NCBI GenBank assembly: GCA_963752035.1
Contig: CAVVWZ010000031.1
Coordinates: forward strand, 3,115-67,114
Reading direction: 5' to 3'
DNA: 64,000 nucleotides
From: an uncultured delta proteobacterium
Lineage (GTDB): Bacteria > Desulfobacterota > WTBG01
Part shown: positions 1-64,000 of the stretch, piece after piece
How positions within the stretch are numbered: position 1 is the stretch's first letter
How the letters are laid out: every line of letters starts with the position of its first letter
The notes under the pieces: model-generated
Database searches by the model: none
Told to the model about the DNA's origin: nothing
The model's input: only the letters and a program-made list of their open reading frames with translations
Made by a program: the position numbers and the translations under genes

Positions 1-64
1 TCCCCATCATGGGAGGTACCGGTAACATCTCCACCATTTTCTCAGCATCTTCCGCCCATCGCAT
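1..64 (-). CDS. N-terminal fragment of a protein that runs off the window (MRWAEDAEKMVEMLPVPPMMG...)
   Basis: Minus-strand ATG at 62-64 with a GGAG Shine-Dalgarno about 8 nt upstream. The W-x2-[ED]-A...P pattern resembles the PCP_red-like repeats of the 56871 gene. Confidence 0.35.
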   Translation of the reverse strand, partial: MRWAEDAEKMVEMLPVPPMMG

Positions 65-170
65 AAAACACTCCTTTCTTTAGTAATAATGTGGACATTT
101 CTGAAAAAAATTTTTATCATTACAGGTCAGCACTAAGGCTAAACACACCTAAACCCTCTCGTATGATCTA

Positions 171-1220
171 ATGTTACTTACTGAAATAGTACTGTTTTTG
201 CTAGGCCTCCTCCTGCTCGTCAAAGGATCAGACGTCTTTGTAACCACTGCTGTAAAAATAGCCAAGCAGTTGGGCGTTTCTGAATTCGTTATTGGATTAA
301 CCCTGGTTGCATTGGGCACATCCATACCAGAGGTGGGAACCTCAATTGCGGCATCCCTTAAACACCAGGGCGGGATTGTTCTCGGAAACGTTCTGGGTTC
401 AAACATAGCAAACATTAATCTGATCATGGGCCTCATCGCACTTCGCTTTATACTCAAGACAAACCGGCAAATGCTGGTGCGTGACGGTTATATTATGTTG
501 TGTGCAGTGCTGTTGTTCGCCCTTTTTATGGTTAACGGAATTATTTCACGGGTTGAAGCTTTTATCCTTCTGTTCCTGTATGGAGTTTATGTCTTATTCA
601 TTGTGGAAACACGCTCTGAACGCGACCGCCTGTACAGCTTTAAGGATTTCGTAATCTACTTTTTTAAGTTTAGCTATGTACGCTCTACAGGAAAAGTATT
701 TTTTCAAGAAACCAGTGCTAAGGCAAAAGATGATGGAGCAAAACCCTTATTAAGAGGTGCCCTCTTAATGAATCTGGGAATTGTCCTCCTAAGCACCGTT
801 GCAATCTGGTACGGAGCCAATCTTCTTGTTGAGGGCGCAATCTTTTTTGCAAACCTTCTGCACATTCCCGATCCTGTTATCGGACTGAGCGTAGTCGCTC
901 TGGGCACTTCCTTGCCGGAACTGGGGGTTGCCCTCTCAGCTGCCCGGAAAGGGCTTGGAAATATTGTAGCTGGAAATATCATTGGTTCAAATATCGCAAA
1001 TATTTTTTTGATTATCGGTATTACCGGTATGATTGCTCCCCTCTCAATCAGCACCTCCAGTATTATTATATCCACTGCCTTCCTGATCTTCATGACGGTC
1101 CTGTTTCTCTGGTTCCTCAGGTCCCGGTGGCAGCTGGAACGGATTGAGGGCATGGTCTTATTGCTCTTATATATCATTTTTCTTTGTTACGTATTCTTCG
1201 CGAGCAGAGGAGCTGTGTAA
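171..1220 (+). CDS. Ca2+/cation antiporter, CaCA (YrbG-like) family
   Basis: 349-aa polytopic protein. It has the two internal alpha-repeats GLTLVALGTSIPE and GLSVVALGTSLPE, each followed by G-N-x-x-GSNI. Confidence 0.8.
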   Translation: MLLTEIVLFLLGLLLLVKGSDVFVTTAVKIAKQLGVSEFVIGLTLVALGTSIPEVGTSIAASLKHQGGIVLGNVLGSNIANINLIMGLIALRFILKTNRQMLVRDGYIMLCAVLLFALFMVNGIISRVEAFILLFLYGVYVLFIVETRSERDRLYSFKDFVIYFFKFSYVRSTGKVFFQETSAKAKDDGAKPLLRGALLMNLGIVLLSTVAIWYGANLLVEGAIFFANLLHIPDPVIGLSVVALGTSLPELGVALSAARKGLGNIVAGNIIGSNIANIFLIIGITGMIAPLSISTSSIIISTAFLIFMTVLFLWFLRSRWQLERIEGMVLLLLYIIFLCYVFFASRGAV

Positions 1221-1246
1221 TTTTTTCCATCAAAAAAATTCGTTGC

Positions 1247-1948
1247 CTATTTCCCCAGTTCTTTTACCCTTCGGGCAGCCCCTTTCTGTAAGGGGGCACC
1301 GTGTCCGAACAGGCACATATCAAAATCGAGTTCAGCCAGTTTTTGAACCGACGACAGTGCTTCACGGTAATCAGCACACCCCAGTCGTGGTGGCAGTTTC
1401 AAGTCCGGCACTCCACTTAAGGCATCACCGGTGAAGATGATCTTTTTTTCCCGCTGGTAGAAGCTGAGACTGCCGGGAGAATGTCCCGGAGAGGAAATGA
1501 CCTTAATACCACCAAAGCAGTCAATAACCTCGCCTCCCTGACAGGGAATATCCACACCTACGGGCTCATACTTGAAGGAAAAGGTTTCCAGCAGGAAGAG
1601 AACTCCCTTGAAAACCTTTCCGGCAAGCCCTTCCCTGCCCATAGTCCAGGTTTTTCTCAATCCTTCAATATAAGCAGCTTCCCTGCTGCTGGCTACAATC
1701 TGTGCTCCACTCACCTTTTTCATCGCAGCAACTGATCCCATATGGTCCATATGGGCATGGGTGATAAGTATGTAGTTTAGTTCTTCACACCTTCTCCCAA
1801 TTTTCTTAATACTGTCAATTATCCTGTCCCCGTCACCGGGCATCCCGGTATCCACAAGGGTGAGATCATCGTCGACGAGAAGGTAACTATTTGATCTTCC
1901 TGCACTGATCAGGTAAACGCCAGTGGCTATCTCCTCAAAGGTACCCAT
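1247..1948 (-). CDS. MBL-fold metallo-hydrolase
   Basis: 233 aa with the THAHMDHMG zinc motif and downstream SPGHSPG / GD / FGHG motifs. Confidence 0.8.
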   Translation of the reverse strand: MGTFEEIATGVYLISAGRSNSYLLVDDDLTLVDTGMPGDGDRIIDSIKKIGRRCEELNYILITHAHMDHMGSVAAMKKVSGAQIVASSREAAYIEGLRKTWTMGREGLAGKVFKGVLFLLETFSFKYEPVGVDIPCQGGEVIDCFGGIKVISSPGHSPGSLSFYQREKKIIFTGDALSGVPDLKLPPRLGCADYREALSSVQKLAELDFDMCLFGHGAPLQKGAARRVKELGK

Positions 1949-2370
1949 ACATACCTCCTCCCTCAGCTATGCAGTATTATCCACATTAAACCAGAGAAAT
2001 AATTAAATACAAATCTAAAATTCCAATCTTCAAAACAGGTGTTTTGGTTATTTGAATTTGTCCTTCGACTTGGTTCAGGATGGTGAGCTGACCGAACCAT
2101 TTCGTGCTTAGCATTTCGGATTTTACCTCATCAGTTATCACTTTTTTCCTATTATATCTAAAGTGAACCCTGTCTTGTCAAGCAATGAAATTGCATCAGG
2201 CCATTTAAATGCTGTTTCTGATGGCCCTGGCCTTCCATTACTGCCTACTTATCTAGGCCTTATAGGCCCAAACCAGAAACTACATATAGTATGTTCCCTT
2301 ATCATATACACTAAATATTGCTATTTACCTAAATTGTGAAAAATTTTGTTATTTTATTTTATTTTTATAC

Positions 2371-2399
2371 TTGACAACATAGCACTTCACAAGTAAACT
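2371..2399 (+). promoter_or_regulatory. Putative sigma70 promoter of the dcw cluster (TTGACA-N17-TAAACT)
   Basis: TTGACA at 2371-2376, a 17-bp spacer, and TAAACT at 2394-2399, about 55 bp upstream of mraZ. Confidence 0.5.
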
Positions 2400-2429
2400 T
2401 GGGATAAAGTGGGATAAAGTGGATAGACA
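2400..2429 (+). promoter_or_regulatory. Three direct repeats with 10-bp phasing, putative MraZ operator
   Basis: TGGGATAAAG (2400-2409), TGGGATAAAG (2410-2419) and TGGATAGACA (2420-2429) lie immediately downstream of the -10 element. MraZ is known to bind phased TGGGN repeats in its own promoter. Confidence 0.55.
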
Positions 2430-2453
2430 GTGTTATAGATACGGAGAATAAGC

Positions 2454-2900
2454 ATGTTTCGTGGTAGATTTGAACACAATATTGACTCAAAAGGTAGAGT
2501 TAGTTTACCTGCGAAATACAGAGAAATCTTGAGCACTAATTACAATGATCGCATCGTCATTACCAATTACGACAGTTGTCTCATCGCCTATCCGTATGAA
2601 AAGTGGCTTGCCCTTGAAGAAAACTTCAAGGACTATTCCATCATGCAGTCAGAGGTAGAAATCTTTATGCACTACTTTATCTCCGGAGCTACTGAATGCA
2701 CCCTGGATAAGTTGGGCAGGATACTCATACCCCCGCAATTGAGGAAACACGCGGGGTTAGAACGGGAAATAATGTTTGTGGGGATGATTACACGAATTCA
2801 GATTTGGGACAAGCAACGCTGGGAGAAAAAATTCCAGGAAGCCCAAAATGACTTTGATCAAATCAAAGGAAAAGAACTATTGGCCAAACTGGGCTTTTGA
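2454..2900 (+). CDS. mraZ: Transcriptional regulator MraZ
   Basis: 148 aa beginning MFRGRFEHNIDSKGRVSLPAKYRE, with a second GRILIP SpoVT/AbrB-like repeat. It is the first gene of the dcw cluster. Confidence 0.9.
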   Translation: MFRGRFEHNIDSKGRVSLPAKYREILSTNYNDRIVITNYDSCLIAYPYEKWLALEENFKDYSIMQSEVEIFMHYFISGATECTLDKLGRILIPPQLRKHAGLEREIMFVGMITRIQIWDKQRWEKKFQEAQNDFDQIKGKELLAKLGF

Positions 2901-2915
2901 CATAAAAGCGAATTT

Positions 2916-3851
2916 ATGGAGACACTACACGTCCCGGTATTGTTAGCAGAAGCAATTGAATCTTTGCAGTGTAGAGCTAACGGCTTTTACCTGGATGCAA
3001 CCTTAGGGAGTGGTGGTCATGCATTAAAAATCCTGAAAGACAATCCTGAGATTAAGGGGCTTATTGCCCTTGACCGTGACCAAGATACCATCGAACAGGC
3101 ACAGAGCAGACTGGCCCCCTTTTCTCACAAGACATTTATCTTTCGGGATAATTTTATCAATATAAAGACTATTATACAACAAGTAGGCGTAAAAGAAGTG
3201 GAGGGGATCTTGATAGACCTGGGAATATCTTCAAGGCAGTTGGAAGATGGAAATCGCGGTTTCAGCTTTAATCTCAGGGGACCCCTCGACATGAGGATGG
3301 ATAGAAACCAATCGATGACTGCCTTTGATATAGTAAACAAAACCCCGGCGCCACAATTGGAACAAATCCTCCGTGATTACGGAGAAGAACACTATGCATC
3401 CCGGATTACCAGAACACTGGTTGCGCAACGAAAGAAAGAACCCATTTCCGACACGCTGCAGCTGAGCAAACTCATAACCGCATCAATTCCCCCCTCCCGT
3501 CGGCCACGACGGATTCACCCCGCCACTAAAACCTTCCAGGCCCTGCGTATCGCTGTAAATCAAGAACTCGATAACCTGGTAACGGTTATCGAGGAGGCTG
3601 TCAACCTTCTCTCACACAAGGGAAGGCTCTGCATTATTTCATTCCACTCCCTCGAAGACAGAATCGTCAAACACACATTAAGAAAAATCGCCCGGGGCCC
3701 CATACAACCCCCGGACATGTACACCGCCGGAAAAACCCAATCGGGAACCATACGGATCATAACCAAAAAACCCATCGTACCCCAACGTGAAGAGACGCAA
3801 ACAAATCCCCGGGCCCGCAGTGCAAAACTGAGGGTTGCAGAAAAAGTATAA
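2916..3851 (+). CDS. rsmH: 16S rRNA (cytosine1402-N4)-methyltransferase RsmH
   Basis: 311 aa with HVPVLL, DATLGSGGH, DLGISS and HSLEDRIVK motifs. It sits in the conserved dcw position. Confidence 0.9.
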   Translation: METLHVPVLLAEAIESLQCRANGFYLDATLGSGGHALKILKDNPEIKGLIALDRDQDTIEQAQSRLAPFSHKTFIFRDNFINIKTIIQQVGVKEVEGILIDLGISSRQLEDGNRGFSFNLRGPLDMRMDRNQSMTAFDIVNKTPAPQLEQILRDYGEEHYASRITRTLVAQRKKEPISDTLQLSKLITASIPPSRRPRRIHPATKTFQALRIAVNQELDNLVTVIEEAVNLLSHKGRLCIISFHSLEDRIVKHTLRKIARGPIQPPDMYTAGKTQSGTIRIITKKPIVPQREETQTNPRARSAKLRVAEKV

Positions 3852-3853
3852 CA

Positions 3854-4180
3854 ATGGTGAAAAGATCCGCTTCTCTGCTCAAACAGAAAAAGACCCGAAT
3901 GAGAAGAAAAACAAGACAAACCATGCCCCTGCCCTTTCTCATGGTAATCATCTTGTGCATCTGCAGTTTAATCTTTGTGGTATGGTCCCGAATTCAGGTG
4001 ACACAGCTTGGCTATCAATTATCACAGGCCAGCCAGGAGCAGGAACAGCTGCTCCAAAAAAACAGCCAATTAAAGATTGAAGAAGCAACCCTCAAAACAC
4101 TTGAACGTATTGAGGACGTAGCACTAAACCAGTTAGCATTACAAAAACCCGAACCTTCACAAAGGGTGATTATGCCATGA
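3854..4180 (+). CDS. ftsL: Cell division protein FtsL-like
   Basis: 108 aa with a basic N-terminus, one TM helix and a coiled-coil. It lies between rsmH and ftsI, and its stop overlaps the ftsI start (ATGA). Confidence 0.6.
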   Translation: MVKRSASLLKQKKTRMRRKTRQTMPLPFLMVIILCICSLIFVVWSRIQVTQLGYQLSQASQEQEQLLQKNSQLKIEEATLKTLERIEDVALNQLALQKPEPSQRVIMP

Positions 4181-6161
4181 AAAAAACATTCTCAAAAAAA
4201 TGGTTGCAGGTTCGTATAGCGTTAATCTGCTGCTTCTTTAGTCTGCTGTTTGGTGCAATCATCATCAGGGCATACCAGCTTCAAATCATAGAACAGGATA
4301 AGTTAAAAGAGATCATTTACGGTCAGTACTTAAAAATCGTAAAGCTCCCCCCCAGCGGGGAACTATCTATGATCGGAATAATAAGCCGTTGGCCAGAAGC
4401 CTTGAGGCAGATTCAGTATATGCCCACCCCGGGCAAATTAAAGACAAACAGGGAATTGCCAAAAAGCTCTCTCCCATACTTGAAGTCAGCTACCGGTATG
4501 TAATAGACAAGTTAACCTCTGAGCAGCCCTTTGTCTGGCTGATGAGAAAGATATCACCCGCCCAGGCACAAAAGATTGAAAAGCTCAAGCTGGAAGGAAT
4601 AGGCTTTATACAGGAAAGTAAACGATTTTATCCAAACAAAGAGTTGGCCAGTCACTGTCTGGGATTTGTAGGAGTTGATCGTAAAGGACTGGAAGGAATC
4701 GAACTTGCCTATGACAGTTACCTGAAGGGACAAGAAGGGTATATTCTTGTAGAAAGAGACGCCCTCGGAAGAAATATTCACACCCAGGATATCAAGCGGG
4801 TTAATTCCACCAAGGGCGCCAACATCCAGCTAACCATCGACAACACTATTCAGTACTGTGTTGAAAAAGTTCTTGATGAAGGAGTAAAGCAACGAAAGGC
4901 ACAGGCAGGCATAGCCATCGTGATGGATCCAAAAACCGGTGAAATTTTAGCTCTTGCCGTTCGCCCCACCTTCAACCCCAATAATTTCTTTAAATTTACT
5001 CCTGACCAGTGGAGAAACCGTGCAGTCACCGATGCCTACGAACCGGGATCAACCTTTAAAACATTTCTTGTTTCCTCAGTGCTTGAGGAGGGAATCTCAC
5101 GGCCCCAGGACATCTTTTTCTGCGAAAACGGTGCGTACCCCTTAGGCAACAGTGTCATTCACGATGTACACAAATTCGGATGGTTATCACTTACCAGAAT
5201 TATCACACATTCAAGCAATATCGGGGCATGTAAGGTAGCTGAGAACCTTGGAAAAGATAAGTTTTACAGTTACATCAGAAAATTCGGTTTTGGAAGCAAA
5301 ACAGGGATCGACCTTCCCGGTGAAACAAGCGGATTACTTCCCCTTCCCTACAGGTGGTCACCGGTTGACCTCGGGACAATCTCCTTTGGCCAGGGCATCT
5401 CTATTTCACCACTGCAACTGATTACCGCATTCTCAGCTATCGCCAACGATGGTGTTATGATGAAACCTCATCTGGTCAAAAGTATTTTTAACGATCAGGG
5501 AAAGATTGTTAAAAAAATTCTCCCGGAAGAGAAGGGAAGAATTGTCAGTCCCAACACCAGCCGGCAGGTGACCTCCATGCTTACAACGGTAGTAGGAGAG
5601 GGAGGAACCGGCGAAAACGCATCCATCAAAGGATTTAGCATTGCCGGAAAAACAGGTACCGCTCAAAAGGTTGATCGAGCAACAAAGAAGTACTCCGATC
5701 ACAAGGTAGCAAGTTCTTTCATTGGGTTTCTTCCCGCAGATGATCCAAAGCTCTCTATACTCATAATCATCGATGAACCCCAGGGTATCAGTTACGGCGG
5801 AACGGTTGCTGCCCCGATCTTCAAAGAGGCAGCATACCAGATTATCGACTACTTAAACATTTCTCCCAGGAAAAGCAGTACAACCGTGGCCAGAAACTTT
5901 ACTGCTCCCCCAACCACCGGTAGGAACACTTTAAAAAGTAACCCTCTCTTCACCAGGGTCTCTTTAAACACACAATCTGCTGTGTCAACAATCCCGGATT
6001 TTTCAGGGTTAAGCATGAGGGAGGCGAGAGATCTCGCCGCGGCACACAACCTCACCGTTTACATGAAAGGCAGTGGTACCGCCTGCAAACAATCTCCCTC
6101 TCCTGGTGCTCCAATCGAACACGACAGGAGCTGTGAAATCACATTTCAACCTCTATCATAG
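4177..6161 (+). CDS. ftsI: Peptidoglycan D,D-transpeptidase FtsI (PBP3-type), frame broken near 4347-4353
   Basis: The N-terminal TM segment is in ORF 4177-4503. The rest, including RGTIYDRNNKPLA when read across the shift and the STFK, SSN and KTGT motifs, is in ORF 4389-6161. The frames join at a C7 run. Confidence 0.85.
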
Positions 6162-6165
6162 ATCG

Positions 6166-7708
6166 ATGCAATTAGCCCAATTGATTGAAGGATTACAAAC
6201 CAGAAACATACAGGGATCTATTCGACGTGATATAAAGAATATTTCTTTCAATTCTAAAGAGATTGGAGCTGACTGTCTCTTTGTTGCGCTTAAAGGCACC
6301 CGAGTCAATGGCCATGACTACATCCCGGAAGCACTTGCTTCCGGGGCGCAAGCACTCATAGTTGAAGAAGATACGCAGACAGAACATGATGTCACGATCA
6401 TCAGGGTACCGGACACACGTATAGCCTTGGCAAACGTTGCTGACTGCTTTTACCAGCATCCCTCCCGTGAACTTACCGTTATAGGCATCACGGGAACCAA
6501 TGGTAAAACAACCATCAGCTATCTGATAGAATCCATTCTGAAAGAAGCAGGGCATAATCCCGGGGTAATAGGCACTATCGATTACCGGTTTGGCACCTAT
6601 CACCGGGCTGCTCCCAATACCACACCCAATGCCCTGGATTTACAAAAAATCATGAAAGAGATGGTCGATGCCAAGGTTTCTCATCTCATTGTTGAGGTAT
6701 CATCCCATGCCTTAGATCAACACAGGGTAGAGGCACTTAACTTCGACGTAGCCGTATTTACAAACTTATCTTCTGAACATCTTGACTACCATGACACCAT
6801 TGAACAATACGCAGAGGCGAAGAAATTGCTCTTTACCTACTACATCAATCAAAGCACAAAAGAGAAAACCTATGCAATCATAAACTGCAATGATGCCCTT
6901 GGGAACACGCTCTGCAAAGCAACAAAAGCCCAGCTCTTGCGTTACGGGAGCACTGAGGGTGTTGAAGTCAGCTTAGAGCATTCTAACCTGACCAGTGAAG
7001 GACTCTCCATGCTTGTCACCACGCCACAGGGAGAAGTTGAAATTACACTCCCCTCTGATTGGAACGTTTAACAGCGAAAACATTTTAGCTGCGGTAGGCA
7101 CTGCACTTACACAAGATAGTACCCTTGACACCATCAAGAAGGGCATTGCTCAGGTGCACTCTATTCCGGGCAGATTGGAGCGCGTGCCTAATAGCAGGGG
7201 GTTAACAATACTTATCGATTACGCACACACCAGTGATGCACTCGATCACGTACTGACCGTGCTCAGAAGTCTCTGTTCAGGAAGATTAATTACGGTATTT
7301 GGATGCGGTGGAGACCGGGATAAAACAAAACGGGGCCCAATGGGTGACACCGCAACCAGAAAGAGTGACCTTACCATTATTACTTCCGACAATCCCCGGA
7401 CAGAAGATCCTCTGGACATTATTGCACAGATTAAAACAGGTATTGATCAATCCGCTATTAACTATTTGGACTTAAACCAACTCAAGGAGGCCGGTCTCCG
7501 CAAGGCTTACACCGTTATTGCCCAGAGAAGAGCGGCGATCAGGACAGCCGTTCGCTTCACCAAACCGGGGGATATTCTCCTGGTAGCCGGTAAAGGACAC
7601 GAAGATTATCAGATTATAGGTACTAAGCGGCACCACTTTAGTGACCGGGAGGAAATCACCGAGGCACTGATCGGGATACCTGACGAGATAGAGGCACTGC
7701 CCCAATGA
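6166..7708 (+). CDS. murE: UDP-N-acetylmuramoyl-L-alanyl-D-glutamate--2,6-diaminopimelate ligase MurE, frame broken near 7050-7053
   Basis: GITGTNGKTT P-loop in ORF 6073-7071. PLIGTFNSENILAA and the DNPR motif are in ORF 6995-7708. Removing one C from the C4 run restores ...EITLPLIGTFNSEN. Confidence 0.85.
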
Positions 7709-9162
7709 TGAAGTTTACCGTAGAACAGATTACAAAAGCTGTTTCCGGACAATTGATACAGGGTGATCCCCTTCAGTCTGTACAAGGTGTTTCAACCGAC
7801 TCTCGAACCATTAACCCCGGGGAGCTCTTTATCGCCCTCAAGGGGGAGCGTTTTGATGGCCATACCTTCATTTCCGAATCGCTTGTACAAAAAGCCTCTG
7901 CCCTGCTGGTCAACAAAAAAAACAACCTGAAGAAACGCCTGTCACCGGGGTGCACAATTCCTCTTATTCAGGTTACTGATACACTGCATGCCTTAGGAGA
8001 CCTTGCCAACGCATGGATGAAACAAAACCGGGCAACGGTTGCAGCCATTACCGGAACCAATGGAAAAACCACCACCAGAGAAATGACCGCCACCGTTTTA
8101 GAACAGACGCATCACGTTCTCAAACCGCTGCACAACTGGAATAACTTGATCGGTCTACCCCTTACGCTCCTTCGTCTTGAACAGCATCACGAAATCGCCG
8201 TTATGGAAATGGGCATGAACAGGCTGGGTGAGATCAGACGACTTTCCCAGATTGCTCAACCACACATCGGGCTGATTACAAACATCAGCCCCGTACACCT
8301 CCACTACCTCAAAACACTTAAGAATGTGGCCAAGGCTAAAGGGGAACTGTTCGAGTCACTTACAGCTGATGACTATGCTGTGGTAAACAGTGATGATCCG
8401 CTTATTGTTGAACTTGCACAACGAAGTGGTGCAAAAAAGATCACCTACGGCCTCAATCCTAATGCACAGATAACCGCCACGGACATTTCCACTACTCCCC
8501 GGCATGAAACCTGTTTTATCCTTACGCGCGCACCCGAGAGCATCTCCATTACACTTAAAACACCCGGCACTCACACTGTTTACAATGCCCTCGCAGCGGC
8601 TGCAATAGCTACCCACTTTGGGCTCAGTCTCAAAACCATAAAAGAGGGGCTGGAACAATTCATGGCTTTTCCCGGCAGGATGGAAATCATCCCTCTTGCC
8701 AACAGTGTGACACTCATTAACGACACCTATAATGCAAATCCCCTGTCCATGGACAGGGCACTCAAAACCCTCGTTCAAATGAGCGGTACGGGAAGAAGCA
8801 TTGCAGTTCTCGGTGATATGCTGGAACTGGGAGAGTCCTCTCACCACTTTCACCAGCAGGTAGGAGCACTCGTTGCAGAACTGAACCTGGCAGCTGTTTT
8901 TCTCATGGGACCTCATGCACCTGTGGTAGCAGAGAGTGCACGCTCCCTCGGAACACCCCAGGAGGTCCTGCACATCGCTAAGAATCACGAAGAGGTTGCA
9001 CGTCAACTTGATCAGTGCATACGGGCTCACGACGTGATCCTCTTTAAAGGTTCACGGGGCATGCAGATAGAGAACTGTTTAGAACACTTTTTGCACCTGA
9101 GGAATACAGGTTCGAGCGGTTTATCGACTACGAAGTCAGTACAGTTGGGTTGCAACTGTTAA
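7705..9162 (+). CDS. murF: UDP-N-acetylmuramoyl-tripeptide--D-alanyl-D-alanine ligase MurF
   Basis: 485 aa with AITGTNGKTTT and NDTYNANP motifs. Its start overlaps the murE stop. Confidence 0.9.
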   Translation: MMKFTVEQITKAVSGQLIQGDPLQSVQGVSTDSRTINPGELFIALKGERFDGHTFISESLVQKASALLVNKKNNLKKRLSPGCTIPLIQVTDTLHALGDLANAWMKQNRATVAAITGTNGKTTTREMTATVLEQTHHVLKPLHNWNNLIGLPLTLLRLEQHHEIAVMEMGMNRLGEIRRLSQIAQPHIGLITNISPVHLHYLKTLKNVAKAKGELFESLTADDYAVVNSDDPLIVELAQRSGAKKITYGLNPNAQITATDISTTPRHETCFILTRAPESISITLKTPGTHTVYNALAAAAIATHFGLSLKTIKEGLEQFMAFPGRMEIIPLANSVTLINDTYNANPLSMDRALKTLVQMSGTGRSIAVLGDMLELGESSHHFHQQVGALVAELNLAAVFLMGPHAPVVAESARSLGTPQEVLHIAKNHEEVARQLDQCIRAHDVILFKGSRGMQIENCLEHFLHLRNTGSSGLSTTKSVQLGCNC

Positions 9163-9249
9163 CCTTCGCGGATCAATCTTCATTGTTAAAAAAAACCTGC
9201 GGACAGTCAACCACCGGCTGCTTCATCAGCAATAAACAGGGAGGTCACC

Positions 9250-9636
9250 ATGGCTGAAACCTATGTACCCAAAATTCTGGTTGTTGATGATGAGAAAGTA
9301 ATCCGGGACATTACCCAGGCATTTCTGACACTCAACGGCTATGATGTCAACACGGCGGAAAACGGGAAAGAGGCTTTTGAAAAACTGGTAAGCAGCCATT
9401 ATGATGTAGTCATTACTGATCTGCAGATGCCGCTTATGGGAGGAATGGAGCTGCTGGAACGAATATCCCAGATTCAAACGGATACCGTGACCATACTTTT
9501 GACCGGGAGTACAGTAAGCAAATCAGAGTGTTCGCATAAACCCTTTGCCCATCTCTGCAAGCCCTTTAGTCATAACCAGCTTATCCAGGTCATTCAAGAA
9601 GGGTTAAAACACCATTCAGCTATGGCACACAGCTGA
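9250..9636 (+). CDS. Stand-alone response regulator receiver protein (CheY-like)
   Basis: 128 aa with [22 protein letters not shown] and CKPF receiver landmarks. An AGGGAGG Shine-Dalgarno precedes the start. Confidence 0.8.
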
Positions 9637-9655
9637 ATCACGAGGCACACTAAAC

Positions 9656-10732
9656 ATGCTCTATCATCTGCTCTACCCTCTTCATGAGGCTTACAACATT
9701 TTTAACGTATTTCGCTATATTACCTTCAGGACTATTTATGCCATTCTTACTGCCCTGTTGATTACCCTTGTTATGGGACCATGGTTTATAAAAAAACTTC
9801 GCAGTTTTAATGTCAAGCAGCACATTCGAGAAGATGGCCCCGCTACACACCTGAATAAACAGGGTACTCCCACCATGGGAGGCCTCTTAATCCTCCTCTC
9901 CCTCTCGGTTGGTACACTCCTCTGGGGAGACTTAACCAACATCTATGTCTGGCTGGTTCTGCTAACAACCTGGGGGTTGGGTATCATAGGATTTATAGAC
10001 GACATGAAAAAACGCCACAGCGGAAGCTCCCGGGGTGTTTCAGCACGATTTAAACTGGGGGGGCAGATCTGCTTAGGGTTGCTACTGGGCATTTTCCTCT
10101 ATCTTTCTCCCGACTTTGATAAAACACTTACCATTCCCTTTTTCAAGGAGATTTCAGTCAATTTGGGCATTTTATATATACCCTTTGTCATTTTAATCAT
10201 TGTCGGCACCTCTAATGCAGTAAACCTTACCGATGGTCAAGACGGGTTAGCTATCGGATTAGTTTTAATTGTTTCCCTCACCTACCTCCTCTTCTCCTAC
10301 TTTGCCGGCCACAGTAAGATTGCTTCTTACCTGCAGATTCTCTACATTCCCGGGAGTGGGGAATTAACCATATTCTGTGGAGCTCTTCTGGGGGCTGCCA
10401 CAGGATTTCTCTGGTTCAACACCTACCCCGCACAGGTATTTATGGGCGATGTTGGTTCTCTCGCCCTGGGAGGAGCTATAGGAACGGTAGCCATCATCAG
10501 TAAACACGAAATGCTGCTTGTCATAGTAGGGGGAATATTCGTTGCGGAGGCACTATCGGTCATCTTTCAAGTTTTATCATTCAAATTACGCAAAAAGAGG
10601 ATCTTCCAGATGGCACCCCTTCACCACCACTACGAAATGAAGGGGTGGGCAGAACCTAAGATCACTGTCCGATTCTGGATCGTGGCGGTAATCCTCGCCC
10701 TGGTGGCGATGAGTACGCTCAAGTTAAGATAA
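9656..10732 (+). CDS. mraY: Phospho-N-acetylmuramoyl-pentapeptide-transferase MraY
   Basis: 358-aa polytopic protein with [13 protein letters not shown] and [16 protein letters not shown] motifs. Confidence 0.95.
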
Positions 10733-10762
10733 CAAGCATCCTTTGGAATAGAAGAAACGCAA

Positions 10763-12148
10763 TTGGAAACATTAGTCTTGGAAAAAACTGCTCCCATGGA
10801 ACTGAACAACAAGAAAACACTGGTCGTCGGATTAGGTGCTACCGGTATCGCAACTGCCCTCTTTTTAAAAGAGCAGGGTGCCCAGGTTACTGTTAGTGAA
10901 AAGAAGAACAGGGGGGATCTCCCACCAGCCACTCAACAACTCTGCAATAAGGGAGTTGTACTTGAAACGGGAGAGCATCGAAACGAAACTTTTTTAAACG
11001 CCGAACTTATCATCGTCAGCCCCGGAGTTTCCCTGGAAACTCCTCCCCTCCAGGCGGCAGCTGCAAAGGGAGTGGAAATCATAAGCGAAATTGAGCTGGC
11101 CTACCGGTTTATTACGGTCCCCATTATTGCCGTAACCGGCACCAACGGAAAGACGACAACCGTAAATCTCATGGCCGACATGTTTGCCTCTTCGGGTAAG
11201 AGGGCTTTCCTGGGTGGTAACGTCGGGAATCCGCTTATCGAATACGTCTTAAACCGCAACCATGCAGAGTATATCATTGCCGAGGTAAGCAGCTTCCAAC
11301 TGGAAGGAATACGCAATTTTAGACCCTTTGTCAGTGTACTCCTCAACCTCAATCACGACCATCTCGACCGTTATGCTTCTTACCGTGATTACATTGCTGC
11401 TAAAGCGAGACTCTTTATCAACCAGACCCCTGAAGACTATGCTATTCTCAATGCCGATGATCCTGAAGTACAAGCACTGGTCCCTTCTATTCGTGCAAGC
11501 AGGCTCTCCTTCAGTTCAGAACGTGAGGTGTCCTGTGGCATATTCTGCAAAGACCACCAGGCCTACTTTACTCAGGGAACCGATCAAACCCGTTTCCCTC
11601 TTGACCATATTCACCTTCCGGGCAACCACAACCGGCACAACATTATGGCGACAATAGCGGTCGGTCAACTGTGCGGGTGTCCCCATGAAGCGATTCAGCA
11701 TACCATTGAAAACTTCAGAGGGCTTCCCCACCGCCTGGAATGGGTGGGAAAAGTTGAAAAGATAGGATTTTACAATGATTCAAAAGCAACCAATGTAAGT
11801 TCAACGGTAAGAGCACTGGAAGCACTTAATCCGCCGGTCATCCTTATTGCAGGCGGGAAAGATAAAGGAGGAGACTACCACCCCCTCATTCCCCTGATTG
11901 AGCAAAAAGTAAAAACCCTTATTCTCATTGGGGAAGCGCAGGAAAAGATGGTTCAAGCCTTTCAGAATACGACATCTATTGTCTGTGCAGAAACCTTTGA
12001 AGAGGCCTTTAGGAAATCACTCGATCACGCAACCGAAGGGGACACTGTTCTTCTATCACCTGCGTGCTCGAGTTTTGATATGTTCTCAAACTATAAAGAA
12101 CGGGGCGAAACCTTTAAGGCACTGGTTAAAAACCTTTCCAGCGATTGA
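10763..12148 (+). CDS. murD: UDP-N-acetylmuramoylalanine--D-glutamate ligase MurD (alternative start at ATG 10796)
   Basis: VVGLGATGIA Rossmann N-terminus and VTGTNGKTTT P-loop, in the dcw position. Confidence 0.9.
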   Translation: METLVLEKTAPMELNNKKTLVVGLGATGIATALFLKEQGAQVTVSEKKNRGDLPPATQQLCNKGVVLETGEHRNETFLNAELIIVSPGVSLETPPLQAAAAKGVEIISEIELAYRFITVPIIAVTGTNGKTTTVNLMADMFASSGKRAFLGGNVGNPLIEYVLNRNHAEYIIAEVSSFQLEGIRNFRPFVSVLLNLNHDHLDRYASYRDYIAAKARLFINQTPEDYAILNADDPEVQALVPSIRASRLSFSSEREVSCGIFCKDHQAYFTQGTDQTRFPLDHIHLPGNHNRHNIMATIAVGQLCGCPHEAIQHTIENFRGLPHRLEWVGKVEKIGFYNDSKATNVSSTVRALEALNPPVILIAGGKDKGGDYHPLIPLIEQKVKTLILIGEAQEKMVQAFQNTTSIVCAETFEEAFRKSLDHATEGDTVLLSPACSSFDMFSNYKERGETFKALVKNLSSD

Positions 12149-12164
12149 CCCACGGAGGGAACTA

Positions 12165-13274
12165 ATGGAAACACGTAAAGTATATGACAATCTGATTCTC
12201 TTGACGGTGCTTACCTGCGTGATTATTGGTATCATCATGGTGTACAGCTCAAGTTCGGTCTCTGCCGCAAAAAATTTCGGCACCGGAACCTATTTTCTTA
12301 AGCGGCAGATATGCTTTGCAGGAATTGGTTTTCTCCTTATGTTTCTGGCAATGAGAATACGATATCAGTATCTGAAGCACTTCGTATACTACATTCTCAT
12401 AGGCAGCATTCTGCTTCTGATCCTCGTTTTGATCCCGGGAGTGGGCACAACCATCGGCGGTTCCACACGGTGGTTCAGGTTTGGACCAATCTCATTTCAG
12501 CCGTCAGAGTTCACCAAACTGGCCCTGGTCATATTCCTTGCATATTCTTTATCCAATAAAACAGACAAAATCAAGACCTTCTCCATTGGATTTCTCCCTC
12601 ACGTAATTGCCACAATCATCCTGGTTTGCCTGCTTCTCTTGCAGCCGGATTTCGGTTCAGCCATGATTCTCGTTTCTCTCTTCACTATTCTCATATTTGC
12701 AGCAGGCAGTAACCTGAAACACCTTGCATCTTTCATAGCGGTGAGTACTGTGGGATGTTACTTTCTTATTTCTTCCGCCAGCTACCGATTAGCCCGGTTT
12801 ACTGCATTTCTCGATCCCTGGAGCGATCCCATGGCTACCGGCTTTCAGATTATTCAGTCATTCTTAGCCTTCGGTTCGGGTGGGCTCTGGGGAACCGGGC
12901 TCGGCAATGGTAAGCAAAAGCTTTTTTACCTTCCCGAACCTCACACCGATTTTATTTTTTCCATAATTGGAGAAGAACTGGGATTTATTGGAGTCATTGC
13001 AGTTATCGTTCTCTTTATCATCCTCACCTATTGCGGAATAAAAATATGTGCTAACGCGCCGGATCTCTTTGGAACCTATTTAGCCCTCGGCATCACTTCC
13101 TTCATTGTGCTGCACGCGGTCATTAATCTGGGTGTTGTAATGGGACTGTTACCCACAAAAGGGTCAACCTTACCCTTCATCAGCTACGGGGGGACATCGT
13201 TGGTAGTCAACCTCACGGGTATTGGCATTTTACTTAATATTTCGTCCCAATTCTCGATGAAACGTACGTCATGA
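12165..13274 (+). CDS. ftsW: Peptidoglycan glycosyltransferase FtsW (SEDS family)
   Basis: ATG at 12165 follows a GGAGGGA Shine-Dalgarno. The protein is polytopic, with RWFRFGPISFQPSEF and PFISYGGTS motifs. The upstream 79 codons of ORF 11928 overlap murD and are not credible. Confidence 0.9.
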   Translation: METRKVYDNLILLTVLTCVIIGIIMVYSSSSVSAAKNFGTGTYFLKRQICFAGIGFLLMFLAMRIRYQYLKHFVYYILIGSILLLILVLIPGVGTTIGGSTRWFRFGPISFQPSEFTKLALVIFLAYSLSNKTDKIKTFSIGFLPHVIATIILVCLLLLQPDFGSAMILVSLFTILIFAAGSNLKHLASFIAVSTVGCYFLISSASYRLARFTAFLDPWSDPMATGFQIIQSFLAFGSGGLWGTGLGNGKQKLFYLPEPHTDFIFSIIGEELGFIGVIAVIVLFIILTYCGIKICANAPDLFGTYLALGITSFIVLHAVINLGVVMGLLPTKGSTLPFISYGGTSLVVNLTGIGILLNISSQFSMKRTS

Positions 13275-14344
13275 AAATAATTATCGCTGCTGGTGGAACA
13301 GGAGGACACCTGTTCCCGGGAATAGCTCTTGCTCAAGCCTTCACGGAAAAAAACAGTGCTAATCAGCTGCTCTTTATTGGAACAAAACGGGAACTGGATA
13401 AGAAAACCATTGCTCCCTACGGTTTTTCATTTGTTGCTATTGATGCTACAAGTATAAAAGGAAAAAATGTAGTTGCCATGTTTACATCGTCCCTGTATAC
13501 CTTCAAAAGTATTGTGCAATCTATGCGAATGATAAAAACCTTTTCACCTGATCTGGTTATCGGTCTGGGAGGATACGTTTCCGGTCCCGTTGTGCTGGCT
13601 GCCTCCATGATGGGTGTTAAAACAGCCATTCACGAACAAAACACCATTCCCGGTCTCGCAAACAGGATGCTCGGGAAAATCGCAGACCGTATCTTTATCT
13701 CTTTTGCATGCTCACAATCCTACTTTCCGCAGCACAAAACTGTGATGCTGGGAAACCCCGTAAGCAAACAGCACATACGGGAAGCGGGACAATCACACGG
13801 TGAAACACCATTCACGCTGCTTGTTATAGGCGGCAGCCTTGGTTCTCATCAGATCAACCGTGCTCTCATTGATGCCCTCGAATACCTGATGCCCATTAAA
13901 AACACCCTGAGGATCATTCATCAAACCGGTGCAGGTGATATCACAATGGTGAGAGAAGCCTACCAGACAGAAGGATTCAGTGCTGAGGTTGTTCCCTTTA
14001 TCAATGAGATTGCTCCTGCGTACAGTCAGGCCCATCTGGTCATCTCACGAGCGGGGGCAACAACACTTGCGGAGCTTATGATCCATCGCAAGGCTGCTAT
14101 ACTTATCCCCTACCCTCTTGCAGCTGACCGGCACCAGCACCGGAATGCAGGTGTCCTTGTTGATGAAGAAGCGGCCATGATGATCGATCCGGAGCACTTA
14201 ACCGGCAAGTGTTTAGCCGGACAGATCCTTGATCTCTATCATCATCCGGAACGCTTGTCCGCACTGGAACAAAACGCAGGTAAAATGAGCCGGCCACATG
14301 CCGCCCGTGATATTGTTGATCACTGTTATAAACTCGTAGCTTAG
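13271..14344 (+). CDS. murG: Undecaprenyldiphospho-muramoylpentapeptide beta-N-acetylglucosaminyltransferase MurG
   Basis: 357 aa with GGTGGHLFPG and SRAGATTLAEL motifs. Confidence 0.9.
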   Translation: MKIIIAAGGTGGHLFPGIALAQAFTEKNSANQLLFIGTKRELDKKTIAPYGFSFVAIDATSIKGKNVVAMFTSSLYTFKSIVQSMRMIKTFSPDLVIGLGGYVSGPVVLAASMMGVKTAIHEQNTIPGLANRMLGKIADRIFISFACSQSYFPQHKTVMLGNPVSKQHIREAGQSHGETPFTLLVIGGSLGSHQINRALIDALEYLMPIKNTLRIIHQTGAGDITMVREAYQTEGFSAEVVPFINEIAPAYSQAHLVISRAGATTLAELMIHRKAAILIPYPLAADRHQHRNAGVLVDEEAAMMIDPEHLTGKCLAGQILDLYHHPERLSALEQNAGKMSRPHAARDIVDHCYKLVA

Positions 14345-14351
14345 GAAAACA

Positions 14352-15728
14352 ATGTATCAAAGCATTAAACACATCTATTTTGTGGGAATCGGAGGAGTCG
14401 GCATGAGCGGTATTGCCGAAGTGCTTCTCAATCTCGGCTACAAGGTGAGTGGCTCAGACCTGAAGCTGACCGAAACCACTGAACGGCTTCAACGACTCGG
14501 GGCAACTATTCTTCAGGGACACCGGGAAGAGAATCTCACCGATGCAGATGTGGTTGTCATCTCCTCAGCCGTCAAGGCCACTAACCCTGAAGTCATTACA
14601 GCCCGCAGCAGAGCAATCCCTGTTATTCCCCGGGCAGAAATGCTCGCGGAACTGATGAGATTGAAGTACGGCATCGCCGTAGCTGGTGCCCATGGAAAAA
14701 CCACCGCAACTTCTCTCATCGGTATGATCCTGGACCGGGGAGGCATCAGCCCTACGGTAGTCATTGGAGGAAAGCTCAACACTATCAATACTAATACCAT
14801 CCTCGGGACCGGTGATTTCATGGTAGTGGAAGCCGATGAAAGTGACGGTTCCTTCTTGAAACTCTCCCCAACCATAGCAGTCATAACCAATATCGATCCC
14901 GAACACCTGGACTATTACCAGAATGTAGGTGAAATTAAACGCGCCTTTACCACTTTTGCCAACAAGGTCCCCTTCTATGGGCTCACCATACTCTGTCTGG
15001 ACAATGAACATGTACAGGACTTAATGCCCCACCTGGAAAAACGTTACCTGACCTACGGTTTAACACCCCAGGCTGATTTACAGGCCCGTGAGATTGCCGT
15101 GCACGGTTTATCCATGACCTTCAAAGTGTTTCTCCACAATGAGGAACTGGGAACAGTAGAACTCAAAATGCCCGGGGTACATAATGTACACAACGCCCTG
15201 GCGGCAATCGCCGTTGCAGTGGAACTCAACCTCGATTTTTCAGTTATACAGGAGGCACTTAAAACCTTCGAAGGGATACACCGCAGATTTCAGCTCAAAG
15301 GAGAGTTTCATCAGATAACACTTGTTGATGACTATGGGCACCACCCCACAGAAATCAAAGCAACTCTAAGCGCTGCAAAGAACATTTGGCAACAGCGATT
15401 GGTAGTGATCTTCCAGCCCCACCGCTACACCAGGACAAGGGATCTGTTTAAGGACTTTCTCACCGCCTTTAATCAGGCGGACATTCTTCTGCTCACTGAC
15501 ATTTATCCCGCTGGAGAAGACCCCCTGCCTGGAGTAAATGCTGAAAATCTCTTCCAGGGAATAAAAGAGCACGGGCACAAACAGGTTCACTTTTGTCCCC
15601 GCAGGGAAGACATTGCTGATGATCTTCTCAAGATGCTTAATCCCGGAGACATTGTCATTACCCTCGGTGCAGGGGATATCTGGCAGTTAGGAGAACAGTT
15701 GCAGGACAAACTGCAAGAACTACCCTAA
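14352..15728 (+). CDS. murC: UDP-N-acetylmuramate--L-alanine ligase MurC
   Basis: 458 aa with FVGIGGVGMSGIAE, AGAHGKTT and DDYGHHPTE motifs. Confidence 0.9.
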   Translation: MYQSIKHIYFVGIGGVGMSGIAEVLLNLGYKVSGSDLKLTETTERLQRLGATILQGHREENLTDADVVVISSAVKATNPEVITARSRAIPVIPRAEMLAELMRLKYGIAVAGAHGKTTATSLIGMILDRGGISPTVVIGGKLNTINTNTILGTGDFMVVEADESDGSFLKLSPTIAVITNIDPEHLDYYQNVGEIKRAFTTFANKVPFYGLTILCLDNEHVQDLMPHLEKRYLTYGLTPQADLQAREIAVHGLSMTFKVFLHNEELGTVELKMPGVHNVHNALAAIAVAVELNLDFSVIQEALKTFEGIHRRFQLKGEFHQITLVDDYGHHPTEIKATLSAAKNIWQQRLVVIFQPHRYTRTRDLFKDFLTAFNQADILLLTDIYPAGEDPLPGVNAENLFQGIKEHGHKQVHFCPRREDIADDLLKMLNPGDIVITLGAGDIWQLGEQLQDKLQELP

Positions 15729-15729
15729 G

Positions 15730-16662
15730 TTGACGTTCATGGAGCATGACACCTTAAAGGAACTGGGCACCACGCTTAAGGGAAAAATACTCTATCAGGT
15801 TTCCCTTAGCCGTTACACCTCTCTTCACGTGGGGGGGATTGCTGATATAATGATTTATCCTGCAAATGTGCAGGAACTGCAAACAGTCATAAACTACAGC
15901 CGCAAACATGCAATGCCTTACTGCATTATGGGCCGGGGAACCAATTTGTTAATCAAAGATGGTGGTATTCGAGGGATAGTCATAAAACTGTCCCGATGCT
16001 GCAATACCATCAAAGTCACAGAGACTGTTCCCGGCCAGGTCACACTGACCGCAGGTGCCGGCGTGTCACTAACAAGACTCCTGACCTTTGTCATAAAAGG
16101 TAGCCTGTCAGGCTTAGAATTTTTAAGTGGCATACCCGGCTCACTGGGAGGAGCTCTGGCAATGAACGCAGGCGCTCAGGGTAAAGAAATGAAAGATGTG
16201 ACTGAAACCATCACGCTACTCACCCCTCAGGCAGAAGTCATTGAAAAAAACTCCGGTGAGCTGCAATTTAGCTACAGAAGCTTAGCCCTCTCCAGGGGCA
16301 CAGTCATTCTCAAGGCAGTGCTGAAAATGAAGCAGAGCACCAGAAAGATCCTGCAGGGTCGAATAGAAAAGATCAATAGGTGGCGAAGGCGCGTGCAGCC
16401 CCTTAATCTTCCCAGTGCAGGATCGGTCTTTAAAAATCCTCCCGGCCAGTCAGCCGGTCAATTAGTGGAACAGGCTGGTCTCAAGGGATTTAGGCTGGGA
16501 AATGCCCAGGTCTCCGATAAACACGCCAACTTCATTGTAAACCGGGGTGGGGCAACTGCACAGGATATCCTTTCACTTATGGACATCATGCAAGACAGAG
16601 TTTTTCAAGCAACAGGAATAGAGCTTGAACCAGAAATATGCATAGCAGGAGAAAATGGGTAG
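15730..16662 (+). CDS. murB: UDP-N-acetylenolpyruvoylglucosamine reductase MurB (ATG at 15739 is an alternative start)
   Basis: 310 aa with an FAD-binding domain, GRGTNLL, and GSVFKNP in the C-terminal part. Confidence 0.9.
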   Translation: MTFMEHDTLKELGTTLKGKILYQVSLSRYTSLHVGGIADIMIYPANVQELQTVINYSRKHAMPYCIMGRGTNLLIKDGGIRGIVIKLSRCCNTIKVTETVPGQVTLTAGAGVSLTRLLTFVIKGSLSGLEFLSGIPGSLGGALAMNAGAQGKEMKDVTETITLLTPQAEVIEKNSGELQFSYRSLALSRGTVILKAVLKMKQSTRKILQGRIEKINRWRRRVQPLNLPSAGSVFKNPPGQSAGQLVEQAGLKGFRLGNAQVSDKHANFIVNRGGATAQDILSLMDIMQDRVFQATGIELEPEICIAGENG

Positions 16663-17605
16663 CGTCAGGCACAAAGCTTATAGAAAAAAAAGAATTGGCG
16701 TCCTGATGGGCGGGTCTTCTGCTGAACGGGCAATATCACTTCGCACGGGCAAGGCCGTTCTCAAGGCCCTCCAGGCTAAGCACTATAACGCCGAGGGAAT
16801 CGATGTGAACAGGTCCATAGCACAAACACTTCTCAAAAAGAAGATTGAACTTGCCTTCATAGCCCTTCATGGTACAGTAGGAGAAGACGGAACAATTCAG
16901 GGAATGTTAGAAATGATGCAGATTCCCTATACCGGATCGGGACTGCTTGCCAGCGCTCTAGCTATGCACAAGGGAATGGCCAAGACAATCCTGCGGCACC
17001 ATGGGATGCCTACTGCTGACTTCCAGGTTATACAGGCAAATGAAATCGAACGGGCCGGTTTTCATCAAACGGTAAAGATTCCCCTGCCTTTAGTGGTGAA
17101 ACCCATTGCCGAGGGATCAACTATTGGAACCAGCATTGTGACTAACAAAAGGAATCTTCGTAGTGCCTGCAGAGAGGCAGTCCGTTTCGATCAGCAGGTA
17201 CTGCTGGAACGGTTTATCGTGGGAAGAGAAATTACTACAGGAATCGTAAACGGCAAAGCACTTCCCGTAATTGAGATTATTCCCCGGGAGGGTTTTTACA
17301 ATTACCGCTCCAAGTACACCCCCGGCAGTACTGATTACATTGTACCCGCTCGTATCGGGAAACGCACAGCTGCGAAAATCCAAGAGCTGTCTGTCAGGGC
17401 TTACCATGCACTGAAATGTGAGGGAGTTGCACGGGTTGACCTTATGCTGAGTCACAAGCGCAATCAGCCATATATTCTGGAGATTAATACCATACCCGGA
17501 ATGACTGAAACCAGCCTGCTGCCCATGGCGGCCGAATCTGCTGGCATCTCTTTCGAAGATCTCGTAGAACAGATTATTTTCACTGCTCGATTAAAGGCAC
17601 TGTAA
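16655..17605 (+). CDS. ddl: D-alanine--D-alanine ligase
   Basis: 316 aa with an ATP-grasp fold, HGTVGEDGTIQG, and a C-terminal EINTIPGMT motif. Confidence 0.9.
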   Translation: MGSVRHKAYRKKRIGVLMGGSSAERAISLRTGKAVLKALQAKHYNAEGIDVNRSIAQTLLKKKIELAFIALHGTVGEDGTIQGMLEMMQIPYTGSGLLASALAMHKGMAKTILRHHGMPTADFQVIQANEIERAGFHQTVKIPLPLVVKPIAEGSTIGTSIVTNKRNLRSACREAVRFDQQVLLERFIVGREITTGIVNGKALPVIEIIPREGFYNYRSKYTPGSTDYIVPARIGKRTAAKIQELSVRAYHALKCEGVARVDLMLSHKRNQPYILEINTIPGMTETSLLPMAAESAGISFEDLVEQIIFTARLKAL

Positions 17606-17610
17606 TACAT

Positions 17611-18465
17611 ATGGCACGTACTACCATACACTATAAAACACAGCGCATAAGAAACCGGCGTACCAGCACAAAAAAAAGAACCCGGGGGAAACGGGACTTG
17701 ACCCATATCTTTCTGGTGTGTCTCAGGTATACCCTTACAAGCCTGGGTATTGTTTCCATTGCCCTTACCTCTGTCATGATCTATAAAGAGCTGCTACAGT
17801 TGCCTTTTCTGCAGGTAAAAAAGATCCAGGTAGAGGGGTGCGTCCACCAAACCCCTGCGGAAATTCTGGATATCGCTGGCATACACCCGCAGGTCAATCT
17901 GCTCTCACTTGATCTCAAAGACATTTGCCACCAGTTGGAAAGCTCCCCGTGGATTGACAAAGCCCAGGTTAAACGGACATTCCCTGATCAATTATATATC
18001 AGTATCTCGGAGAGGAAACCGGAAGCTCTGATCAATTTAAACCAACTCCACCTGGTCGACGGCAGGGGAGTCATATTTAAAAAAGTCGAGCGGCAGGAGG
18101 GACAGGATCTACCCATCTTGACAGGAATAAGCTGGGAAAATCTGATGCGTCAGAAAAAAAAGCATACCATGCTCATCAGCGAGGCCCTCTCTCTCATTAA
18201 TCTTTTTGAGCAAGAAGGGATACCGCTGTCAGAAATTTCAGAAATCAATATCGACCCTGTCCTCGGGCTGACAGTATTTACTACAAACAACACACTGCAA
18301 ATAAAAATGGGATTTGCTCCCTTCGAAAAAAAGTGCAGCCGATTGTATGCAATCATGGAAGATCTCAAAAGCAAACATCTCACTCCACAAATAATAGACC
18401 TTGATTATCGGCATAAAGCCTTTGTAAAAGCTAAACCACAAAGTGGAACAAAACAAGCTATCTGA
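17611..18465 (+). CDS. ftsQ: Cell division protein FtsQ
   Basis: 284 aa with a basic N-terminus, one TM helix and a POTRA-like segment (KKIQVEGC...EILDIAGI). It lies between ddl and ftsA. Confidence 0.75.
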   Translation: MARTTIHYKTQRIRNRRTSTKKRTRGKRDLTHIFLVCLRYTLTSLGIVSIALTSVMIYKELLQLPFLQVKKIQVEGCVHQTPAEILDIAGIHPQVNLLSLDLKDICHQLESSPWIDKAQVKRTFPDQLYISISERKPEALINLNQLHLVDGRGVIFKKVERQEGQDLPILTGISWENLMRQKKKHTMLISEALSLINLFEQEGIPLSEISEINIDPVLGLTVFTTNNTLQIKMGFAPFEKKCSRLYAIMEDLKSKHLTPQIIDLDYRHKAFVKAKPQSGTKQAI

Positions 18466-18481
18466 AAGGAGGTGAAAGAAA

Positions 18482-19711
18482 ATGGGGCAAAATGGAAATG
18501 TAATCGTAGGACTTGATCTTGGAACAACTAAGACCTGTGCCCTGGTGGGAGAAGTGCATAAGGAGGGAATTGACATCATTGGTTTTGGTAGCACATCATC
18601 CAAGGGATTACGGAAAGGGGTGGTCATTAACATTGAAAGCACTGTGGATTCCATCAATAAAGTTCTGGAGGAGGCCGAGCTGATGTCAGGCTGTAAAATA
18701 AGTGGTGTCTACACCGGGATTGCCGGCAGCCACATCAAGGGTCTCAACAGTCACGGGGTAATCGGGATTAAAGATGGTGAGGTGACCAAGCATGACATTA
18801 GCAGGGTCATTGAAGCAGCGAAAGCTATCGCGATCCCTTTGGACAGGGAGATTATTCACATACTCCCCCAGGAATTTGTTGTTGATGGCCAAAATGGTAT
18901 CAATGATCCTTTGGGCATGGCCGGTGTGCGCCTGGAAACCAACGTACACATGGTTACCGGATTAGCATCATCAGCGCAAAACATCATCAAGTGTGCTAAT
19001 CGCAATGGCATATCTGTCAAGGAGCTCGTACTGCAACCCCTTGCATCCTCAGAATCTACGCTGGAAGAGGACGAAAGGGAACTTGGTGTCGTTTTGGTTG
19101 ACATCGGTGGGGGAACTACCGATATCGCCTTTCTTAAGGGAGGCAGTATTCGATACACATCAATACTCGCCCTGGGAGGAGATCACATTACTTCGGACAT
19201 CGCGGTTGGACTGAGAACTTCTTTAACACAGGCGGAAGAACTGAAAGTTACGTATGGATCCACCGTTAGTTCTCACGCTGCACGGGATGAAACACTTGAC
19301 GTAACCTTTATGGGAGGATCGAATCCAAGGAAGGTGTCCCGGCAATTTCTCTGTCAAATCATCAACTCACGCATAGAGGAAATATTCAAGCTGGTTCACA
19401 AAGAAATCCTCAGAACAGGATACCGGGAACTTGTGGCACCAAGTGTGGTACTGACCGGGGGAACCTCTCTGCTTGAGGGAATCACTGAAACCGGAGAACA
19501 GATACTTAACCTTCCCGTGAGGGTGGGATACCCAAACACCGTTGGTGGACTGTCAGAAATTGTAAAAAGCCCGGTCTACGCAACAGCCGTAGGTCTTCTC
19601 CTTTACGGCATGAAGCACACATCCTACAGCAACAACGGTACCAAGGGGTACAAACATATGTTCAGCAGGATAACCCAGAGCGCAAAAAACTGGTTTGCTG
19701 AAGTTATATAA
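18482..19711 (+). CDS. ftsA: Cell division protein FtsA
   Basis: 409 aa of the actin-like ATPase family, with VGLDLGTTK, DIGGGTTD and VLTGG motifs. Confidence 0.9.
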   Translation: MGQNGNVIVGLDLGTTKTCALVGEVHKEGIDIIGFGSTSSKGLRKGVVINIESTVDSINKVLEEAELMSGCKISGVYTGIAGSHIKGLNSHGVIGIKDGEVTKHDISRVIEAAKAIAIPLDREIIHILPQEFVVDGQNGINDPLGMAGVRLETNVHMVTGLASSAQNIIKCANRNGISVKELVLQPLASSESTLEEDERELGVVLVDIGGGTTDIAFLKGGSIRYTSILALGGDHITSDIAVGLRTSLTQAEELKVTYGSTVSSHAARDETLDVTFMGGSNPRKVSRQFLCQIINSRIEEIFKLVHKEILRTGYRELVAPSVVLTGGTSLLEGITETGEQILNLPVRVGYPNTVGGLSEIVKSPVYATAVGLLLYGMKHTSYSNNGTKGYKHMFSRITQSAKNWFAEVI

Positions 19712-19764
19712 ATATTCACATTGATCGAGCACAAACACACACCGAAAATAGATAAAAATGGTTG

Positions 19765-19793
19765 TTGACTTCTTTCAGCAAATACTATATATT
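19765..19793 (+). promoter_or_regulatory. Putative sigma70 promoter upstream of ftsZ (TTGACT-N17-TATATT)
   Basis: Hexamers at 19765-19770 and 19788-19793, in the 210-bp ftsA-ftsZ spacer. Confidence 0.4.
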
Positions 19794-19921
19794 CTAGTAC
19801 TAAATAAACAAGCTACAATATATAGTGGAATAAAATGGCCATTTAAGAAACTCGGCAGAGTAATGCGGCTCTGTGATCATGACATGTGGTGGCAGCAGCC
19901 GGTTCAAGAAAGGAGGTACAG

Positions 19922-21100
19922 ATGAGCTTATTTGAGATTGAGGAAGACGTACGACGGGTTGCAAAAATCAAAATTATTGGTGTGGGTGGTGGTGGGTGCA
20001 ATGCGATCAATACAATGATAAGTTCTAACCTGGAGGGTGTTGAGTTTATTGCAGCGAATACCGATCTACAGGCCTTGACCAATTCACTTTCCACTGTAAA
20101 AATTCAGCTCGGTGCCCAATTGACCAAAGGTCTGGGTGCAGGAGCAAATCCTGAAATCGGAAGGAATGCTACCCTCGAGGACACTGACAAAATACGGGAA
20201 GAGCTGAGCGGGGCTGATATGATCTTTATCACCGCTGGGCTAGGGGGTGGAACCGGAACTGGTGCAGCACCTATTATTGCAGACATCGCAAAAGAACTGG
20301 GCGCCCTTACCGTAGCGGTTGTGACAAAGCCATTTCTTTTTGAAGGGAAAAGGAGACAGCTGGTTGCTGAAAAAGGACTGCAAGAACTGAAACAATCCGT
20401 AGACACGCTCATCGCCATTCCCAATCAACGATTACTGAGCATAAGTGACAGAAACATCTCCTTACTCGGAAGCTTTAGAAAAGCTGATGAGGTTTTGCTC
20501 CATGCCTCAAAATCAATCTCTGATTTAATTACCATTCCCGGATTAATCAACCTCGATTTTGCAGATGTAAAAACCATCATGTCCGAAATGGGAATGGCTT
20601 TCATGGGAATGGGCGTTGCCTCAGGAGAAAACAAAGCAATTGAAGCAACACACAAGGCCATATCCAGTCCGCTTTTAGAAGATATTTCAATCAGTGGAGC
20701 ACAAGGTTTACTCATTAACATCAGCGGCGGAGAAAACCTTACGCTGCACGAAGTCAATGATGCTTCAACACTGATTCAGGAAGAGGCCGATGACGGAGCC
20801 AATATTATCTTCGGCGCTGTCATTGATTCCCGCATGGAGGATGAAATCCGCATTACCGTCATTGCAACCGGATTTGGAACAAGAGATGAGCAACGTATAG
20901 ATGATTTTAAAAGGACTGCTGCTCCCCCACTCGAACCTGTCGAAGACCAGGACGTACCTGCTTTCCTCCGCAGTGACTTTGAAAACGATGAACCAGAAGT
21001 AACAAAAATAGGGACCATCGTTAGCAACTTTGTAAATGATGAGTATGACATCCCTACGTTTTTACGGGACAGTGAAGATCTGGAACCAAATGAGGCTTGA
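19922..21100 (+). CDS. ftsZ: Cell division GTPase FtsZ
   Basis: ATG at 19922 follows an AAAGGAGG Shine-Dalgarno. The protein has the GVGGGGCNA and GGGTGTGA tubulin signatures and a C-terminal DIPTFLR peptide. Confidence 0.95.
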
Positions 21101-21173
21101 CCCCCAATACTGCAACACAATTGAGATTGTCAAGTTTGATAGAACGCATTAACACTTTACTGGTTTTCACCTC

Positions 21174-22913
21174 TTGATGAGCAGGTTACCTTCTCGCACC
21201 CTAGTCCAAAACAGCACAAGGCTGCTCTCTCAAGAGAAAGGAACGATTAGAAAATCCTGGGAATGTAAAAGCTCTGTTGCCCTTGTTTATCCCAATCGAT
21301 ACTATCTTGGGATGTCCAATCTCGGATTCCAGAGCATTTATCAATTGCTCAACAGCCTTCCCGATATTGTCTGTGAACGTTCGTTTCTCCCTGAGTATGA
21401 TGAACAGCAAGAGTTGATTCGATCCCAAACTCCTCTTTTCAGTTTTGAATCCTTCCATCCTTTACGTAATTTCGACATTATTGCCTTCTCCCTCTCCTTT
21501 GAAAACGACTATCCAGCTATTTTAACTATCCTCAAACTTGCAGCTATCCCCTTCTCCAGTGCTGAGAGGGGAAGTAAGTACCCACTTATCATAGCCGGTG
21601 GTGTTTGTGCCTTCTTTAATCCAGAACCCCTATCAGAATTTATCGACCTCTTTATCATCGGTGAAGCTGAAGAGGTACTACCCAAACTGATGGAAAACTA
21701 CCACCATCACCAGGGCACAACCGCCTCCAGGAATTCCCTTCTGAACCACCTTTCCAGGGACGAAGGAATATACGTACCCCGATTTTATGAAGTCACGTAC
21801 AACCCTTCAGGAACAATCAAAGCCTTTAAGCCAAAAGACAAGGCACCGTCAATTATTAAGAGGAAACACACCAGGCAGTTAGACCGTTTTCCTACCTGTT
21901 CTGTCATCACGACTCCCCAGACCGAATTCGGCAACATGTTTCTGATGGAGATAACCCGCGGCTGTGCACACCGCTGCAATTTCTGTTCTATGGGATGTGT
22001 GTACACTCCCTACCGGGGAAGAAGCCTGGAACAGCTCAAGGAAACCGCAACAAAAGGACTTAACCAGGGGTATAAAATTGGCCTTATTGGTGCCACCCTC
22101 TCAGATTACCCCCATATAACTTCTCTCTGTAAGTTCATACTGGAGAAAGGAGGGAAATTTTCCGCTACCTCCATGAGAATAGACCTCCTTGACGAGGAGT
22201 TAATCAAGTTGATGAAGCGAAGCGGCCTTAAGACGATTACCCTTGCTCCTGAAACGGGTTCAGAACGATTACGAAAAGTGATAGGGAAAAGTCTCTCGGA
22301 CGAGCAAATATTCACAACCGTTGAGTTGATAGCACAACACCACTTTCGTTACCTTAAGCTCTACTTCCTTATTGGCCTTCCTACTGAAGAATCTGAAGAC
22401 ATCGATCAGCTCATTGAACTAACAAAAAGAATACAACACCACATGATCAAAGCACAACCCCGTTCGCGACACCTGGAAAGCATAAGCTTAAGCATAAACC
22501 CCTTTATCCCGAAACCTGCAACACCATTCCAATGGCACCCTTTTGAAAACATCAACTCTCTTAAAGCCAAGCTAAAGAAAATTCGCAACAGTTTTAAGAA
22601 GGATAAGCACATTTCAGTTACCTGGGATCTTCCGAAATGGAGCTACCTTCAGTGTTTACTGAGCAGGGGAGACCGGCGGGTAGGCAAAATACTTGTAGCA
22701 GCCCATGAGCAGGGAGGAAATTTTCAAAAAGCCTATAAACAGGTTGATATTAACCCGGACTTCTACATCTACCGGGAAAGAGCACTAGACGAGATTTTAC
22801 CCTGGGATTTTATTGACCACGGTGTCAGCAGGGAGGTTCTCTCTGAAACATATACAAAGGCCCTCCTGCTGCAAAAACAGCACGAAGGCCTTGAAGAAGA
22901 TAGCAACCGGTAA
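21174..22913 (+). CDS. Radical SAM protein with an N-terminal B12-binding-like domain (uncharacterised family)
   Basis: 579 aa. It carries the CAHRCNFC (CxxxCxxC) cluster motif after an N-terminal alpha/beta domain. Confidence 0.8.
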   Translation: MMSRLPSRTLVQNSTRLLSQEKGTIRKSWECKSSVALVYPNRYYLGMSNLGFQSIYQLLNSLPDIVCERSFLPEYDEQQELIRSQTPLFSFESFHPLRNFDIIAFSLSFENDYPAILTILKLAAIPFSSAERGSKYPLIIAGGVCAFFNPEPLSEFIDLFIIGEAEEVLPKLMENYHHHQGTTASRNSLLNHLSRDEGIYVPRFYEVTYNPSGTIKAFKPKDKAPSIIKRKHTRQLDRFPTCSVITTPQTEFGNMFLMEITRGCAHRCNFCSMGCVYTPYRGRSLEQLKETATKGLNQGYKIGLIGATLSDYPHITSLCKFILEKGGKFSATSMRIDLLDEELIKLMKRSGLKTITLAPETGSERLRKVIGKSLSDEQIFTTVELIAQHHFRYLKLYFLIGLPTEESEDIDQLIELTKRIQHHMIKAQPRSRHLESISLSINPFIPKPATPFQWHPFENINSLKAKLKKIRNSFKKDKHISVTWDLPKWSYLQCLLSRGDRRVGKILVAAHEQGGNFQKAYKQVDINPDFYIYRERALDEILPWDFIDHGVSREVLSETYTKALLLQKQHEGLEEDSNR

Positions 22914-22976
22914 ATTACCACCCGTAAAATAAAAGATGCACTCTACTACGGTCAGCAAAGAAATGGTTACTGTTGT

Positions 22977-24311
22977 CTAGATTACTACAGATTTTTTCTT
23001 AAGGGTATTACGGGAAACGCCTAACAGCTTTGCCGCCTTACTTTTATTGCCCTTCACTTTTTTAAGAACTGTTTTGACGTAGAGGGTTGCCATCTCGTCC
23101 AAAGACAGAAAACTGCCATTCATCAAAAGGGTGTCCAGGGTCAGTACCTTCCGATCACGCTTAAATTCCATCTCTTTCATGGAAATGGTATCTCCCTGCG
23201 CACCAATGACAACATGCTCTAAAACATTTTTTAGTTCACTCACATTACCGGGCCAATCATAAGACTCCAGATAATGCCTGACGTCGGCATCAATCTTCTT
23301 TACATGCTTCCCGTATTTGCGGTTAAACCTGTCCATAAAGTGCATTGCCAGAGGAATGATTTCCCGGGAGCGCTTTTTGAGAGGTGGAATATGAATTGAA
23401 TGTTTGTGCAGTGTCTGATAAAGCTCTTTGTTAAACTTACCCTTATCAACAAGCGTTTTAAGGTTTGCAGTGGTTGATACAATGATACGTAAACTTTGCA
23501 GCGAGTTGTCAGTCTTTTTCCCCCTTCCAGACTTTTTACGTTTGAGGTACTTGAGCACCTTGGTTTGACCTGCCTTGGGAAGAAACTCTATATTGTGAAG
23601 GAAGAGTGTTCCTCCCTCGACATGGCGGAAGTACTCACCATCCTTTCTTTTACCATCGACTGTCTTCTGGATATCAAGCAGGTATTGGTCAAGGTCTTGC
23701 ACTTGTTTGTCATTGCAATTCATGGACACAAAGGGAAGCATAAAGCAGGGACTCCGGAGATGAAGCACCTTTGCGAGAAGTGCTTTTCCTGTCCCCACCT
23801 CTCCAAACAACATGACAGGAACATGCCCATTTTCAAAAAATCCTACCACCTGCTGGTACAACTCTTCCATACTCTTGCTGACACCAACCATTTCATTGCT
23901 TTCCAGCTGATGCAAAAACCAGAGGCGCAAGCGTTCTGCCTGCCGTTGATGATACTGTACGGCCAAAAACTTCTGCAAAACAATTGTGATCTCTTCACTA
24001 TTACATGGTTTACAGAAGTAATATTCCGCACCCCGTTGCAATGTCTCAATTCCCTGTTCATTTGAATTAACTATGGTAAAGAGGTTAGCACACCCGCCAT
24101 TTTTTTTCATCTTTTGCACTATGTCAACACCACGGGGATTAGGCAGATCAAGTGATAAAAAAACCACATCAGGCTTTTCCTTTTTCATCTCCCGTAATGC
24201 CTTTGTCGTGGAGGAAGAGGACAACACTCGACATCCACGGTCTTTAAAAAAAGTGATCAGGTCGCTGTGCTCTACTTCCTTACCCGCAATCATCTGGATT
24301 GTTATACTCAT
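22977..24311 (-). CDS. NtrC-like receiver/AAA+/Fis-HTH protein with degenerate sigma54-activator motifs
   Basis: 444 aa. It has a receiver domain (FLSLDLP, CKP), Walker A GEVGTGK, WPGNVSEL, and a C-terminal KAAKLLGVSRNTLKKK helix-turn-helix. The GAFTGA loop and the Walker B DE pair are not present (see findings). Confidence 0.8.
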   Translation of the reverse strand: MSITIQMIAGKEVEHSDLITFFKDRGCRVLSSSSTTKALREMKKEKPDVVFLSLDLPNPRGVDIVQKMKKNGGCANLFTIVNSNEQGIETLQRGAEYYFCKPCNSEEITIVLQKFLAVQYHQRQAERLRLWFLHQLESNEMVGVSKSMEELYQQVVGFFENGHVPVMLFGEVGTGKALLAKVLHLRSPCFMLPFVSMNCNDKQVQDLDQYLLDIQKTVDGKRKDGEYFRHVEGGTLFLHNIEFLPKAGQTKVLKYLKRKKSGRGKKTDNSLQSLRIIVSTTANLKTLVDKGKFNKELYQTLHKHSIHIPPLKKRSREIIPLAMHFMDRFNRKYGKHVKKIDADVRHYLESYDWPGNVSELKNVLEHVVIGAQGDTISMKEMEFKRDRKVLTLDTLLMNGSFLSLDEMATLYVKTVLKKVKGNKSKAAKLLGVSRNTLKKKSVVI

Positions 24312-24853
24312 GAACTGTATTCCCTTCTGGTCACATCAACACCATCTGCTATAAATAGAAAAGCTTGCACTACACAAAACCACATGTTCCACTACCAGGT
24401 CATCAAGCAATTTATAGTTTCACATTTCAAGCGCAGCATACATTACCGTCATGTGGAGGTATTGCCATTCTATACATAATCAAGCTGGATCTTACGGTTA
24501 AAAGAACCTTATCAGGCTATTTGAAGTGATAATCAGAGTTGCACGATTTAAGGAAGGTAGGTTATAGAACTTACGTGTAGAACTTATATGGATAGGTTAT
24601 AACAAAATGCATTGAAATAGTCCTACACAAGGTATCATTTCTGCTTAAAAACTCAAAACCCCTCCCTTGCGGCAATCTTTGGTAAACTAAGCTGGCATGG
24701 AAAGTAACAAATTCATTTTTTCAAGTCAAGAATTTTTAGAAAAATATTTTTAAAAAAAATAATACGCTTGATTTTACACTGTTTTTTTGACATGCTACAC
24801 TTTGCTTTCTCAGCACCTACCGGTAAAGCATACAACACAGGAGATAGCAATGG

Positions 24854-25525
24854 ATGGCAATGAGTGAAATAATTTTCAAACTGCTCTTGTCTGCCTTTTT
24901 AGGAGGACTGATTGGACTTGAACGGGAACTGCACTCTCGTGCAGCAGGATTGCGAACCCACATCCTCGTTGCCATCGGATCTACGCTTATAATGATGATC
25001 TCAAACTATATGTTTCTTCTCTATCAAGATCAAACAGCAAGCACTGTAGTGCGTCTGGACCCTGCCCGGATTGCTGCCATGACTATTACCGGAATCGGTT
25101 TTTTGGGTGCAGGGACCATCATCCAGTCTAAGGAAATTGTCAGAGGACTGACGACTGCTGCATGTCTGTGGGTTATCGCTGCTGTTGGTTTGTCAGTTGG
25201 CTGTGGATTCTATCTTCCCGCTGTGATGACATCGGTTATTGCACTGATGTCACTCTATCTTCTCCACTACCTTGAAGATTTTCTCAAGAAAGACTGGTAC
25301 AGGAAACTTACGGTTATCACCGACGACAGTAACCGGTTTCCTGCTATAGAACAGGTCCTCGTGAGTAATAAAATTCACATTGTCAAGGTTGGCCTGGACA
25401 CTAATATCCTCGATAGAGAAACCACCTACCATATTGATCTTAAAATGAAAAAAGATTTGAACGACTTTGCCATTGTCCGTGAACTGGTCAAAGTAGTTGG
25501 ATTAAGGCGAGTTCAGTGGATATAG
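24854..25525 (+). CDS. MgtC/SapB family membrane protein
   Basis: 223 aa. The N-terminal part has ERELHSRAAGLRTHILV and 4-5 TM helices, followed by a soluble ACT-like C-terminal domain. Confidence 0.8.
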   Translation: MAMSEIIFKLLLSAFLGGLIGLERELHSRAAGLRTHILVAIGSTLIMMISNYMFLLYQDQTASTVVRLDPARIAAMTITGIGFLGAGTIIQSKEIVRGLTTAACLWVIAAVGLSVGCGFYLPAVMTSVIALMSLYLLHYLEDFLKKDWYRKLTVITDDSNRFPAIEQVLVSNKIHIVKVGLDTNILDRETTYHIDLKMKKDLNDFAIVRELVKVVGLRRVQWI

Positions 25526-25557
25526 CCTACAGCACAGAGGAACACCCCGGTAATCCT

Positions 25558-26586
25558 ATGAAAACAATTTTTATAAAGGACATTAAAGAAAATCAAAAAG
25601 TAGCCAGTACGTTTCTGGTAAAACAAAAAAACATTTCCCGGACCAAGGCAGGAAAGCCCTTTTTGAACCTTACCCTGAGTGACAAAACCGGAGAAATCAT
25701 AGGGAGAGTGTGGGAACAGGCTGAATCACTGTCTGAAGGTTTTCAGAAGGATGATTTCATCCGTTTAGAATCAACCTCTGTGTCCTACCAAAATGCACTA
25801 CAACTCAACATTACCGCACTCACTCGCTGCCCCCCTTCTGAGATCGATATAACTAAGTATCTCCCCGAGGCACAACGTGACAGGGAGGAAACTTTTAACG
25901 AGCTCACAACCATTATCGAAACCATTCACAATCCCCATCTCAGGCAGTTACTTGATCTCTTCCTGCAAGACCAGATGTTTATCAGACTCTTTAAATCCGC
26001 ACCTGCAGCAAAGAAGCTGCATCATGTCTATATAGGAGGCCTACTGGAGCACACCACAAGTGTTGCCAACCTCATCCTCACCATAGGGTCCCATTATGGT
26101 GGACTGAATCTCGACCTTCTCCTCACTGCTGGCATCCTCCACGACATTGGCAAAGTTCATGAACTTACCTATTCAAGGTCATTTGATTATTCCGATACTG
26201 GCAGGCTCCTCGGCCACATTGTGATAGGCCTTGAAATGATTACCGAGAAAATAGGCAGACTACCTGACTTTCCAAAGGATTTGGCCCTCGAGTTGAAACA
26301 TCTCATTATCAGCCATCATGGCCAGTACGATTATGGCTCACCTAAGCGACCAAAAACACTTGAGGCACTTATCCTTTTTTATCTGGATGATTTGGATGCG
26401 AAAGTAGAAGACCTGAAGTCTTTCACCCGGCTTGAGGCAGAAAACCAGTCTAAGTGTGCAGGTTATCATAAGATGCTCGGTCGTTATATCTATAAATCTC
26501 TCGAGGCTCAGGATTGTGTGGACCCTGTGCCTTCCGATGAAAAGGAAGAAGGCCACCAGCCCGACACCAGCAGGAAACAAGGATAA
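25558..26586 (+). CDS. OB-fold plus HD-domain nuclease, YhaM-like 3'-5' exoribonuclease family
   Basis: N-terminal OB-fold (LTLSDKTGEIIGRVW) and an HD domain (HHVYIGGLLEHT, GILHDIGK, ISHHG). Confidence 0.7.
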   Translation: MKTIFIKDIKENQKVASTFLVKQKNISRTKAGKPFLNLTLSDKTGEIIGRVWEQAESLSEGFQKDDFIRLESTSVSYQNALQLNITALTRCPPSEIDITKYLPEAQRDREETFNELTTIIETIHNPHLRQLLDLFLQDQMFIRLFKSAPAAKKLHHVYIGGLLEHTTSVANLILTIGSHYGGLNLDLLLTAGILHDIGKVHELTYSRSFDYSDTGRLLGHIVIGLEMITEKIGRLPDFPKDLALELKHLIISHHGQYDYGSPKRPKTLEALILFYLDDLDAKVEDLKSFTRLEAENQSKCAGYHKMLGRYIYKSLEAQDCVDPVPSDEKEEGHQPDTSRKQG

Positions 26587-26899
26587 CCTTTACTCTACCA
26601 GGGTCTTCTGGCTTGCACCCCCTCTGTCAAGGAACAATACCCCTCACTCAGCACAAAACAGAGATAACGGGTCACAACCACCCCTTTTCCTAGCCCTGAT
26701 TCTGCTTGAAGTAATCCTGTTTCCTTGTGCGACCCCTTGAAATAAAAGGGTTTTCAAAGCTATCAATGCCTGCTTGCAAAGAAAATGCTTGCTAAATGCA
26801 TTCGTTTTATACTAATATGGCAGATTATTTTGTGTTTTGCATAGTGTGCTACCCGCTGAACACGCCAAAGTAATTTTGTATTCTCTGGAGACTGCTTAC

Positions 26900-27254
26900 A
26901 TGAATACCTATGTGGTTCTAGTCACTTGCGATCATTCTCAATGCGCTTGCGAATATCCTCATGAAAGTTGCAATGCTAAAACAGGAAAAAACCACAGACA
27001 TCATGACTATGGTCACACAGTCCCTTACCAATCCTGTACTGTTTCTGGGCCTTGTTTCTTTTGGTCTGGCACTGGTTGCCTATTGTTTTGTGCTTGCAAA
27101 GATCAACCTGAGTATTGCCTACCCTCTCATGACAAGCCTCGGGTTTTTAATCGTTATTCTTGCATCCTGGCTGTTTCTCGGTGAAAATATTTCAAAAATC
27201 CAAATTGTAGGTTTCACCTGTATCATTGCAGGTGTCTGGATGGTAGCTCGATAA
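26900..27254 (+). CDS. Small EamA/SMR-like (ArnE/ArnF-like) membrane protein, frame broken near 26919
   Basis: ATG 26900 (MNTYVVLV) is in one frame. TM1 (SLAIILNALANILMKVAM) and the remaining three TM helices are in the frame of ORF 26961-27254, which has no start codon for TM1. Confidence 0.5.
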
Positions 27255-27368
27255 ACAAATCATAAAACGTTAGCTCTAGAATACTTAACCGGTTACAGCA
27301 GGTTACCGGCAGCGATACCAATCATAACAAACTGTACCATCACTTTTCACATAGACTTTCGCCATACT

Positions 27369-28250
27369 ATGACTAATCAAACCTGGTTTCACATCTTCAA
27401 GACAATGCGGCCACGCCAGTGGACCAAAAATCTGCTCGTTTTTGCTGCTCTCATTTTTTCCCAGAATCTCTTCAATACATCTATGTTACGGGACAGTACC
27501 ATTGCGTTTGTTATTTTCTGTCTTCTCTCAGGAAGCGTTTACACCTTAAATGATTTACTGGATATAAAACAAGACCGCCTGCACCCCAAAAAGTCCAAAC
27601 GGCCTCTGGCTTCTGGAAAACTGAAGCCCGCTTCAGCCATCATTGCTGGTCTGCTATTGGTTACACTCTCCCTGGCCAATGCCTTTTGGCTCAACACCAA
27701 TTTTGGATTGATTGCTCTCAGTTACTTCATTTTACAGATTGCTTATTCAACCATCTTGAAACATGTTGTGATTCTTGATGTGCTTGCGGTTTCAATAGGG
27801 TTTGTTCTGAGGGCAATTGCCGGAGCGGAAGTTATTGACGTCCCCATATCGTCCTGGCTCCTCGTTTGTACTATCCTCCTGGCACTCTTTCTATCATTGG
27901 GCAAACGAAGACATGAAATTCTCCTCCTGGAGGAAAATGCAGCTAACCATCGAAAAATTCTCTATGAGTACAGTCCGGGCCTTCTTGACCAGATGATTTC
28001 GGTTGTTACCGCCTCAACCGTGGTTGCCTATGCCCTCTATACCATGTCTGCCGAGACCATTACCAAATTTCAAACCGATAACTTAAAATACACCATCCCC
28101 TTTGTCCTGTACGGTATATTTCGATACCTGTACCTTATTCATCAAAGGAGTGAAGGTGGCAGTCCGGAAAAAATTCTGTTAAACGATAAGCCACTGCTGA
28201 TTAATATCATACTCTATCTCACTACAGTCTGGCTTTTTACGTATAGTTAG
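27369..28250 (+). CDS. UbiA-family prenyltransferase, decaprenyl-phosphate phosphoribosyltransferase-like
   Basis: 293-aa polytopic protein with NDLLDIKQDRLHPKKSKRPLASG and a second D-rich region. Confidence 0.8.
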   Translation: MTNQTWFHIFKTMRPRQWTKNLLVFAALIFSQNLFNTSMLRDSTIAFVIFCLLSGSVYTLNDLLDIKQDRLHPKKSKRPLASGKLKPASAIIAGLLLVTLSLANAFWLNTNFGLIALSYFILQIAYSTILKHVVILDVLAVSIGFVLRAIAGAEVIDVPISSWLLVCTILLALFLSLGKRRHEILLLEENAANHRKILYEYSPGLLDQMISVVTASTVVAYALYTMSAETITKFQTDNLKYTIPFVLYGIFRYLYLIHQRSEGGSPEKILLNDKPLLINIILYLTTVWLFTYS

Positions 28251-28323
28251 GTACATACTATACAGGGTATAGCACCTGTAAGAAAACAAATACAGCTAAC
28301 ACTTATTGCTAAGGAGAAACGTC

Positions 28324-28410
28324 ATGGGAAAAACAAGCAGACAACAAAAAGCAAAGAAGAAAAAGAAGAAAAAGAAGGTTAAGCGCATTGGCAGAGGAAG
28401 CAAGCGTTAG
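28324..28410 (+). CDS. Possible 28-aa lysine-rich micro-protein (MGKTSRQQKAKKKKKKKKVKRIGRGSKR)
   Basis: AAGGAG Shine-Dalgarno 7 nt upstream of the ATG. It is too short for the ORF track, and no homology can be asserted. Confidence 0.3.
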   Translation: MGKTSRQQKAKKKKKKKKVKRIGRGSKR

Positions 28411-29154
28411 CCACCTGCCTCCTGTTGAACCTCTATACATCCTTAGAACAGCCCTTGCAGCCTGATAGTGCATGTTGACAGGAGTCAGCATTTAGTATGT
28501 ATACTGACTTCTGTCTTGTGTAACCGGCTTTTGGGTTTGATCTATAAAAGGAATTACTTCAAAAACAGTACAACTGGACTTTCTACAAGAACCTGATTTC
28601 CATACCTGCCTTTTTACCTCTCTCGGCTGATCTCTGTCTACATCCCGCACGTACCCAGAAAACCCCTGAGATAAGACTACGGCATTGTTGGAATAGCTTT
28701 TTCATTAAAGTTATTCCAGGCAGTTCCGATAGGACTACACATACTTCATCCGGCAATAATAACCTACAAGAGGATAGTAGCATGGCTTCCTATCGATCAG
28801 AAACAAGTTGTTCGGCCGATGTAGTACCATTCTTTTTAAATAGAGCAGATTATGTAGGTTTTTTTCTCAAAGTCAATCCCCATGAAAACAATTTCTCGAC
28901 TTTCGTTATTAAGAAAAAGGATTTTGATTCACAATCGGAGTTCATGAAAAACCTGGCCGTCATCTACGATTCTTGCGTCAAGTAATACCCCACTAATCCA
29001 GCCCATCATCTTATCTACTCATTTTTCTTGCATTGAACCTGTAATTAGCTTATCATATTAGATTAACCGCCTGCAGGCACCCACCACATGGCATCTGTCA
29101 GGCGTGTGCCATTTCACTTAAATACTCTCATATATCAAATAGATAGATAAACAG

Positions 29155-32004
29155 ATGAAAAGCATTAGTGTCAGAGGGGCAAAGGAGCACAACCTGAAAA
29201 ATATCGACCTCGAAATCCCTCGTGACAAACTCGTGGTTATTACGGGCTTAAGTGGATCAGGGAAATCTTCCCTGGCTTTTGATACCATTTATGCGGAAGG
29301 TCAAAGACGGTACGTTGAATCCCTTTCTGCATATGCCCGCCAATTTCTGGAGCAGATGGATAAACCGGATGTGGAATCAATCGAGGGACTCTCTCCTGCC
29401 ATCTCTATCGAACAACGAACCCTCAGTAAAAACCCAAGATCCACTGTGGGTACCGTTACAGAAATCTATGACTACCTTCGGGTGCTTTTCGCTCGAATCG
29501 GAAAACCCTACTGTCACAAGTGTGGCAAGGAAATAAGTTCACAAACCATCCAGCAGATTGTCGATCAGCTCAAAGAACTGCCCCAGGGCTCAAAAATCAT
29601 CTTGTTTGCTCCCTTGATTCAGGGCAGGAAAGGTGAATACCGGAAAGAACTCAACCAGCTGCGGAAAAGTGGTTTTGCCAGGGTAAAAATAGATGGTCAT
29701 GTTAAAGACTTGAGTGAAGATATTACCCTGAACAAAAACAAGAAGCACACCATTGATGTGATGATTGACCGCCTGGTTATCAAGGAAAAGATTGAAAAAA
29801 GGTTAGCGGATTCCCTGGAAACGGCACTTAATTTGTCCGGTGGTATTGTCAAGATTGAACTCAATGGAACCAAAGAGTTGCTCTACAGCGAAAAAAATGC
29901 CTGTGTTGATTGTGGAGTCAGTTTCCCTGAAATTTCCCCGCGCATATTTTCCTTTAATAATCCCCATGGTGCCTGCCCTGCCTGTGGAGGCCTTGGTTCA
30001 AAAATGTATTTTGATCCCGACCTTGTGGTTCCTAATCGGAACCTTTCAATTCGTGAGGGTGCTATTCTTCCCTGGGCTAACAGAAAATCCATCTATTACC
30101 ATCAAATGCTTGATGCCCTCGCCCGTCACTACAAATTCGACATCTACACCCCCTTCAAAGACCTCCCCCCTCACCTCCAACAGATACTGCTTCACGGATC
30201 GGTTGATGAAAAGATTGATTTTTATTATGATGACGGCACCCGTCGCTTCTCCCATCAAAGAGAATTCATGGGGGTCATCCCCAACCTGGATCGCCGTTTT
30301 AAAGAAACTGATTCTTCCGCGGTCCGGCAGGAACTTGATCACTACATGAATACCAGCACTTGTCCGGATTGTTCCGGTTCCAGGCTGCGCAAAGAAAGTC
30401 TCTTTATTAAAATCAACGATCACTCCATCCACGACATTACTAAGCTTTCGATTACAGAAGCACATACATTCTTTTCCCGGTTGAATCTTAGCAAACGTGA
30501 TAAAAAGATCGCTCAGCGCATTCTTAAAGAAATTACCGAACGTCTCACCTTCCTCATGCATGTTGGTGTTGACTACCTGACCCTGAATCGGTCTTCGGCC
30601 ACACTTGCGGGTGGAGAAGGACAGCGTATAAGGCTCGCAACTCAAATAGGGTCAAGCCTCGTGGGGGTCCTCTACATTCTGGACGAACCCAGCGTTGGAC
30701 TTCACCAGAGAGACAACATTAAACTCCTTGAAACCCTGAAAAAGCTGAGAGACCTTGACAACACCGTACTGGTAGTGGAACACGATGAACAGACTATTTT
30801 AGCAGCAGATCATGTTATTGACATGGGTCCAGGGGCCGGCATGGCAGGAGGTGAGATTGTCTTCAGCGGTCCTCCCCGGAAAATTTTAAAGCACAGCGAG
30901 TCCTTAACCGGTAAATATCTCTCTCACCGGCTTAAGATTCCCATACCGCCTAAGCGCAGGAAGCCCTCTAATCGATTTCTCACCATTAACGGTGCAAGAG
31001 AAAACAATCTCAAAAATATTTCCGTCAAGATTCCTCTGGGTCTCTTTACCTGCATCACCGGTGTTTCCGGTTCAGGAAAAAGCACTCTGGTTATTGACAC
31101 CCTCTACCGCTCTTTAGCTCAACGGCTCTACCATGCTAAAGAGAAGGCAGGTAAGGTAGAAAGTATTGAAGGGTTAGAGTACACCGATAAGGTTATTGAT
31201 ATTGACCAGACGCCCATTGGAAGGACGCCCCGTTCCAATCCTGCTACCTACACCGGGACATTTACTCACATTAGAGATCTCTTTGCCCGTCTGCCTGAAT
31301 CACGTGCACGGGGCTACAAACCAGGCAGATACAGTTTTAATGTCAAGGGAGGGCGGTGTGAAGCCTGTACCGGTGATGGACTGATTAAAATCGAAATGCA
31401 CTTCCTCCCTGATGTTCATGTAACCTGCGAAGTCTGTAAGGGAAAACGATATAATCGGGAGACACTGGAGATACAGTACAAGGGCAAAAATATTGCCGAG
31501 GTCCTGGACATGACCGTAAACCAGGCCTTCTCGTTTCTCGAAACTATTCCCCCCATCAAAGCAAAACTGCAAACCCTTATTGATGTGGGTTTAGGATATA
31601 TCAGATTGGGACAATCTGCCACCACCCTCTCCGGGGGAGAAGCTCAGCGCATCAAACTGTCACGGGAACTGAGCAAACGAAGCACCGGCAGGACGCTCTA
31701 TATTCTCGACGAACCAACTACCGGCCTTCATTTTGCTGACATTCATAAACTCTTAGAGGTGCTCAACAAGCTCAACGATCGGGGGAACACCGTTATTGTT
31801 ATAGAACATAACATGGAGGTCATTAAAACTGCCGATTACATAATAGACCTGGGGCCGGAAGGAGGCGACAAGGGCGGGACCATTATTGCCATTGGCACAC
31901 CGGAGGAAGTAGGCAACAACAAAAAGTCTCATACAGGTCGTTTTTTAAAGGAAATCCTTCGGGAAAATCCGACCAGCAATTCAAGCAAAAAAAAGAAACC
32001 CTAA
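29155..32004 (+). CDS. uvrA: Excinuclease ABC subunit UvrA
   Basis: 949 aa with two ABC ATPase modules ([18 protein letters not shown], two LSGGE signatures) and zinc-finger CxxC pairs. Confidence 0.97.
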
Positions 32005-32033
32005 AGAGAACAGAACCTCTCCCCTGTGTGTTT

Positions 32034-32090
32034 AGGGGTCAGGCCTACACATTTGACATGATTTTTGTCAAATGTGTAGGCCTGACCCCT
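32034..32090. repeat. Perfect 25+7+25 palindrome, copy 1 of a two-member family
   Basis: AGGGGTCAGGCCTACACATTTGACA / TGATTTT / TGTCAAATGTGTAGGCCTGACCCCT. It starts 30 bp after the uvrA stop. Confidence 0.85.
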
Positions 32091-32166
32091 TTAATTTGAC
32101 AGAAAACCGACATTATGCTTTAATGCGCTTAATGTTAAACACTCTTCACAAACAGAAAGGTAAACC

Positions 32167-34038
32167 ATGGTACTAGAAAAAGGCTATGCAGGAAAAGTGC
32201 TGCGGGTTAACTTATCAACCGGCAAGTCAACAACCGAGGACTTAAACGAAGATGCTGCGAGGCTCTTTATCGGGGGAAGAGGCCTGGGAGCCAAATATCT
32301 TTTCGATGAAGTTCCGGCCGGCACCGATCCACTGGGAGAAGACAATAAGCTCTATTTTCTTACCAGTCCTCTGGCAGGTACATCAGCTCAGTCAAGTTCC
32401 CGGTGGATGGTGGTTACCAAATCACCTCAAACCGGAATGTTTATACGCTCAACGGGGGGAGCTCAATTCGGGCACGAACTCAAGATCGCCGGCATAGACC
32501 TGCTTATCATTGAAGGAAAGGCGGAGAAGCCCACAACCATCGTAATACGGGATGATCAAGTCATTTTAAAAGATGCCGGCCACCTGTGGGGAAAGGAAAT
32601 CGCTACAGACACCCTCCAGGAAACACTTCGCAGTGAACTCGGTGACGACAAAATGCACATAGCATGCATCGGGTCTGCCGGGGAAAAGGGTACACTTTTC
32701 GCGGCAATTATGAGCGGCCGCCGGAGTGCAAGCAGGGGCGGTGTTGGAACAGTAATGGGAGCAAAGAACCTCAAGGCCATTGCAGTAAGAGGCACAGGAA
32801 AGATCGAGGTGGCTGACCGATCAAAACTTCAAACTATCACCAGGGACCTTGTATCCTCTGCCAGCAAAACCGACTTATTTAAGGCATTCTCCCACCTGGG
32901 AACTGCGGGTATGACCGCTTTGATGCACGAGATGGGAATGCACCCGGTGAAAAATTTTCAGCAAGGGCAGATGCCTGATTTTACCGGACTGGAATCAGAT
33001 AAGCTTGAAGAGCTTCAGGTAAAAAATGAAGGCTGTTTCGGTTGTTTTATTCAGTGTGGCTCTATCCTTCAGGTAAAACAAGGACGCTACAAGGGAAATC
33101 CTGTTTGCGGCCCGGAATACGAGACCATGTGGGCATTTGGTGCAAATCTCTTCAGTACAGATCTCGGTTTTGTCATAGCAGTTAATAAGCTCTGTGATGA
33201 TTTTGGACTGGATACAATCACCGCCGGGAGTAGTATTGCATTTGCCATGGAACTGTTTGAGAAGGGAATCCTTACCACGGGTGATCTTGATGGAGGTGAG
33301 CTCACCTGGGGTAATCATCAGGAGGCCTATAAACTGCTTATGAAAATTGTCAAGCGGGAAGGTATCGGTGACATACTGGCCCTGGGCACCAGAAAGGCAG
33401 CCGAAAAAATAGGGAAGAACGCCGAGCACTGTGCAATGCATGTTAAGGGCCTTGAAATACCGGCATATGAACCACGAGGGGCAAAGGCCCACGGTTTAAA
33501 CCTGGCCACATCAACTATTGGCGCAAGCCACATGACAGGATATTGCGGGCAGGAATTGTTTGGCATTCCAGAACAGATTGACCGATTCAGCACTGAGGGA
33601 AAGGGGGCCATCACCAAATACAACCAGGACAATGCAGCTGCCTATGACTCCCTGCTCATCTGCGGTTTTCCTGCTTGTTTTAATTGGATGATTCCCCACC
33701 ATTACGCCGAATTCCTTTCAGCCGCCACGGGCATTGAGGAATTTTCCGACAAGGACTACATACTCAAGAGTGGAGAACGGATTTTCAACATCGAGAAGGC
33801 ATTCAATCTGCGTGAAGGATGTGAGCGGAAAGACGACTATCTCCCCCAAAGATTTATTAAAGAACCTTTACCCGACGGTCCCTGCAAGGGCCAGGTTTTT
33901 GAAATGGATCTGCTTTTGGATGATTACTACAGGGCACGGGAGTGGGACCCAGAGTCAGGGTTTCCCACAGAAAGGAAGTTACTTGATCTCGGTCTGGAAT
34001 CAGAAGCCGAGACATTGAAACAAATCTCCCGAACATAA
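32167..34038 (+). CDS. aor: Aldehyde:ferredoxin oxidoreductase family (tungstopterin) enzyme
   Basis: 623 aa with the N-terminal GYAGKVLRVNLSTGK and GGRGLGAKYLFDE typical of the AOR family. Conserved C-containing motifs lie in the middle domain. Confidence 0.9.
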   Translation: MVLEKGYAGKVLRVNLSTGKSTTEDLNEDAARLFIGGRGLGAKYLFDEVPAGTDPLGEDNKLYFLTSPLAGTSAQSSSRWMVVTKSPQTGMFIRSTGGAQFGHELKIAGIDLLIIEGKAEKPTTIVIRDDQVILKDAGHLWGKEIATDTLQETLRSELGDDKMHIACIGSAGEKGTLFAAIMSGRRSASRGGVGTVMGAKNLKAIAVRGTGKIEVADRSKLQTITRDLVSSASKTDLFKAFSHLGTAGMTALMHEMGMHPVKNFQQGQMPDFTGLESDKLEELQVKNEGCFGCFIQCGSILQVKQGRYKGNPVCGPEYETMWAFGANLFSTDLGFVIAVNKLCDDFGLDTITAGSSIAFAMELFEKGILTTGDLDGGELTWGNHQEAYKLLMKIVKREGIGDILALGTRKAAEKIGKNAEHCAMHVKGLEIPAYEPRGAKAHGLNLATSTIGASHMTGYCGQELFGIPEQIDRFSTEGKGAITKYNQDNAAAYDSLLICGFPACFNWMIPHHYAEFLSAATGIEEFSDKDYILKSGERIFNIEKAFNLREGCERKDDYLPQRFIKEPLPDGPCKGQVFEMDLLLDDYYRAREWDPESGFPTERKLLDLGLESEAETLKQISRT

Positions 34039-34172
34039 ACAAGTGCCTATTCTTCATTGATCTTTCAAGATTACCTGTCCCTTTACCCTGCAGCTGAACT
34101 GTGGTGGTAGATGAGAAGCATACACTACAGTGTTTCTTTCTTCACCATTATCTGTCAAGGAGGTATTTAGAC

Positions 34173-34652
34173 ATGAAACAATCAGACCCTGTATCACACT
34201 GGCTCCCCTGCCCCGTAGTCTTTATCAGTACGGCTTACGGAGAAAAACGTGACATTATGACGGCAACCGCCATGTTCGTCTCAGAGAAAGAACCCCTTCT
34301 CGCAGTCAGCGTTGCAAAAGCACATCTCACCGCTCAACTCATTGAGCAGGCGGGTGCTTTTACACTGGTGATGGCATCTGCAGGCCAGCAGGAACTGGTC
34401 TGGAAATTAGGCAGCACAAAAGGGGATGAAGGTGACAAGTTTGCCCGTTTTGCTATAAACACCCTTCCCCCCGAACCGGGGAAGCCACTTGTCCCCGTGG
34501 AAGCTTCCTCCTGGATGGAATGCACAGTGGTGAGTCAACACCCTTTAGAAGGATATGTGCTGGTAATTGCCCGGGTAACCAACCAGGAAAATCTCGAAAA
34601 CCCTCCCCTCATGTGGCACGACCAGGCACTCTGTACCTTGAAATCACTCTGA
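34173..34652 (+). CDS. Flavin reductase-like (FMN-binding split-barrel) domain protein
   Basis: ATG at 34173 follows an AAGGAGG Shine-Dalgarno. The PVVFISTAYGEKRDIMTATAM pattern matches the flavin reductase domain. Confidence 0.7.
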   Translation: MKQSDPVSHWLPCPVVFISTAYGEKRDIMTATAMFVSEKEPLLAVSVAKAHLTAQLIEQAGAFTLVMASAGQQELVWKLGSTKGDEGDKFARFAINTLPPEPGKPLVPVEASSWMECTVVSQHPLEGYVLVIARVTNQENLENPPLMWHDQALCTLKSL

Positions 34653-34675
34653 GCTATTGCAGGGACATAGAGAAA

Positions 34676-35788
34676 ATGTACATGAGTGAAAACGGTGTAA
34701 TACAGCGAAGAGAAGATGGCCTTACTATTGTATCCCTTAAAGGGACACCCCTTGAGATGGGATTACAACATGGCACCCTGCTTAAAGAAGAAATAAGCAG
34801 AATACATGATCATGTTCTCTCCTACCTCTCTCAAATAAAACGGGGAGTATGGGGACGAACTGTGTATCCCCTCTTGCAACTACTTGTTTGGGGTTATAAC
34901 CTGTTCATACCGGCAGAATACAGGGAAGAGCTCAAGGGCATAGCACGGGGAGCCGGCCTCAGCTATTCTTCTATCCTCCTCATCAATGTGTTAGATGATC
35001 TGGGACATAAAATGGCCTGCTCCTGTTTTACTGTTACAGGGGCGAAGACTAAAGGGAATACACTCATCTATGGCAGAAACCTGGATTATGGAATATTCAC
35101 TGATTTGATGCCTTCTCTAAATACTATTTTTTGCTACCAGCCCAGCAGTGGTTTCCCGTTCGTCTCCGTGGCCTGGCCTGCCTATGCCGGGGTTGTGACG
35201 GGCATGAGTTCCAAAAAGCTGGTATTAGGAAGCCTAACCTCATTTTCCAAAGAAAAGGCCCGTATAGGAACACCATCGGGACTGTTATACCGAAAGGCCC
35301 TTCAATACGCATCTTCCCTAACAGATTTCCGAAAATCAATTATGAATGGACGCCGTACCATCAACAACAATCTCCTTATTGCATCCACCGGGGAGAGCGT
35401 TGTACTGGAGGTATCGCCCACCCGGGGCCAGTTGCGATCCCAACAGGATGATGTATTAACAGTTACCAATCACTTTCAAAACCCCTTCATGTCCGAGCTA
35501 AAAACCTTCTTCATGGCCAAACCACCCGGCTCTACACTGGAAGATGAACTTTTTACGGAACACTACAGTGTCGCCCGAAACGAACGGTTACAGCATCTCT
35601 GCAGAAAGGGAGCAATTGATATTGAGGAAGCCATTGCCATACTGCGGGATCCAAAGATAAGCAATGCAGGAACGGTGCAGAGCCTTTTACTCATTCCCGA
35701 ACGTTTAGAGCTGTGGGTTGCCAGGGAAACAACTGCGCCGGTTTCACAAGGTGAATTCATTCAACTGAAGGACCTCTTTTCAGGATAG
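34676..35788 (+). CDS. C45-family (acyl-CoA:6-APA acyltransferase-like) Ntn hydrolase
   Basis: About 370 aa from ATG 34676. A candidate nucleophile Cys sits in MACSCFTV, followed by YGRNLDY. The upstream part of ORF 34520 overlaps the preceding gene. Confidence 0.6.
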   Translation: MYMSENGVIQRREDGLTIVSLKGTPLEMGLQHGTLLKEEISRIHDHVLSYLSQIKRGVWGRTVYPLLQLLVWGYNLFIPAEYREELKGIARGAGLSYSSILLINVLDDLGHKMACSCFTVTGAKTKGNTLIYGRNLDYGIFTDLMPSLNTIFCYQPSSGFPFVSVAWPAYAGVVTGMSSKKLVLGSLTSFSKEKARIGTPSGLLYRKALQYASSLTDFRKSIMNGRRTINNNLLIASTGESVVLEVSPTRGQLRSQQDDVLTVTNHFQNPFMSELKTFFMAKPPGSTLEDELFTEHYSVARNERLQHLCRKGAIDIEEAIAILRDPKISNAGTVQSLLLIPERLELWVARETTAPVSQGEFIQLKDLFSG

Positions 35789-35930
35789 CATTCTCAAGGT
35801 CCTCTTCTTTCCAAATCGCACCTTTATCTTTTCCTTGACGCACGTGAAAACCTCCCTTATACTTTTTCCATTACTAAAAACCCCCACTCGTTTACTCCTG
35901 TTAGTAGATCTTCTCTGAGAAGGAGTTACT

Positions 35931-36503
35931 ATGAAAGCAACCGTAAGCACCATTGGACTGATAATCATTGTTGTTCTTCTAACACTTTCTTACTACGGAT
36001 TCTTTGCGAAGGTTACCATAGTAGAAAAGGAGATCGGTGACTTCTGGTTACTCTACGAGAAACATGTCGGGGACTATAAGGAAACCGGGCAGGTAATGGA
36101 CAGAATCTATTCCAGGTTATTGGGTGAAGATGCAATTGCACCCTCAAGAGGATTTGGGCTCTACTTTGATGATCCCAAAAAGGTAGAGAAAAAACACCTG
36201 AGGAGTATTGCAGGATGTATCTTAGATGGACAGGATGAAGGTAAAATTAACTATTTAAAAACCAACTACCAGGTAAAAAAATATCCTGCTTCAACAAGTG
36301 TTGTTGCTGAATTCCCCTTTAAGGGAACCCCCTCCATTCTTATGGGTGTAATTAAGGTCTACCCCAAACTCACGGAATACATAGCACAACACAATTATCC
36401 GCCGGTTCCAATCATGGAAATATATGACACGCCTAATGGAAAGATTTCCTATATCGCCTCTGTAAATCTGGATGGGCAGGTTTTTGATGATCTTCTGGAA
36501 TAG
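35931..36503 (+). CDS. Membrane-anchored GyrI-like (small-molecule-binding) domain protein
   Basis: 190 aa with an N-terminal TM helix. The remaining pattern (HVGDYKETGQVMDRIY...GLYFDDP) is as in GyrI-like/SOUL-type domains. Confidence 0.45.
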   Translation: MKATVSTIGLIIIVVLLTLSYYGFFAKVTIVEKEIGDFWLLYEKHVGDYKETGQVMDRIYSRLLGEDAIAPSRGFGLYFDDPKKVEKKHLRSIAGCILDGQDEGKINYLKTNYQVKKYPASTSVVAEFPFKGTPSILMGVIKVYPKLTEYIAQHNYPPVPIMEIYDTPNGKISYIASVNLDGQVFDDLLE

Positions 36504-36685
36504 GCCCTCAAGAGAAGTGCCTTTAATCCTCTCACATTCCTGCTATCATCCCGCCGGTGTAGGTTGTTATTAATTATTTGCAAAACCGGGAAAATACTAT
36601 ATACTGATTCTCAAGTTTGCAAACCCTATAGCACAAGGGATTTATAGACTGGAACATCCCAGCATTAAGGAGACCATCTGCAACA

Positions 36686-37240
36686 ATGGACCGAAAGACA
36701 AAAATGATCTATAGACATAACCGATTACTGTTGCTCAGCATTTTCTTACTCTTGGCAAACATCCTTGTTTATAGTGCAGGGGGAGAAGATGCTCGCCTTC
36801 ACGCTAAAGAGACCTTTGATTTTTCTCTCGAGACTTTAGAAGGTGAAAAGATCCAGCTTAAGGATTATCGAGGTAAAAAGGTTGTACATCTTGTGTTCTG
36901 GTCTACATGGTGTCCTAAATGTCTGATAGACATGGCGAAACTAAAAGAGCTGTGGAAAACTATGGAGAACAGTCCCTATGAAATATTGGCCGTAAATGTG
37001 GGACTGAATGAATCGAAGAAAAGAATCCATAAGATACGCAGTGAATACCAGATCCCCTTCAGAATTGTCCTGGATAATAAGAGTAAGGTAACAAAAGATT
37101 TTGGTGTAATGAGTATTCCCTTTAACATTATAATCGACAAGGACGGTACTATAACAGATCGCTTTAGTGACCTGCCCAAGGATCCAAAAGACCTTCTCAA
37201 TAAAGTGTCCCTGGGTCAGCTCAATCACCTGGACCACTAA
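36686..37240 (+). CDS. TlpA-family thiol:disulfide oxidoreductase (thioredoxin fold)
   Basis: 184 aa with a signal/anchor sequence and the WSTWCPKC active-site motif. Confidence 0.8.
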   Translation: MDRKTKMIYRHNRLLLLSIFLLLANILVYSAGGEDARLHAKETFDFSLETLEGEKIQLKDYRGKKVVHLVFWSTWCPKCLIDMAKLKELWKTMENSPYEILAVNVGLNESKKRIHKIRSEYQIPFRIVLDNKSKVTKDFGVMSIPFNIIIDKDGTITDRFSDLPKDPKDLLNKVSLGQLNHLDH

Positions 37241-37277
37241 ACGGTTTAAACAAAGATCAGACAACTTATCCGATAAA

Positions 37278-37308
37278 GGGCGTGGTATAGTATACCACGC
37301 CCTTTTTT
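37278..37308 (+). terminator. Rho-independent terminator
   Basis: GGGCGTGGTATA-G-TATACCACGCCC stem followed by T6. Confidence 0.75.
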
Positions 37309-37431
37309 GACTTTTCACTCATTATCTGCACACATGCTGCCGATACATATATTATACTATCGTATAAGTTCATATTGTACAGATAAGGTGCTTTTAGTTA
37401 ATTTTAATGATCAAATGGAAAGGAACGTGCT

Positions 37432-38995
37432 ATGGATAGTCTCAAAAAATCGAGCTTGTTTCTTATGGTTGCACTGACCCTGGTTGGACTACTGACAGCC
37501 CTGCACACTAAAGGAATAGCCCGTGCAGAAGGGAATTTCCCTCTACTCTATTCTGATGGTACCCTTCCTTCCCGTTCTGCTTCTGGAGATCCTTTGTTAC
37601 TTGGGAGGTTTACCTCCTATCCCACAGACCCTACTGCAGATATTCCCTGGTCATGTGGATTCTCCGGGGTGGACCAGATACAGTGTGCATTCAACAACGC
37701 CCGCTCAGCTGAAAACACCCAGCTGGGAACATCCCTTCCCCCGGTGACATTGCCGTCCCAGGCTACATGGGATGGCTATGAGTGACGGTGAAAAAGCCCT
37801 GTGGCTCATCAATCGAGAACGTGATGATCGGGACCTGGATCCCTTAGAGCAGATAGAGTCTAATGTCACCGATGTAGCCCAAACCTATGCAGATTTTCTC
37901 TTAGACAACGATGCCTGGGGACATTATGAAAACGGTCTTTCACCCTGGGAACGGCTAAATGAAAACCCGGTAATTCTGGACTGCCATGACAACCTGTCCG
38001 TAGCTGAAAATCTGGCAGTCTTTGTTTCAACCGGCACTATTCCCCTCCCGGTGGTGCGGTCCGTATACATGTGGATGTATGATGATGCGGGATCCGCTTG
38101 GGGTCACAGACATGCAATTTTGTGGTATCCCTATAACGACAACAGTGGTCTTGGCGGGATGGAAGGTTTTATGGGCATCGGCCGGGCAAGTGGCGGACCC
38201 TATCAGGGGCCGTTTGCCAGTCCATGGCCATTTGCTGAAATGATTGTTATGAACGTCTTCGATCCCTGCAAAACCTGGGAGTACGATTCAACTACTTCAT
38301 CATCCACGTCACCGACAACCACAACTTCAGCATCATCTTCTTCGACGACCTCTTCAGCCATCCCCTCTTCCACAACCACATCAACGGAACCGGGCACATC
38401 AACCTCTACCCCTTCAACCAGCACAACTCCACCCGGCATAACAACCACCACGGTACAGGGGACCTCCACGATCCCCCCTGGGACTACCACAAGTATCACA
38501 GGGTGCTCCCTAAGTATGGTACCCCAGTCTGAACACATTGCATCCATGCAGTCTTTGACATTTACTGTGCTCCCCCAGGGTGACTGCAATGATCCTGATT
38601 ATGAATGGTTGCTGGAAACCACTATTGGTAGCAGTTGCGACCAGGGAGGTAATTACACTGCCGGGGACAACCCTAACATGCTTACGCCGGCAACCGATAT
38701 AGTAACCGTGGTTGACCATGCAAATAATGACAGTAACGCCCATGCGTCGGTTGATGTCTTTTTTGCATGTCCTTCTAAACATCTCTACGGTGGCGATTCA
38801 GAGGAAGTATACCTTCTGAGGAAATTTCGTGATGATGTGCTCAGCTCAACACCCGAAGGAAAACAACTTATAGAATTGTACTACAGGTGGAGCCCTCTTC
38901 TGCTTAAAGCTATGGTGGAAGATGAGGAATTTGAAGATGAGATAAGAAACATGCTGGGTGGTATTTTACCCAGAATTAAAAAAAGTCTTAAGTGA
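37432..38995 (+). CDS. Secreted CAP/SCP-domain protein with a Ser/Thr-rich linker and C-terminal domains, frame broken near 37775
   Basis: Signal peptide in ORF 37432-37785. The CAP-like core (LWLINRERDDRDLDPL...AENLA...WGHRHAIL) continues in ORF 37772-38995. A 70-aa S/T/P tract spans 38285-38480. Confidence 0.6.
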
Positions 38996-39005
38996 CATTC
39001 CTCTT

Positions 39006-39028
39006 CCCTCTCCCCTCAGGGGAGAGGG
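39006..39028. repeat. GC-rich hairpin between convergent genes (CCCTCTCCCC-TCA-GGGGAGAGGG)
   Basis: Perfect 10-bp stem. It is a possible bidirectional terminator or REP-like unit, with no clear T-tract. Confidence 0.4.
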
Positions 39029-39068
39029 ATGGGGTGAGGGGGAAATTCCATTTTCGAATCAACAATTG

Positions 39069-40139
39069 TTACGGACGTGCTTCAAATACAACATTAATAG
39101 GGGTTTCCACTACCCGGTTAAAGCGGGTAAACCCCCCTGATTGCAAGACCTCACGCAGCCTCGCCTCCCCGGCTTGACCTCCTAAAGCGACGCCTCCTTC
39201 CTGATTGAGGGCACAGGGAACACAGATCAATACGGAAGCACAGTAATACAGCCTCCCTATCGGGGTCAGGTTGTCTTCAACCCGGTCCCCTGCAAATGGT
39301 TCCACAATCATCCATGTACCATCACGTTTAAGTGATTTAAGCACATGGGACGATGCAGCCACAGGATCTCCCATATCGTGCAGGCAGTCAAAGGCTGTAA
39401 CAAGATCATAGTTAGTGCCGGAAAAGGTGGTGCCCGAAGCTACTTCAAACCGCACCCGATCTGAAACACCGGCTTCTTCGGCCTTCCTGCGTGCAGCTGC
39501 AATCGACACATCATGGGGATCGGAACCATAAAAGGTTGAGTGAGGGAAGGCCTGGGCCATAATGATGGTTGACGTTCCACATCCGCAGCCAATATCAGCG
39601 ACGGAAGCCCCTTTGTGCAGTTTGTCTTCAACCCCATCAAGGGCGGGAATCCATGACTGCACAAGGTGGGTCAAGTAGTTAGGGGTATAAAACCGGTCTC
39701 CCCCTTCTGCCAGCTTCTGGTCATGCTCGTCCCATCCAAATCCTTTGCCGGTCCGGAACGCATCGACAATCTTCTCTTCAGAACGGATAGCTGCGGTGGC
39801 AGCCTGGAAGGCTCCCGGCAGATAGACCGGGCTGTTCTCGTCTGCAAAGGCAAATGCCTGTTCATCCGAAAGGCTGTACTGTTCCGATTCCGGATGGTAA
39901 TCCACATAACCCCCGGAAGCCATTGCCGGAAGCCATTCACGAACGTAACGCTCAGATGTTCCCGTCCGCTCTGCCAGTTCAGCGGATGTCATTTGACCCT
40001 GGCCGGCCATGGCCTTAAACAGGCCAAGTTTCTCCCCGATCAAAACCAGCGGGGCATGGAATGCTGCACCGATATCTTCGATAACTTTTTGTACGATACT
40101 GTTGAGCTTCGTTTCGTCAAGTGGCATAACATTTTCCAA
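39069..40139 (-). CDS. Class I SAM-dependent methyltransferase with an N-terminal winged-helix-like dimerisation domain
   Basis: 356 aa with SAM motif I VADIGCGCG and downstream motif YDLVTAFDCLHD. Confidence 0.8.
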   Translation of the reverse strand: MENVMPLDETKLNSIVQKVIEDIGAAFHAPLVLIGEKLGLFKAMAGQGQMTSAELAERTGTSERYVREWLPAMASGGYVDYHPESEQYSLSDEQAFAFADENSPVYLPGAFQAATAAIRSEEKIVDAFRTGKGFGWDEHDQKLAEGGDRFYTPNYLTHLVQSWIPALDGVEDKLHKGASVADIGCGCGTSTIIMAQAFPHSTFYGSDPHDVSIAAARRKAEEAGVSDRVRFEVASGTTFSGTNYDLVTAFDCLHDMGDPVAASSHVLKSLKRDGTWMIVEPFAGDRVEDNLTPIGRLYYCASVLICVPCALNQEGGVALGGQAGEARLREVLQSGGFTRFNRVVETPINVVFEARP

Positions 40140-40228
40140 TTAGCACAGGTTTATAAAATGGAGCAGTATAAGAAAAACCATGGTTAGTGTCAATTAAAAC
40201 CATTCGAAACAGAAAATCGATCCTGCCC

Positions 40229-42361
40229 CTATTTTTGTTTCATCGAGAGGCTAATCCTCTTCCTTGGAATATCCACTGAAAGTACGGTTACAGTAACCTG
40301 CTGATGGAGTTTGATTACTTCAGCAGGGTTTTTCACAAACTTGTCTGAGAGCTCACTTATGTGCACCAACCCATCCTGGTGCACACCAACATCCACAAAA
40401 GCACCGAAATTGGTTATATTGGTAACGATACCGGGGAGCTTCATCCCGACTTCTAAATCTTCAATGGCACATATGTCGTTGGCAAAACTAAACTGCTTAA
40501 AGGTCTCTCTCGGGTCACGGCCCGGTTTTGCGAGCTCAACCATTATATCACGTAAGGTGGGCAGGCCTGCCGTGGTGCTTACATAGCTCTTCAAATCTAT
40601 TTGTGAGCGTACTGTTTCATCCTGCATTAAGTCCCTGACCGCACAGTTAAGATCCCCTGCCATCTGCTCAACAATGCAATAACTCTCCGGGTGCACGGCG
40701 CTTGCATCGAGGGGGTTAGCACCATCCCTTATTCTCAGGAAACCCGCTGCCTGCTCAAACGCTTTTTTTCCCAGCCCGGAAACTTTTTTAAGTTCTGCCC
40801 GGGACGCGAAGGGACCCTGCTCATCTCTGTAATCCACAATGGACTGGGCACGTTTTGGCCCCAGCCCGGAAACGTAGGACAGAAGCTGCTTGCTGGAAGT
40901 ATTCAGTTCTACGCCAACCTTGTTCACACAGCTCTCCACTACATGGTCAAGTTTTTCCTTTAACAGTTTTTGATCAACATCATGCTGATATTGCCCCACC
41001 CCAATAGATTTAGGTTCGATTTTGACAAGTTCTGCGAGGGGATCCATCAGCCGTCTCCCAATGGATACAGCTCCTCTCACCGTTACATCGTAATCAGGAA
41101 ATTCCTTCCGGGCCACCTCTGAGGCAGAATAAACTGACGCCCCGTTCTCACTCACCATTACCACTGCAGTATCACCTGGCAGTTGTAATGTGCGAATAAA
41201 GGATTCTGTTTCTCTTCCTGCTGTACCATTACCTACCGCTATCATTTCTATCTGGTACCTGTCACAGAGATTACGGATTATGTCTTCGGCTTCTTTCCGT
41301 TTGCTGTGGGGTTCGTGCGGATATATCGTAGTATTCTGGAGAAGCTTTCCCTGGCTGTCTAAACAGACCACCTTACACCCTGTACGAAAACCGGGATCAA
41401 TGGCCATGACCCTCTTTTGTCCTAACGGAGGTGCAAGTAACAGTTGACGAAGATTTTCCGCAAACACCCTGACTGCTTCTTCGTCAGCTTGATTTTTAGC
41501 AGTAGATCTGATTTCATTCTCCATTGACGGGGACAAGAGCCTTTTATAACCATCCACTACCGCCATGTGCACCTGTTCTGAAACACCATTACCATTGGTA
41601 ACAAAGTGATCTTCCAGTAGTCCCAGGGCATCTTTTTCATCAGGGCGAATGTGTAGCATCAAAAAAGCTTCCTTTTCCCCCCGCATCATTGCAAGTAAGC
41701 GGTGAGATGGAACCCTTTTAACCGGTTCTTCCCAATCGAAATAGTCTTTGTACTTAAGGGCTTCTTCTGCTTTCACGCCAATTACTTTTGTCTTGATGAG
41801 GCCACGATCAGTAAAGAGCTCCCTTATGGCGGCTCTCGCAACCTGATCCTCACTGATGTGCTCGGCAATAATGTCCCGCGCTCCCTGGAGTGCATCTTCG
41901 GCAGTTTCAACACCTTTTTCCAAGTCAATATAGTTGGTTGCCTCCTTTAACAAATCGACGTCATCCTGCTTCATTATCAAATCTGCAAGGGGTTGAAGCC
42001 CCCGTTCCCGTGCAATGGTTGCCCTGGTTCGACGCTTTGGTTTGAAAGGCAGGTAGATATCCTCGAGCACTGCGATGGTTTCTGCGACCATCAGTTTTTT
42101 ATGCAACTCTTCCGTAAGCAATTCCCGTTCTGAAAGAGATTTTACTATTGCATCACGCCGTTTATCCAACTCTCGTAACTGATGTAACCTGTCCCGAACA
42201 GCACCAATGACTATCTCATCTAAGCTGCCGGTTGCCTCTTTCCTATAACGGGATATAAAAGGAATGGTGGACCCATCGTCTAAAAGCTGGGCAGTGACAT
42301 CAACCTGTTTTTCACTTAACTGCAACTCCCTTGCAATCTTCTTACTATGTTCCGGATTCAT
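40229..42361 (-). CDS. tex: Transcription accessory protein Tex (S1 RNA-binding)
   Basis: 710 aa. It has the N-terminal Tex domain (TIPFISRYRKE), a YqgF-like domain, HhH motifs, and a C-terminal S1 domain (GIVTNITNFGAFVDVGVHQDGLVHISE). Confidence 0.9.
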   Translation of the reverse strand: MNPEHSKKIARELQLSEKQVDVTAQLLDDGSTIPFISRYRKEATGSLDEIVIGAVRDRLHQLRELDKRRDAIVKSLSERELLTEELHKKLMVAETIAVLEDIYLPFKPKRRTRATIARERGLQPLADLIMKQDDVDLLKEATNYIDLEKGVETAEDALQGARDIIAEHISEDQVARAAIRELFTDRGLIKTKVIGVKAEEALKYKDYFDWEEPVKRVPSHRLLAMMRGEKEAFLMLHIRPDEKDALGLLEDHFVTNGNGVSEQVHMAVVDGYKRLLSPSMENEIRSTAKNQADEEAVRVFAENLRQLLLAPPLGQKRVMAIDPGFRTGCKVVCLDSQGKLLQNTTIYPHEPHSKRKEAEDIIRNLCDRYQIEMIAVGNGTAGRETESFIRTLQLPGDTAVVMVSENGASVYSASEVARKEFPDYDVTVRGAVSIGRRLMDPLAELVKIEPKSIGVGQYQHDVDQKLLKEKLDHVVESCVNKVGVELNTSSKQLLSYVSGLGPKRAQSIVDYRDEQGPFASRAELKKVSGLGKKAFEQAAGFLRIRDGANPLDASAVHPESYCIVEQMAGDLNCAVRDLMQDETVRSQIDLKSYVSTTAGLPTLRDIMVELAKPGRDPRETFKQFSFANDICAIEDLEVGMKLPGIVTNITNFGAFVDVGVHQDGLVHISELSDKFVKNPAEVIKLHQQVTVTVLSVDIPRKRISLSMKQK

Positions 42362-42412
42362 AAAAGCCTTTCATCACATCTGGATAATGTAGGTTGGTTC
42401 ACTACAGTTCAA

Positions 42413-43469
42413 TCACATAATCAGCCAGGGTTGGGGCAGGAAAATTTTCTCATAGAAGTTGAAGGCATATCGATCTGTCATGCCTGCGACAAAATCACAC
42501 ACTCGACGTTCTAATGATTCACCAGCACCGGGCCAGGAATATTCCTTAAGGAATTCATCTTCGTGATCCAGGAAATAGTGATAGAGTTCCCTCAGTATCT
42601 TTGAGGCCTTAATAAAATTGGAGTAAACTGCAGCTCCAAAATATACTTCTCTATAGAGGTACTCCCGCAGTTTTACTGTTTTCTCCATAACCGGTTGACT
42701 TAAGGTAATCTGCTCTCCCCCTGTCTCCTCTCCGACCTTCAATACATCTTTTACCATTACATCTATCCTGCGGGCCTGGGAATCACCAAGGAATGAAATA
42801 CAATCCTGTGGAAGATCATGATGAGAAATAACTCCAGCTCTCAGCGCATCGTCAATGTCATGATTGACATAGGCGATGATATCAGCAACTCTCACGATCT
42901 GTCCCTCCAGGGTTGCGGGCATGAATTGAGGATCACTTGCAATGATATCGCCCTCTCCTTTCGAGTGTTTCAAGAATTCCATCACGAACCTCATGGGTCA
43001 AATTCAGCCCTTTACCGTCCTTTTCCAAAATATCAACCACCCGCAAGCTCTGTTCGGGATGACGAAATCCACCGGGGAAGATCTCATTGAGAACCGCCTC
43101 ACCTGCATGTCCAAAGGAGGTGTGACCGAGATCATGGCCGAGGGCTATTGCCTCGGTCAGATCTTCATTTAATCGAAGGGATTTTGCTATGGTCCGGGCT
43201 ATTTGGGAGACCTCCAGGGTGTGGGTCAATCGGGTACGATAGTGATCACCCGTTGGGGCCAGAAAAACCTGTGTTTTGTGTTTGAGCCGTCGAAAGGATT
43301 TTGAATGGAGAATCCTGTCCCGGTCGTGCTGAAAAGCGGGCCTTATCTCACATAGATCCTCTTCAATCTTTCTTCCCCTGGTCCGGGAACTGAGCTGGGC
43401 AAGAGGGGAAAGTCTTAATTCTTCATCCTGCTCAAGCATTTCGCGGATACTCATTGTATGCCTCCTCAC
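42413..43469 (-). CDS. dGTP triphosphohydrolase-like HD-domain protein, frame broken near 42968-42970
   Basis: ORF 42933-43469 holds [15 protein letters not shown] and [13 protein letters not shown] 42413-42994 continues with KHSKGEGD...[17 protein letters not shown]. The join lies at a 3-nt homopolymer. Confidence 0.8.
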
Positions 43470-43806
43470 CGGTATATCACTAGTACTAAAAACAGCAACC
43501 TAGATTTCATGTAACCACCCCTAAGGTACCATAAAAAATATAAACAGTAATAGAAAAATATAGGGATTTTTCACTTAACATCTAAAGATAACCAGTTAAT
43601 TATTCAGTTAAAAACACGGAAAGATCACTTTTTTAGACATATTTCACTAGCAACCCTTGACAATGAGAAAAGAAGAATTATATTATAATGTTAACTTAAA
43701 TTAACCAACATAGCCCAAAACAGAGTGAACTATCTGAAATAAAAAGATAAAAATCAACAGTTTACCTCTAAAAATCAATTTTTTTCACTATTCTCCAAAA
43801 AAACAG

Positions 43807-43835
43807 TTGATTAAATGGGAAAAAACAGCTAAATT
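43807..43835 (+). promoter_or_regulatory. Putative groESL promoter (TTGATT-N17-TAAATT)
   Basis: The hexamers lie directly upstream of the CIRCE element. Confidence 0.45.
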
Positions 43836-43836
43836 A

Positions 43837-43863
43837 TTAGCACTCATCAAGAAAGAGTGCTAA
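43837..43863 (+). promoter_or_regulatory. CIRCE operator (HrcA binding site)
   Basis: TTAGCACTC-N9-GAGTGCTAA is a perfect match to the CIRCE consensus, 115 bp upstream of groES. Confidence 0.9.
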
Positions 43864-43977
43864 TATGCTTTATATATAATGCAATTCAGATTAAAGGAGG
43901 TGGTGAACGTAATACAAATCTGGGTGTTTTAAGTAATCTATTCAATAATCTATTAGTAAACAGGAGGTTTTAAAAAG

Positions 43978-45925
<1,948 letters not shown>

Positions 45926-45948
45926 AAACCGCTTTAAAAAACTACAAA

Positions 45949-45987
45949 AAGAGAGAGCTCCTCAAAGAGGGGCTCTCTCTTTTTTTG
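45949..45987 (+). terminator. Rho-independent terminator after groEL
   Basis: AGAGAGAGCTCC...GGGGCTCTCTCT stem followed by T7. Confidence 0.7.
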
Positions 45988-46023
45988 ACAGTACAATCAT
46001 TCAGGTCTCATATATGCTTCCAT

Positions 46024-46449
46024 TTAAAACGGTATATCATCTTCTGTGTTTATATCCGGGGTACTATCGTTGGAGGGAGGAGGACCGAGGTCACTTCCAC
46101 CTGATCTTACCTGATCTCCTGCAGTGCCAAGCATCTGCATTATGCCGGCAACAATCTCCGTTGTTTTGCGCTTGTTGCCATCACGATCCTCCCAATCCCT
46201 TGTCTGCAGTCTTCCTTCAATGTACACCTGCTTGCCCTTAGCGAGATACTCACCGCAAATTTCACCCAATTTCCCAAAGGCAACAATGCGATGCCACTCA
46301 GTCCTCTCCGTCTTCTCACCACTTTTGTCGGTAAAGTTTGTGCTGGTAGCAATGTTGAAATTGGCTACAGGTGTTCCCGTATTGGTGTATCTCACCTCGG
46401 GATCAGCACCTAAACGACCTAAAAGGATAACCTTATTTACACCCGCCAT
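46024..46449 (-). CDS. ssb: Single-stranded DNA-binding protein
   Basis: 141 aa with an OB-fold N-terminus ([17 protein letters not shown]), a Gly/Pro-rich tail and a terminal DDIPF. Confidence 0.95.
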
Positions 46450-46531
46450 TGTTTCCTCCTCACTAAAAAATTAATAAATTGAAATGTGCCAGAATTCTAG
46501 CACCAATCGAAATAAAGTCAACCCATTACTC

Positions 46532-46585
46532 GGGGTCAAACCTACACTTTTGACAAAAAAATGTCAAAAGTGTAGGTTTGACCCC
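46532..46585. repeat. Perfect 24+6+24 palindrome, copy 2 of the family seen at 32034
   Basis: GGGGTCAAACCTACACTTTTGACA / AAAAAA / TGTCAAAAGTGTAGGTTTGACCCC. It lies in the divergent ssb / 46916-gene spacer. Confidence 0.85.
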
Positions 46586-46915
46586 CAAAACAAGGAATAC
46601 TCATCACCGGATCTTCAAGGGTTTGCCCCCCATGTGTTTGAGTTGGAATGTCAAACTGGGTTCTAACTTATTGGATTGTAAGATCTTTGGTAAATGTCAA
46701 AGTTTTCCTCTCTATCGAGGTACCACCATATGTAGTTTAAATTGGGGACATATAAGATACATTAATATTGATTTAGAAAGGATTTTATGGTTTAATTTAA
46801 TATCATAAAAACAATATTAGGTGTTCAGATGAAGACACTTTTTAACATAACCCTACCTCATCTTAGACAGAGCAATCTAACCGGTGGGGTTTATCTGTTT
46901 GAGGGAGGGGAAACA

Positions 46916-48817
46916 ATGAAAAAATTATCTGTATTCACTATGGTTTTTTTAATTGTTTGCATCTCTACTTCTGTAAGCTACAGCGAATATTATTGGGCAA
47001 AGACTTATGGTGGGCCGGTATGACGTTGCCGAATCTATCATAAAAACTACTGATGGTAGGTTTCTTGTTTCCGGTGTTGCTAATCCGTTGGGCCAGGTGA
47101 ATTTGATTGGTCGATAACGAAAGTTGGCAGTAATGGGGAAATTCTCTGGCAAAAAACTTTTGGTGCAAGTATTGGTGGATTACGGAAGTCCATCATTGCA
47201 TCAAACAACCGATGGAAACTATCATAGTCACAGAGTTATTCCGATTCTTTTGGTGCTGGTGACCGGATGCATGGATATTAAAGTTTGATTCAGTGGCAAT
47301 GATTATTATGGCTGAAGACTTACGGAGGAGTGGCTATGATGATGCTCAATCCATCCAGCAGACACAGATGAGGGGTATATAGCAGTAGGAAGTACCGGCT
47401 CTTTTGGCGATGGGAGTTCTGACATATGTGTTATGAAACTCCATTCCAATGGAAATATTATGTGGCAGAAGACATATGGGGGAGAAGGTTATGATTAGTG
47501 CAGCAATCTATCCAGGAAACCTCAGATGGAGGATATATAGTCGTGGGATCAACATCCCTTTCTGGAGATGAATGGGGAGATAGTTTTCGCTTTAAAACTC
47601 AACAGTACCGGTGATATTTCCTGGTCGAAGGCTTTTGGTGTGTGCTGTGGAGATTTTGGTGAATTTGCTCACGAAGTTCTAGGAGAAGGATACATTGTAG
47701 GGGGAACTAATTACCATGAGGGTTATTATTACTACTGGCTGCTTAAGCTCGACTACAGCGGGAACATTACCTGGCAAAAAATGTATGGAATTTATGAGGC
47801 TGCGAACCATGCCTTTTCTTTTCACCAAACAGCAGATGGAGGATATGTTATAGCAGGTAGTTCTCTAGTATTTAGTCCAAGTGTAAATGATTTTGCTCTT
47901 GTGGTTAAATTAGATGGTAACGGTGATGTATTGTGGCACAAAACTTATGATGTAGGTGAATATACTACCATTATGTCTATCCAGCAAACAGTAGCAGGAG
48001 GGTACATAATGGTAGGTCATGCAGGATTTGGAACCACCTGGGAATCAAGATGTTTTAATATTCCAACTTGATAACACAGGGAACATTCCTGATTGTGATC
48101 TGATAAGTAATAAATATTTCATTTTTTCTGAAACAACTGTTTCACCTGAAGATTTTAGCTTTACCGTTCAAACATCAATTCCCACTATTACAGACACTAC
48201 TATTGTACCCCAAGATTTTTCAACAGTGATTTCTGATATCTGCTGTTATGATGATACCAGCGATGCTGACCAGGATGGTGTAGGAGATGTTTGTGATCCT
48301 GATGATGATAATGATGGAGTATGTGACCCGGGTGTTTCTGATTCCATATGTACCGGATCAGACAATTGTCCTTATACACCAAATGGTTCTGAAGGAGGTA
48401 CCTGCACTGCGGGAGCAACCTATAAAATTGGTAGGCCCTGCATAAATCATGCTGAATGTGAAGCGAGTGGCTTCTGAAGTACAAATCAGGAAGATACTTA
48501 TCCTCCAGAAGGGAATGGAATAGGAGATGCTTGCGAGTGTGAAGGGAACTTTGATTGTGATGAAGATCATGATGGCTCTGATGCCGCAACCTTCAAGATA
48601 GATTTTGGACAGAAGCACATTTAGCAATCCTTGCGAAACTAGTGATCCATGCAATGGAGATTTTGATTGTGATAACGATTGTGATGGGACTGATGCTGCA
48701 AAATTCAAAGAAGATTTCGGAAGAAGTGGTTTTAACAATCCCTGTCCTACTTGTGAAGTAGGAGATTGGTGTGTATATCCCTACAATAGTTTGAATCATT
48801 CTTCTGATGACCAGTAA
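46916..48817 (+). pseudogene. Secreted repeat protein A, heavily frame-broken. Domains: signal peptide, about seven W-x-K-T-Y-G-G type propeller-like repeats, TSP3-like D-rich repeats, dockerin-like CxGDFDCDxDxDGxDAxxFK repeats
   Basis: It begins MKKLSVFTMVFLIVCISTSVSYS. Homologous repeat units can be followed only by switching frame many times between 47000 and 47570. Longer intact pieces are 47568-48071, 48019-48477 and 48605-48817. There is an in-frame TGA at 48475. Confidence 0.6.
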
Positions 48818-48854
48818 AGCCTCTCAGTTAAAATTCTGAGAGGCTTTTTTTTTT
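48818..48854 (+). terminator. Rho-independent terminator of gene A
   Basis: AAGCCTCTCAG...CTGAGAGGCT stem followed by T10. It is paralogous to the terminator at 52512. Confidence 0.8.
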
Positions 48855-49385
48855 GGATGAAGACACAATATATTGTGGTATGTTACAATCTTGGTTAAAA
48901 ATTGTAACATACTGCACCCATTAAAAGGCTAATGTCAAGAGGGAACACCTCTCCTGTAATAAAAAGTTTGGCTTTTTTACAGTGTAGTACCATGATGTCT
49001 CAATCCGGCTTTGCTTTCGCACCCGTGGTTTCATTGTATAGTATAGTTACGAAACAGTAGTGACCAGTACTGCCTCGCACCATGCACCCATCAGGATCAA
49101 GGCTTATAAGAGTATACTTCCCTCTTTGCCCCTGGCACTTGTTCGTGCCCCAGAAAACCTTCGGTTCCATACCAGTGTCCATTGGTTTTATCTCAAATAT
49201 CATGGCTGTACACCAGCAATTCATGGCTCATGGTATAGGCGAAACAGTAAACCGTGTGAGACATATTATAATCCTTTAGTATCCAAGGATGTGGCAGATT
49301 ACCAATCAAATAGTGTGGTTTAGTCCCAGCAGAATGTTATAGGTTCACTGCCACATCCCTTTCTTACACAAATACCCGTGAGGGA

Positions 49386-50383
49386 TCAAACTCTCGTCTG
49401 ATCCCGTATGATATAGTAACAGGCTCGGGCTAGCTTGTGGGCTATTGTTTTTCTCGCCACGATCAGATTGGTCTTAGCCATCTTCCTTTGATAGTAACGC
49501 TTCACGTACTCGTAATGCCGCAGTGCATGGTGTGCTGCCTCTACATATGCCCAGGACAAGTGCTTGTTTCCATTTTTACGGTTTCCTTTTCCTTTGACTT
49601 TTTCGTTCGAAAACCTCTTGCTTCCCACACACCGGCAATAGGATGCATAGTTTCCTACCTTCTCAAATCTCTCTATGGGACCGGTCTCATACATGATGGT
49701 CAAAGCCAGAATCTTCTTGTATCCCTGGTACCGTCATCAGCAACCTGTATTCATCTCTGAGTTTTGCAGCCTTGTGGATTGTTTTTTCTAATTGCTTGTA
49801 TTCTTTCAGCTAAAAAGAGTATTGTGGCAATGCTTACCTTGCCTGATACTACCAGGTGTTTATCATGGAAAAGGTGTTCTACATCATCTTCACTCAGTTT
49901 CTTGACGGCATTGCCATTCATGCTCTTACCCAGGTTCCGGGAAACAAGATTCTGAAAGCTTTGTATCTGGAGCGTGCGTTGTTGTACTAATTGCATCCGT
50001 TTCCGTAAGAGGTCTCGTATCGGTCGTTCCTCTTTCGGATAAATATATCCTGTCGGCAGGATACCAAGACGGAGCAGGTTCGCCAGGTGAAAGGCATCGG
50101 TAACGTCATCTGAATGTTTGAGCCCTGTATACTGCTTAATTGCTGAGGGATTTGCCAGATGTATAGTGTATCCCTCCTCGATCAGTCCATCTACCAGCCA
50201 ATACCAGTTGTAGGTCGATTCAACCACTATTCCTTTAACCTGGTCCCGGTAGGGCTTCAGTGCATGTAGTACCAGCCTCAAATCATTTTTTGTTTTCTTC
50301 TTGAACACTTTTTTGTTATCATTATCAATAATTGCTGTATAGCTGTTGTTTGAGTGTAAATCTATTCCTACGTAATGGTCCAT
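49386..50383 (-). pseudogene. IS110-family DEDD recombinase/transposase, frame broken twice (near 49810 and 49715)
   Basis: The N-terminus MDHYVGIDLHSNNSY matches the DEDD_Tnp_IS110 type. The middle part LLMTVPGI / KILALTIMYETGPIERF and the C-terminus YASYCRCV...GNKHLSWAYVEAA match the Transposase_20 type. They are recovered from three frames. Confidence 0.75.
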
Positions 50384-50563
50384 GATGCACCTCCTGTTAA
50401 ATGGTTAATAGTTTGTCTCGTAACCATTATAAACCTACAGGAAAGTGTTTTCCATGGGCCTTTTATATGATTATCAAATGTGTTGTACTCGACCTTCTCA
50501 AATAAAAACTCAACATTGAGTTGGAATGTCCAGGTTGACTCCCAAAAAAATTCCATGATTGTT
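50384..50563 (-). ncRNA. Candidate IS110 guide (bridge-type) RNA region, hypothesis only
   Basis: The region has no ORF and several hairpins (50400-50428 8-bp stem, AACTCAA/TTGAGTT at 50507-50522). It contains a 15-nt copy of the IS-free paralogous site. Confidence 0.25.
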
Positions 50564-50805
50564 TTGGAATGTCAAACTGGGTTCTAAATTATTGGATTGT
50601 AAGATCTTTGGTAAATGTCACAGTTTTTCTCTCGATTGAGATACCACTATATATTGACATTTGATATCGATTTGGGGTTTAATTTATTGTATAGTTGAAT
50701 ATTAATTGGGTGTTCCAATGAAAACACTTATTTGACATAACCCTACCTCATTTTAGACGGAGAAGTCTAAGCAGGTGGGGTTTATTTGTTTGAGGGGGGA
50801 ATACA

Positions 50806-52483
50806 ATGAACCTTAGAAAATATCACTAGTTTTTGTTGTATGCTGTGCTTGTTTTGTTATGGTAAGTAGTACCAATGCTTTTGGCTCTTGGAGCATAGAA
50901 ACCTTGGATAGTATGGAGATGTAGGCTATGATACCTCCATATCAGTTGATTCACAAGACAAGGTACACATCAGTTATTATAATATACACATGACCTATTA
51001 AATACATTACCAACACCACAGGTTCCTGGGTACAGAGACGCTGGATGTCTCAAATTATGTAGGGTCCGTTTACTTCCACCTCTCTAGCAATTGACTCTCA
51101 AGATAAGGTGCACATCAGTTATTCTTAGTTCTTGCTTTTATAATCTTTGGATTTTGGAATATCATACACCACCAATGCAACAGGTTCGTGGGTAGCAGAG
51201 ACCCTGGGTAGCGTTGGAGACTGCACCCCATGTCTACCTCCATAGCAGTTGACTCACAGGACAAGGTGCACATCAGCTATGGTGGCCCCTTAAATACATC
51301 ACCAATGCCACAGGTTCCTGGGTAGCAGAAACGCTGGATAGCCCAGGCAGGCATTCCTCCATAGCGATTGACTCACAAGACAAGGTTCACATCAGCTATG
51401 TTGATAAGACTAATGATGACCTTAAATATAATACAAATGTCACTGGTTCCTGGATAGCAGAGACCCTGGATAGCGGTGGAGAATTTATAGGCAATTCCAC
51501 CTCTATAGCAGTTGACTCACAAGATAGGGTGCACATCAGTTATTATGATGCTACTAACGATGACCTTAAATACATTACCAATACCACAGGTTCCTGGGTG
51601 GCGGAAACGTTGGATAGCGTCTGGTATCTATTATAGATGGTAATAGCCACCTCCATAGCGATTGACTCACAGGATAAGGTGCACATCAGCTATTATGATA
51701 ATTATCACTGTGACTTAAAATATGCATGATGTGAAGTGGATCACGGAAACTACAGGTCCATGGGTTTACAGAGACAGTGGATAGCAGTGGAAGTGTAGGC
51801 ACGTGGAACTCCACAGCAGTTGACTCACAAGACAGGGTGCACATCAGCTATTTTGATAATACGAACGGAGACCTTAAATACGCCAAGCAATGTCTTGCAC
51901 CGGATTCTGATTGTGATGATATCCTGGATTATGAGGATAATTGTCCTGAAAACTTTAATCCAAGCCAAGTGGACACAGATGCTGACAGTATTGGAGATGT
52001 CTGTGACAACTGTCCTTTACACCCAAATAGTCCAGAGATAGGTATCTGCACCTGGGCATACACAGGTACAACCTGTTTGAGTGATGAGGAGTGTGGATAT
52101 GCGGGTTTTTGCAGTATAGATCAGGCAGACAACATTGATTGCGACTTGCAAGACAAATTTTGATTGCGATTACGATGTAGATGGGACTGATGCTGCTAAT
52201 TTTAAATTACATTTTGGAAGAAGCCTGTTTGACAATCCTTGTACAAATGGTGAGCCATGCAAGGGCGATTTTGAGTGTGATGGAGATGTGGATGGAAGTA
52301 ATGCAGCTGAGTTCAAGGGACGTTTTGGCACAGTTCCATTTCCACCGTATGGTTATTGCTTGTCCTGTGTTGATGGAGTATATCAATACGATTGCTCATA
52401 CTAAAATTATTTTCATTAATTTATTCAACAACCCCTGTCCGGCTTATGCAGTAGGGGAGTGGTGTGTGTATCCATTGCCATAA
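50806..52483 (+). pseudogene. Secreted repeat protein B, heavily frame-broken. It shares leader, signal peptide and C-terminal module with gene A but has seven different (S-I-A-x-D-S-Q-D-K-V-H-I-S-Y type) propeller-like repeats
   Basis: ATG 50806 is followed by a stop after 7 codons. The signal peptide (KISLVFVVCCACFVMVSSTNA) continues in another frame. Intact pieces are 51777-52163, 52135-52404 and 52181-52483. Confidence 0.6.
50940..51890 (+). repeat. Seven tandem coding repeats of 119-158 bp
   Basis: The anchor CACATCAG recurs at 50966, 51111, 51269, 51388, 51532, 51682 and 51839, inside conserved GACTCACA[AG]GA[CT]A[AG]GGT.CACATCAG[CT]TAT blocks. Confidence 0.85.
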
Positions 52484-52511
52484 GATTTTGAAGCATAATT
52501 CAGACTAATGA

Positions 52512-52545
52512 AGCCTCTCAGCAATAACCCTGAGGGGCTTTTTCC
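52512..52545 (+). terminator. Rho-independent terminator of gene B
   Basis: AGCCTCTCAG...CTGAGGGGCT stem followed by T5. Confidence 0.7.
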
Positions 52546-52830
52546 TTTGGTCACCAACCCCAGATATAGTGGTGTTTGGAATTAGCCAGAAACCTTGACA
52601 TTCTGCAAAAATGTTGGGTACTCAGGTTCCGAAGTAATAACGCATAATACAAAAAGAATGTTGAACTCTGCTTGCTGGAAAGGGATTGTATATAAGTTCT
52701 CGAACCCTAAAGCGAAGAATGATTTTCCCGTTAACCTTGAGGATGCCTATAGTAACAGGCTCAAGAAATGTGGTAAATCAGTGAGGGACGTTGGTAAATA
52801 GATGCATAGCCAACTCGACAAAAAAGTAAG

Positions 52831-53163
52831 TTAACTGCCTTTTTCTGATGTCCAATCAGCTATCTTCAACCCTTCGATACGTTTAAAGTGCTTCGTATTA
52901 TTAGTAACTAGGACGAGGTTGTTTGTCATAGCAGGCGTAAGATTCTATTTGGTACCTAAGTTTTCATGACCAAAAATTTCAACAACTGCTTACGATACTA
53001 TGAGTTTTCCAGGTTTATATCTTTAAGATTGCTCTCCTTTCTGTGATTTATAGGACAAATAAATCATTAGGGTTACAACGCTTATATTTGGATGTTAGCG
53101 AAGATTTTTGGTATGTTTCATGACCCTAACAATAATTACGATATTTGTGTCCAGGAGATACAC
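52831..53163 (-). pseudogene. vapC: PIN-domain toxin VapC relic
   Basis: A single 111-codon frame reads VYLLDTNIVI...ISVVTL...YKSQKGEQ...AVVEIFG...NNLVLVTNNTKHFKRIEGLKIADW. It is interrupted by four in-frame stops and is shorter than typical VapC. Confidence 0.6.
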
Positions 53164-53256
53164 TTAAAATCCCTTCTTTAGCTTTTTTGAATTTTTACGG
53201 CTACGTTTTATTTCAGAAATTATTTTGTCTACGCTTCTCTTATCCTTCCAGGAAAC
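53164..53256 (-). pseudogene. C-terminal remnant of the cognate antitoxin
   Basis: The 30-codon tail (...WKDKRSVDKIISEIKRSRKNSKKLKKGF) has its stop abutting the vapC GTG. No start codon or N-terminal domain is left before otsA. Confidence 0.3.
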
Positions 53257-53306
53257 TTAAAGTTTCTGTGTGTTGAATTGCAAGAGCTGAAATAACCCTA
53301 AAGGCC

Positions 53307-54770
53307 CTAATCACTGGATGAGTTAGGACTTGTAGTGTGGGGGTTTGGCAGGGGCATTCCTAAAGCGGATAAGTACTGCTCGATCCAGCGAAAAATATTG
53401 TTTCGTCTTACTTCAGCACGTAGTTTTCTCATCCTCCTTTTCCGTTCTTCTTCCTCCATGTAGTATGCCTGGTGAATCCGGTCGGCAACTTCCTCTAAAT
53501 GGAACGGGTTGACCAGCAGAGATGCTTTCCCCAGCTGTTGGGCGGCACCGGCAAATTCACTTAAGATGAGAACACCATCTGTTTCCACACTTGAGGCACA
53601 GTACTCTTTTGCGATCAGGTTCATCCCATCTTTCAGGGGTGTAATCAGGGCGATTTCACTGGTGCGGTAGTAAGCTATGAGCTCTCTGCGGGAAAGGCTC
53701 CTGTATATGTAGAAAATGGGCACCCAGTCATGATAGGTAAATCGACCGTTAATCCTTCCTACCGTCTCATCAATGGTACGTTTCATGTCCTGGTATTCCT
53801 GCACATTGGTTCTGCTCGGAACCACAACCTGTATGAAATTGACTTTACCCCGCAAATCTGGATATTTCTCCAGGAGAAGTGAAAATGCTTCAAGACGTTC
53901 AAGAATGCCTTTGGTATAGTCGAGACGGTCGATCCCCAGTACCAGCTTTCGTTCGGGAAGGCGTTCATGAATGTACCAGGCTTCCTCAGCTACTTCCTTG
54001 GTTGAAGAACTCTGGTTGAATCCATCAAAGTCAATACTTATGGGGAAGCCTCCCACCCGGGTTACCCTGCCGTTGTGCTCAATGATCTGCATGCGTTGTG
54101 GACCGCTCACGAGGGCACCGGGAAACATTCTTCTGACACAACGGATGAAATTCCAGCGGTCCCGTTCGGTCTGAAATCCTACCAGGTCATAGTGCAGTAA
54201 CCCCTCAATCAGTTCTTTGCGCCAGGGCAGGCGCATGAAAAGGTCCCAGGGTGGGAAGGGGATGTGGAGGAAGAAAGCGGTTTTGCCCGGAAACTGCTGC
54301 TGGACGAGGAACTTTCCCACAAGCAGAAGGTGGTAGTCCTGAACCCATATAAGATCCTGTGGAGAGCTCTGTTCCAGGGTTACTTGTGCGAACTTTTGAT
54401 TAACTTTGCAGTACATCTCCCAGGTTTCAGGTTGGAATTGACAGCGGTCTAAAAAATCATGGAAGAGGGGCCAGAGGGTAGTGTTGCTGAACCCCTCGTA
54501 GTACAGCTCCACTTGCTGGGAGGTGAGAGAAACAGGAATTAACCGGTATCCGATTCTGCTGGATTCTTTTTGGAACAGTTTTTTGTGGTAATGACCGCTG
54601 GTAGTCCCGTCCCATCCAATCCAGATCCCTCCCCGGTCCCGGAGGACCGGGGCAAGGGCGGTTACCAAACCGCCAGATCCGGGAATGAGTTCTGATTTTT
54701 TTCCTGTGCGGACTATTTTTACGGGGAGTCGATTTGAAACGATAATGATATTATTTTGTTGCACATCCAT
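53307..54770 (-). CDS. otsA: Alpha,alpha-trehalose-phosphate synthase (GT20)
   Basis: 487 aa with IVSNRLPV, GGLVTAL, WIGW, and C-terminal DGMNLIAKEY motifs. Confidence 0.9.
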   Translation of the reverse strand: MDVQQNNIIIVSNRLPVKIVRTGKKSELIPGSGGLVTALAPVLRDRGGIWIGWDGTTSGHYHKKLFQKESSRIGYRLIPVSLTSQQVELYYEGFSNTTLWPLFHDFLDRCQFQPETWEMYCKVNQKFAQVTLEQSSPQDLIWVQDYHLLLVGKFLVQQQFPGKTAFFLHIPFPPWDLFMRLPWRKELIEGLLHYDLVGFQTERDRWNFIRCVRRMFPGALVSGPQRMQIIEHNGRVTRVGGFPISIDFDGFNQSSSTKEVAEEAWYIHERLPERKLVLGIDRLDYTKGILERLEAFSLLLEKYPDLRGKVNFIQVVVPSRTNVQEYQDMKRTIDETVGRINGRFTYHDWVPIFYIYRSLSRRELIAYYRTSEIALITPLKDGMNLIAKEYCASSVETDGVLILSEFAGAAQQLGKASLLVNPFHLEEVADRIHQAYYMEEEERKRRMRKLRAEVRRNNIFRWIEQYLSALGMPLPNPHTTSPNSSSD

Positions 54771-54850
54771 GCTGAAACCTGAGTAGAGAACGTGAGCGCC
54801 TGTACCAGAAGAAGATGGTTACCACAGAACTGCCCGGAGAATGATATGCT

Positions 54851-55285
54851 TTATCCTCTTCCGGTTCTGAATCGGGGAGTTTTAGCAATGTCTGCAAGGG
54901 AATATCGTTTGGCTGTGTTCAGGAATCTTTCCAGGATTTTCCTCCGTATAACACCGACATATTTTCCTTCTTTCATTACTACCAGACGGGTGCGCCCTGT
55001 TTTTTCAAAGAGCTCCATGCATTTTTCAAGACTATCCTCAGCATCACAGCAATCAAGGGGCGAGGTCATTATGTCCTGTGCCTGGGTTGTTTCAAACTCC
55101 TTGTGTTTCAGGACAGCTCTCAGGAGATCTTTTTCAGTTATGATCCCGACAATATCCTGATTGTCGCTGATGAGAACTGAACCCGCATCTTCATCGATTA
55201 TCTTCTGTGCAATTGTATTGAGATTACTGGTGGCAGGGCAGATGACAGTTTTGGAAAGCATAATAGAAGATACACTGATGTCCAT
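54851..55285 (-). CDS. CBS-pair domain protein
   Basis: 144 aa with two CBS motifs (VGIITEKDLLRAV, VGVIRRKILERF). Confidence 0.8.
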   Translation of the reverse strand: MDISVSSIMLSKTVICPATSNLNTIAQKIIDEDAGSVLISDNQDIVGIITEKDLLRAVLKHKEFETTQAQDIMTSPLDCCDAEDSLEKCMELFEKTGRTRLVVMKEGKYVGVIRRKILERFLNTAKRYSLADIAKTPRFRTGRG

Positions 55286-55370
55286 AATAACCTCCTTTCA
55301 CTATTCTTTAACTATAGCATAAGGAGCAATGCTATACTAGAATTAAATTGCAAAAAGATCTGAAAAAAAC

Positions 55371-55399
55371 TTGACAGGTGCTGGTGAAACATATTATAG
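55371..55399 (+). promoter_or_regulatory. Putative sigma70 promoter of the redox operon (TTGACA-N17-TTATAG, overlapping TATTAT)
   Basis: TTGACA at 55371-55376 with an AT-rich -10 region at 55392-55399. This leaves a leader of about 165 nt before the first start codon. Confidence 0.35.
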
Positions 55400-55567
55400 A
55401 TAGTCCTTGCATTTTTGAGCTCATACCCGTGTACACCCCATGTTTATCATTTTCCGTGTTGGTACGATGGGTGATTGATGCCTGTTTGAGACACCTATCT
55501 ACGGCAGGTTCAGCCGGTAATGCAATACAAACCATAACTATCAGGTAGTGCTAAAAGGAGACGTATT

Positions 55568-55738
55568 GTGATTCAAATAGACAGGGAAACATGTGTCGGT
55601 TGTGGAGGCTGTGTTGATCTCTGCCCCCGGACCGCACTCTGTTTCATTAAGGATCGCGCATTTGTAGATGTGGAATTGTGCTTAGAGTGTAAAACCTGTG
55701 TCAATGTCTGCCCGGTAAAGGCACCCCGAGTACTTTAG
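55568..55738 (+). CDS. 2x[4Fe-4S] ferredoxin (56 aa)
   Basis: GTG start after an AAAGGAG Shine-Dalgarno. The motifs are CVGCGGCVDLCP and CLECKTCVNVCP. It is below the ORF-track length cut-off. Confidence 0.7.
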   Translation: MIQIDRETCVGCGGCVDLCPRTALCFIKDRAFVDVELCLECKTCVNVCPVKAPRVL

Positions 55739-55785
55739 AACCCTGTCGCAGGGTATGAACGAAAACGTTTATTAGATTTACTACT

Positions 55786-56088
55786 TTGTTGAAAGGAGAA
55801 GGGATTTTGGAATCCAGCGTACGGTTTCAAAAAAAGATGATTGAATGCTCACTGCTTGAACAAGACAAGGGGAAACCTTTCCGTTCGGAAGATCGGCCGG
55901 AGTGGACTCCTGAGTGGGATCGCGACAAATGTATCCGCTGTGGACTTTGCTATGTGTATTGTCCCGATGGAGCTGTTTATCGAACTGATGACGGCTTTTT
56001 TGACGTAGACGGAGACAAGTGTAAAGGATGCGGCATTTGCCATAGAGAATGCTGGTTTGGAGCCATCAGCATGGTAGAGGAGGAGTAG
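55786..56088 (+). CDS. PorD-like (2-oxoacid:ferredoxin oxidoreductase delta-type) 2x[4Fe-4S] protein
   Basis: 100 aa with CIRCGLCYVYCP and CKGCGICHRECW motifs, preceded by a W-x-x-W-D-R-D-K-C context typical of PFOR delta subunits. Confidence 0.7.
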   Translation: MLKGEGILESSVRFQKKMIECSLLEQDKGKPFRSEDRPEWTPEWDRDKCIRCGLCYVYCPDGAVYRTDDGFFDVDGDKCKGCGICHRECWFGAISMVEEE

Positions 56089-56090
56089 GT

Positions 56091-56819
56091 ATGGATAAGT
56101 TCAGTCTTTATGTTTCAAATTTCCTGCCGTGCAAGGAATACTTCGTTCCGGAAAAGAACCCGGCCTGTCCAGGATGCGGGCTTGCCCTGGCTATTCGCCA
56201 GACCTATAAGGCACTGGAGAAAGATATTGAAAAGGCAGTCTGGCAGTCCCTGGAGGGAAGTAATGCTGCAGGCAACACCCCTGATATATTTGGAGTAGGG
56301 AAAACAGGTGTTTCATTTTTGAGTATCCCGAAAAAAAGCAAATCACATCTCGTGATATGCCTTGACAATGAGGCAGGGGGATCTCTGGATGATGCTCTGG
56401 AAAAGTCCATGCCATCCCTTGCCGTTGCTGAAGACTTTTCTTATGTGGCAACTGCATGTCCCAGCCATCCCTTCGATCTATATGAAAAGGTGCAGAGAGG
56501 GTTTCAGACGGAAGGAAATTCCTACATTCACATTCTCTGCCCATGTCCTGAGGGCTGGCAATTTGACCCTGACCTCACTGTTAAAGTCGGGCAGTGGGCA
56601 GTTGAAAGCAGGGCTTTCCCGTTGTATGAAGTCGGCGGTGGCGTGTATGATATTACGGTGAAGACGCCTACCCCGAAGGCACTGACTGAGTACCTCACAC
56701 CTCAACTGCGGTTTGAGGGCCTTTCTGATCAAGAGATTGAAAACGCCCAGGAGAGTGTTACTACCGGGTATAAAAAGCTGGAAGAAGCTGTTCAGAGCTA
56801 TCTGGACACGACGGGATAA
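56091..56819 (+). CDS. PorB-like (PFOR beta-type) protein lacking the TPP-binding GDG motif
   Basis: ATG at 56091 follows a GAGGAGGAG Shine-Dalgarno. The N-terminal ACPGCG, LCPCPEGW and AVESRAFPLYE match PFOR beta landmarks. No GDG tripeptide occurs anywhere in the 242 aa. Confidence 0.55.
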   Translation: MDKFSLYVSNFLPCKEYFVPEKNPACPGCGLALAIRQTYKALEKDIEKAVWQSLEGSNAAGNTPDIFGVGKTGVSFLSIPKKSKSHLVICLDNEAGGSLDDALEKSMPSLAVAEDFSYVATACPSHPFDLYEKVQRGFQTEGNSYIHILCPCPEGWQFDPDLTVKVGQWAVESRAFPLYEVGGGVYDITVKTPTPKALTEYLTPQLRFEGLSDQEIENAQESVTTGYKKLEEAVQSYLDTTG

Positions 56820-56870
56820 ATTCCATTTTTCGGCAAGTGGTTACGGATATCTTTAAAAGGAGCTAGAAAA

Positions 56871-57818
56871 ATGTCTGATGTTAAATGGGCACCTGACGGA
56901 AAGAGTATGTTTCAAAAACTGATAAAAGCGGTTCCTGAAGCTATGAGGGACATGGTTAAACCGCAGCTGTTGCAGTTATTGTCGGCAAAAGCCGCCGGGA
57001 AGCCGGTGACCAGTGAAATAATAACCAGAATGGTTCAGGAAGATTTACCAGAGCCTCAGAAGAGTGTGATTATGCAGGCACTCGGTATTGAAAAGCCGGC
57101 TGAAAAGAAGCCCGCAAAGAAGGATGTACCACCTTCAGAGGGTGGTACGGTTCAATTGTCAATGGAGGACAACTGGGAAGGGAACAGTCAGTCCATGTTT
57201 GACCGGATGATCAATGAGGTCCCGGAGGCCCTGAGGGATATTTTCCGCGGAAAGCTGATGGATATTCTCAAACAGAAGGCGAAAGGGGGAGCCTACCAGG
57301 AGTCCCACATTGTAGAGATTGTTAACGAAATCGTTCCGGAGCCTTTTAAATCAAACATCATCAAGGCATTTTCCACCATCGGCGGGGTGGATGTGAGCGC
57401 TGTTAAAGGAATTATTGAAGCTATTCCGGGAGGTCAGGAAACCCTGATCACCCTGCTGCATGCCATACAGGCCCAATATGGCTATGTCCCTGAAGAGGCC
57501 CTGCAGATTGTGAGTCAAAAAAGGGGTGTTTTTATGAGCACCCTCTACCGGTTAGTCAGTTCTTATCAGGCCTTCCGCACGGAGGCACCCAAGAAGTACT
57601 TGGTGAGCATTTGTGACGGTACCGGGTGTCATGTCAACGGTAGTGGAACACTCCTTAAAAAACTCGAAGAGAAAAGTTCATGCACCGATTCCCAAATCAC
57701 CTTAGAAAAGGTTAGATGTCTTGGGTGCTGTGATCTATCACCGGCAGTAATGGTAAACGGAGAGTTGTATGGCGGTCCTGATGCCCAGGCAAAGATTTCA
57801 GAAATTTTAGGGGAATAG
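56871..57818 (+). CDS. NuoE/HydC-like [2Fe-2S] protein with two N-terminal PCP_red-like repeats
   Basis: The C-terminal part carries CDGTGC...CLGCC (thioredoxin-like 2Fe-2S). The N-terminus has two about 70-aa repeats: KWAPDGKSMFQKLIKAVPEAMRDMVK and NWEGNSQSMFDRMINEVPEALRDIFR. Confidence 0.8.
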   Translation: MSDVKWAPDGKSMFQKLIKAVPEAMRDMVKPQLLQLLSAKAAGKPVTSEIITRMVQEDLPEPQKSVIMQALGIEKPAEKKPAKKDVPPSEGGTVQLSMEDNWEGNSQSMFDRMINEVPEALRDIFRGKLMDILKQKAKGGAYQESHIVEIVNEIVPEPFKSNIIKAFSTIGGVDVSAVKGIIEAIPGGQETLITLLHAIQAQYGYVPEEALQIVSQKRGVFMSTLYRLVSSYQAFRTEAPKKYLVSICDGTGCHVNGSGTLLKKLEEKSSCTDSQITLEKVRCLGCCDLSPAVMVNGELYGGPDAQAKISEILGE

Positions 57819-57831
57819 AAGAGAGGATTAT

Positions 57832-59545
57832 ATGAAATTAAAAAAAGCAGATGACCTTACCAAAATCAAAAAAGAGGGAATGCAACTTCTTGCTCCGTCC
57901 AGAACCCGCATAACCGTGGGAATGGCAACCTGCGGGTTAGCGAAGGGGGCAGGAAAGGTTTACGAGGCTTTAAAATATGAACTCAAGAAGCAGAAAGTCA
58001 AGGCTGACCCGGTTGTTGTGGGATGTAATGGCCTCTGCTATGCTGAGCCCATCGTTGAGGTGATTCGACCCGGCAAACCACGCATTACCTATGGAAATGT
58101 CAGCATGGAAAAGATTAATGAGCTGATTGCCTCCATTAAGTCGGGCACAGTCTTAAAAGACCTTGTTCTCATGAGACAGGATAAGTATAAAACAGCAGCG
58201 GGAACCGAATCCCTGCAGTATGCTAAGGGAAAACTCCCTAAGGCTTACTCAGGTGTAAAAGAATCTCAGAAAATTGACTTTTATAAACGCCAGATGAAAC
58301 TGGTGAGCAGCAGTGCCGGCACCATAAGCCCTGACAGTATTGAAGAGTATTGTGCCCTGGGTGGTTACCAGGCACTGGTGAGTGCCCTTACCACTATGGA
58401 TCCGGAAGATGTTATTAAGCAGGTGTCCATTTCAAAACTGAGAGGCCGTGGTGGTGCAGGATTTCCAACCGGCGTTAAGTGGCAGACATGCCGCCAGGCT
58501 GATGATCATACCAAATACATCGTTTGTAACGGCAGTGAAGGTGATCCCGAAATCGGCATGCACCGCAGCTTTCTGGAATCAGACCCCCACCTGGTTATCG
58601 AAGGTATGTTACTTGCCGGCTATGCCGTTGGAGCTCAGGAAGGATATATTTACTTAAATGATAAATATACAGTTGCCCTGGAACGCCTGGAGCGTGCCAT
58701 TGTACAGGCAGAAAAGCTGGGCCTGTTAGGCAAGAATATACTGGGATCAGGGTTTTCTTTTGCCATCAAGGTAAAACGGGGAGGCGGCGCCTATGTGTGC
58801 GGTGAGGAAACCGCACTGCTGAATGCCCTGGAGGGTTCATTTGGTGAGCCACGGCCGAGACCTCCCTATCCGGCGGAGAAAGGACTTTTTGGGAAACCTA
58901 CCGTAGTAAATAATCTCGAAACACTGGCTACTATCCCCGTGATTATTGTCAAAAGGTGGCAAGTGGTTTGCAGGTATTGGCACGCCGGCCAGTAAGGGCA
59001 CTAAAATAGTGGCACTTTCAGGCAACGTTGCACAGAGCTGCTGGGTTGAAGTGCCCCTTGGTACGGGGATTAAGGACGTCATTGACATCTTTGGTAAAGG
59101 TGTGGCAAACGGCAAGAAGATAAAGGCCTTCCAGGCGGGAGGACCTTCGGGGGGGATACTTCCTGCAAAGTCTTTGAAGATGAAACTTGATTATGATCAG
59201 TTGAGCAAGGCAGGGAGTCTGCTTGGCTCAGGTGGACTTCTGGTTATGGATGAAGACACTGATATGCTTGACATGGCCAAGTTTTTTGTTGATTTTTTTG
59301 CAGATGAGTCATGTGGTAAGTGCAGCACATGCAGAGAAGGCTCCAAGCGGCTTCAGGAGATTCTTGAAAGTATTATGGAAGGGCAGGGGACCACGGATCA
59401 TATCAAACTCATCAAACGTTTAGACTCTGCCATGGCAGTTGCCTCCGCCTGTGCGCTTGGCAAGACTGCTGCTCTACCTATAATCTCGGTGCTCAAACAC
59501 TTCCCTAAAGAAATTGAGGGTAGGCTCATTAAAAAGAAAGCATAA
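57832..59545 (+). CDS. NuoF/HydB-like NAD(H)- and FMN-binding Fe-S subunit, frame broken at the A4 run 58951-58954
   Basis: It has an N-terminal thioredoxin-like domain, RGRGGAGFPTGVKW and EGDPE motifs. VNNLETLATIPVIIV then continues as KGGKWFAGIGTPASKGTK in ORF 58946-59545, with the C-terminal CGKCSTCREG cluster. Confidence 0.85.
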
Positions 59546-59584
59546 TGATTTTATGACGTAATGCTAAGATAGGGGATTAATTCT

Positions 59585-60523
59585 ATGGTTAGTTTGAAGA
59601 TAAATGGAAAAAAAGTAAAAGCGGATGAGGGCACAACCATTCTTAAGGCAGCTCGTGCCAATGGTATTGAAATACCGACACTCTGTTCGAATGATGGGCT
59701 TGAGGCCTATGGGGCCTGCCGCCTCTGTATTGTTGAGATAAAAAAAAGCGGAAGGGTCGCCATTGAAACCTCCTGTACCTATCCTGTAGAGGAAGGGCTG
59801 GAGGTAAAAACAAGCACACCCCGTATCATTGACGCGAGAAAGGTGATCGTCGAACTGCATTTGGCACGGTCCCCCAATGTTAAAGTCATAAGCCAGCTGG
59901 CTGAAGAATACGGTATTACAGAAAGTGCCAAGGAGATGGGTAAGGATAATGAGTACTGCATTCTCTGCGGGCTCTGTGTTCGTGCCTGTAATGACGTGGT
60001 AAAGGCGGGGGCTATAAACTTTGCAGGAAGCGGTATTTTTAAGGTGGTTGATTCCCCCTTCAGCAAAACCGCTGATGAGTGTATTGCCTGTGGTTCCTGT
60101 GCATTTGTCTGCCCAACCGGCATTATTAAGAAAAATGATCTGGCATCAACATCCCTTTGTACTCCGGAAGGTTGTGAACCTACAGGTGCTCAGAGGGAAT
60201 TGCTCAACTGGAAGGTAGAGCGTAAATTGAAAGTCTGCAAGAAGTGCCAGAACCCCTATGCACCGGAGTTCCATCTGGAAAAGGTGAAACGTGAACAGAA
60301 CCTTCCCAATGAATTTTTTGATATTTGTCCCTCATGCCGCCAGTATCCGGTCGTTGATCCAGACAAGTGTTTGGGATGTGGTGGCTGTATGGAAAATTGC
60401 CCCTGCGGGGCACTGGAGCTTGAAGACAAAGGGGGTTATGACAAAAAGGCACAGTTGTATCCTCAAAACTGTACCGCCTGTCACAGTTGTGAACTCGTTT
60501 GTCCGATGCAAGCCATTAGCTAA
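59585..60523 (+). CDS. NuoG/HydA N-terminal-type Fe-S protein ([2Fe-2S] plus several [4Fe-4S]) without a catalytic domain
   Basis: 312 aa. It has MVSLKINGKKV...CRLCIVE (2Fe-2S), CILCGLCVRAC, CIACGSCAFVCP, CLGCGGCMENCP and CTACHSCELVCP. It ends after the ferredoxin modules. Confidence 0.8.
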   Translation: MVSLKINGKKVKADEGTTILKAARANGIEIPTLCSNDGLEAYGACRLCIVEIKKSGRVAIETSCTYPVEEGLEVKTSTPRIIDARKVIVELHLARSPNVKVISQLAEEYGITESAKEMGKDNEYCILCGLCVRACNDVVKAGAINFAGSGIFKVVDSPFSKTADECIACGSCAFVCPTGIIKKNDLASTSLCTPEGCEPTGAQRELLNWKVERKLKVCKKCQNPYAPEFHLEKVKREQNLPNEFFDICPSCRQYPVVDPDKCLGCGGCMENCPCGALELEDKGGYDKKAQLYPQNCTACHSCELVCPMQAIS

Positions 60524-60554
60524 AAGGTGATGATAAAAAGGTAAGGAGGATTTA

Positions 60555-61853
60555 ATGACAGAGTATGATCTTGCCATTGTTGGCGCCGGTCCTGGAGGTG
60601 TTCATACTGCCAAGTGGGCAGCCAAGAAAGGCCTTAAAGTTATTCTCATTGAGAAACGAAAAGACATTTCCAAAATTACCCGTTACTGTAGTGAGCATTT
60701 AATTTTAGATGAGGGCTACAATGGGGATACCGTTCTGGTGGATCCTGAGAAAGGGAAGATAACCTCAACGACTGTCGGATGGGAAGTGGACTACAAAGGG
60801 ACTCTGTTTCCCTGTATACACAAATATTACTATTCCCCCAAGGGGAATCCCATCCACTTTGCCTGGCCGGACAACAGACCCTACGCCTACAAGTACGATA
60901 AGGGGTTTCTCCTGCAGAGCCTGCTGGAAGAATGCCTGGCACTGGGAGTGACCTATCAGAATGAAACGTCTGGTTATGATGCCATTGACAGTGCTGACGG
61001 GGTTGAGGTCAAGTGTGTGAGCAAGGGCAAGAAGTTTAAAATAAAAGCAAAAAAACTGGTTATTGCAGATGGATGCAGCACCCGCCTGGGTCAGGCCATG
61101 GGGTTTAATGCAGATCGTGGCTATATGGGCGTTGCACTCTGTATGGCTACCTACATGTCTGGTGTGAAAGAATATGATCCGGCTGAATGGGTGCTCTGGT
61201 ATGGCAGGTGCTATGGTTCAAATATGGCCCCCATTATAGGTACCGGTCCGGCAGGTCATTTTGAGGACTGGGCAGATGTAATTAACCTTGGCAGTGCAGT
61301 GGACTTGCCGGTGAAGGCCTTTGACCGGTTCACTAAAGAAAGTCCCATAGCCGACAGGTTTGCCAATGCCAAAATAGAGGAACGCTACTGTTGCTCGGTC
61401 AAGGCCTTTACACCCATTGCCAGGCCTTGTAAAGGCAATGTGATTATTATAGGTGATTCTGCTGCCTTTGTGGAGGTGCAGGGTCAAGGGGCCTTGAGCT
61501 GCGGTTATAAGGCGGCAGAGGCTATTGCCAAGGAACTTGAGGGTAAAAACGGCTTTGATGAGTACACCAAGTGGTGGATGGATTCATTTGAGTTTAATGA
61601 TGAGGGTATGCTCCAGGTGCAGCAGGGATATGCTTTAATACCCACCTACACTGACGAGGAGGTTGACTACCTCTTCTCACTCTGTTCTGACGTTCTCCTG
61701 GACGGAAGCTTCAGCCAGTATAAATCATCCAGAATGATATGGGATGCCATACTCCGGGACCCAAAAAGAATTGAACGGGAACGCCCGGGCATCTTTACAA
61801 AAATCAAAAATGTACGGGGCACTACCCTAGAAAGCAGCCTTTCAGAAGGCTAG
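60555..61853 (+). CDS. FAD-dependent oxidoreductase, FixC / geranylgeranyl-reductase (COG0644-like) family
   Basis: 432 aa with the N-terminal YDLAIVGAGPGGVHTA...LIEKR dinucleotide fold and an internal IIIGDSAAFV motif. Confidence 0.75.
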   Translation: MTEYDLAIVGAGPGGVHTAKWAAKKGLKVILIEKRKDISKITRYCSEHLILDEGYNGDTVLVDPEKGKITSTTVGWEVDYKGTLFPCIHKYYYSPKGNPIHFAWPDNRPYAYKYDKGFLLQSLLEECLALGVTYQNETSGYDAIDSADGVEVKCVSKGKKFKIKAKKLVIADGCSTRLGQAMGFNADRGYMGVALCMATYMSGVKEYDPAEWVLWYGRCYGSNMAPIIGTGPAGHFEDWADVINLGSAVDLPVKAFDRFTKESPIADRFANAKIEERYCCSVKAFTPIARPCKGNVIIIGDSAAFVEVQGQGALSCGYKAAEAIAKELEGKNGFDEYTKWWMDSFEFNDEGMLQVQQGYALIPTYTDEEVDYLFSLCSDVLLDGSFSQYKSSRMIWDAILRDPKRIERERPGIFTKIKNVRGTTLESSLSEG

Positions 61854-61875
61854 ATTGTGACGTATACTCAGTAAA

Positions 61876-61908
61876 AGCCAGGGGGGAATAACTACCCTGG
61901 CTTTTTTT
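61876..61908 (+). terminator. Rho-independent terminator of the redox operon
   Basis: AGCCAGGG...CCCTGGCT stem followed by T7. Confidence 0.8.
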
Positions 61909-62076
61909 ACTTATCAAGTACTATGTCGTTGACATAGTACGTAAAAGATGTTATCAACCATTATTAGAACGCGTTACAATTTCCCTGGCTGGTAGTGGTA
62001 CACACAGGTTTTTAATTGAATTTCATGTGTTGCCCGGTCTTAATATGTTTGATAACTAGTGAATGGAGGACGGTTT

Positions 62077-63849
62077 ATGGACTGTAAAAAGATCGTCAGG
62101 TATTTTACTTTGTTCTTGCTCTTTGTCTGTATTTCATGGCCTACTTCCTGCGGGGTGGTACAGGAAAAGATCGGGGTTATCTTCGTGGTTCACGGCGGTA
62201 TGAGTGAGTACAATGATCAGTACCTCTGGGATGCGGGGTTACAGCAATTTTCCTTTGATCCCAACCATTCGGTTTACAAGCTTGCCATTTGGAATCCTGC
62301 CCAGTGGCAGATTAGTAATGCAGGTGGAGTCTTCAGTAAAATTTCAGAGGAAATATTTATTTGAATATCCTCGGCTCAACGATTGGGACCCCTTTCACGA
62401 TGTAACCGATCTCCAGTTTGAAGATTTGAAGACCGCGTTGGACGAGATAGGGGATGCTGAAGGGCTCACCTTTGAATACGATTGGGCAGCCTGGATGTGC
62501 GGTGAGTGTCCCGCCAATTATCCCTATCCCCGCTTTATCTATTATGGCCCTGATGGCCTTGCTGATCCGGAAGGAGACTATCCTGACGTCACCTACTGCG
62601 GTGAAGATGAGCCGGGTGGTGCCTGGTCTGGCTGTGATCCTGACCGTTATGACGTAGACGGTCCTGCGGAGCGGTTGCTTAAGAAAGGGGTTTCCCGTAT
62701 CATCATGGTTGATTTAACCGTTGGTGGGGTGCGCTTTGGAAAGACCTATGATGTTGTGCAAATGACCAAGCGGGTTATCGATGACTGGAACGAAGAAAAT
62801 GGAACAGACTTTCCCTATCCACTCTGGGTAAATGACTACACCAACCTGATGGAGAGATCCTTTCCCACCCTGCCTCCGGCTGGACCAGAAGTGTAGGACT
62901 TCCTGAAGAAGATCAGGAGGTTCCCCTTGATGGAAGCCCTAACCCCATTTCGGAAGACCCACTGTTAGCTACCCTGCAGGTAGAGGCGATTGAAGTATCT
63001 CTCTCCGATACTGTTTCAGATGCAGAAACGGGGATTATTCTGTTAAACCATGCCCTGCATGACAACAACGAGTGCTTTGATCCCAAGATTGATGACACCC
63101 TTATCCTTAATAATAATATTAAGGCCCAGCTCTTAGCGGATCACCCGGATATGGTGGCGGAAAACATTATCGGGGCCTACATGGGCATTAAAGAAGAAAA
63201 TCCCGCCAACGGCCTGGTCGAACGGACCCGGGATATGCGTGGTGAAGCGCTGGGCTCTGCCTGGCTTTATGAGAGTGACAAAGAACTTCCCGGAGATGAG
63301 TGGGGCTACCGTTACTGGGACGCCCTGGAGTATTTGAAAAACCGGGGTGTGAAGCATATTGTGATAGGCTTCCCCCAGATCGTTGCCGACTCAGTGTTGA
63401 ACCTGATTGAGTTTCCCAACCAGATTGGAAAGGAGATCGGGTATAAGACCTGGGCCCAGTGGGAAACTCAGGACCTGACAACCTATCCCGGAGTAGGGCA
63501 TCCCTTTACCGATTACTGGGGTAACTGGGTAGATACCGAATGTGATGGAGAAGCCTGTTGTTTTACCATGGGTGGTTGTGGTGTTCCCGGAGATTATCCC
63601 CCGGCACGACAGGCTCCCCTCGACAAGAAACGGGATGACATGGATCCTTCCCTGGCCTATGAGGTGAGTGAGTATGGTCATCTGGGTTATGATGCAGCCC
63701 TTGGTGCCCCCGATCCTGATAGCCCGGTACAGGATCAGTACACCGGTACCTGGGCAATGTACCGGCCCCCCAATGACGATCCGCGGATAGCCGGGTTAAT
63801 GGCAAACCACCTACTAAAAGCTGCCCTTGGGGAGTATGATACTGAATGA
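62077..63849 (+). CDS. Exported (possibly lipoprotein) two-lobed class II chelatase-like (CbiX/ferrochelatase-like) protein, frame broken near 62320 and 62875
   Basis: ATG 62077 follows a GGAGGA Shine-Dalgarno. The signal peptide ends in SCG. Lobe 1 has IGVIFVVHGG. Lobe 2 has TGIILLNHALHD and HIVIGFPQIVADSVLNLIE. Three ORF pieces (62059-62364, 62204-62896, 63151-63849 plus its open upstream frame) join into about 590 aa. The functional call is tentative. Confidence 0.35.
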
Positions 63850-63923
63850 CCTTTATCAAAATGTGGTTTTGCAGTCAGAATTGAGGGCGTAACGATTTAA
63901 CTTACTATTGGAGGAGCTTTCCT

Positions 63924-64000
63924 ATGGCAAAGGTTGCATGGAATGACATGGTTCAGTTTGAGAAGGTGCTTTTAGAAGACTACAAACTTTTCGAGGGGCT
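63924..64000 (+). CDS. Start of an unidentified gene that runs off the window (MAKVAWNDMVQFEKVLLEDYKLFEG)
   Basis: ATG follows a GGAGGAG Shine-Dalgarno. Only 25 codons are visible. Confidence 0.3.
   Translation, partial: MAKVAWNDMVQFEKVLLEDYKLFEG

Follow-up and report, generated by a model that had tools for sequence, protein, structure and literature searches.

Two palindromes in a deltaproteobacterial genome as very probable gene-less doublets of a TIRYT-type terminal inverted repeat

Two palindromes in a 64,000-nucleotide stretch of DNA from an uncultured delta proteobacterium (the window) very probably each pair two copies of the terminal inverted repeat (TIR) of a TIRYT-type element, without its gene. 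As such they are the most compact gene-less form of the TIRtron/TIRYT class, REPIN-like hairpin doublets with a loop of 4–7 nt. The class of small mobile DNA to which they belong is known but little studied; they are an ordinary member of it and add a compact, clear example.

In copy 1 a 25-nt arm (AGGGGTCAGGCCTACACATTTGACA) is separated by the loop TGATTTT from its exact complement, with an additional A:T pair closing either end beyond the consensus arms; in copy 2 a 24-nt arm (GGGGTCAAACCTACACTTTTGACA) and its exact complement flank the loop AAAAAA (Table 1). A preliminary description called both copies perfect palindromes, which is true of the arms but not of the whole copies: the loops are non-palindromic, and neither copy equals its own reverse complement. 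The three arm differences that it listed (GG/AA and A/T), each mirrored in the opposite arm, were confirmed, but the copies do not differ by compensated substitutions alone, as loop sequence and length differ too. The haplotype of copy 1 recurs in a doublet on another contig of the source genome (C34:8473-8526), and copy 2 is the only symmetric AAC-T doublet of the assembly, AAC-T arms being found elsewhere in two asymmetric doublets (C16:11738 and C27:29507). Folded as single-stranded DNA hairpins, copies 1 and 2 reached −30.5 and −27.5 kcal/mol (z-scores −12.7 and −11.6), and for both copies 0 of 200 shuffles folded equally well. An Rfam scan of the whole window matched zero families.

Table 1 Positions of the two palindromes and their neighbouring genes in the window
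Feature	Position	Strand	Description
uvrA	29155..32004	+	Pfam UvrA_DNA-bind, UvrA_inter, ABC_tran
Copy 1	32034..32090	none	Head-to-head doublet of 24-nt terminal repeat, haplotype GGC-A
Copy 1, consensus arms	32035-32058 and 32066-32089		
Copy 1, loop	32059-32065		TGATTTT
Aldehyde ferredoxin oxidoreductase gene	32167..34038	+	Pfam AFOR_N, AFOR_C
ssb	46024..46449	-	Pfam SSB
Copy 2	46532..46585	none	Head-to-head doublet, haplotype AAC-T
Copy 2, arms	46532-46555 and 46562-46585		
Copy 2, loop	46556-46561		AAAAAA
Secreted repeat-protein gene, split into several frames	46829..48477	+	TSP_3 match; signal-peptide-like start; repeated 'DGGY' motifs over several frames (ORF list)

The family has two members only inside the window. 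Searching the source assembly (1.93 Mb, 69% complete) with the consensus arm GGGGTCARRYCTACACWTTTGACA, we found 48 matches at ≤2 mismatches and none to a reversed control pattern. These form 21 clean doublets, 4 degenerate doublets and 5 single arms on 24 contigs; doublets span 52–55 bp, with loops of 4–7 nt that are mostly A/T. This is the genome-wide search that the preliminary description had proposed, and the result, about 25 doublets in mixed gene contexts, is neither a family of two copies nor one placed wholly at 3′ gene ends. Seven doublets at unrelated loci carry identical arms. Among 41 relatives the source genome has by far the most arms (48, the next richest 20, the rest 0–4 and same-family relatives 0–3), which indicates a lineage-specific expansion, and its copy number is the highest among 47 sampled genomes. 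Seventeen of the 21 clean doublets lie outside crude ORFs in a genome that is ~80% coding; no consistent direct repeat flanks the 21 as a target-site duplication, and the search for an insertion target motif returned nothing except A/T-rich flanks. For annotation, the family accounts for ~30 repeats between genes, and for several gene ends that have been altered, in the source genome.

In other genomes the same arm brackets a transposase gene. Three genomes of the same class (L017–L019) carry it as an inverted pair, 1052–1062 bp, around an ORF of 312–317 aa, and gene-bearing elements occur in Desulfobacterota, Nitrospirota and other groups. At least one arm was present at 74 of 80 further loci encoding this Y1/HUH protein of ~315 aa, and an inverted pair 950–1500 bp apart at 57 of them, with a modal distance of 1037 bp. 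The arm-flanked protein scored 84.5 and 91.5 bits against NCBIfam NF047646 (REP-associated tyrosine transposase; cut-off 80), an equivalog match by which the predicted protein belongs to the RAYT family; it also matched Pfam Y1_Tnp at 55 bits, and a C-terminal Bac_DnaA_C match was weak (19.2 and 17.2 bits, below the 31.5 cut-off). Every sequence in the transposase alignment has the HUH motif (H60-Y61-H62) and Y119; a PDB sequence search with the transposase profile gave no match. The 24-nt end sequence is nearly unchanged across proteins that are only 52–63% identical and come from several phyla; at one locus (L067) the arms are identical to the commonest haplotype of the source genome, although the UvrA of the genome that carries it is only 64% identical to that of the source genome. 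Related genomes also hold gene-less versions with 65–282-bp spacers.

This single 24-nt end sequence combines a −35-like box with the stop codon of the gene. In L017–L019 the 5′ arm supplies TTGACA, followed after 17 nt by TATGGT or TATAAA; the hexamer is perfect in 41 of the 57 loci with an inverted pair, and across these loci the −10-like score 16–18 nt from TTGACA has a mean of 3.5 of 6 (2.45 at control offsets). The 3′ arm holds the stop codon (TAG within GTGTAG). The TTGACA that had been noted next to the loop on both strands is where the repeat ends on its inner side and resembles a −35 box. A promoter scan found nothing inside either palindrome, the doublet's own TTGACA-17-TAGGTT scoring 3/6 in the −10 hexamer and failing the scan's criteria, and promoters firing outwards from doublets are speculation.

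Arm symmetry is strongly non-random. Perfect symmetry is seen in 15 of the 21 clean doublets, in 6 haplotypes, and arm-to-arm mismatches over all 21 total 6, against 41.6 expected by shuffling (minimum 16 in 20,000 shuffles). In gene-bearing elements, arms of the same locus differ at 2.1 of 24 positions compared with 6.0 between loci, and at positions 9, 10, 13, 14 and 16 the arms agree in 53–57 of 57 loci (expected 28–45). The preliminary description had read the mirrored substitutions as selection for a hairpin, a dimeric protein site or foldback copying; of these, hairpin pairing alone is insufficient, because the symmetry holds also for arms 1 kb apart, and this covariation argues that protein recognition, beyond hairpin pairing, constrains such repeats. 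Compensatory changes are reported to be common in REPINs (PMC3116915), and template switching at quasipalindromes is an established way for mutations to arise (PMC7202029). Three sources probably account for the mirrored substitutions: inheritance from master copies that were themselves symmetric, the constraint that one protein has to fit both arms, and templated correction from arm to arm of the kind typical of quasipalindromes.

A full TIRYT element, or ‘TIRtron’, consists of a Y1/HUH tyrosine transposase gene, related to RAYT/TnpA_REP, between two inverted 24-nt arms; upstream of the gene the 5′ arm terminates in the −35-like TTGACA, with a −10-like hexamer 16–18 nt further on. Doublets retain just the two arms, their inner ends joined by 4–7 mostly A/T bases; joining inner end to inner end therefore yields a 24-bp hairpin resembling a minimal REPIN. 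We infer that both arms are recognised by the enzyme, which would mobilise or copy doublets in trans via single-stranded DNA, in a manner that, like that of IS200/IS605-type elements, would leave no target-site duplication. The copies would then remain between genes, some overwriting the final codons of genes. Recognition of a hairpin, as in IS200, is an analogy and not a finding, because a single arm folds weakly (−1 to −3.5 kcal/mol, with a z-score that is not significant for G variants). The DnaA box includes TnCACA, which is matched by a TACACA core conserved in the arm; the predicted DnaA-C-like domain of the enzyme might read that core. To our knowledge, no TIRYT enzyme has been biochemically characterised, and the class, though named, has hardly been studied.

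The association with a RAYT gene that the preliminary description proposed to test was borne out in related loci, where the arm brackets a RAYT-type Y1 gene in 57 of 80, but not in the source genome, in whose 69%-complete assembly no cognate transposase gene was found. Its only long Y1 genes (on contigs C94 and C38) are 30–40% identical to the cognate type and have other flanking repeats. The third Y1 gene, a frameshifted IS200 (C29:572-1013), was rejected as a partner, as its end hairpins bear no relation to the arms; one doublet is close to it, two tRNA genes separating them, a proximity that we judged coincidental. The cognate gene lies either within the missing 31% of the genome or nowhere in it, the family being an orphan.

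The orphan alternative can be pressed further: the lineage would have lost its transposase, leaving immobile, vertically inherited relics whose symmetry is due solely to quasipalindrome template switching. We regard this as possible but unlikely. The missing gene would fit it, and two doublets occupy the same site in metagenome contigs that are only 92–93% identical to the source genome; the search for these orthologous copies demanded exact arms, so arm conservation there is not usable as evidence of selection. In one orthologous doublet the loop is inverted (AAAAAA versus TTTTTT) with the arms unchanged, as expected from strand switching between arms by the established route (PMC7202029). 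Against it stand the incompleteness of the assembly, the lineage-specific expansion (48 arms against 20 in the next richest relative), the identical arms of seven doublets at unrelated loci and at least one site at which ~91%-identical genomes differ in doublet presence. At that site (L194 versus source contig C61), anchored on both flanks, the related metagenome contig L194 has a doublet that the source genome lacks; because the intergenic spacers differ, the difference is not placed to the base.

Reads and genomes around the two window copies were also searched. Over copy 1, four marine-sediment runs gave a repeat word depth of 96–137×, compared with ~0–40 in neighbouring bins; the repeat is therefore multi-copy. 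No empty site at copy 1 was seen in their reads or contigs, the contigs breaking at the repeat. The 3′ flanks of uvrA in two same-family genomes (UvrA 86–87% identical) have neither an AOR gene next nor an arm, and so provide no usable empty site. For copy 2, no paralogous empty site was found, the leaders of secreted-protein genes becoming similar only 50 nt beyond it, and an exact look-up of the SSB protein for sister strains returned no match on record. These sequence comparisons revealed neither an excision nor an insertion event, and mobility of the doublets can be read from them only indirectly.

In another proposal, a large population of perfectly symmetric, minimal hairpin doublets may be maintained in this lineage without a transposase of its own, symmetry being restored in single steps by template switching from arm to arm and any movement relying on two non-cognate resident TIRYT paralogues. 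Single-step restoration is suggested by a private change on both arms of one doublet (C17, CTCCAC) together with the inverted loop of the orthologous doublet. We hold this proposal to be rather doubtful.

Gene context bears on whether the palindromes are instead functional signals first, as bidirectional terminators, stabilisers of mRNA ends or RNase III sites, and not mobile DNA. Pfam matches confirmed that copy 1 lies between uvrA and aor: it starts 29 nt past the uvrA stop codon, is followed by TTTAATTT, and the aldehyde ferredoxin oxidoreductase gene begins 76 nt beyond it, in tandem with uvrA. Many doublets are ≤20 nt from a gene end, three ORFs terminate within a doublet, and the hairpins are very stable, all of which speaks for such signals. 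Terminator scans found no site at either copy, however, and most copies lack a T-run. Of the 21 clean doublets, 11 are in tandem, 5 in divergent and 3 in convergent contexts, and intrinsic terminators were rejected on this evidence. Copy 2 is among the divergent cases, as previously described: it sits 82 nt upstream of the ssb start, with the secreted repeat-protein gene on its other side, and a promoter-like TTGACT-16-TAGAAT (minus strand, 46521 to 46494) falls between copy 2 and ssb, outside the palindrome. Elsewhere, moreover, the arm is the end of a transposase element (57 of 80 loci). A primary signalling function is accordingly improbable, and terminator or stabiliser effects could be a secondary role. 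The earlier preference for a REP/MITE-like mobile palindrome over a simple terminator is supported by the ~25 doublets in mixed contexts and by the Y1 transposase gene that the arm brackets elsewhere.

The regulator binding site that had been offered as an alternative, that is, operators of a dimeric transcription factor defining a regulon, would suit the perfect dyad symmetry, the mirrored substitutions and the divergent promoter region at copy 2, but is highly improbable given half-site spacing that varies from 4 to 7 nt, copies that follow genes, overlap gene ends or lie between convergent genes, functionally unrelated flanking genes and the same arms 1 kb apart around a transposase gene elsewhere. 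Equally remote is an origin as MITEs of a DDE-type insertion sequence that also mobilises them: a pair of terminal inverted repeats whose interior has been lost, and the 65–282-bp versions in related genomes, fit that layout, but target-site duplications are absent at the 21 doublets, and the sole gene found between such arms encodes a Y1/HUH enzyme (57 of 80 loci).

We compared the preferred TIRYT-type reading with three known systems. IS200/IS605 elements share the HUH/Y1 catalytic domain and the absence of target-site duplication, but their ends are subterminal hairpins and not inverted repeats as here. REPIN/RAYT systems of Pseudomonas and Enterobacteria (Bertels & Rainey 2011, PMC3116915; Nunvar 2010; E. 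coli TnpA_REP) likewise have extragenic inverted doublets that make a long hairpin with compensatory changes between its sides, and one related Y1 enzyme encoded by a gene that the repeat flanks; the protein here passes the NCBIfam RAYT model, and the source genome has the REPIN architecture (perfect or near-perfect stems in the 21 clean doublets, which are mainly extragenic). However, the unit here is a 24-nt terminal repeat with nearly no hairpin of its own, whereas a REP is a 20–40-nt stem-loop with a 5′ GTAG; GTAG occurs here inside the arm only, where it includes the stop codon of the gene, and the arm-flanked protein is about twice as long, with a predicted extra C-terminal domain.

TIRYT denotes the TIR-associated tyrosine transposase of TIRtrons (Di Nocera, De Gregorio & Rocco 2013; PMC3733652) and has been equated with TnpA_Y1 subclass 2.1, notably 2.1.2 with a Bac_DnaA_C-like C-terminus (Quentin et al. 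2018; PMC6006769). Its published end motif is GGGGWSAS (PMC3733652; PMC6006769), which G-variant arms fit, beginning GGGGTCAG, and which the AAC variant (GGGGTCAA) misses at just the last position. Shared with this class are a ~315-aa Y1/HUH gene between long inverted repeats that begin GGGGWSAS, a 3′ repeat overlapping the gene end, and dispersed, moderately abundant repeat copies that are often dimers (here 25 doublets and 5 singles). The C-terminal helix-turn-helix of the class (Bac_DnaA_C/HTH_23/HTH_28-like) may be shared too, the Bac_DnaA_C match here being weak and below the cut-off. Three features differ: the repeat-bracketed Y1 gene is found in other genomes and not in the source assembly, the copy number of the source genome is the highest of those sampled, and the dimers of the source genome are two bare arms with a 4–7-nt loop (52–55 bp), related genomes having spacers of 65–282 bp. 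The exact family is TIRtron/TIRYT, because a single arm is a terminal inverted repeat and not a classical REP hairpin.

The two palindromes lie in the window as the preliminary description had placed them, and it was right that their arms are exactly complementary and that each of the three differences between copy 1 and copy 2 is mirrored in the opposite arm. Self-complementarity is perfect for the arms only, as the loops, which differ in length, are not palindromic. Folding energies as single-stranded DNA are -30.5 kcal/mol for copy 1 (z-score -12.7) and -27.5 kcal/mol for copy 2 (z-score -11.6), dinucleotide shuffles being the reference. Copy 1 has uvrA and an aldehyde ferredoxin oxidoreductase gene as neighbours, and copy 2 occupies the expected divergent region, with ssb and a broken secreted-protein gene in opposite directions. 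The latter gene, which encodes a repeat protein, is split over several reading frames (window 46829-48477), and ~270 nt of its upstream leader, starting at window 46635, has counterparts of 75-88% identity at C31:53670, C59:24120, C78:14163 and C37:18198.

The palindromes belong to a large and compact family. When up to 2 mismatches to the arm consensus GGGGTCARRYCTACACWTTTGACA were allowed, the assembly (1.93 Mb, 102 contigs, 69% complete, 45% G+C) yielded 48 arms, and the same pattern read backwards, used as a control, gave 0 matches; the reported count of two members thus holds for the window but not genome-wide. The arms are organized as 21 clean doublets (two arms head-to-head), 4 degenerate doublets and 5 single arms. 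Clean doublets have loops of 4-7 nt, with 11 of the 21 at 6 nt, that consist almost entirely of A and T. In other genomes the two arms of a doublet are separated by 17-234 nt, for a total element length of 65-282 bp; in this genome and one genome of the same family the spacing is only 4-7 nt. Among 47 genomes sampled, the arm count was highest here (48; next richest 20, rest 0-13).

The 24-nt arm recurs in genomes of the same class as an inverted pair ~1.04 kb apart, and each of three pairs fetched (L017-L019) encloses one open reading frame (ORF) of 312-317 aa. The enclosed protein scores 84.5 and 91.5 bits on the NCBIfam equivalog model for REP-associated tyrosine transposases (cut-off 80), matches Pfam Y1_Tnp, shows weak C-terminal similarity to Bac_DnaA_C that stays below threshold, and retains an invariant HUH motif and tyrosine in alignment. 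A wider survey, limited to one genome for each species, picked out 456 relatives from 600 candidate stretches, and the best 80, from Desulfobacterales, Geobacter, Syntrophobacter, Thermodesulfovibrionia, Nitrospirota, Chlorobiota and others, were examined: 74 of these 80 loci have at least one arm, and 57 have an inverted pair 950-1500 bp apart (modal length 1037 bp). The transposase association raised previously is therefore found, in other genomes. The arms of one such element (L067) are an exact match to the most frequent haplotype here, and the host of this element is more distant (UvrA 64% identical to that of the window) than a same-class genome, G011 (70%).

The gene runs into the 3' arm: its frame ends ...S-R/K-V-stop, the stop being the TAG of GTGTAG. 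TTGACA closes the 5' arm and, in the three fetched elements, lies 17 nt ahead of TATGGT or TATAAA. Perfect TTGACA is present in 41 of 57 elements; across these 57, the highest-scoring -10-like hexamer at a distance of 16-18 nt averages 3.5/6 versus 2.45 at control offsets, and TAnnnT fits 25. At the 5' end of the full element the hexamer is placed like a -35 box, and the 5' arm may act as a promoter; the TTGACA hexamers recorded in the window palindromes are explained as the terminal repeat's inner end. Arm positions 11-17 (CTACACA; for example, window 32045-32051) include a conserved core, TACACA, that agrees with TnCACA in the DnaA-box consensus TTWTNCACA. Such a match is expected by chance somewhere in a 24-nt arm at roughly 4% (estimate), and together with the weak DnaA-C-like domain of the enzyme it is only a lead.

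Three Y1-domain loci reside in the assembly. A gene of the cognate type, that is, the enzyme found between these arms, was not found in this 69% complete assembly, and because 31% of the genome is missing its absence cannot be read as loss. Two loci resemble TIRYTs, the Y1/HUH transposases of TIRtrons, in which the gene is bracketed by terminal inverted repeats (TIRs). Their proteins share 30-40% identity with the cognate type, and their flanking repeats differ from the 24-nt arm; as each gene has its own repeat family, the genome holds three separate families of TIRYT type. Copies of the C38 and C94 repeats include doublets of ~180-210 bp (C23:16375-16558, C81:3539-3753). The third locus, of IS200 type, has end hairpins (CCCCGCCC-ACA-GGGCGGGG and CCCCGTTT-ACAA-AACGGGG) unrelated to the arms; the first recurs beside a single arm at C98:50545.

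Palindromes, degenerate doublets and resident Y1 genes (C-numbers, contigs of the assembly)
Feature	Location	Details
Copy 1	window 32034-32090	25-nt arms AGGGGTCAGGCCTACACATTTGACA and exact complement; loop TGATTTT; read directly
Copy 2	window 46532-46585	24-nt arms GGGGTCAAACCTACACTTTTGACA and complement; loop AAAAAA; read directly
Degenerate doublet	C16:10427	
Degenerate doublet	C24:5394	
Degenerate doublet	C26:16358	
Degenerate doublet	C102:6988	
TIRYT-like Y1 gene, 334 aa	C38:38346-39347	own inverted repeats GGGGACGTTGTTGAC... / GGGGACGTTGTTGACTAAGTTGAAT; 7 dispersed copies
TIRYT-like Y1 gene, 340 aa	C94:1775-2794	own inverted repeats GGGGACGTTCCTGC...; 11 dispersed copies
IS200-type transposase gene, frameshifted	C29:540-1090	frames 723-1013 and 572-760; minus strand

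The genome has other dispersed repeats. Units of 29 nt (about ...CGCAGAGACGCAAAGAGCGCAAAGAT..., C32:5375-5403; >30 places on ~25 contigs, 93-100% identity) and ~35 nt (AATGAGCTAAATTGCCTAAAATGCCTAAATTAAAA, C32:14097-14131; ~20 occurrences) are further families. Two single arms lie inside one 56-nt unit (C32:5405-5460 and C32:14137-14192, 98% identical), a case of a single arm carried within another repeat. At the start of a contig from another genome (L023:1-120, G003:C195), the 15 nt either side of a 52-bp doublet are exact inverted repeats, probably a fold-back artefact that the assembly produced at this contig end.

Symmetry is perfect in 15 of 21 clean doublets, across six haplotypes (arm variants at variable positions), with 6 arm-arm mismatches in all across the 21 pairs; shuffling right arms among doublets (20,000 trials) gave a mean of 41.6 and a minimum of 16. 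Part of this symmetry comes from descent, because doublets have haplotypes in common (AAC-A in 7, GGT-A in 3, GGC-A in 2). At C17:6281, A13 is changed to C in both arms of one single copy. Compensatory changes were reported to be frequent in REPINs (Bertels and Rainey, PMC3116915); new here is that arms 1 kb apart in gene-bearing elements also covary. Across 57 such loci, kinship ignored, arms differ at 2.1 of 24 positions within loci (0.6 of the outer 16) versus 6.0 between loci (3.3 of the outer 16), and at positions 9, 10, 13, 14 and 16 they agree in 53-57 loci versus 28-45 expected from column make-up. Local hairpin pairing is therefore not the sole constraint, and the simplest reading is that both ends would have to fit one protein. 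Arm-to-arm template switching, which makes imperfect inverted repeats perfect (PMC7202029), is a further candidate route, matching the 'templated foldback copying' suggested initially.

By a crude ORF call, the 21 doublets are in tandem (11), divergent (5) and convergent (3) contexts or at contig ends (2). These mixed contexts and the identity of the arms with those of the transposase elements support the earlier preference for a mobile palindrome over a simple terminator. Many copies are found no more than 20 nt from the end of a gene, and secondary effects on transcripts are possible, but most copies lack a T-run and a terminator scan was negative at both window copies, including copy 1, where terminator-like use had been proposed. 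Half-site spacing is variable, which argues against the operator of a dimeric regulator, the other alternative offered before. A DDE-type MITE is disfavoured by the lack of any consistent target-site duplication or target motif at doublet flanks, which fits a Y1/HUH enzyme.

Three host ORFs (C15:28104-28964, C16:10849-11781 and C30:11998-13008; one TatD-like and one radical-SAM-like by eye, the third of 337 aa) enter a doublet and stop there, the doublet supplying the last 7-25 residues and the stop codon (for example, ...GQTYTFDKKMSKV*); insertions therefore rewrote these gene ends. A metagenome scan for AAC-A doublets found six contigs, and as exact arms were required it is unusable as evidence of selection. 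Doublets occupy the same site in L192 and C30 (92% identical over 2.5 kb) and in L197 and C15 (93% over 1.1 kb). The first, orthologous pair has identical arms with loop AAAAAA in L192:2107-2160 versus TTTTTT in C30:11966-12019, so the palindrome has either flipped where it stands or inserted anew in the opposite orientation. L194 has a doublet where C61 has 25 nt of other sequence (91% identity on one side, ~26 nt matching on the other; spacers differ and the site is approximate). The L196 doublet lies ~75 nt beyond the last base aligned to C79 (96.7% over 1.9 kb), which has none, the far flank being too short to anchor the comparison. These comparisons show that doublets persist for long periods and that some gain or loss occurs, but they do not amount to evidence of movement.

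RAYT-like genes flanked by long terminal inverted repeats in place of REP hairpins have been described as TIRtrons encoding TIRYTs; the repeats have a common motif GGGGWSAS, overlap the gene at the 3' end and form dispersed TIR families of moderate abundance, often as dimers (Di Nocera et al. 2013, PMC3733652). They were equated with TnpA_Y1 subclass 2.1, subgroup 2.1.2 of which has a Bac_DnaA_C-like C-terminus (Quentin et al. 2018, PMC6006769). The arm start GGGGTCAG, gene layout and protein features here fit that description. A lone arm folds only weakly, at -1 to -3.5 kcal/mol (for G variants this is not significant), which makes it a TIR and not a classical REP. Inverted and hairpin-forming, the doublets resemble REPINs but are not members of the classical REP/RAYT system. 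Judged by sequence, the palindromes are TIRtron/TIRYT terminal-repeat doublets with REPIN-like architecture, a further member of a known but little-studied class.

What the first reader, a model, noticed from the sequence alone, without database searches (positions are those of the whole stretch)
46638..52545. Two cassette-like paralogous secreted genes with shared ends and different propeller cores, both shattered by frame breaks and flanking the IS
Gene A (46916-48817) and gene B (50806-52483) share several parts:

- about 270 bp of upstream leader
- the signal-peptide region
- a C-terminal module of TSP3-like Asp-rich repeats
- CxGDF[DE]CDxDxDGxDAAxFKxxFGRSxFxNPC repeats
- a terminal NNPCPxCxVGxWCVYP motif
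- near-identical terminators (AAGCCTCTCAG...CTGAG[AG]GGCTTTTT)

Their centres are built from different seven-unit repeat families. Gene A uses W-x-K-T-Y-G-G / DGGYI units and gene B uses SIA-DSQDKVHISYYD / TGSW-ETLD units. Both are unreadable as single ORFs. By my manual translation, roughly a dozen frame switches are needed within 47000-47570 alone. Gene B is already out of frame 7 codons after its ATG. The flanking housekeeping genes show about one break per 5-7 kb, so disruption is enriched far above background. This indicates either genuine decay of an accessory surface-protein locus around an IS, or a locally very poor assembly of a repeat-rich, possibly variable, locus.
Basis: seen in the sequence. 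Interest (0 to 1): 0.6.

Follow-up and report, generated by a model that had tools for sequence, protein, structure and literature searches.

The report
Assembly-shattered secreted propeller gene pair
Two neighbouring genes for secreted beta-propeller proteins look shattered mainly because this draft genome carries many single-base errors at that spot. Every break that outside data cover is intact there, so the breakage is ordinary, although the family's shared RNA leader deserves a separate look.

Summary
Gene A (46916-48817) needs 14 frame switches plus one TGA. Gene B (50806-52404) needs at least 11 switches plus one TAG. That is about 7 breaks per kb, against 0.15 per kb in 125 kb of conserved genes of the same assembly.

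The breaks are most likely sequence errors, not decay.
- Contigs of 97-99% identity from four unrelated public studies, one a metatranscriptome, cover five junctions (six single-base differences). All five are open there.
- Read across its breaks, A aligns end to end with intact 580-627-residue proteins (E 1e-221).
- The most shattered stretch is 84-86% identical in DNA to an intact homologue, against 62-70% elsewhere. It differs by scattered single-base gaps with no excess of substitutions.

The genes belong to a family of about 14 copies in this 69%-complete genome. Each copy has:
- a conserved leader with a covarying RNA hairpin, found in 10 of 11 genomes of the taxonomic family upstream of signal-peptide genes;
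- a variable core (a CylK/delta-60-like propeller in A, BNR_4-like repeats in B);
- a cysteine-rich, dockerin-like C-terminal domain and a terminator.

The IS110-family element sits in the spacer between the genes and interrupts neither.

The parts
46635..46915 (+). Leader of gene A. It holds part of 'block 1' (46640-46706), a possible small 5' hairpin (46818-46838) and the conserved RNA hairpin (46849-46891). A U-rich run and the ribosome-binding site GAGGGAGG follow.
   Evidence: Aligned with 9 other copies in the genome. RNAalifold predicts the hairpin. Covariance model R1 scores this copy at 96.8 bits.
46916..48817 (+). Gene A encodes a signal peptide, a seven-bladed delta-60/CylK-like beta-propeller, a beta domain, TSP3-like Asp-rich repeats and a Cys-rich dockerin-like C-terminal domain. 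As deposited it is broken by 14 frame switches and one TGA.
   Evidence: Breaks at 47493, 47503, 47583 and 48027 are absent from independent contigs.
48816..48847 (+). Intrinsic terminator of gene A
   Evidence: 12-bp stem with 6 GC pairs, followed by a T run.
48958..50489 (-). IS110-family element with approximate ends. Its transposase spans 50383 to 49386 and is split once near 49703-49751. The element lies in the spacer between A's terminator and B's leader.
   Evidence: Pfam DEDD_Tnp_IS110 scores 64.2 bits and Transposase_20 scores 36.3 bits. Ends were inferred by comparison with IS-free spacers in L114 and C37. Related IS copies in metagenomes lack a base at 49716/49717.
50490..50805 (+). 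Leader of gene B. It holds the full 'block 1' (50500-50620) and the conserved RNA hairpin (50739-50782), followed by a U-rich run and the ribosome-binding site.
   Evidence: 104.2 bits; MFE equals the consensus hairpin, z -3.8.
50806..52404 (+). Gene B encodes a signal peptide, seven BNR_4-like repeats, TSP3-like repeats and a dockerin-like C-terminal domain with the variant end GYCLSCVDGVYQYDCSY. As deposited it is broken by at least 11 frame switches and one TAG.
   Evidence: Breaks at 50913 and 52145/52146 are absent from independent contigs. The variant end is conserved in P0007.
52406..52483 (+). Out-of-frame remnant of the canonical family C-terminus (KIIFINLFNNPCPAYAVGEWCVYPLP*), lying downstream of B's real stop.
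   Evidence: Alignment with gene A and L114. A gap-free independent contig covers 52224-52445.
52510..52541 (+). Intrinsic terminator of gene B
   Evidence: 12-bp stem with 6 GC pairs.

Best explanation
A and B are two ordinary, functional-type members of a multi-copy family of secreted surface proteins. Each member is its own transcription unit. It has a conserved leader with an RNA hairpin, a signal peptide, an exchangeable beta-propeller core, a Cys-rich dockerin-like C-terminal domain and a terminator. That C-terminal domain probably docks the protein onto cohesin-like partners at the cell surface.

Their shattered state is not biology. The deposited draft is a 69%-complete, 102-contig metagenome-type assembly with about 0.15 frame breaks per kb everywhere. 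It carries a roughly 50-fold local excess of single-base insertion and deletion errors in this repeat-rich, multi-copy, strain-variable locus.

- Shown: the breaks are absent wherever independent sequence exists, and the coding information is intact.
- Inferred: the untested breaks are of the same kind. The cause is poor consensus, from low depth of an accessory locus and/or cross-recruitment of reads from paralogues and strains.
For: **1. Independent sequence repairs every junction it covers.** Logan contigs of 97-99% identity come from four unrelated studies.
- X1 lacks base 48027.
- X1 and X3 lack base 52145/52146.
- X25 lacks 47493, 47503 and 47583.
- The metatranscriptome X28 has an extra G after 50913.
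- Applying only these changes opens 369 codons in A (47367-48474) and 212 codons in B (51768-52404).

**2. The coding information is intact.**
- Stitched A aligns over 98% of its length with intact proteins P0001 and P0002 (627 aa, 56% identity, E 1e-221). There are 7924 hits in all.
- A's TGA aligns with a conserved Cys.

**3. There is no excess of substitutions where the breaks are densest.**
- The most shattered part (46916-47400) is 84-86% identical in DNA to the intact gene L114, against 62-70% further on.
- It differs from L114 by 13 gap runs whose length is not a multiple of 3, lying inside long identical runs. The single-base gaps go in both directions.

**4. The whole assembly is error-prone.**
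- About 16% of conserved orthologues are frame-broken.
- A 98-99% identical strain at 10-20x depth lacks the two coding indels seen in the flank, at 36644 and 37278.

**5. Other family copies are hit unevenly.**
- The B-like copy on C59 has a 736-codon open frame.
- Other copies on C59, C37 and C42 are multiply broken.

**6. Relatives carry intact members.** Relatives of the same taxonomic family, including the 10-contig, 98%-complete genome G008, have intact A-type and B-type members behind the same leader.
Against: - Only 6 of at least 27 lesions could be tested. No outside sequence covers 46916-47411 or most of B's core.
- The outside contigs come from other samples and strains, not from the reads behind this assembly. 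Decay specific to the sequenced strain is therefore not formally excluded.
- The two in-frame stops (48475, 51634) are untested.
- The errors include both insertions and deletions and are not confined to homopolymers, so no single sequencing chemistry explains them.
- The reason for the 50-fold local excess is inferred, not shown.
Confidence: 0.77

Rival explanations
1. Genuine, very recent pseudogenisation. The sequenced population has really lost both genes, and several paralogues, through a burst of small indels, while sister strains keep them intact.
For: - The breaks are in the deposited sequence.
- The outside contigs that repair them are from other samples.
- The locus is strain-variable. 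In X1 the flank sits at 10-20x depth but A and B only at 0-5x.
- An IS lies between the genes.
Against: - About 4% indels with no excess of substitutions is not a natural mutation spectrum. The shattered part is the part most like an intact homologue.
- 16% of conserved housekeeping orthologues are broken too, which points to data quality.
- The IS interrupts neither gene.
- Amino-acid motifs are kept across every junction.
Confidence: 0.12
2. Mixed case. Most indels are errors, but a few lesions are real, so one or both genes are truly inactive. Candidates are the TGA at 48475, the TAG at 51634 and the garbled stretch 51123-51143.
For: - These three lesions are not covered by outside data.
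- B carries a real, conserved rearrangement at its 3' end, so real structural change does occur in this family.
Against: - The TGA is one substitution away from the conserved Cys codon. It lies in an assembly whose base errors are frequent.
- B's 3' rearrangement is shared with an intact gene and leaves a complete reading frame.
Confidence: 0.08
3. Programmed variation. The frame breaks reflect population heterogeneity from cassette recombination, phase variation or recoding, and the assembler blended the variants.
For: - Conserved ends flank variable cores.
- A natural chimera exists, with an A-type core and a B-type tail (P0007).
- There are many paralogues and tandem arrays.
Against: - The shared ends are only 70-90% identical, so recent gene conversion is not evident.
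- Break sites are not simple-sequence repeats.
- No slippery-site pattern recurs.
- Intact relatives need no recoding.
Confidence: 0.03

Closest known systems
Consensus or indel errors in repeat-rich, multi-copy parts of draft metagenome assemblies
   Same: Single-base gaps in both directions cluster in paralogous, internally repetitive, strain-variable genes. They are absent from independent assemblies of near-identical strains. The genome-wide background of broken conserved genes is raised.
   Different: The sequencing and assembly method of this record is unknown to me. The errors are not limited to homopolymers.
Type I dockerin / cohesin modules (cellulosomes; cohesin and dockerin proteins reported in syntrophic sulfate reducers and ANME, PMC10553843)
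   Same: - Two tandem segments with a D-x-D-x-D-G-x-D loop, each followed by a helix. The AF2 model has helices at 510-519 and 547-556.
- The two best PDB profile hits are dockerins, 8ajy_B and 2y3n_B, and both span the two repeats.
- Cohesin-like ORFs lie beside family members on C42 and form the core of the C37 copy.
   Different: - 10-12 conserved cysteines, and a terminal C-x-x-C-x-x-G-x-W-C-x-Y-P motif.
- No Pfam Dockerin_1 match.
- The PDB E-values are only 0.11 and 0.58.
- The cohesin hit scores 22 bits, below the 24.1 cut-off.
Delta-60 repeat / DUF5122 beta-propellers; propeller domain of CylK (7fh7, 7ron)
   Same: - A's core has seven ~50-residue W-x-K-T-Y-G-G...DGGYI blades.
- Its homologues carry PF17164 and PF26094.
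- The AF2 model of P0007 matches CylK at E 2.6e-20 and TM 0.55.
   Different: 21-23% identity to CylK. There is no evidence of CylK's catalytic function. Here the propeller is attached to TSP3-like repeats and a dockerin-like tail.
BNR_4 (PF15892) / SBBP-type secreted propeller repeats
   Same: Homologues of the B-type core are often tagged PF15892 or PF06739 and named 'BNR repeat-containing'.
   Different: A direct Pfam scan of stitched B and of the intact C59 copy gave no significant match.
5' leader hairpins that act as transcription attenuators or mRNA stabilisers (riboswitch expression platforms, ompA-type 5' stem-loops)
   Same: A GC-based 16-bp hairpin with covariation and many G-U pairs. 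It is followed by a U-rich run and the ribosome-binding site, at a fixed distance from the start codon.
   Different: There is no Rfam match and no identified ligand or protein partner. It marks many unlinked genes for exported proteins, not one operon.

Membership tests
Genuine pseudogene (decayed gene) | The lesions are present in the organism's DNA, that is, reproducible in independent sequence | tested here: not met
   All 6 single-base differences at the 5 junctions covered by outside contigs are absent there. The source reads were not available.
Genuine pseudogene (decayed gene) | Relaxed selection: substitutions and nonsense changes accumulate along with indels | tested here: not met
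   The shattered part is 84-86% identical to intact L114, against 62-70% elsewhere. There is one stop per gene against 11-14 frameshifts.
Dockerin_1 (PF00404) | Match to the family profile above the curated cut-off | tested here: not met
   No hit in stitched A or B at E <= 0.01 and none anywhere in the genome. The profile of 23 C-terminal domains hits PDB dockerins only at E 0.11 and 0.58.
Dockerin_1 (PF00404) | Duplicated calcium-loop-plus-helix segment | tested here: inconclusive
   The D-x-D-x-D-G-x-D loops are invariant in A1. The AF2 model shows two helices in the right places, but pLDDT there is only 46-82.
Dockerin_1 (PF00404) | A cohesin partner is encoded | tested here: inconclusive
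   PF00963 gives one hit at C42:1630-1944, at 22 bits against a cut-off of 24.1. It lies next to a gene with the C-terminal domain.
Delta-60 repeat / DUF5122 propeller | Profile match and a seven-bladed propeller fold | tested here: inconclusive
   TIGR02608 scores only 17.9 bits against a cut-off of 76.5. Homologues carry PF17164 and PF26094. The AF2 model of homologue P0007 is a confident propeller (pLDDT above 90) matching CylK.
BNR_4 (PF15892) | Profile match | tested here: inconclusive
   There is no direct hit. Many homologues are tagged PF15892.
Thrombospondin type 3 repeat (PF02412) | Profile match above the cut-off | tested here: not met
   17.6 and 16.8 bits against a cut-off of 25.
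IS110 family | DEDD transposase N-terminal domain plus Transposase_20 C-terminal domain | tested here: met
   64.2 bits (cut-off 29) and 36.3 bits (cut-off 21.3), on two fragments split by one frame break.
Any described RNA family (Rfam 15) | Covariance-model match for the leader | tested here: not met
   No relevant match at E <= 1 over 46400-52700.
Structured cis-regulatory RNA | Conserved base pairing with compensatory changes across relatives | tested here: met
   95.7% of cells are paired and 8 of 16 pairs show changes on both sides. None of 500 shuffles reached the observed values, and slid controls gave 42-60%. The alignment was fitted to the model, which favours the structure.

The most novel reading that the evidence does not exclude
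The roughly 100-nt shared leader is an undescribed cis-regulatory RNA. It consists of a covarying 16-bp hairpin, a U-rich run and the ribosome-binding site. It marks a regulon of about 10-15 or more exported proteins per genome across all seven sampled genera of an uncultured Desulfobacterota-type family. Many of those proteins carry an undescribed cysteine-rich dockerin-like C-terminal domain that docks onto cohesin-like partners. Together this would be a co-regulated, modular surface-display system whose cores are shuffled between conserved ends.
Probability: 0.4. Interest if true: 0.55.

Novelty: new member of a known kind. Interest (0 to 1): 0.28.

Why it matters
**For annotation.** This assembly cannot be used to count pseudogenes.
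- About one conserved gene in six is frame-broken.
- Multi-copy surface-protein genes reach about 7 breaks per kb.
- Gene callers will therefore shred the family that is probably most relevant to cell-cell or cell-matrix contact in sediment.

**For biology.**
- The family, with propeller cores on a Cys-rich dockerin-like tail, makes up perhaps 1-2% of the genome.
- Its leader motif gives a simple handle for listing the exported proteins the organism may co-regulate.
- The handle can be tested by term-seq or 5' RACE on sediment enrichments, and by binding assays between the C-terminal domain and the neighbouring cohesin-like proteins.

Tried and rejected
- **Homopolymer-only error model: rejected.** Some differences are in short runs (TTT at 48027), but 47493, 47503 and 47583 and many L114-guided gaps are not.
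- **IS-driven disruption: rejected.** Comparison with IS-free spacers places the element at about 48958-50489, between A's terminator and B's leader.
- **Leader peptide (the ATG at 46829 and its counterparts): rejected as the conserved feature.**
  - The C1 copy has a stop at codon 3.
  - Frames differ among relatives.
  - L087 lacks the ATG.
- **Rfam** gave nothing for the leader.
- **Pfam and NCBIfam** gave only sub-threshold hits for both proteins and none for the C-terminal domain.
- **Exact-pattern scan of species-representative genomes for the hairpin core** gave one match in an unrelated Acholeplasmataceae MAG, which I take for chance. The covariance model was needed to find relatives.
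- **Look-up of the neighbouring trehalose-phosphate synthase, to identify the record:** nothing found.
- **Contig-end overlaps, to guess the assembler:** none found.
- **Scan of metagenome contigs for a near-identical copy of A's shattered N-terminus:** only relatives at 47% identity or less.
- **CsrA-site idea for the hairpin loop: not adopted.** GGA is not conserved in the loop.
Full report
**What is in the sequence.**

The six-frame ORF list and three-frame translations show that no long ORF spans either gene.
- Gene A starts at ATG 46916 behind a ribosome-binding site and ends at 48815-48817. Reading it through takes 16 segments, that is 14 frame switches and one in-frame TGA at 48475. Twelve junctions lie in 47017-47581.
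- Gene B starts at 50806 and hits a stop at codon 8. It needs at least 11 switches plus a TAG at 51634, and it has an unreadable stretch at 51123-51143.
- Repeat finding confirms the shared leader, the shared C-terminal repeat pair, the alike terminators and seven core units in each gene.
  - B's true stop is at 52402-52404, and the NNPCP...WCVYP motif behind it is an out-of-frame remnant.
  - The two signal peptides are not homologous in sequence.

**How unusual the break density is.**

The window is C31:3115-67114 of a 1.93-Mb, 102-contig assembly that is 68.9% complete with 3% contamination.
- I took 400 kb from a 98%-complete relative of the same family (G008) and called 307 ORFs. I searched them against this genome with tblastn.
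- 120 orthologues covering 125 kb carry about 19 unique frame breaks, or 0.15 per kb. About one conserved gene in six is broken.
- A and B carry about 7 breaks per kb, roughly 50 times more.

**Are the breaks real in the organism?**

The source reads could not be found. The best public holder has only 0.20 of the sampled words. Several marine-sediment runs nevertheless hold strains of 97-99% identity.
- In run X1 the flank 30000-46600 is covered at 10-20x. It shows only two coding indels, at 36644 and 37278, both extra bases in the window.
- Over A and B the cover is patchy, but every junction that is covered is repaired:

| Run (study) | Difference from the window | Junction repaired |
|---|---|---|
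| X1 (P1) | lacks 48027 | frame 0 to frame 1, gene A |
| X25 (P13) | lacks 47493 and 47503 | frame 0 to frame 2, gene A |
| X25 (P13) | lacks 47583 | frame 2 to frame 0, gene A |
| X1 (P1) and X3 (P2) | lack 52145/52146, giving ...NIDCDCKTNFDCDYD... | frame 0 to frame 1, gene B |
| X28 (metatranscriptome) | extra G after 50913 | frame 0 to frame 2, gene B |

- Applying only these observed differences opens 369 codons in A (47367-48474) and 212 codons in B (51768-52404).
- A gap-free X3 contig over 52224-52445 shows that B's odd 3' end is real.

**Is the coding information intact where no outside sequence exists?**

- Stitched A (630 aa) finds 7924 proteins. The best, P0001 and P0002 (627 aa), align over 98% of its length at 56% identity, E 1e-221.
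- The alignment is colinear across all junctions, and the TGA falls on a conserved Cys.
- P0007 (580 aa) is 67% identical to A over residues 1-230, which is the shattered part.
- Its contig L114 carries the intact gene behind the same leader.
- A nucleotide alignment of 46916-47640 with L114 is 82% identical. It contains long identical runs interrupted by single-base gaps in both directions.
- By stretch, identity is 84-86% in 46916-47400, where breaks are densest. There 13 gap runs have a length that is not a multiple of 3. Identity is 62-70% beyond 47600.
- Damage made almost only of indels, with no extra substitutions, fits sequence error and does not fit evolutionary decay.

**What the genes are.**

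Leaders and C-terminal modules recur across the genome. There are about 14 C-terminal domains, on C31, C35, C37, C42, C59, C79, C82 and C96, with partial copies on C13 and C29.
- C59 has the same A-like then B-like tandem. Its B-like copy is open for 736 codons.
- C42 has two PQQ-like-propeller members that are also multiply broken.
- A's core belongs with delta-60/DUF5122 propellers.
- An AF2 model of P0007 (pLDDT 82.7) shows a confident propeller over residues 28-373. It matches CylK at E 2.6e-20.
- Homologues of B's core are often tagged BNR_4 or SBBP.

The last roughly 88 residues form a strongly conserved domain with consensus GDACDCEGNFDCDxDxDGxDAxxFKxDFGRSxFxNPCxxxxxCNGDFDCDxDCDGTDAALFKxDFGRSxFNNPCPxCxxGxWCxYP.
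- Its profile's two best PDB hits are dockerins, but they are weak (E 0.11 and 0.58).
- The model has two helices where dockerin helices would be.
- Pfam Dockerin_1 does not match.
- A cohesin-like ORF (22 bits, cut-off 24.1) lies next to a family member on C42. Two further ORFs, the C37 core and C42:8720, share its LITAG..I.YDP motif.
- I therefore describe the tail as dockerin-like in likely function, not as a Dockerin_1 member. Cohesin and dockerin proteins have been reported in syntrophic sulfate reducers (PMC10553843). I do not know whether this organism is one of them.

**The shared ends.**

- P0007 combines an A-type core with B's variant tail (...GYCLACVDGVYQYDCSY), and L114 has the same out-of-frame remnant and terminator as B. 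Cores and tails have therefore been recombined in nature, and the B-type 3' arrangement is old.
- DNA identity between the shared ends of A and B is only 70-90%, so nothing indicates ongoing cassette switching.
- In L114 the terminator is followed by the first block of another leader, so tandem arrays are usual.
- By comparison with IS-free spacers, the IS110-family element occupies about 48958-50489, in the spacer. Its transposase has one frame break near 49716, which related IS copies in metagenomes lack.

**The leader.**

- Ten copies in this genome align in two blocks.
- The block next to the start codon contains a hairpin of 10 + 6 base pairs, followed by a U-rich run and the ribosome-binding site.
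- A covariance model finds it in 10 of 11 genomes of the family, in all 7 genera, with up to 15 copies per genome.
- On 30 distinct hits, 95.7% of cells pair, and 8 of 16 pairs show changes on both sides. No shuffle of 500 reaches the observed values, and slid controls give 42-60%.
- The many G-U pairs point to pairing in the sense-strand RNA.
- Most of the ORFs read downstream (about 20 of 26) begin with signal peptides or lipoprotein signals, and their cores are diverse.
- Single-sequence folds recover the hairpin for B and for a G008 copy (z -3.8 and -3.0). A's leader prefers an alternative that pairs the 5' arm with the ribosome-binding site.
- Rfam has no match.
- I read the leader as an attenuator-like or stabilising 5' element of a secretome regulon. 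This is inference only.

**Verdict.**

The shattering is best explained as local sequence error in a low-quality draft (confidence about 0.77). Genuine strain-specific decay is the main rival. The genes themselves are ordinary members of widespread secreted-propeller families. The dockerin-like tail is not matched by any Pfam or NCBIfam model, and the leader RNA is not in Rfam, so both merit a separate entry.

Noticed in passing
window 46818-46915 and 50707-50805; also G000 C1:3331-3437, C37:18316-18422, C59:22156-22262 and 24302-24411, C63:5781-5889, C78:14297-14402: A conserved ~100-nt leader RNA motif: a covarying 16-bp hairpin, a U-rich run and the ribosome-binding site. It lies upstream of genes for exported proteins in 10 of 11 genomes of the family and is absent from Rfam 15.
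   Followed up: yes
window 50500-50620 (partial copy at 46640-46706); G000 C37:13177-13291, 15432-15556, 16565-16661; C63:5580-5700: A second conserved upstream element ('block 1', ...TTGGAATGTCAAACTGGGTTCTAAATTATTGGATTGTAAGATCTTTGGTAAATGTC). It also stands alone upstream of unrelated secreted genes. It may be a promoter or a regulator-binding region.
   Followed up: partly
window 52330-52483; L114 1820-1965: B's variant C-terminus (GYCLSCVDGVYQYDCSY*) is followed by an out-of-frame remnant of the canonical NNPCPxCxxGxWCxYP end. The remnant still keeps the key residues, in the window and in a metagenome gene only ~70% identical in DNA. Either the 3' block is constrained at the DNA level or it is refreshed by gene conversion.
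   Followed up: partly
window 46532-46585: A perfect palindrome of two 24-nt arms around a 6-nt spacer. In the 98-99% identical strain of run X1 it is replaced by 21 other letters (joint 46522 to 46613). Several strains diverge from the window at 46532 and 46586.
   Followed up: partly
window 36644, 37278 and about 42930-42995: Single extra bases in flanking housekeeping genes that the X1 strain lacks. There is also one gap in an X3 contig near the overlapping ORFs 42413-42994 and 42933-43469. These are the same kind of frame-breaking error as in the finding.
   Followed up: partly
window 45945-46075: A cluster of small indels between the window and the X1 strain in the groEL-ssb spacer. A 3-base GGA insertion at 46075 inside ssb is seen in both X1 and X25.
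   Followed up: no
G000 C42:1588-1980 and 8720-8998; C37:18511-19140: Cohesin-like ORFs with a shared LITAG..I.YDP....V motif, next to or fused with members that carry the dockerin-like C-terminal domain. The Pfam Cohesin hit is 22 bits, just under the cut-off.
   Followed up: partly
G000 C59:26800-27066 and C37:19770-20035; proteins P0019, P0028, P0074: Some family members carry a further cysteine-rich extension after the WC.Y end (for example ...CAYSTINSCCCSTCSLLGFPEPLCISPVGCLLGCENTCLP). P0019 and P0074 have a different ~150-residue extension.
   Followed up: no
window 48872-48913: A 13-nt inverted repeat (GGTATGTTACAAT ... ATTGTAACATACT) just after A's terminator. The surrounding ATAT.TTGTGGT motif recurs after B's terminator and in L114.
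   Followed up: no
L083 2-1168 and L091 1927-3087 (relative G010): ORFs that look to me like group II intron reverse transcriptases (...RRVYIRKKNGTRRPLSIPTMRDRAMQ...; recognised by eye, no family search run) lie right next to two leader copies in a relative. This suggests that these spacers are favoured landing sites for mobile elements, as with the IS110 element here.
   Followed up: no

What the first reader, a model, noticed from the sequence alone, without database searches (positions are those of the whole stretch)
49331..50573. IS110-family element whose non-coding 5' end contains an exact 15-nt copy of the IS-free paralogous site, making it a candidate bridge/guide RNA
The recombinase has IS110 hallmarks. 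IS110/IS1111 elements are known from 2024 bridge RNA and seekRNA work to encode a structured RNA in the non-coding end next to the recombinase gene, with loops that carry short copies of the target and of the element ends.

- **Non-coding 5' end:** the 132-180 bp 5' of the gene (50384-50563, minus strand) has no ORF and is hairpin rich. It has an 8-bp stem at 50400-50407/50421-50428 and AACTCAA/TTGAGTT at 50507-50522.
- **15-nt match:** it contains TTGAGTTGGAATGTC (50516-50530), identical to 46638-46652 in the uninterrupted paralogous leader 3.9 kb upstream.
- **Outer repeat:** 33 bp further out, TTGGAATGTC recurs (50564-50573) exactly where homology to the IS-free copy resumes.
- **Third copy:** a degenerate copy, AGAATGTTATAGGTTCACTGCC (49331-49352), aligns to GGAATGTCCAGGTTGACTCCC (50523-50543) with about 17 matches. 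It lies just 3' of the recombinase stop, so the roughly 1.2-kb unit is bracketed by direct repeats.

An alternative reading is that the 15-mer is simply the edge of the segmental duplication, and the 43 bp is an unrelated insertion with a 10-bp duplication.
Basis: partly seen in the sequence, partly recalled or inferred. Interest (0 to 1): 0.7.

Follow-up and report, generated by a model that had tools for sequence, protein, structure and literature searches.

The report
IS1111-like insertion sequence, downstream guide RNA
This is a decayed copy of a known kind of RNA-guided jumping gene (IS110/IS1111 family) whose guide RNA lies after the recombinase gene, not before it.

Summary

- **The element.** It is an IS110-family insertion sequence of 1,558 bp (window 48917-50474, minus strand). 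It is bounded by a TG core on each side.
- **How the ends were set.** I compared more than 15 other copies. I also used an unoccupied copy of the same target 2 kb away (52598-52614, ACATTTT-TG-CAGAATGT).
- **The 5' side.** Only 91 nt upstream of the start codon belong to the element. The 15-mer (50516-50530) lies 42-56 nt outside it, in a repeated host intergenic sequence. Many other copies lack it.
- **Layout.** It is IS1111-like: 13-nt subterminal inverted repeats, a 338-aa recombinase (here broken by three +1 insertions) and a 447-nt conserved 3' non-coding region.
- **The guide RNA.** A hairpin directly after the stop codon (49283-49361) holds two variable segments. One is complementary to the right flank and the other is identical to the left flank. 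Both co-vary with the flanks across about 50 relatives. A third guide (49083-49092) copies the right end.

Verdict: a new member of a known kind, of low to moderate interest.

The parts
48917..50474 (-). The insertion sequence proper (1,558 bp). Its left end starts ATAATCATATAAAAGG and its right end finishes CCTTTTAATGGG.
   Evidence: Conservation boundaries among other copies. With the element and one TG removed, the flanks of the window, L001 and L166 align colinearly with an uninterrupted site.
50475..50476 (-). Core dinucleotide TG at the left junction (left target, TG, left end).
   Evidence: TG is present at both junctions and only once in the empty site.
48915..48916 (-). Core dinucleotide TG at the right junction (right end, TG, right target).
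   Evidence: Same as for the left core.
49364..50383 (-). IS110-family DEDD recombinase gene. In this copy it is a pseudogene with three +1 insertions near 49796, 49718 and 49393.
   Evidence: Pfam PF01548 and PF02371. Three-frame translation. Intact 338-aa homologues at 94% identity. Indel map against L001, L006, L166 and L002. NCBIfam NF033542 on the intact homologue.
50384..50474 (-). The short 5' non-coding left end (91 nt). It holds the left subterminal repeat, a promoter-like TGGAAA-17-TATAAT, the 8-bp hairpin at 50400-50428 and the ribosome-binding site. No guide-like segment was found here.
50453..50465 (.). Left subterminal inverted repeat (CATGGGCCTTTTA on the + strand).
   Evidence: the repeat finder pair I4: 13 nt, 85% complementary to 48922-48934.
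48922..48934 (.). Right subterminal inverted repeat (TAAAAGGCTAATG on the + strand).
48917..49363 (-). Long conserved 3' non-coding region (447 nt). It is the candidate bridge/seek RNA locus and consists of hairpin 1, a multi-branched domain of about 290 nt, and two terminal hairpins.
   Evidence: 80% mean column identity over 10 copies that span 70-97% protein identity. RNAalifold gives 106 pairs, 15 of them with compensatory changes. Fold z = -3.7.
49283..49361 (-). Hairpin 1, the target-binding loop. An 11-13 bp stem encloses an internal loop with two guide strands separated by a small stem-loop.
   Evidence: Fold z = -4.6. 75 instances lie just after the stop codon of related recombinase genes. 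10 of 16 pairs show compensatory changes in 52 distinct sequences. It is the only strong hit of model R1 in the window (69.9 bits; this sequence is in the model's training set).
49330..49341 (-). seg1 (UAUAACAUUCUG), the right-target guide. It is complementary to the top strand of the right flank CAGnATGTTA.
   Evidence: 10 of 11 match to this copy's own right junction. Self versus non-self 7.51 versus 5.14 of 11, none of 10,000 permutations reached the observed value.
49307..49316 (-). seg2 (ACACUAUUUG), the left-target guide. It has the same sense as the left flank plus the core, and is followed by AU, which equals the first two bases of the left end.
   Evidence: Mean suffix-run match to a copy's own left flank is 4.47 nt, against 1.53 for other copies' flanks; none of 10,000 permutations reached this. 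L007 and L090 differ as AGTAC and AGTTC in both the guide and the flank.
49083..49092 (-). GAUGGGUGCA, a donor (right-end) guide. It is a sense copy of the right-end tip ATGGG, the core TG, and the first two bases of the right flank (CA).
   Evidence: Across 50 loci, GGG versus GGA agrees 50 of 50 and the two trailing bases agree 44 of 50.
48933..48938 (-). TTGACA in the right end. On circularisation it sits 17 nt upstream of GATAAT (core G plus the start of the left end), which would form a sigma-70-type junction promoter.
   Evidence: Read directly from the sequence once the ends were fixed. Junction promoters are a described feature of IS110-family elements (my own knowledge, not tested here).
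50477..50563 (.). Host intergenic sequence between the left end and the leader. It is not part of the element.
   Evidence: Homologous segments lie upstream of the empty site at 52615-52680 and next to L001 and L005. The segment is absent from L002, L006, L007 and L090.
50564..50573 (+). Outer copy of TTGGAATGTC, where paralogy with 46643-46731 resumes.
46638..46652 (+). The matching 15-mer in the one-copy paralogous leader.
52598..52614 (-). Unoccupied target site ACATTTT-TG-CAGAATGT in the next intergenic region.

Best explanation
The locus holds a decayed copy of an IS110-family insertion sequence with IS1111-type architecture (window 48917-50474, minus strand).

**Element layout.** It has a 91-nt left end and a 338-codon DEDD recombinase gene, here broken by three +1 insertions. 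It also has a 447-nt right end that encodes the guide (bridge/seek) RNA, and 13-nt subterminal inverted repeats.

**Target.** It sits in an imperfectly palindromic site, ...ACATTTT-TG-CAGAATGT.... This site lies inside a repeated host intergenic module found upstream of a family of surface-protein genes. TG is the shared core.

**Guides.**
- Directly after the stop codon, a hairpin presents two guide strands in an internal loop.
- The 5' strand is complementary to the top strand of the right target flank.
- The 3' strand has the same sequence as the left target flank plus the core, so it would pair with the bottom strand.
- A further sense-strand guide in the next RNA domain copies the tip of the right end, the core and two bases of the right flank.

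**Inferred, not shown.** The recombinase-RNA complex would pair these guides with a circularised element and a target and exchange strands at TG, as shown for IS621 and ISEc11. The circle junction would create a TTGACA-17-GATAAT promoter.

The 15-mer and the 10-bp repeat are not guides. They are copies of a host half-site motif (TTGACATTC / GAATGTCAA) in the repeated intergenic module. The two-copy versus one-copy difference between the paralogous leaders is a 43-bp duplication or deletion between those repeats.
For: **Ends**
- Conservation among copies stops at ...TTTG|ATAATC and ...AATGGGTG|CAG.
- Two copies with identical recombinases (L002, L003) diverge exactly there.
- Joined flanks of three copies align with the uninterrupted site 52530-52700, with the central 17-mer exact.

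**Family**
- Pfam domains and NCBIfam NF033542 at 178 bits against a cutoff of 140.
- Weak matches to ISCro4 and IS621 in the PDB.
- Subterminal inverted repeats.
- A 447-nt 3' non-coding region against a 91-nt 5' one.

**Guide RNA**
- Hairpin 1 folds with z = -4.6 and shows compensatory changes in 10 of 16 pairs.
- 75 instances lie directly after the stop codon of related genes.
- Anchored guide-versus-flank matches far exceed non-self pairings; none of 10,000 permutations reached the observed values on either side.
- The close group has guide and right flank both CAGAATGTTA. The L007 group has CCAAAACTTA in both. The left-flank guide differs as AGTAC and AGTTC in L007 and L090, matching their flanks.
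- The right-end guide agrees in 44 of 50 loci for the two trailing bases and 50 of 50 for GGG versus GGA.
- The order of guides (top-strand match 5' of bottom-strand match) is the one reported for IS1111-family seekRNAs (PMC11187229). Location in the right end agrees with PMC11208160.

**The 15-mer is host DNA**
-.
- No guide-hairpin hit in 50384-50600.
Against: - There is no expression or biochemical evidence. All RNA roles are inferred from sequence.
- A guide complementary to the left end (the fourth guide expected by analogy with IS621) was not identified.
- In this particular copy the left-target guide matches its flank over only ATTTG. The copy is also a pseudogene, so it may be inactive.
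- L086 and L166 share the roughly 100 nt next to the left end with the window at 82-89% identity, while more distal flank diverges. On its own, that could suggest a longer mobile unit.
- The permutation tests do not correct for relatedness of the loci. Within the single largest target class the signal is weaker (p = 0.009).
- The exact crossover position within TG cannot be resolved from sequence.
Confidence: 0.85

Rival explanations
1. The 132-180 nt upstream of the recombinase gene is transcribed into a bridge RNA, and the 15-mer TTGAGTTGGAATGTC is its target guide.
For: - The 15-mer is an exact match to the IS-free paralogue.
- The region folds somewhat better than shuffles (z = -2.6).
- IS110-group elements do carry 5' bridge RNAs (PMC11208160).
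Against: - The 15-mer lies 42-56 nt outside the conserved left end. Other copies have unrelated sequence there.
- The homologous segment sits next to an empty target as host DNA.
- A contiguous 15-nt copy is unlike the split guides seen in this clade.
- No Rfam or clade-model hit.
- The real guides were found 3' of the gene and co-vary with the flanks.
- The paralogous "site" at 46638 does not contain the actual target sequence.
Confidence: 0.03
2. A longer mobile unit. In the sub-lineage of the window, L086 and L166, the element has captured about 100 nt of former flank (with two target-like repeats) and now moves together with it. This would resemble the modular or extended IS110 units described for ISPpu9.
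For: - The window versus L086, and L086 versus L166, share 82-89% identity over the 97-150 nt next to the left end, while more distal sequence is much more diverged.
- Modular circles are reported for ISPpu9 (PMC12288879, abstract only).
Against: - The homology boundary differs between pairs (about -105 for the window and L086, about -150 for L086 and L166). It runs into the leader motif TTTACCAAAGAT, which is also present in the IS-free paralogue.
- The innermost 57 nt have homologues at an empty site and beside L001 and L005.
- All of these copies sit in the same orientation in the same family of intergenic modules. Conserved host context therefore explains the similarity.
Confidence: 0.08
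3. The 33 bp between the two TTGGAATGTC copies is a tiny independent insertion that made a 10-bp target-site duplication. It would be unrelated to the IS.
For: There are exact 10-bp direct repeats flanking 33 bp, and the paralogue lacks the 43 bp.
Against: - 33 bp is too short for any known autonomous or miniature element.
- The two-copy arrangement is shared by L086 and L166, with substitutions in both repeats and in the spacer. It is therefore old and is inherited with the leader family.
- Simple duplication or deletion between short repeats suffices.
- Tandem Repeats Finder sees no array.
Confidence: 0.04

Closest known systems
IS1111-family elements with a 3' seekRNA (ISEc11, ISPa11, ISKpn4, ISPst6; Siddiquee et al. 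2024, PMC11187229)
   Same: - The long non-coding region lies downstream of the recombinase gene.
- Subterminal inverted repeats are present.
- The recombinase is about 338 aa.
- The RNA carries one segment complementary to the top strand and one to the bottom strand of the target, with the top-strand match 5' of the other.
- The target is a specific repeated sequence.
- Natural retargeting occurs by changing only the guide segments.
   Different: - The 3' non-coding region is 447 nt, against 82-154 nt for the tested seekRNAs.
- The C-terminal motif reads CRCVxSxxxSN rather than GL-P----S(T)G.
- Nothing has been tested experimentally.
IS621 / IS110-group bridge RNA (Durrant et al. 2024, PMC11208160; Hiraizumi et al. 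2024, PMC11208158)
   Same: - A DEDD recombinase with a C-terminal Ser domain.
- Internal-loop guides for the left and right target.
- A shared core dinucleotide.
- A separate guide for the element end.
- Two extra bases next to the core that match the partner DNA, like the handshake guides.
   Different: - The RNA is 3' of the gene, not 5'.
- The order of guides is reversed.
- The handshake-like bases sit on the sense (bottom-strand-pairing) guides.
- The core is TG, not CT.
- Protein similarity is weak (E about 1e-7).
- The fourth guide was not found.
ISPpu9 / ISPpu10 and other IS110-family elements that insert into repetitive extragenic palindromes (PMC12288879; bioRxiv 10.64898/2026.03.19.712850; abstracts only)
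   Same: Orientation-specific insertion into a multi-copy, partly palindromic intergenic repeat, so that the flanks of independent copies look alike.
   Different: The host repeat here is a leader or promoter-side module of a surface-protein gene family, not a classical REP element. No sRNA module was seen.

Membership tests
IS110 family (sensu lato) | N-terminal DEDD/RuvC-like domain (PF01548) plus C-terminal PF02371 domain | tested here: met
   PF01548 E = 1.6e-17 and PF02371 E = 3.8e-11 on the two ORF fragments. The intact homologue P0001 scores 178 bits on NF033542, "IS110 family RNA-guided transposase", against a cutoff of 140.
IS110 family (sensu lato) | Site-specific insertion without a target-site duplication, with a short core shared by element junction and target | tested here: met
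   TG lies at both junctions and once in the empty site. There is no other duplication.
IS110 family (sensu lato) | Intact recombinase reading frame (an active copy) | tested here: not met
   Three +1 insertions relative to four other copies. I did not test whether these are sequencing errors.
IS1111 subgroup | Longer non-coding region downstream of the recombinase gene | tested here: met
   447 nt on the 3' side against 91 nt on the 5' side.
IS1111 subgroup | Subterminal inverted repeats of 7-17 bp | tested here: met
   13 nt with 11 of 13 complementary, lying 5 nt from the right end and 9 nt from the left end.
IS1111 subgroup | Recombinase of 330-350 aa with the C-terminal motif GL-P----S(T)G (PMC11187229) | tested here: inconclusive
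   The length of 338 aa fits. At the aligned position the clade has CRCVxSxxxSN: the Ser is kept but GL, P and G are not. No phylogeny against ISfinder references could be made.
Bridge / seek RNA | Conserved structured RNA with compensatory base changes in the non-coding end | tested here: met
   Hairpin 1: 10 of 16 pairs compensatory in 52 sequences. Whole 3' region: 15 of 106 pairs.
Bridge / seek RNA | Loop segments that match both strands of the target and change with it | tested here: met
   (self versus non-self; none of 10,000 permutations reached the observed values). Differences between groups.
Bridge / seek RNA | Loop segments that match both element ends (donor-binding loop) | tested here: inconclusive
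   The right-end guide was found and co-varies. No convincing guide for the left end was found, and the left end is nearly invariant in the clade, so covariation cannot help.
Bridge / seek RNA | The RNA is expressed, binds the recombinase and is required for transposition | not testable with these tools
   No transcriptome or biochemical data.
Bridge / seek RNA | Match to a curated RNA family | tested here: not met
   No Rfam 15 match at gathering threshold or at E <= 10 in 49200-50800. I do not know whether Rfam holds a model for IS1111-type RNAs.
   The 15-mer region is absent from L002, L005, L006, L007 and L090, and it is homologous to host DNA at an empty site.

The most novel reading that the evidence does not exclude
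This clade may be a distinct, uncharacterised branch of RNA-guided IS110-family recombinases. It is found in deltaproteobacterial, Nitrospirota, gammaproteobacterial and other metagenome genomes.

Four features could set it apart:
- an SN rather than SG catalytic-serine motif;
- an unusually large RNA of about 450 nt;
- a target-binding hairpin that abuts the stop codon;
- handshake-type positions on the bottom-strand-pairing guides.

If so, strand-exchange order or RNA architecture would differ from both IS621 and ISEc11.
Probability: 0.2. Interest if true: 0.5.

Novelty: new member of a known kind. Interest (0 to 1): 0.25.

Why it matters
As stated, the finding would have been one more IS110-type bridge RNA, and it points to the wrong place.

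- **Practical lesson.** For site-specific elements, conserved flanks mimic element ends. An empty site is needed to set the boundaries. Short "target copies" next to an element can simply be host repeats.
- **Positive result.** This is a clean natural-covariation case. About 50 relatives show three guide segments in an IS1111-like 3' RNA. That would let the targets of this widespread environmental clade be predicted from sequence, and it offers further candidate programmable recombinases.
- **This copy.** It is probably dead.

Tried and rejected
- **Rfam.** Scans of the window and of 49200-50800 found nothing.
- **First boundary guess.** I first placed the ends at TTTGATAATC... and ...GCAGnATGT, from conservation alone. 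That was wrong. The last 4-9 nt on each side are conserved target, as the empty site showed. With the wrong ends the circle junction gave no promoter. With the right ends it gives TTGACA-17-GATAAT.
- **Remnant-end idea.** I considered that the left flank was a remnant right end or a tandem array of about 45-nt units. Tandem Repeats Finder found nothing, and only the 10-15 nt motif repeats.
- **Unanchored guide search.** Searching for guide matches anywhere in 200-700 nt regions was too noisy (self 7.0-7.4 against non-self 6.7-7.1 of 10). I replaced it with junction-anchored comparison.
- **Left-end guide.** I looked for a guide complementary to the left end (AUGAUUAU-type). Only non-conserved or partial matches turned up.
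- Three regular-expression calls needed fixing (45 returned only two spurious hits, 64 returned none, and 46 and 65 are the corrected versions).
- **Scan limits.** No collection-wide search for further empty sites was therefore possible.
Full report
**Observation**

The exact 15-mer TTGAGTTGGAATGTC is present at 50516-50530 and 46638-46652. The 10-mer TTGGAATGTC recurs at 50564-50573. Homology to the paralogous leader resumes at 50564 (92% over 89 bp, with a second block at 50705-50810).

The recombinase gene carries PF01548 and PF02371 but is split over three reading frames. A reconstructed 339-aa protein finds thousands of 338-aa homologues, the best at 94% identity.

**Other copies and the ends**

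I fetched copies from metagenomes and genomes:
- L001-L005;
- L006 and L007 and many relatives at 50-60% identity;
- L086-L091;
- L166-L168.

Upstream of the ATG, conservation extends only about 91-97 nt. Downstream of the stop codon it extends about 450 nt. The element therefore has the IS1111-type layout: a short left end and a long right end, as described in PMC11187229 and PMC11208160. The 15-mer lies outside the conserved left end. L002, L005, L006, L007 and L090 have unrelated sequence there.

**The empty site**

A BLAST of the left flank of L001 hit window 52624-52662. Read on the minus strand, 52530-52700 is an uninterrupted version of the same intergenic module:

...GTTCAACATTCTTTTTGTATTATGCGTTATTACTTCGGAACCTGAGTACCCAACATTTT-TG-CAGAATGTCAAGG...terminator.

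I removed the element plus one TG from the window, L001 and L166. The joined flanks then align colinearly with this site, and the central ACATTTTTGCAGAATGT is exact for L001. This has three consequences:
- It fixes the element at 48917-50474 (1,558 bp), with a TG core at 48915-16 and 50475-76.
- The "TTTG" and "CAGnATGT" that looked like conserved element ends are actually conserved target.

With these ends, several features fall into place:
- The element has 13-nt subterminal inverted repeats.
- The circle junction would read TTGACA-17 nt-GATAAT. This is read from the sequence, and a promoter role is inferred.
- An internal promoter-like TGGAAA-17-TATAAT lies in the left end.

**The guide RNA**

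Directly after the stop codon is a hairpin (49283-49361; z = -4.6). It has an 11-13 bp stem around an internal loop. The loop consists of GUGAACC, seg1, CUGG, a small loop, CC(A), seg2, and UGAUUGG.

The same scaffold occurs 75 times in the fetched loci, always just 3' of the recombinase gene. In 52 distinct sequences, 10 of 16 pairs show compensatory changes.

- **seg1.** It is complementary to the right flank next to the core. In the window the guide reads G-CAGAATGTTA and the flank G-CAGTATGTTA.
- **seg2.** It equals the left flank plus the core.
- **Anchored comparison.** When anchored on the junctions, a copy's own flank matches far better than other copies' flanks. On the left, the suffix run is 4.47 nt against 1.53. 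On the right, 7.51 of 11 against 5.14. None of 10,000 permutations reached the observed values. Within the largest target class alone p = 0.009.
- **Clear differences between groups.** The close group has CAGAATGTTA in guide and flank, while the L007, L090 and L091 group has CCAAAACTTA. The left guides AGTAC (L007) and AGTTC (L090) match their own flanks.
- **Order.** The top-strand match lies 5' of the bottom-strand match. This is the order reported for IS1111-family seekRNAs.
The motif at 49331-49352 overlaps seg1, so it is a real guide. It is complementary to the target's right half, not a terminal direct repeat.

The rest of the 3' region folds into a conserved multi-branched domain. In it, GAUGG(G/A)UG-NN (window 49083-49092) is a sense copy of the right-end tip, the core and the first two bases of the right flank. 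GGG versus GGA agrees in 50 of 50 loci, and NN agrees in 44 of 50.

seg2 likewise continues two bases (AU) into the left end. I read these extra bases as analogues of the IS621 handshake guides; that is inference. I could not find a guide for the left end.

A covariance model of hairpin 1 (R1) gives one strong hit in the window, at 49283-49361.

**What the 15-mer is**

- The host module contains several copies, in both orientations, of a half-site TTGACATTC / GAATGTCAA. The target's right half is one of them.
- The window, L086 and L166 have two direct copies 43 bp apart. L001, the empty site and the paralogous leader at 46638 have one.
- The IS-free leader matches the inner copy at its 5' edge and the outer copy at its 3' side. 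That is what a 43-bp duplication or deletion between the repeats would give.
- Upstream of 46638 the paralogy simply ends.

The similarity of the window, L086 and L166 over about 100 nt next to the left end could suggest a longer mobile unit. However, the homology boundaries differ between pairs and run into leader motifs that are also present without the element. I give that rival 0.08.

**State of this copy**

Three +1 insertions (near 49796, 49718 and 49393) break the gene. Two more single-base insertions lie in the 3' RNA region. The neighbouring paralogous genes are also fragmented. The cause could be decay or indel-prone assembly; I did not resolve which.

**Classification and novelty**

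The element is an IS110 family member with IS1111-type organisation. Its C-terminal motif is CRCVxSxxxSN throughout the clade, rather than GL-P----S(T)G. I therefore file it as IS1111-like and leave subgroup membership open.

RNA-guided targeting by a 3' RNA is already known for this kind of element. The finding is a new member of a known kind, and its headline claim is not supported.

Noticed in passing
window 52598-52614 (region 52530-52700, minus strand): An unoccupied, perfect-looking target site (ACATTTT-TG-CAGAATGT) for this element family lies 2.1 kb from the inserted copy, in the next intergenic region of the same gene array.
   Followed up: yes
window 50740-50806 and 46850-46917 (+ strand): Both paralogous leaders end in a conserved stem-loop (AACCCTACCTC...GGTGGGGTT) followed by a T-rich run and then GAGGG..ATG. 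This looks like a possible attenuator or regulatory leader. There is no Rfam match, and two sequences are too few for covariation.
   Followed up: partly
window 46918-48800 and 50807-52500 (+ strand): The two paralogous genes downstream of the leaders are broken into many short ORFs. They have internal repeats of about 130-150 nt (50931-51880) and Asp-rich, dockerin-like or thrombospondin-like C-terminal repeats. They are either decaying genes or an indel-prone assembly.
   Followed up: partly
window 46532-46585, related copy at 32023-32089: A near-perfect palindrome of about 54 nt (CAAACCTACACTTTTGACAAAAAAATGTCAAAAGTGTAGGTTTG) has a second copy 14 kb away. It may be a small repeated hairpin element.
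   Followed up: no
All fetched relatives, around residues 245-275 of the recombinase: The whole clade has SYCRCVxSxxxSNxKxKGxGNxKNGNKYL at the catalytic-serine region. That is SN where IS621, ISCro4 and IS1111-family logos have SG.
   Followed up: partly
L001 about 2290-2340: The right-end tip is tandemly duplicated (GGCCTTTTAATGGGT GGCCTTTTAATGGGTG) in this otherwise intact copy.
   Followed up: no
L003 2706-2819; L007 325-356: Solo fragments of the left end (113 nt at 84% identity, and 32 nt at 100%) lie near full copies. They could be remnants of earlier insertions or rearrangements.
   Followed up: no
L002 about 2610-2730 and L005 about 2610-2730 (170-290 nt upstream of the left end): A segment of about 120 nt is about 90% identical between two otherwise diverged flanks (CTTGTTATGGTAGCAAAATGGTAGCA...CCCCCCACCCGGG...). 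It may be another conserved non-coding element.
   Followed up: no
L168 after about position 1640: The right-end tip ...AATGGGTG is followed directly by internal 3'-region sequence (CCAGGGGCTCAGAGGG...). This is either a chimeric assembly or a rearranged copy.
   Followed up: no

Follow-up and report, generated by a model that had tools for sequence, protein, structure and literature searches.

The operon at positions 55568-61853 of the window, the whole 64,000-nt stretch of DNA that was analysed, encodes an undescribed Fe-S/flavin enzyme that is conserved in uncultured relatives of sulfate reducers. The cluster is descended from the Por-Bfu class, a type-2 member of the BfuABC family that is so far predicted and biochemically uncharacterised (Schut 2022, PMC9304861). 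In the reading favoured here, tentatively and at not quite an even chance, its products would form one soluble multi-subunit Fe-S flavoenzyme from a Por-Bfu-type ancestor, in which NADH feeds a reductase of the geranylgeranyl reductase (GGR) fold. What the analysis shows is the gene content and its conservation, the descent from Por-Bfu, the loss of the TPP and B2-B4 sites and the GGR fold; that the products assemble into a single complex, the route taken by the electrons, the class of substrate and the mode of coupling are inferred. No characterised counterpart of the whole cluster was found among Pfam/NCBIfam names, in the PDB or in the literature. The view of the first-pass annotation that this combination is not a described enzyme was thus borne out, with the amendment that it does have relatives, those of the predicted class from which it derives.

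Operon structure and conservation

ORF calling returned seven co-directional ORFs on the + strand, at the same coordinates as in the first-pass annotation, and profile annotation agreed with the gene identities proposed there. They encode a 56-aa 2x[4Fe-4S] ferredoxin (Fdx, 55568-55738), a PorD-like 2x[4Fe-4S] subunit of the PFOR delta type (55786-56088), a truncated PorB-like subunit lacking a TPP site (PorB', 56091-56819), a NuoE/BfuC-like [2Fe-2S] subunit (56871-57818), a NuoF/BfuB-like FMN/NADH subunit (57832-59545, 570 aa after correction), a 312-aa subunit resembling NuoG-N/BfuA (59585-60523) and a 432-aa FAD protein with a predicted GGR fold (60555-61853). The intergenic gaps are 47, 2, 51, 13, 39 and 31 nt (range 2-51).

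The operon was said to lie between a promoter and a strong terminator, and this is supported on both sides. A sigma-70-type promoter at 55371-55401 on the + strand (TTGACA at 55371, then TATTATAGA) was read directly from the sequence; it was absent from the hits of a strict consensus scan. The promoter block, CTTGACAG-N14/15-TA(T/C)TATAGA, is kept in eight related loci, among which the leader 3' of the block differs, and the ~190-nt leader of the window matched no Rfam family in an Rfam search. The intrinsic terminator at ~61868-61900 on the + strand (stem AGCCAGGG / CCCTGGCT, 11-nt loop, T7 tail) folds with an MFE of -27 kcal/mol (z = -4.26), equalled by 0 of 200 shuffles, and was absent from the scan because of the loop-size limit of the latter. 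Its position, earlier given as 61876, was here read off the sequence ruler.

Gene order proved to be strongly conserved: more than 30 loci retain it, drawn from MAGs of the Thermodesulfobacteriota and a single SAG of the Spirochaetota. The complete seven-gene order was found at 21 loci in genomes and 10 in metagenomes, counts that leave aside additional copies broken off at contig ends. All predicted Fe-S cluster ligands are invariant across the orthologues. PorD-PorB'-NuoE-NuoF, constant in 26 of the 26 loci with a truncated PorB, is the invariant core of the cluster. Fdx and the flavoprotein have the look of a terminal-reductase module that was added to it, comparable to archaeal ferredoxin-GGR pairs; both are missing from a five-gene form (L112, core plus NuoG) and from a four-gene core accompanied by rubrerythrin (L088), and at a third locus (L013) the cluster is split into NuoG-FAD-Fdx, in which Fdx adjoins the FAD gene, and PorD-PorB-NuoE-NuoF.

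Because the core exists without the flavoprotein in the four- and five-gene forms, Fdx and the FAD protein may not be subunits but a separate client of the core. PorD-PorB'-NuoE-NuoF(-NuoG) would then be a self-contained NADH:ferredoxin oxidoreductase co-transcribed with a separate ferredoxin-dependent GGR-like reductase, and the reduced 56-aa ferredoxin would diffuse between the two enzymes. The separated halves of L013 are consistent with this arrangement, as are a flavoprotein sub-clade that now lies outside the cluster beside GlcD-like/CCG, FMN_red and PNPOx genes and the free dedicated ferredoxin by which archaeal GGRs are served. It is nonetheless rather improbable in our estimation, given that the NuoG-like and FAD genes adjoin in every cluster locus, rearranged L013 included (with a gap of 30-50 nt in most loci and of up to ~230 nt in three), and that transfer from NADH to a low-potential ferredoxin is endergonic without a driving reaction.

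Descent from Por-Bfu and the retained subunits

Of the nearest full-length PorB genes, 32 of 38 have NuoE and NuoF immediately 3' of them. One such locus (L158) reads PorGD-PorA-PorB-BfuC-BfuB (634 aa, with Fer4)-BfuA (241 aa), which, minus PorA and PorG, is the gene order of the window. The two clusters thus share their order and homologous PorD, PorB, BfuC/NuoE, BfuB/NuoF and small BfuA/NuoG subunits, the last being of the small type without the His-ligated cluster region. They differ in that the window cluster lacks PorA and PorG and the TPP motif of PorB, its BfuB has neither the His/Cys site nor the C-terminal 2x[4Fe-4S] domain and carries Tyr for Phe, and it has gained two N-terminal repeats on BfuC, a Cys4 motif and an extra 2x[4Fe-4S] domain on BfuA, the ferredoxin and the GGR-fold flavoprotein. 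A homology search for PorA or PorG homologues found none anywhere in the 64,000-nt window, in agreement with the earlier statement that neither is encoded. The ancestral type is a pyruvate:ferredoxin oxidoreductase linked to a BfuABC module for NADH and ferredoxin. Its 2-oxoacid chemistry was lost with PorA, PorG and the TPP site of PorB, PorD and what is left of PorB would now serve only as an electron wire of three clusters, and the BfuB homologue has lost its own ferredoxin-binding C-terminal clusters.

Fdx, which matched Fer4 families in the profile search, is the most conserved product of the cluster (75-92% identity across loci), with 8 of 8 cluster cysteines invariant in 21 orthologues; small Fdx-like genes also adjoin paralogues of the FAD gene in five other loci. 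The PorD-like protein scored 73.6 bits against TIGR02179 (PorD_KorD; cut-off 60.05), its eight cluster cysteines, C21 and H86 are invariant, and its gene is always directly 5' of that for the PorB-like protein. The latter had no Pfam match in the profile search, and a true PorB from a Por-Bfu locus matched TPP_enzyme_C at 75.6 bits. Only residues ~100-235 of the PorB-like protein align to PorB or to the oxalate oxidoreductase beta subunit. In alignment A3, C26, C29 and C152 are invariant and C90 is nearly so; one [4Fe-4S] cluster is probably present in PorB'. Compared by eye with a typical PorB sequence, PorB' has deletions that take in both the TPP-motif GDG and the third cluster cysteine. 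Because these are gone, PorB' is not an active site, and its proposal as a candidate was set aside.

The NuoE-like protein matched 2Fe-2S_thioredx over residues 179-313 (E = 5.7e-31), and its 175-aa N-terminal extension consists of two copies of an ~85-aa repeat, both of which match DUF2621 weakly and nothing else. A third copy is fused to the N terminus of NuoF in six loci. The NuoG-like protein (Fer2_4 and four Fer4 stretches in the profile search) is laid out as [2Fe-2S], 2x[4Fe-4S], a Cys4 motif that never varies and, at the C terminus, a second 2x[4Fe-4S] domain, with a cysteine pattern that is invariant among orthologues. Domain annotation confirmed that it carries neither an H-cluster nor a molybdopterin domain. 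Its first 256 residues share 48% identity with the 241-aa BfuA of Por-Bfu loci, and its best match among solved structures is 9mqx_A, the small BfuA of Wor-Bfu.

Wor-Bfu is a tungsten aldehyde oxidoreductase with a BfuABC 'plug' for which bifurcation has been demonstrated (PDB 9MQX, PMC12318220). Its 9mqx_B chain is likewise a strong match for the NuoF-like protein, and in both systems a small BfuA would hand electrons to separate catalytic subunits. It differs in its catalytic partner, a tungstopterin enzyme with a polyferredoxin, and in its BfuB, which at 622 aa keeps, by length, the C-terminal region missing from the window clade, where the 570-aa chain stops right past the N3 domain. Bam-Bfu, the class II benzoyl-CoA reductase BamB-I, falls together with Por and Wor in BfuB clade 45 (PMC9304861). 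It resembles the present cluster in that, in Desulfobacterota, NuoEFG-like BamGHI is joined to catalytic and Fe-S subunits that are unrelated to it; the window, in contrast, has no tungsten AOR-type BamB and no Hdr-like subunits, and the catalytic subunit would be the flavoprotein.

The NuoF-like subunit and electron bifurcation

As given, the NuoF-like gene is not one ORF but two pieces (57832-58995 and 58946-59545), which are out of frame with each other through a +1 shift within GTCAAAAGG. With GTCAAAAGGTGG at 58948, the AAAA run occupies 58951-58954, and removal of one A restores 570 aa of protein sequence, colinear with every orthologue. The first-pass annotation did not mention this frameshift. 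As it stands, the frameshift means that this copy of the cluster may be inactive, and it could be seen, together with the losses of PorA and PorG and the truncations of PorB and BfuB, as a sign of decay in a Por-Bfu operon that is heading to loss and has no function of its own. Such a relic is very improbable: the ORFs are intact and the cluster ligands invariant in more than 30 loci, down to ~50% identity, and domains have been gained (the NuoE repeats, the NuoG C-terminal clusters, Fdx and the FAD protein). At least two other genes in the window are split, a chelatase-like gene at 62059-63849 and an HD/HD_assoc dGTPase gene at 42413-43469, which points to indel errors of assembly.

The first-pass annotation called the module bifurcation-type, a label that is supported only in part. 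The NuoF-like protein matches Complex1_51K and NADH_4Fe-4S, and its best PDB matches are the B subunits of bifurcating enzymes (NfnB 9n5u, 514 bits; also 9bov, 7q4v and 7t2r), compared with 331 bits for Nqo1. It retains the N-terminal [2Fe-2S] domain, the Met in GDPEIGMHR at the NAD site and GGPSG. Against this, the His/Cys site and the two C-terminal clusters, which define BfuB under published criteria for bifurcation (PMC7311640, PMC9304861), are absent from the whole clade, which also has Tyr at the position near FMN that is Phe in bifurcating enzymes; the protein ends 27 aa past the last N3 cysteine, as do 20 of 20 orthologues. Absence of the C-terminal ferredoxin domain and Tyr beside FMN are shared with non-bifurcating NuoEF-type enzymes such as HydAB(C) of Syntrophus/Syntrophomonas, the NAD-formate dehydrogenase FdsABG and Nqo1-3 (PMC7311640), from which the window protein is set apart by its score (514 bits to the bifurcating clade vs 331-385 bits), its N-terminal [2Fe-2S] domain, Met and GGPSG.

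These retained features would be accounted for if the enzyme were truly electron-bifurcating or confurcating and the three-cluster wire of PorD and PorB' replaced the lost low-potential B2-B4 branch of BfuB. NADH oxidation would then drive, at the same time, ferredoxin reduction through PorD and reduction of the high-potential C=C substrate through NuoG, Fdx and FAD. The energetics of Bcd-Etf or caffeyl-CoA reductase provide a precedent for such coupling, and the delta subunit of PFOR is a ferredoxin-docking site. In every locus the loss of the BfuB ferredoxin domain coincides exactly with retention of PorD and PorB', and the ancestral Por-Bfu enzymes carry the full Bfu signature. The lost BfuB-defining elements and the Tyr of non-bifurcating enzymes speak against it, and fusions placing PorD beside NuoE or NuoF were looked for and none were found; we regard it as unlikely, albeit deserving of serious weight. 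As the clade has lost the low-potential branch that is the hallmark of BfuB, we consider obligatory bifurcation less likely than plain transfer of electrons from NADH, in which reduced ferredoxin would serve as a further donor or as an alternative one.

The GGR-like flavoprotein, proposed electron path and gene neighbourhood

The FAD protein scored 69 bits against GG-red-SF, below the cut-off of 158.8. Its AF2 model (pLDDT 90.4) has the GGR fold: the best Foldseek match is the Ta0516 GGR (3oz2, TM 0.69/0.75), FixC (7koe_C) ranks only 14th, and the profile alignment is full-length to GGR only. Of the two families, FixC and GGR, to which the first-pass annotation had assigned it, it is closer to GGR, and its nomination as a candidate active site is upheld, in that it is likely the catalytic subunit and the only plausible one. 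Among 63 members of the family, C45 and C280 never vary. Pairing of ferredoxin and flavoprotein has a precedent in the co-transcribed Fd-2/GGR (TK1088) of Thermococcus and in Methanosarcina GGR (PMC6401487). The window flavoprotein shares with archaeal GGRs the fold (3oz2, 3atq), an invariant Cys in the region of the GGR active-site Cys and a small 2x[4Fe-4S] ferredoxin in the same operon. It differs from them in its low identity (14-19%) and a score under the curated GGR cut-off, in that the YxWxFP-type motif is unrecognisable, and in being coupled to an NADH module with no lipid-biosynthesis genes nearby.

In the favoured plain-transfer reading, the FMN of the NuoF-like subunit would take electrons from NADH and pass them through the [4Fe-4S] cluster of that subunit to the NuoG-like subunit (one [2Fe-2S], four [4Fe-4S]). 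A dedicated carrier, the 56-aa ferredoxin, would bring them to the FAD of the flavoprotein with the GGR fold, and the flavoprotein would reduce a C=C double bond of an organic substrate. The PorD/PorB' pair would most likely be the docking or entry point for general cellular ferredoxin. Judging from the gene neighbourhood of the flavoprotein family, the candidate substrates would be tetrapyrrole-derived (bilin-like) compounds first and isoprenoids second. Several bifurcation-associated features of the NuoF-like protein sit uneasily with plain transfer.

Hints of a tetrapyrrole-derived substrate come from two sets of neighbours. ORFs resembling ferredoxin-dependent bilin reductases (FDBR) lie within 10 kb of FAD genes in 26 of 88 loci, including the cluster loci L005, L006, L008, L009 and L017, and a lipoprotein gene adjoins the operon of the window (62059-63849, + strand) as its own transcription unit with at least two frameshifts. 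Its three ORF pieces are colinear with one 586-aa protein encoded elsewhere (L079:8129-9889) directly 5' of an FAD paralogue. In the AF2 model of that protein (pLDDT 83.5) the fold is that of a ferrochelatase (class II chelatase), the top 44 Foldseek matches being ferrochelatases (TM to target 0.5-0.74). The lipoprotein is possibly linked in function to the cluster; the ferrochelatase-fold family is large (396 matches), so the adjacency could be due to chance. FDBR-like genes adjoin only some of the cluster loci, and the substrate is suggested by gene neighbourhood only.

Another reading of the flavoprotein takes the operon for a Fix/EtfABCX-like NADH:menaquinone oxidoreductase, with the flavoprotein acting on the quinone ring in the manner of FixC/ETF-QO, Fdx in the place of FixX and NuoEF(G) in that of EtfAB. 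FixABCX/EtfABCX (7KOE) indeed combines a flavoprotein of the same superfamily with a 2x[4Fe-4S] partner, as FixC has FixX beside it, uses NADH as donor and has ferredoxin as a further redox partner, and 7koe_C is significant in both structure and profile comparison. The better match to GGR by rank and by alignment length, the absence of EtfAB and the recurrent partners of the family, which are not quinone enzymes but reductases of FDBR-like, PNPOx-like and flavodoxin-like type, make this reading distinctly improbable. A UbiA-UbiD gene pair 3-9 kb downstream in 6-7 loci would fit a quinone substrate, but it is restricted to one sub-clade; the pair possibly serves menaquinone biosynthesis.

Gene order, transcription signals and conservation

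The ORF listing of the window confirmed seven plus-strand genes at 55568-61853, encoding a ferredoxin (Fdx), PorD-like, PorB-like, NuoE-like, NuoF-like and NuoG-like proteins and an FAD protein, and the close spacing reported in the first-pass annotation (intergenic gaps of 47, 2, 51, 13, 39 and 31 nt). Profile and domain annotation of the seven products agreed with the names assigned there. The promoter proposed at 55371 could be read directly from the sequence as TTGACA followed by TATTATAGA, and is not listed by a strict consensus scan of the window; the block CTTGACAG-N14/15-TA(T/C)TATAGA is kept in eight related loci, whose leaders otherwise vary in length and sequence. The terminator, placed at 61876, lies at about 61868-61900; it consists of a GC-rich stem of 8 bp closed by an 11-nt loop and followed by T7, and folds far better than shuffled sequences (z = -4.3); the terminator scan missed it only because of the loop-size limit of the scan. 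A riboswitch in the 190-nt leader was considered and rejected, as no Rfam match was found at E values up to 5 and the relatives conserve only the promoter, not the leader.

A flavoprotein profile was searched against one genome per species, yielding 80 loci, which were then searched by tblastn with the seven window proteins. The complete seven-gene order was found in 21 of these loci, with six more cut by contig ends and one (L013) rearranged to NuoG-FAD-Fdx ... PorD-PorB-NuoE-NuoF. A metagenome scan using a profile of the truncated PorB-like protein (PorB') added ten complete copies. The proposal of an uncharacterized complex had been made dependent on synteny in related genomes, and the gene order is clearly conserved in these 21 genome and ten metagenome loci, which are phylogenetically related, so that locus counts do not equal independent events. 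The hosts are Thermodesulfobacteriota or "delta proteobacterium" MAGs and one Spirochaetota SAG; with its known distribution so far confined to uncultured Thermodesulfobacteriota and this SAG, the cluster has therefore been missed by biochemistry.

In all 26 of the metagenome loci with a truncated PorB, PorD lies upstream and NuoE and NuoF lie downstream wherever the contig allows. Where PorB' is at least 50% identical to that of the window, Fdx, NuoG and FAD genes are present too, giving the seven-gene form, and more distant PorB' copies come without Fdx and FAD. One locus (L112:8693-13609) consists of PorD-PorB'-NuoE-NuoF-NuoG and then a convergent transporter gene, with no further partner; another (L088:7880-12333) has PorD-PorB'-NuoE-NuoF and then rubrerythrin, a form reminiscent of the predicted type-4 'Rub-Bfu'. 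No fusion of PorB' to NuoE, NuoF or other partners was found among 1423 representatives, of which only about 12 are of the truncated type, the long matches being ordinary fused PFORs; gene contexts are short for the distant truncated representatives P0272 and P0306.

The PorD/PorB-like pair and the NADH module

Fdx (56 aa, 2x[4Fe-4S]) is the most conserved product (75-92% identity), and all predicted cluster ligands of the products are invariant in the 21 orthologues. The PorD-like protein (100 aa) has the 2x[4Fe-4S] arrangement of a PFOR delta subunit, with all 8 cysteines invariant and a TIGR02179 score of 73.6 bits, above the cut-off of 60.05. The PorB-like protein (242 aa) has no Pfam match. 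Its C-terminal half alone aligns with PorB or the oxalate oxidoreductase beta subunit, and the NCBIfam PorB match, confined to that half, reaches 125 bits against a cut-off of 405. TPP_enzyme_C gave no match to this protein, whereas a true PorB from a related locus scores 75.6 bits. Relative to a normal PorB, about 75 residues are lacking; read by eye against a typical PorB, this stretch presumably includes both the GDG of the TPP motif and the third cysteine of the cluster. In an alignment of 37 family members (A3), C26, C29 and C152 are invariant and C90 nearly so; the combination of a TPP motif (GDG...N) with a four-Cys proximal cluster expected of a PFOR beta subunit is absent. The missing TPP_enzyme_C match and the placing of the TPP motif in the lost stretch argue that PorB', on its sequence, cannot bind TPP, and its candidacy as a second active site, raised in the first-pass annotation, was rejected. 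The statement that no PFOR alpha or gamma subunit is encoded was borne out across the cluster, the 64-kb window and all orthologous loci; in the window, tblastn with PorA and PorGD proteins of Por-Bfu loci (the predicted pyruvate-oxidoreductase-linked BfuABC class) matched only in the PorD part.

The NuoE-like protein (315 aa) carries a C-terminal [2Fe-2S] domain (2Fe-2S_thioredx, E = 5.7e-31) after two copies of an ~85-aa repeat (KWxPDGxxxFxKxxxxVPExMR..., window 56871-57395), for which only a weak DUF2621 match was obtained. A third copy is fused to the NuoF N-terminus in one sub-clade (L001, L023, L024, L026, L027 and L029; L001:6987-7270).

Schut et al. 2022 (PMC9304861) define a BfuABC family, and the three Nuo-like products were compared with that definition. 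The NuoF-like protein (570 aa) contains the FMN/NADH (IPR011538), SLBB (IPR019554) and N3-bearing NuoF [4Fe-4S] (IPR019575) domains of BfuB (Complex1_51K, 150 bits; NADH_4Fe-4S, 100.7 bits), with SLBB weak in the window (18.7 bits) and above the cut-off in the L112 orthologue (30.6 bits). The N-terminal thioredoxin-like [2Fe-2S] domain (B5) is also present: the N-terminal domains of NfnB and 9bov_B align with residues 26-105 and share the CG...GCxGxC cysteines, and the protein has a weak 2Fe-2S_thioredx match as well. BfuC (IPR002023) and a BfuA with at least [2Fe-2S] and 4Fe-4S domains are encoded alongside. BfuB is further defined by a C-terminal ferredoxin-type domain (IPR017896; clusters B3 and B4), which in nearly all BfuB is preceded by a His/Cys site (cluster B2 or a metal site) after the N3 domain (PMC9304861). 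Both are absent here. The NuoF-like protein ends 27-29 aa after the last N3 cysteine in the window, all 20 orthologues, L088 and L112, and the BfuB tail of Por-Bfu loci is 93-94 aa long with two CxxCxxCxxxC motifs. The tail KTAALPIISVLKHFPKEIEGRLIKKKA contains no cysteine, and its single histidine lies within a conserved FP/FR motif, not in the H-x5-C-x4-C arrangement that Por-Bfu homologues possess (...EAHIKDKRCPAGVCK...) together with two 4Fe-4S motifs.

Bifurcating subunits are expected to have Ala/Glu at HydB-232, Met 234, Phe 367 and GGPSG in SLBB (Losey et al. 2020, PMC7311640). The NuoF-like protein has Ile at 232 and Met at 234 (GDPEIGMHR), GGPSG, and the non-bifurcating residue Tyr (GGGAYVCGE) where bifurcating enzymes have Phe near the FMN; Por-Bfu relatives read GDPGAFMDR, GGGAFVCGE and GGPSG at the same sites. 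NfnB (514 bits) and HydB (501) are its best-scoring relatives, versus 341-385 for FdsB and 331 for Nqo1. The module therefore appears to be "bifurcation-type", as first described, only in part: the top similarity to bifurcating B subunits, the N-terminal [2Fe-2S] domain, Met and GGPSG speak for this label, and the lost C-terminal ferredoxin domain and His/Cys site and the change of Phe to Tyr speak against it. PorD and PorB' are retained where the BfuB tail has been lost. The main rival to the reading preferred below is that a PorD/PorB' wire stands in for the low-potential branch that was lost, so that bifurcation continues; this would suit the coincidence and the retained bifurcating features, is opposed by the Tyr near the FMN, and seems to us rather unlikely.

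The NuoG-like protein (312 aa) comprises a [2Fe-2S] and a 2x[4Fe-4S] region, an invariant Cys4 motif and an additional 2x[4Fe-4S] domain (Fer2_4 and Fer4 matches). It had been described as ending without a catalytic domain, which held true, and it has no His-ligated cluster region either. The invariant residues C218-x2-C221 ... H230 ... C248-x2-C251 between its two ferredoxin-like halves (window 60236-60340, residues 218-251) could form an extra metal site (Zn, or rubredoxin-like Fe); the 241-aa BfuA of Por-Bfu loci differs in lacking this motif. Its best solved relative is the small BfuA of the tungsten enzyme Wor-Bfu (9MQX).

Among loci with the nearest full-length PorB genes (30-35% identity), 38 extend far enough downstream to show what follows, and in 32 of them NuoE and NuoF homologues come directly after PorB, a count from the same PorB' scan, which was seeded with truncated-family motifs and is biased towards the closest relatives of that family. 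A complete example (L158) encodes a fused PorG-PorD, PorA, a PorB that has its TPP domain, BfuC (157 aa), BfuB (634 aa; [2Fe-2S] domain at the N-terminus and Fer4 domain at the C-terminus) and BfuA (241 aa), which is the window order after removal of PorA and PorG; identities to the window are 30% for PorB, 33% for NuoE, 43-48% for NuoF and 48% for NuoG. The Por-Bfu class was predicted, not characterized, by Schut et al. 2022, who place it in the same BfuB clade as Wor-Bfu (PMC9304861). From gene order and homology, the PorB/PorD pair is left over from a Por-Bfu ancestor rather than newly recruited. The cluster falls outside the formal BfuB and PFOR definitions, its flavoprotein scores below the GGR cut-off, and no curated family, solved structure or paper matching the seven-gene combination was found in searches of all three, in line with the earlier judgement that this is not a described enzyme. 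It is clearly built and descended from known Bfu, PFOR and GGR parts, and is classed here as encoding a putative Por-Bfu-derived, flavoprotein-coupled NuoEFG-type complex.

The flavoprotein and the proposed electron path

The FAD protein (432 aa, with a Rossmann N-terminus) scores 69 bits against GG-red-SF, below the cut-off of 158.8. In the GGR family test (TIGR02032/archaeal GGR, BchP/ChlP and MenJ) the curated cut-off was not reached, and the DGGGPL reductase, BchP and MenJ equivalog models match the Rossmann N-terminus only. Its AF2 model (pLDDT 90.4) has Thermoplasma GGR (3oz2) as the top structural match (rank 1, TM 0.69/0.75, E = 6.5e-26, 19% identity) and Sulfolobus GGR at ranks 2 and 5-7; flavin-dependent halogenases are also among the matches, FixC is at rank 14, and the profile search agrees with this picture. 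The three-domain GGR fold and the FAD-binding GxGxxG motif are both present, the latter as an invariant GAGPGG. Neither Cys45 nor Cys280 varies across 63 family members, and Cys45 (RYCSEH) aligns with vR-CGEgL, the active-site Cys segment of 3oz2. A Fix-like quinone reductase, for which the likeness to FixC (7koe_C; TM 0.62; profile 44.5 bits, mostly in the Rossmann part) could be cited, is kept as an improbable rival: no ETF genes (EtfA/EtfB or FixA/FixB), as in FixABCX/EtfABCX, were found in the cluster or any orthologous locus.

Homologues of the flavoprotein are unnamed proteins, several per genome in some Desulfobacterota MAGs. In a quick neighbour-joining tree the cluster-linked members form one clade, within which a sub-clade is nested that lies outside the cluster, beside genes for GlcD-like FAD_binding_4, CCG, FMN_red, PNPOx-like and Fer4-DUF169 proteins, and a small Fdx-like gene adjoins several FAD paralogues. 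The pattern is therefore that of a terminal reductase, formed by the flavoprotein and its ferredoxin, to which interchangeable modules supply electrons. There is precedent in Thermococcus and Methanosarcina for a dedicated ferredoxin co-transcribed with GGR (PMC6401487).

The best reading, held tentatively and with somewhat less than even confidence, is a path from NADH to a flavoprotein C=C reductase. NADH would be oxidized at the NuoF FMN; N3 and the five clusters of the NuoG-like protein would relay the electrons to the dedicated ferredoxin, which would hand them on to the FAD of the flavoprotein for reduction of a C=C bond; PorD and PorB' would act as a catalytically dead three-cluster wire joining the complex to the ferredoxin pool of the cell. 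That these are instead two separate enzymes coupled by diffusible ferredoxin is unlikely in our view; the PorB' loci without Fdx and FAD and the flavoproteins outside the cluster would fit such an arrangement, and the adjacency of the NuoG-like and FAD genes in every cluster locus speaks against it. To our knowledge, the partners of NuoEFG-type modules so far are hydrogenases, formate dehydrogenases, Nfn, W-oxidoreductases and Bam, and on the preferred path a flavin-dependent C=C reductase would join them. The cluster also provides a natural experiment on the Bfu bifurcating family, as a whole lineage lacks the BfuB ferredoxin-binding clusters and keeps a thiamine-free PFOR beta/delta remnant, and so bears on which cofactors bifurcation needs and on the PFOR delta module as a low-potential branch.

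Gene neighbourhoods, substrate candidates and split genes

A two-round HMM search placed an ORF resembling ferredoxin-dependent bilin reductase (FDBR, PF05996) within 10 kb of the FAD gene, often adjacent, in 26 of 88 loci (L002, L003, L004, L005, L006, L008, L009, L017, L041, L042, L048, L053, L055, L056, L058, L060, L061, L065, L066, L070, L074, L076, L078, L081, L083 and L087). The association occurs in both Bacillota, including Ruminiclostridium papyrosolvens C7 and Clostridium MAGs, and Desulfobacterota; the FAD loci of Roseburia and Acetatifactor contained no FDBR-like ORF, and the literature search found no published description of the association. The 26 include cluster loci, with two tandem FDBR-like genes 1.5-2.8 kb downstream (L005, L006, L008 and L009) or a gene 286 nt downstream (L017). 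For one of these FDBR-like proteins, phytochromobilin synthase is the closest relative with a solved structure. Split-barrel proteins of the PNPOx type and flavodoxin-like proteins are also recurrent near FAD genes, and FAD loci with an FDBR-like gene often contain tandem FAD paralogues and genes of the nitroreductase, Dus-like and MerR/TetR types.

Beyond the terminator lies a single lipoprotein gene of ~590 aa (62059-63849, with at least two frameshifts), homologous to a 586-aa protein (L079:8129-9889) encoded directly upstream of an FAD paralogue. Sequence searches with the downstream lipoprotein gave no PDB match and a faint Ferrochelatase Pfam match (E = 0.057), and the likeness was resolved by fold search only, in which the predicted L079 model matched ferrochelatases in its 44 best Foldseek matches. 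The family is large (396 matches) and made up of unannotated Desulfobacterota proteins. The L079 gene also lies beside genes for a secreted CxxCH + PNPOx-like protein and an 880-aa secreted protein.

The FDBR-like neighbours and the ferrochelatase-fold lipoprotein therefore make a tetrapyrrole-derived compound the leading candidate substrate, from gene neighbourhood alone, and with a lipoprotein family of this size the adjacency may be a matter of chance. A UbiA prenyltransferase gene lies 3-9 kb downstream of the cluster in seven loci of one sub-clade (L001:19808-21155, L086:5934-8238, L089:18006-18672, L021, L026, L028 and L032), paired with a UbiD decarboxylase in six. This may be no more than synteny kept by descent, or it may tie the cluster to prenylquinone (menaquinone), a connection that these 6-7 loci would allow equally well.

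A broader proposal, speculative and unlikely as a whole, is that the flavoprotein family is a new class of flavin-dependent tetrapyrrole (bilin or porphyrin-derived) reductases. Its members would act, within an anaerobic pathway of tetrapyrrole reduction or catabolism, together with reductases of the FDBR-like, split-barrel and flavodoxin-like kinds; the seven-gene complex would be an NADH/ferredoxin-driven, possibly energy-conserving version in which dead PorB/PorD replaces the Bfu ferredoxin branch; and the ferrochelatase-fold lipoproteins would serve outside the cell to capture the tetrapyrrole or strip it of its metal. If so, relatives in gut Clostridia, with tandem FAD paralogues beside an FDBR-like gene, could be candidates for as yet unassigned steps of bile-pigment reduction, and a new anaerobic route for bilin or porphyrin reduction would exist in sediments and guts.

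The NuoF-like gene of the window, given as a single gene in the first-pass annotation with no mention of a frameshift, is split into 57832-58995 and 58946-59545 (387 and 199 aa) by a +1 shift in GTCAAAAGG (AAAA at 58951-58954). Deletion of one A restores a 570-aa protein colinear with every orthologue, all of which are intact. At least two other window genes are split likewise, the lipoprotein gene and a dGTPase gene at 42413-43469 (minus strand), in which the HD and HD_assoc domains, which usually belong to a single dGTPase-type protein, lie in two overlapping ORFs. An indel-prone assembly is therefore the simplest explanation of the NuoF frameshift, and the gene may be a real pseudogene. That the cluster is a decaying relic, to which this split and the truncation of PorB' might point, is very improbable alongside intact orthologues and invariant cluster ligands. 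In L009, a long-contig MAG locus among the closest relatives, the NuoF tblastn match likewise ends early. Further same-strand ORF pairs overlap in different frames, e.g. at 4302-7708 and 10733-13274 (plus strand), which suggests additional indel errors in the assembly.

Upstream of the cluster, divergently transcribed genes for a GT20 trehalose-6-phosphate synthase-like protein and a CBS-domain protein (window 53307-55285, minus strand) are syntenic with L007 only (L007:1232-3244, 77-78% identity); the flanks are otherwise not conserved. Farther upstream lie thrombospondin type-3 repeat ORFs in overlapping frames and an IS110-family transposase (window 51777-52404 and 49751-50383), and such TSP_3 repeats also occur on some members of the ferrochelatase-fold lipoprotein family.
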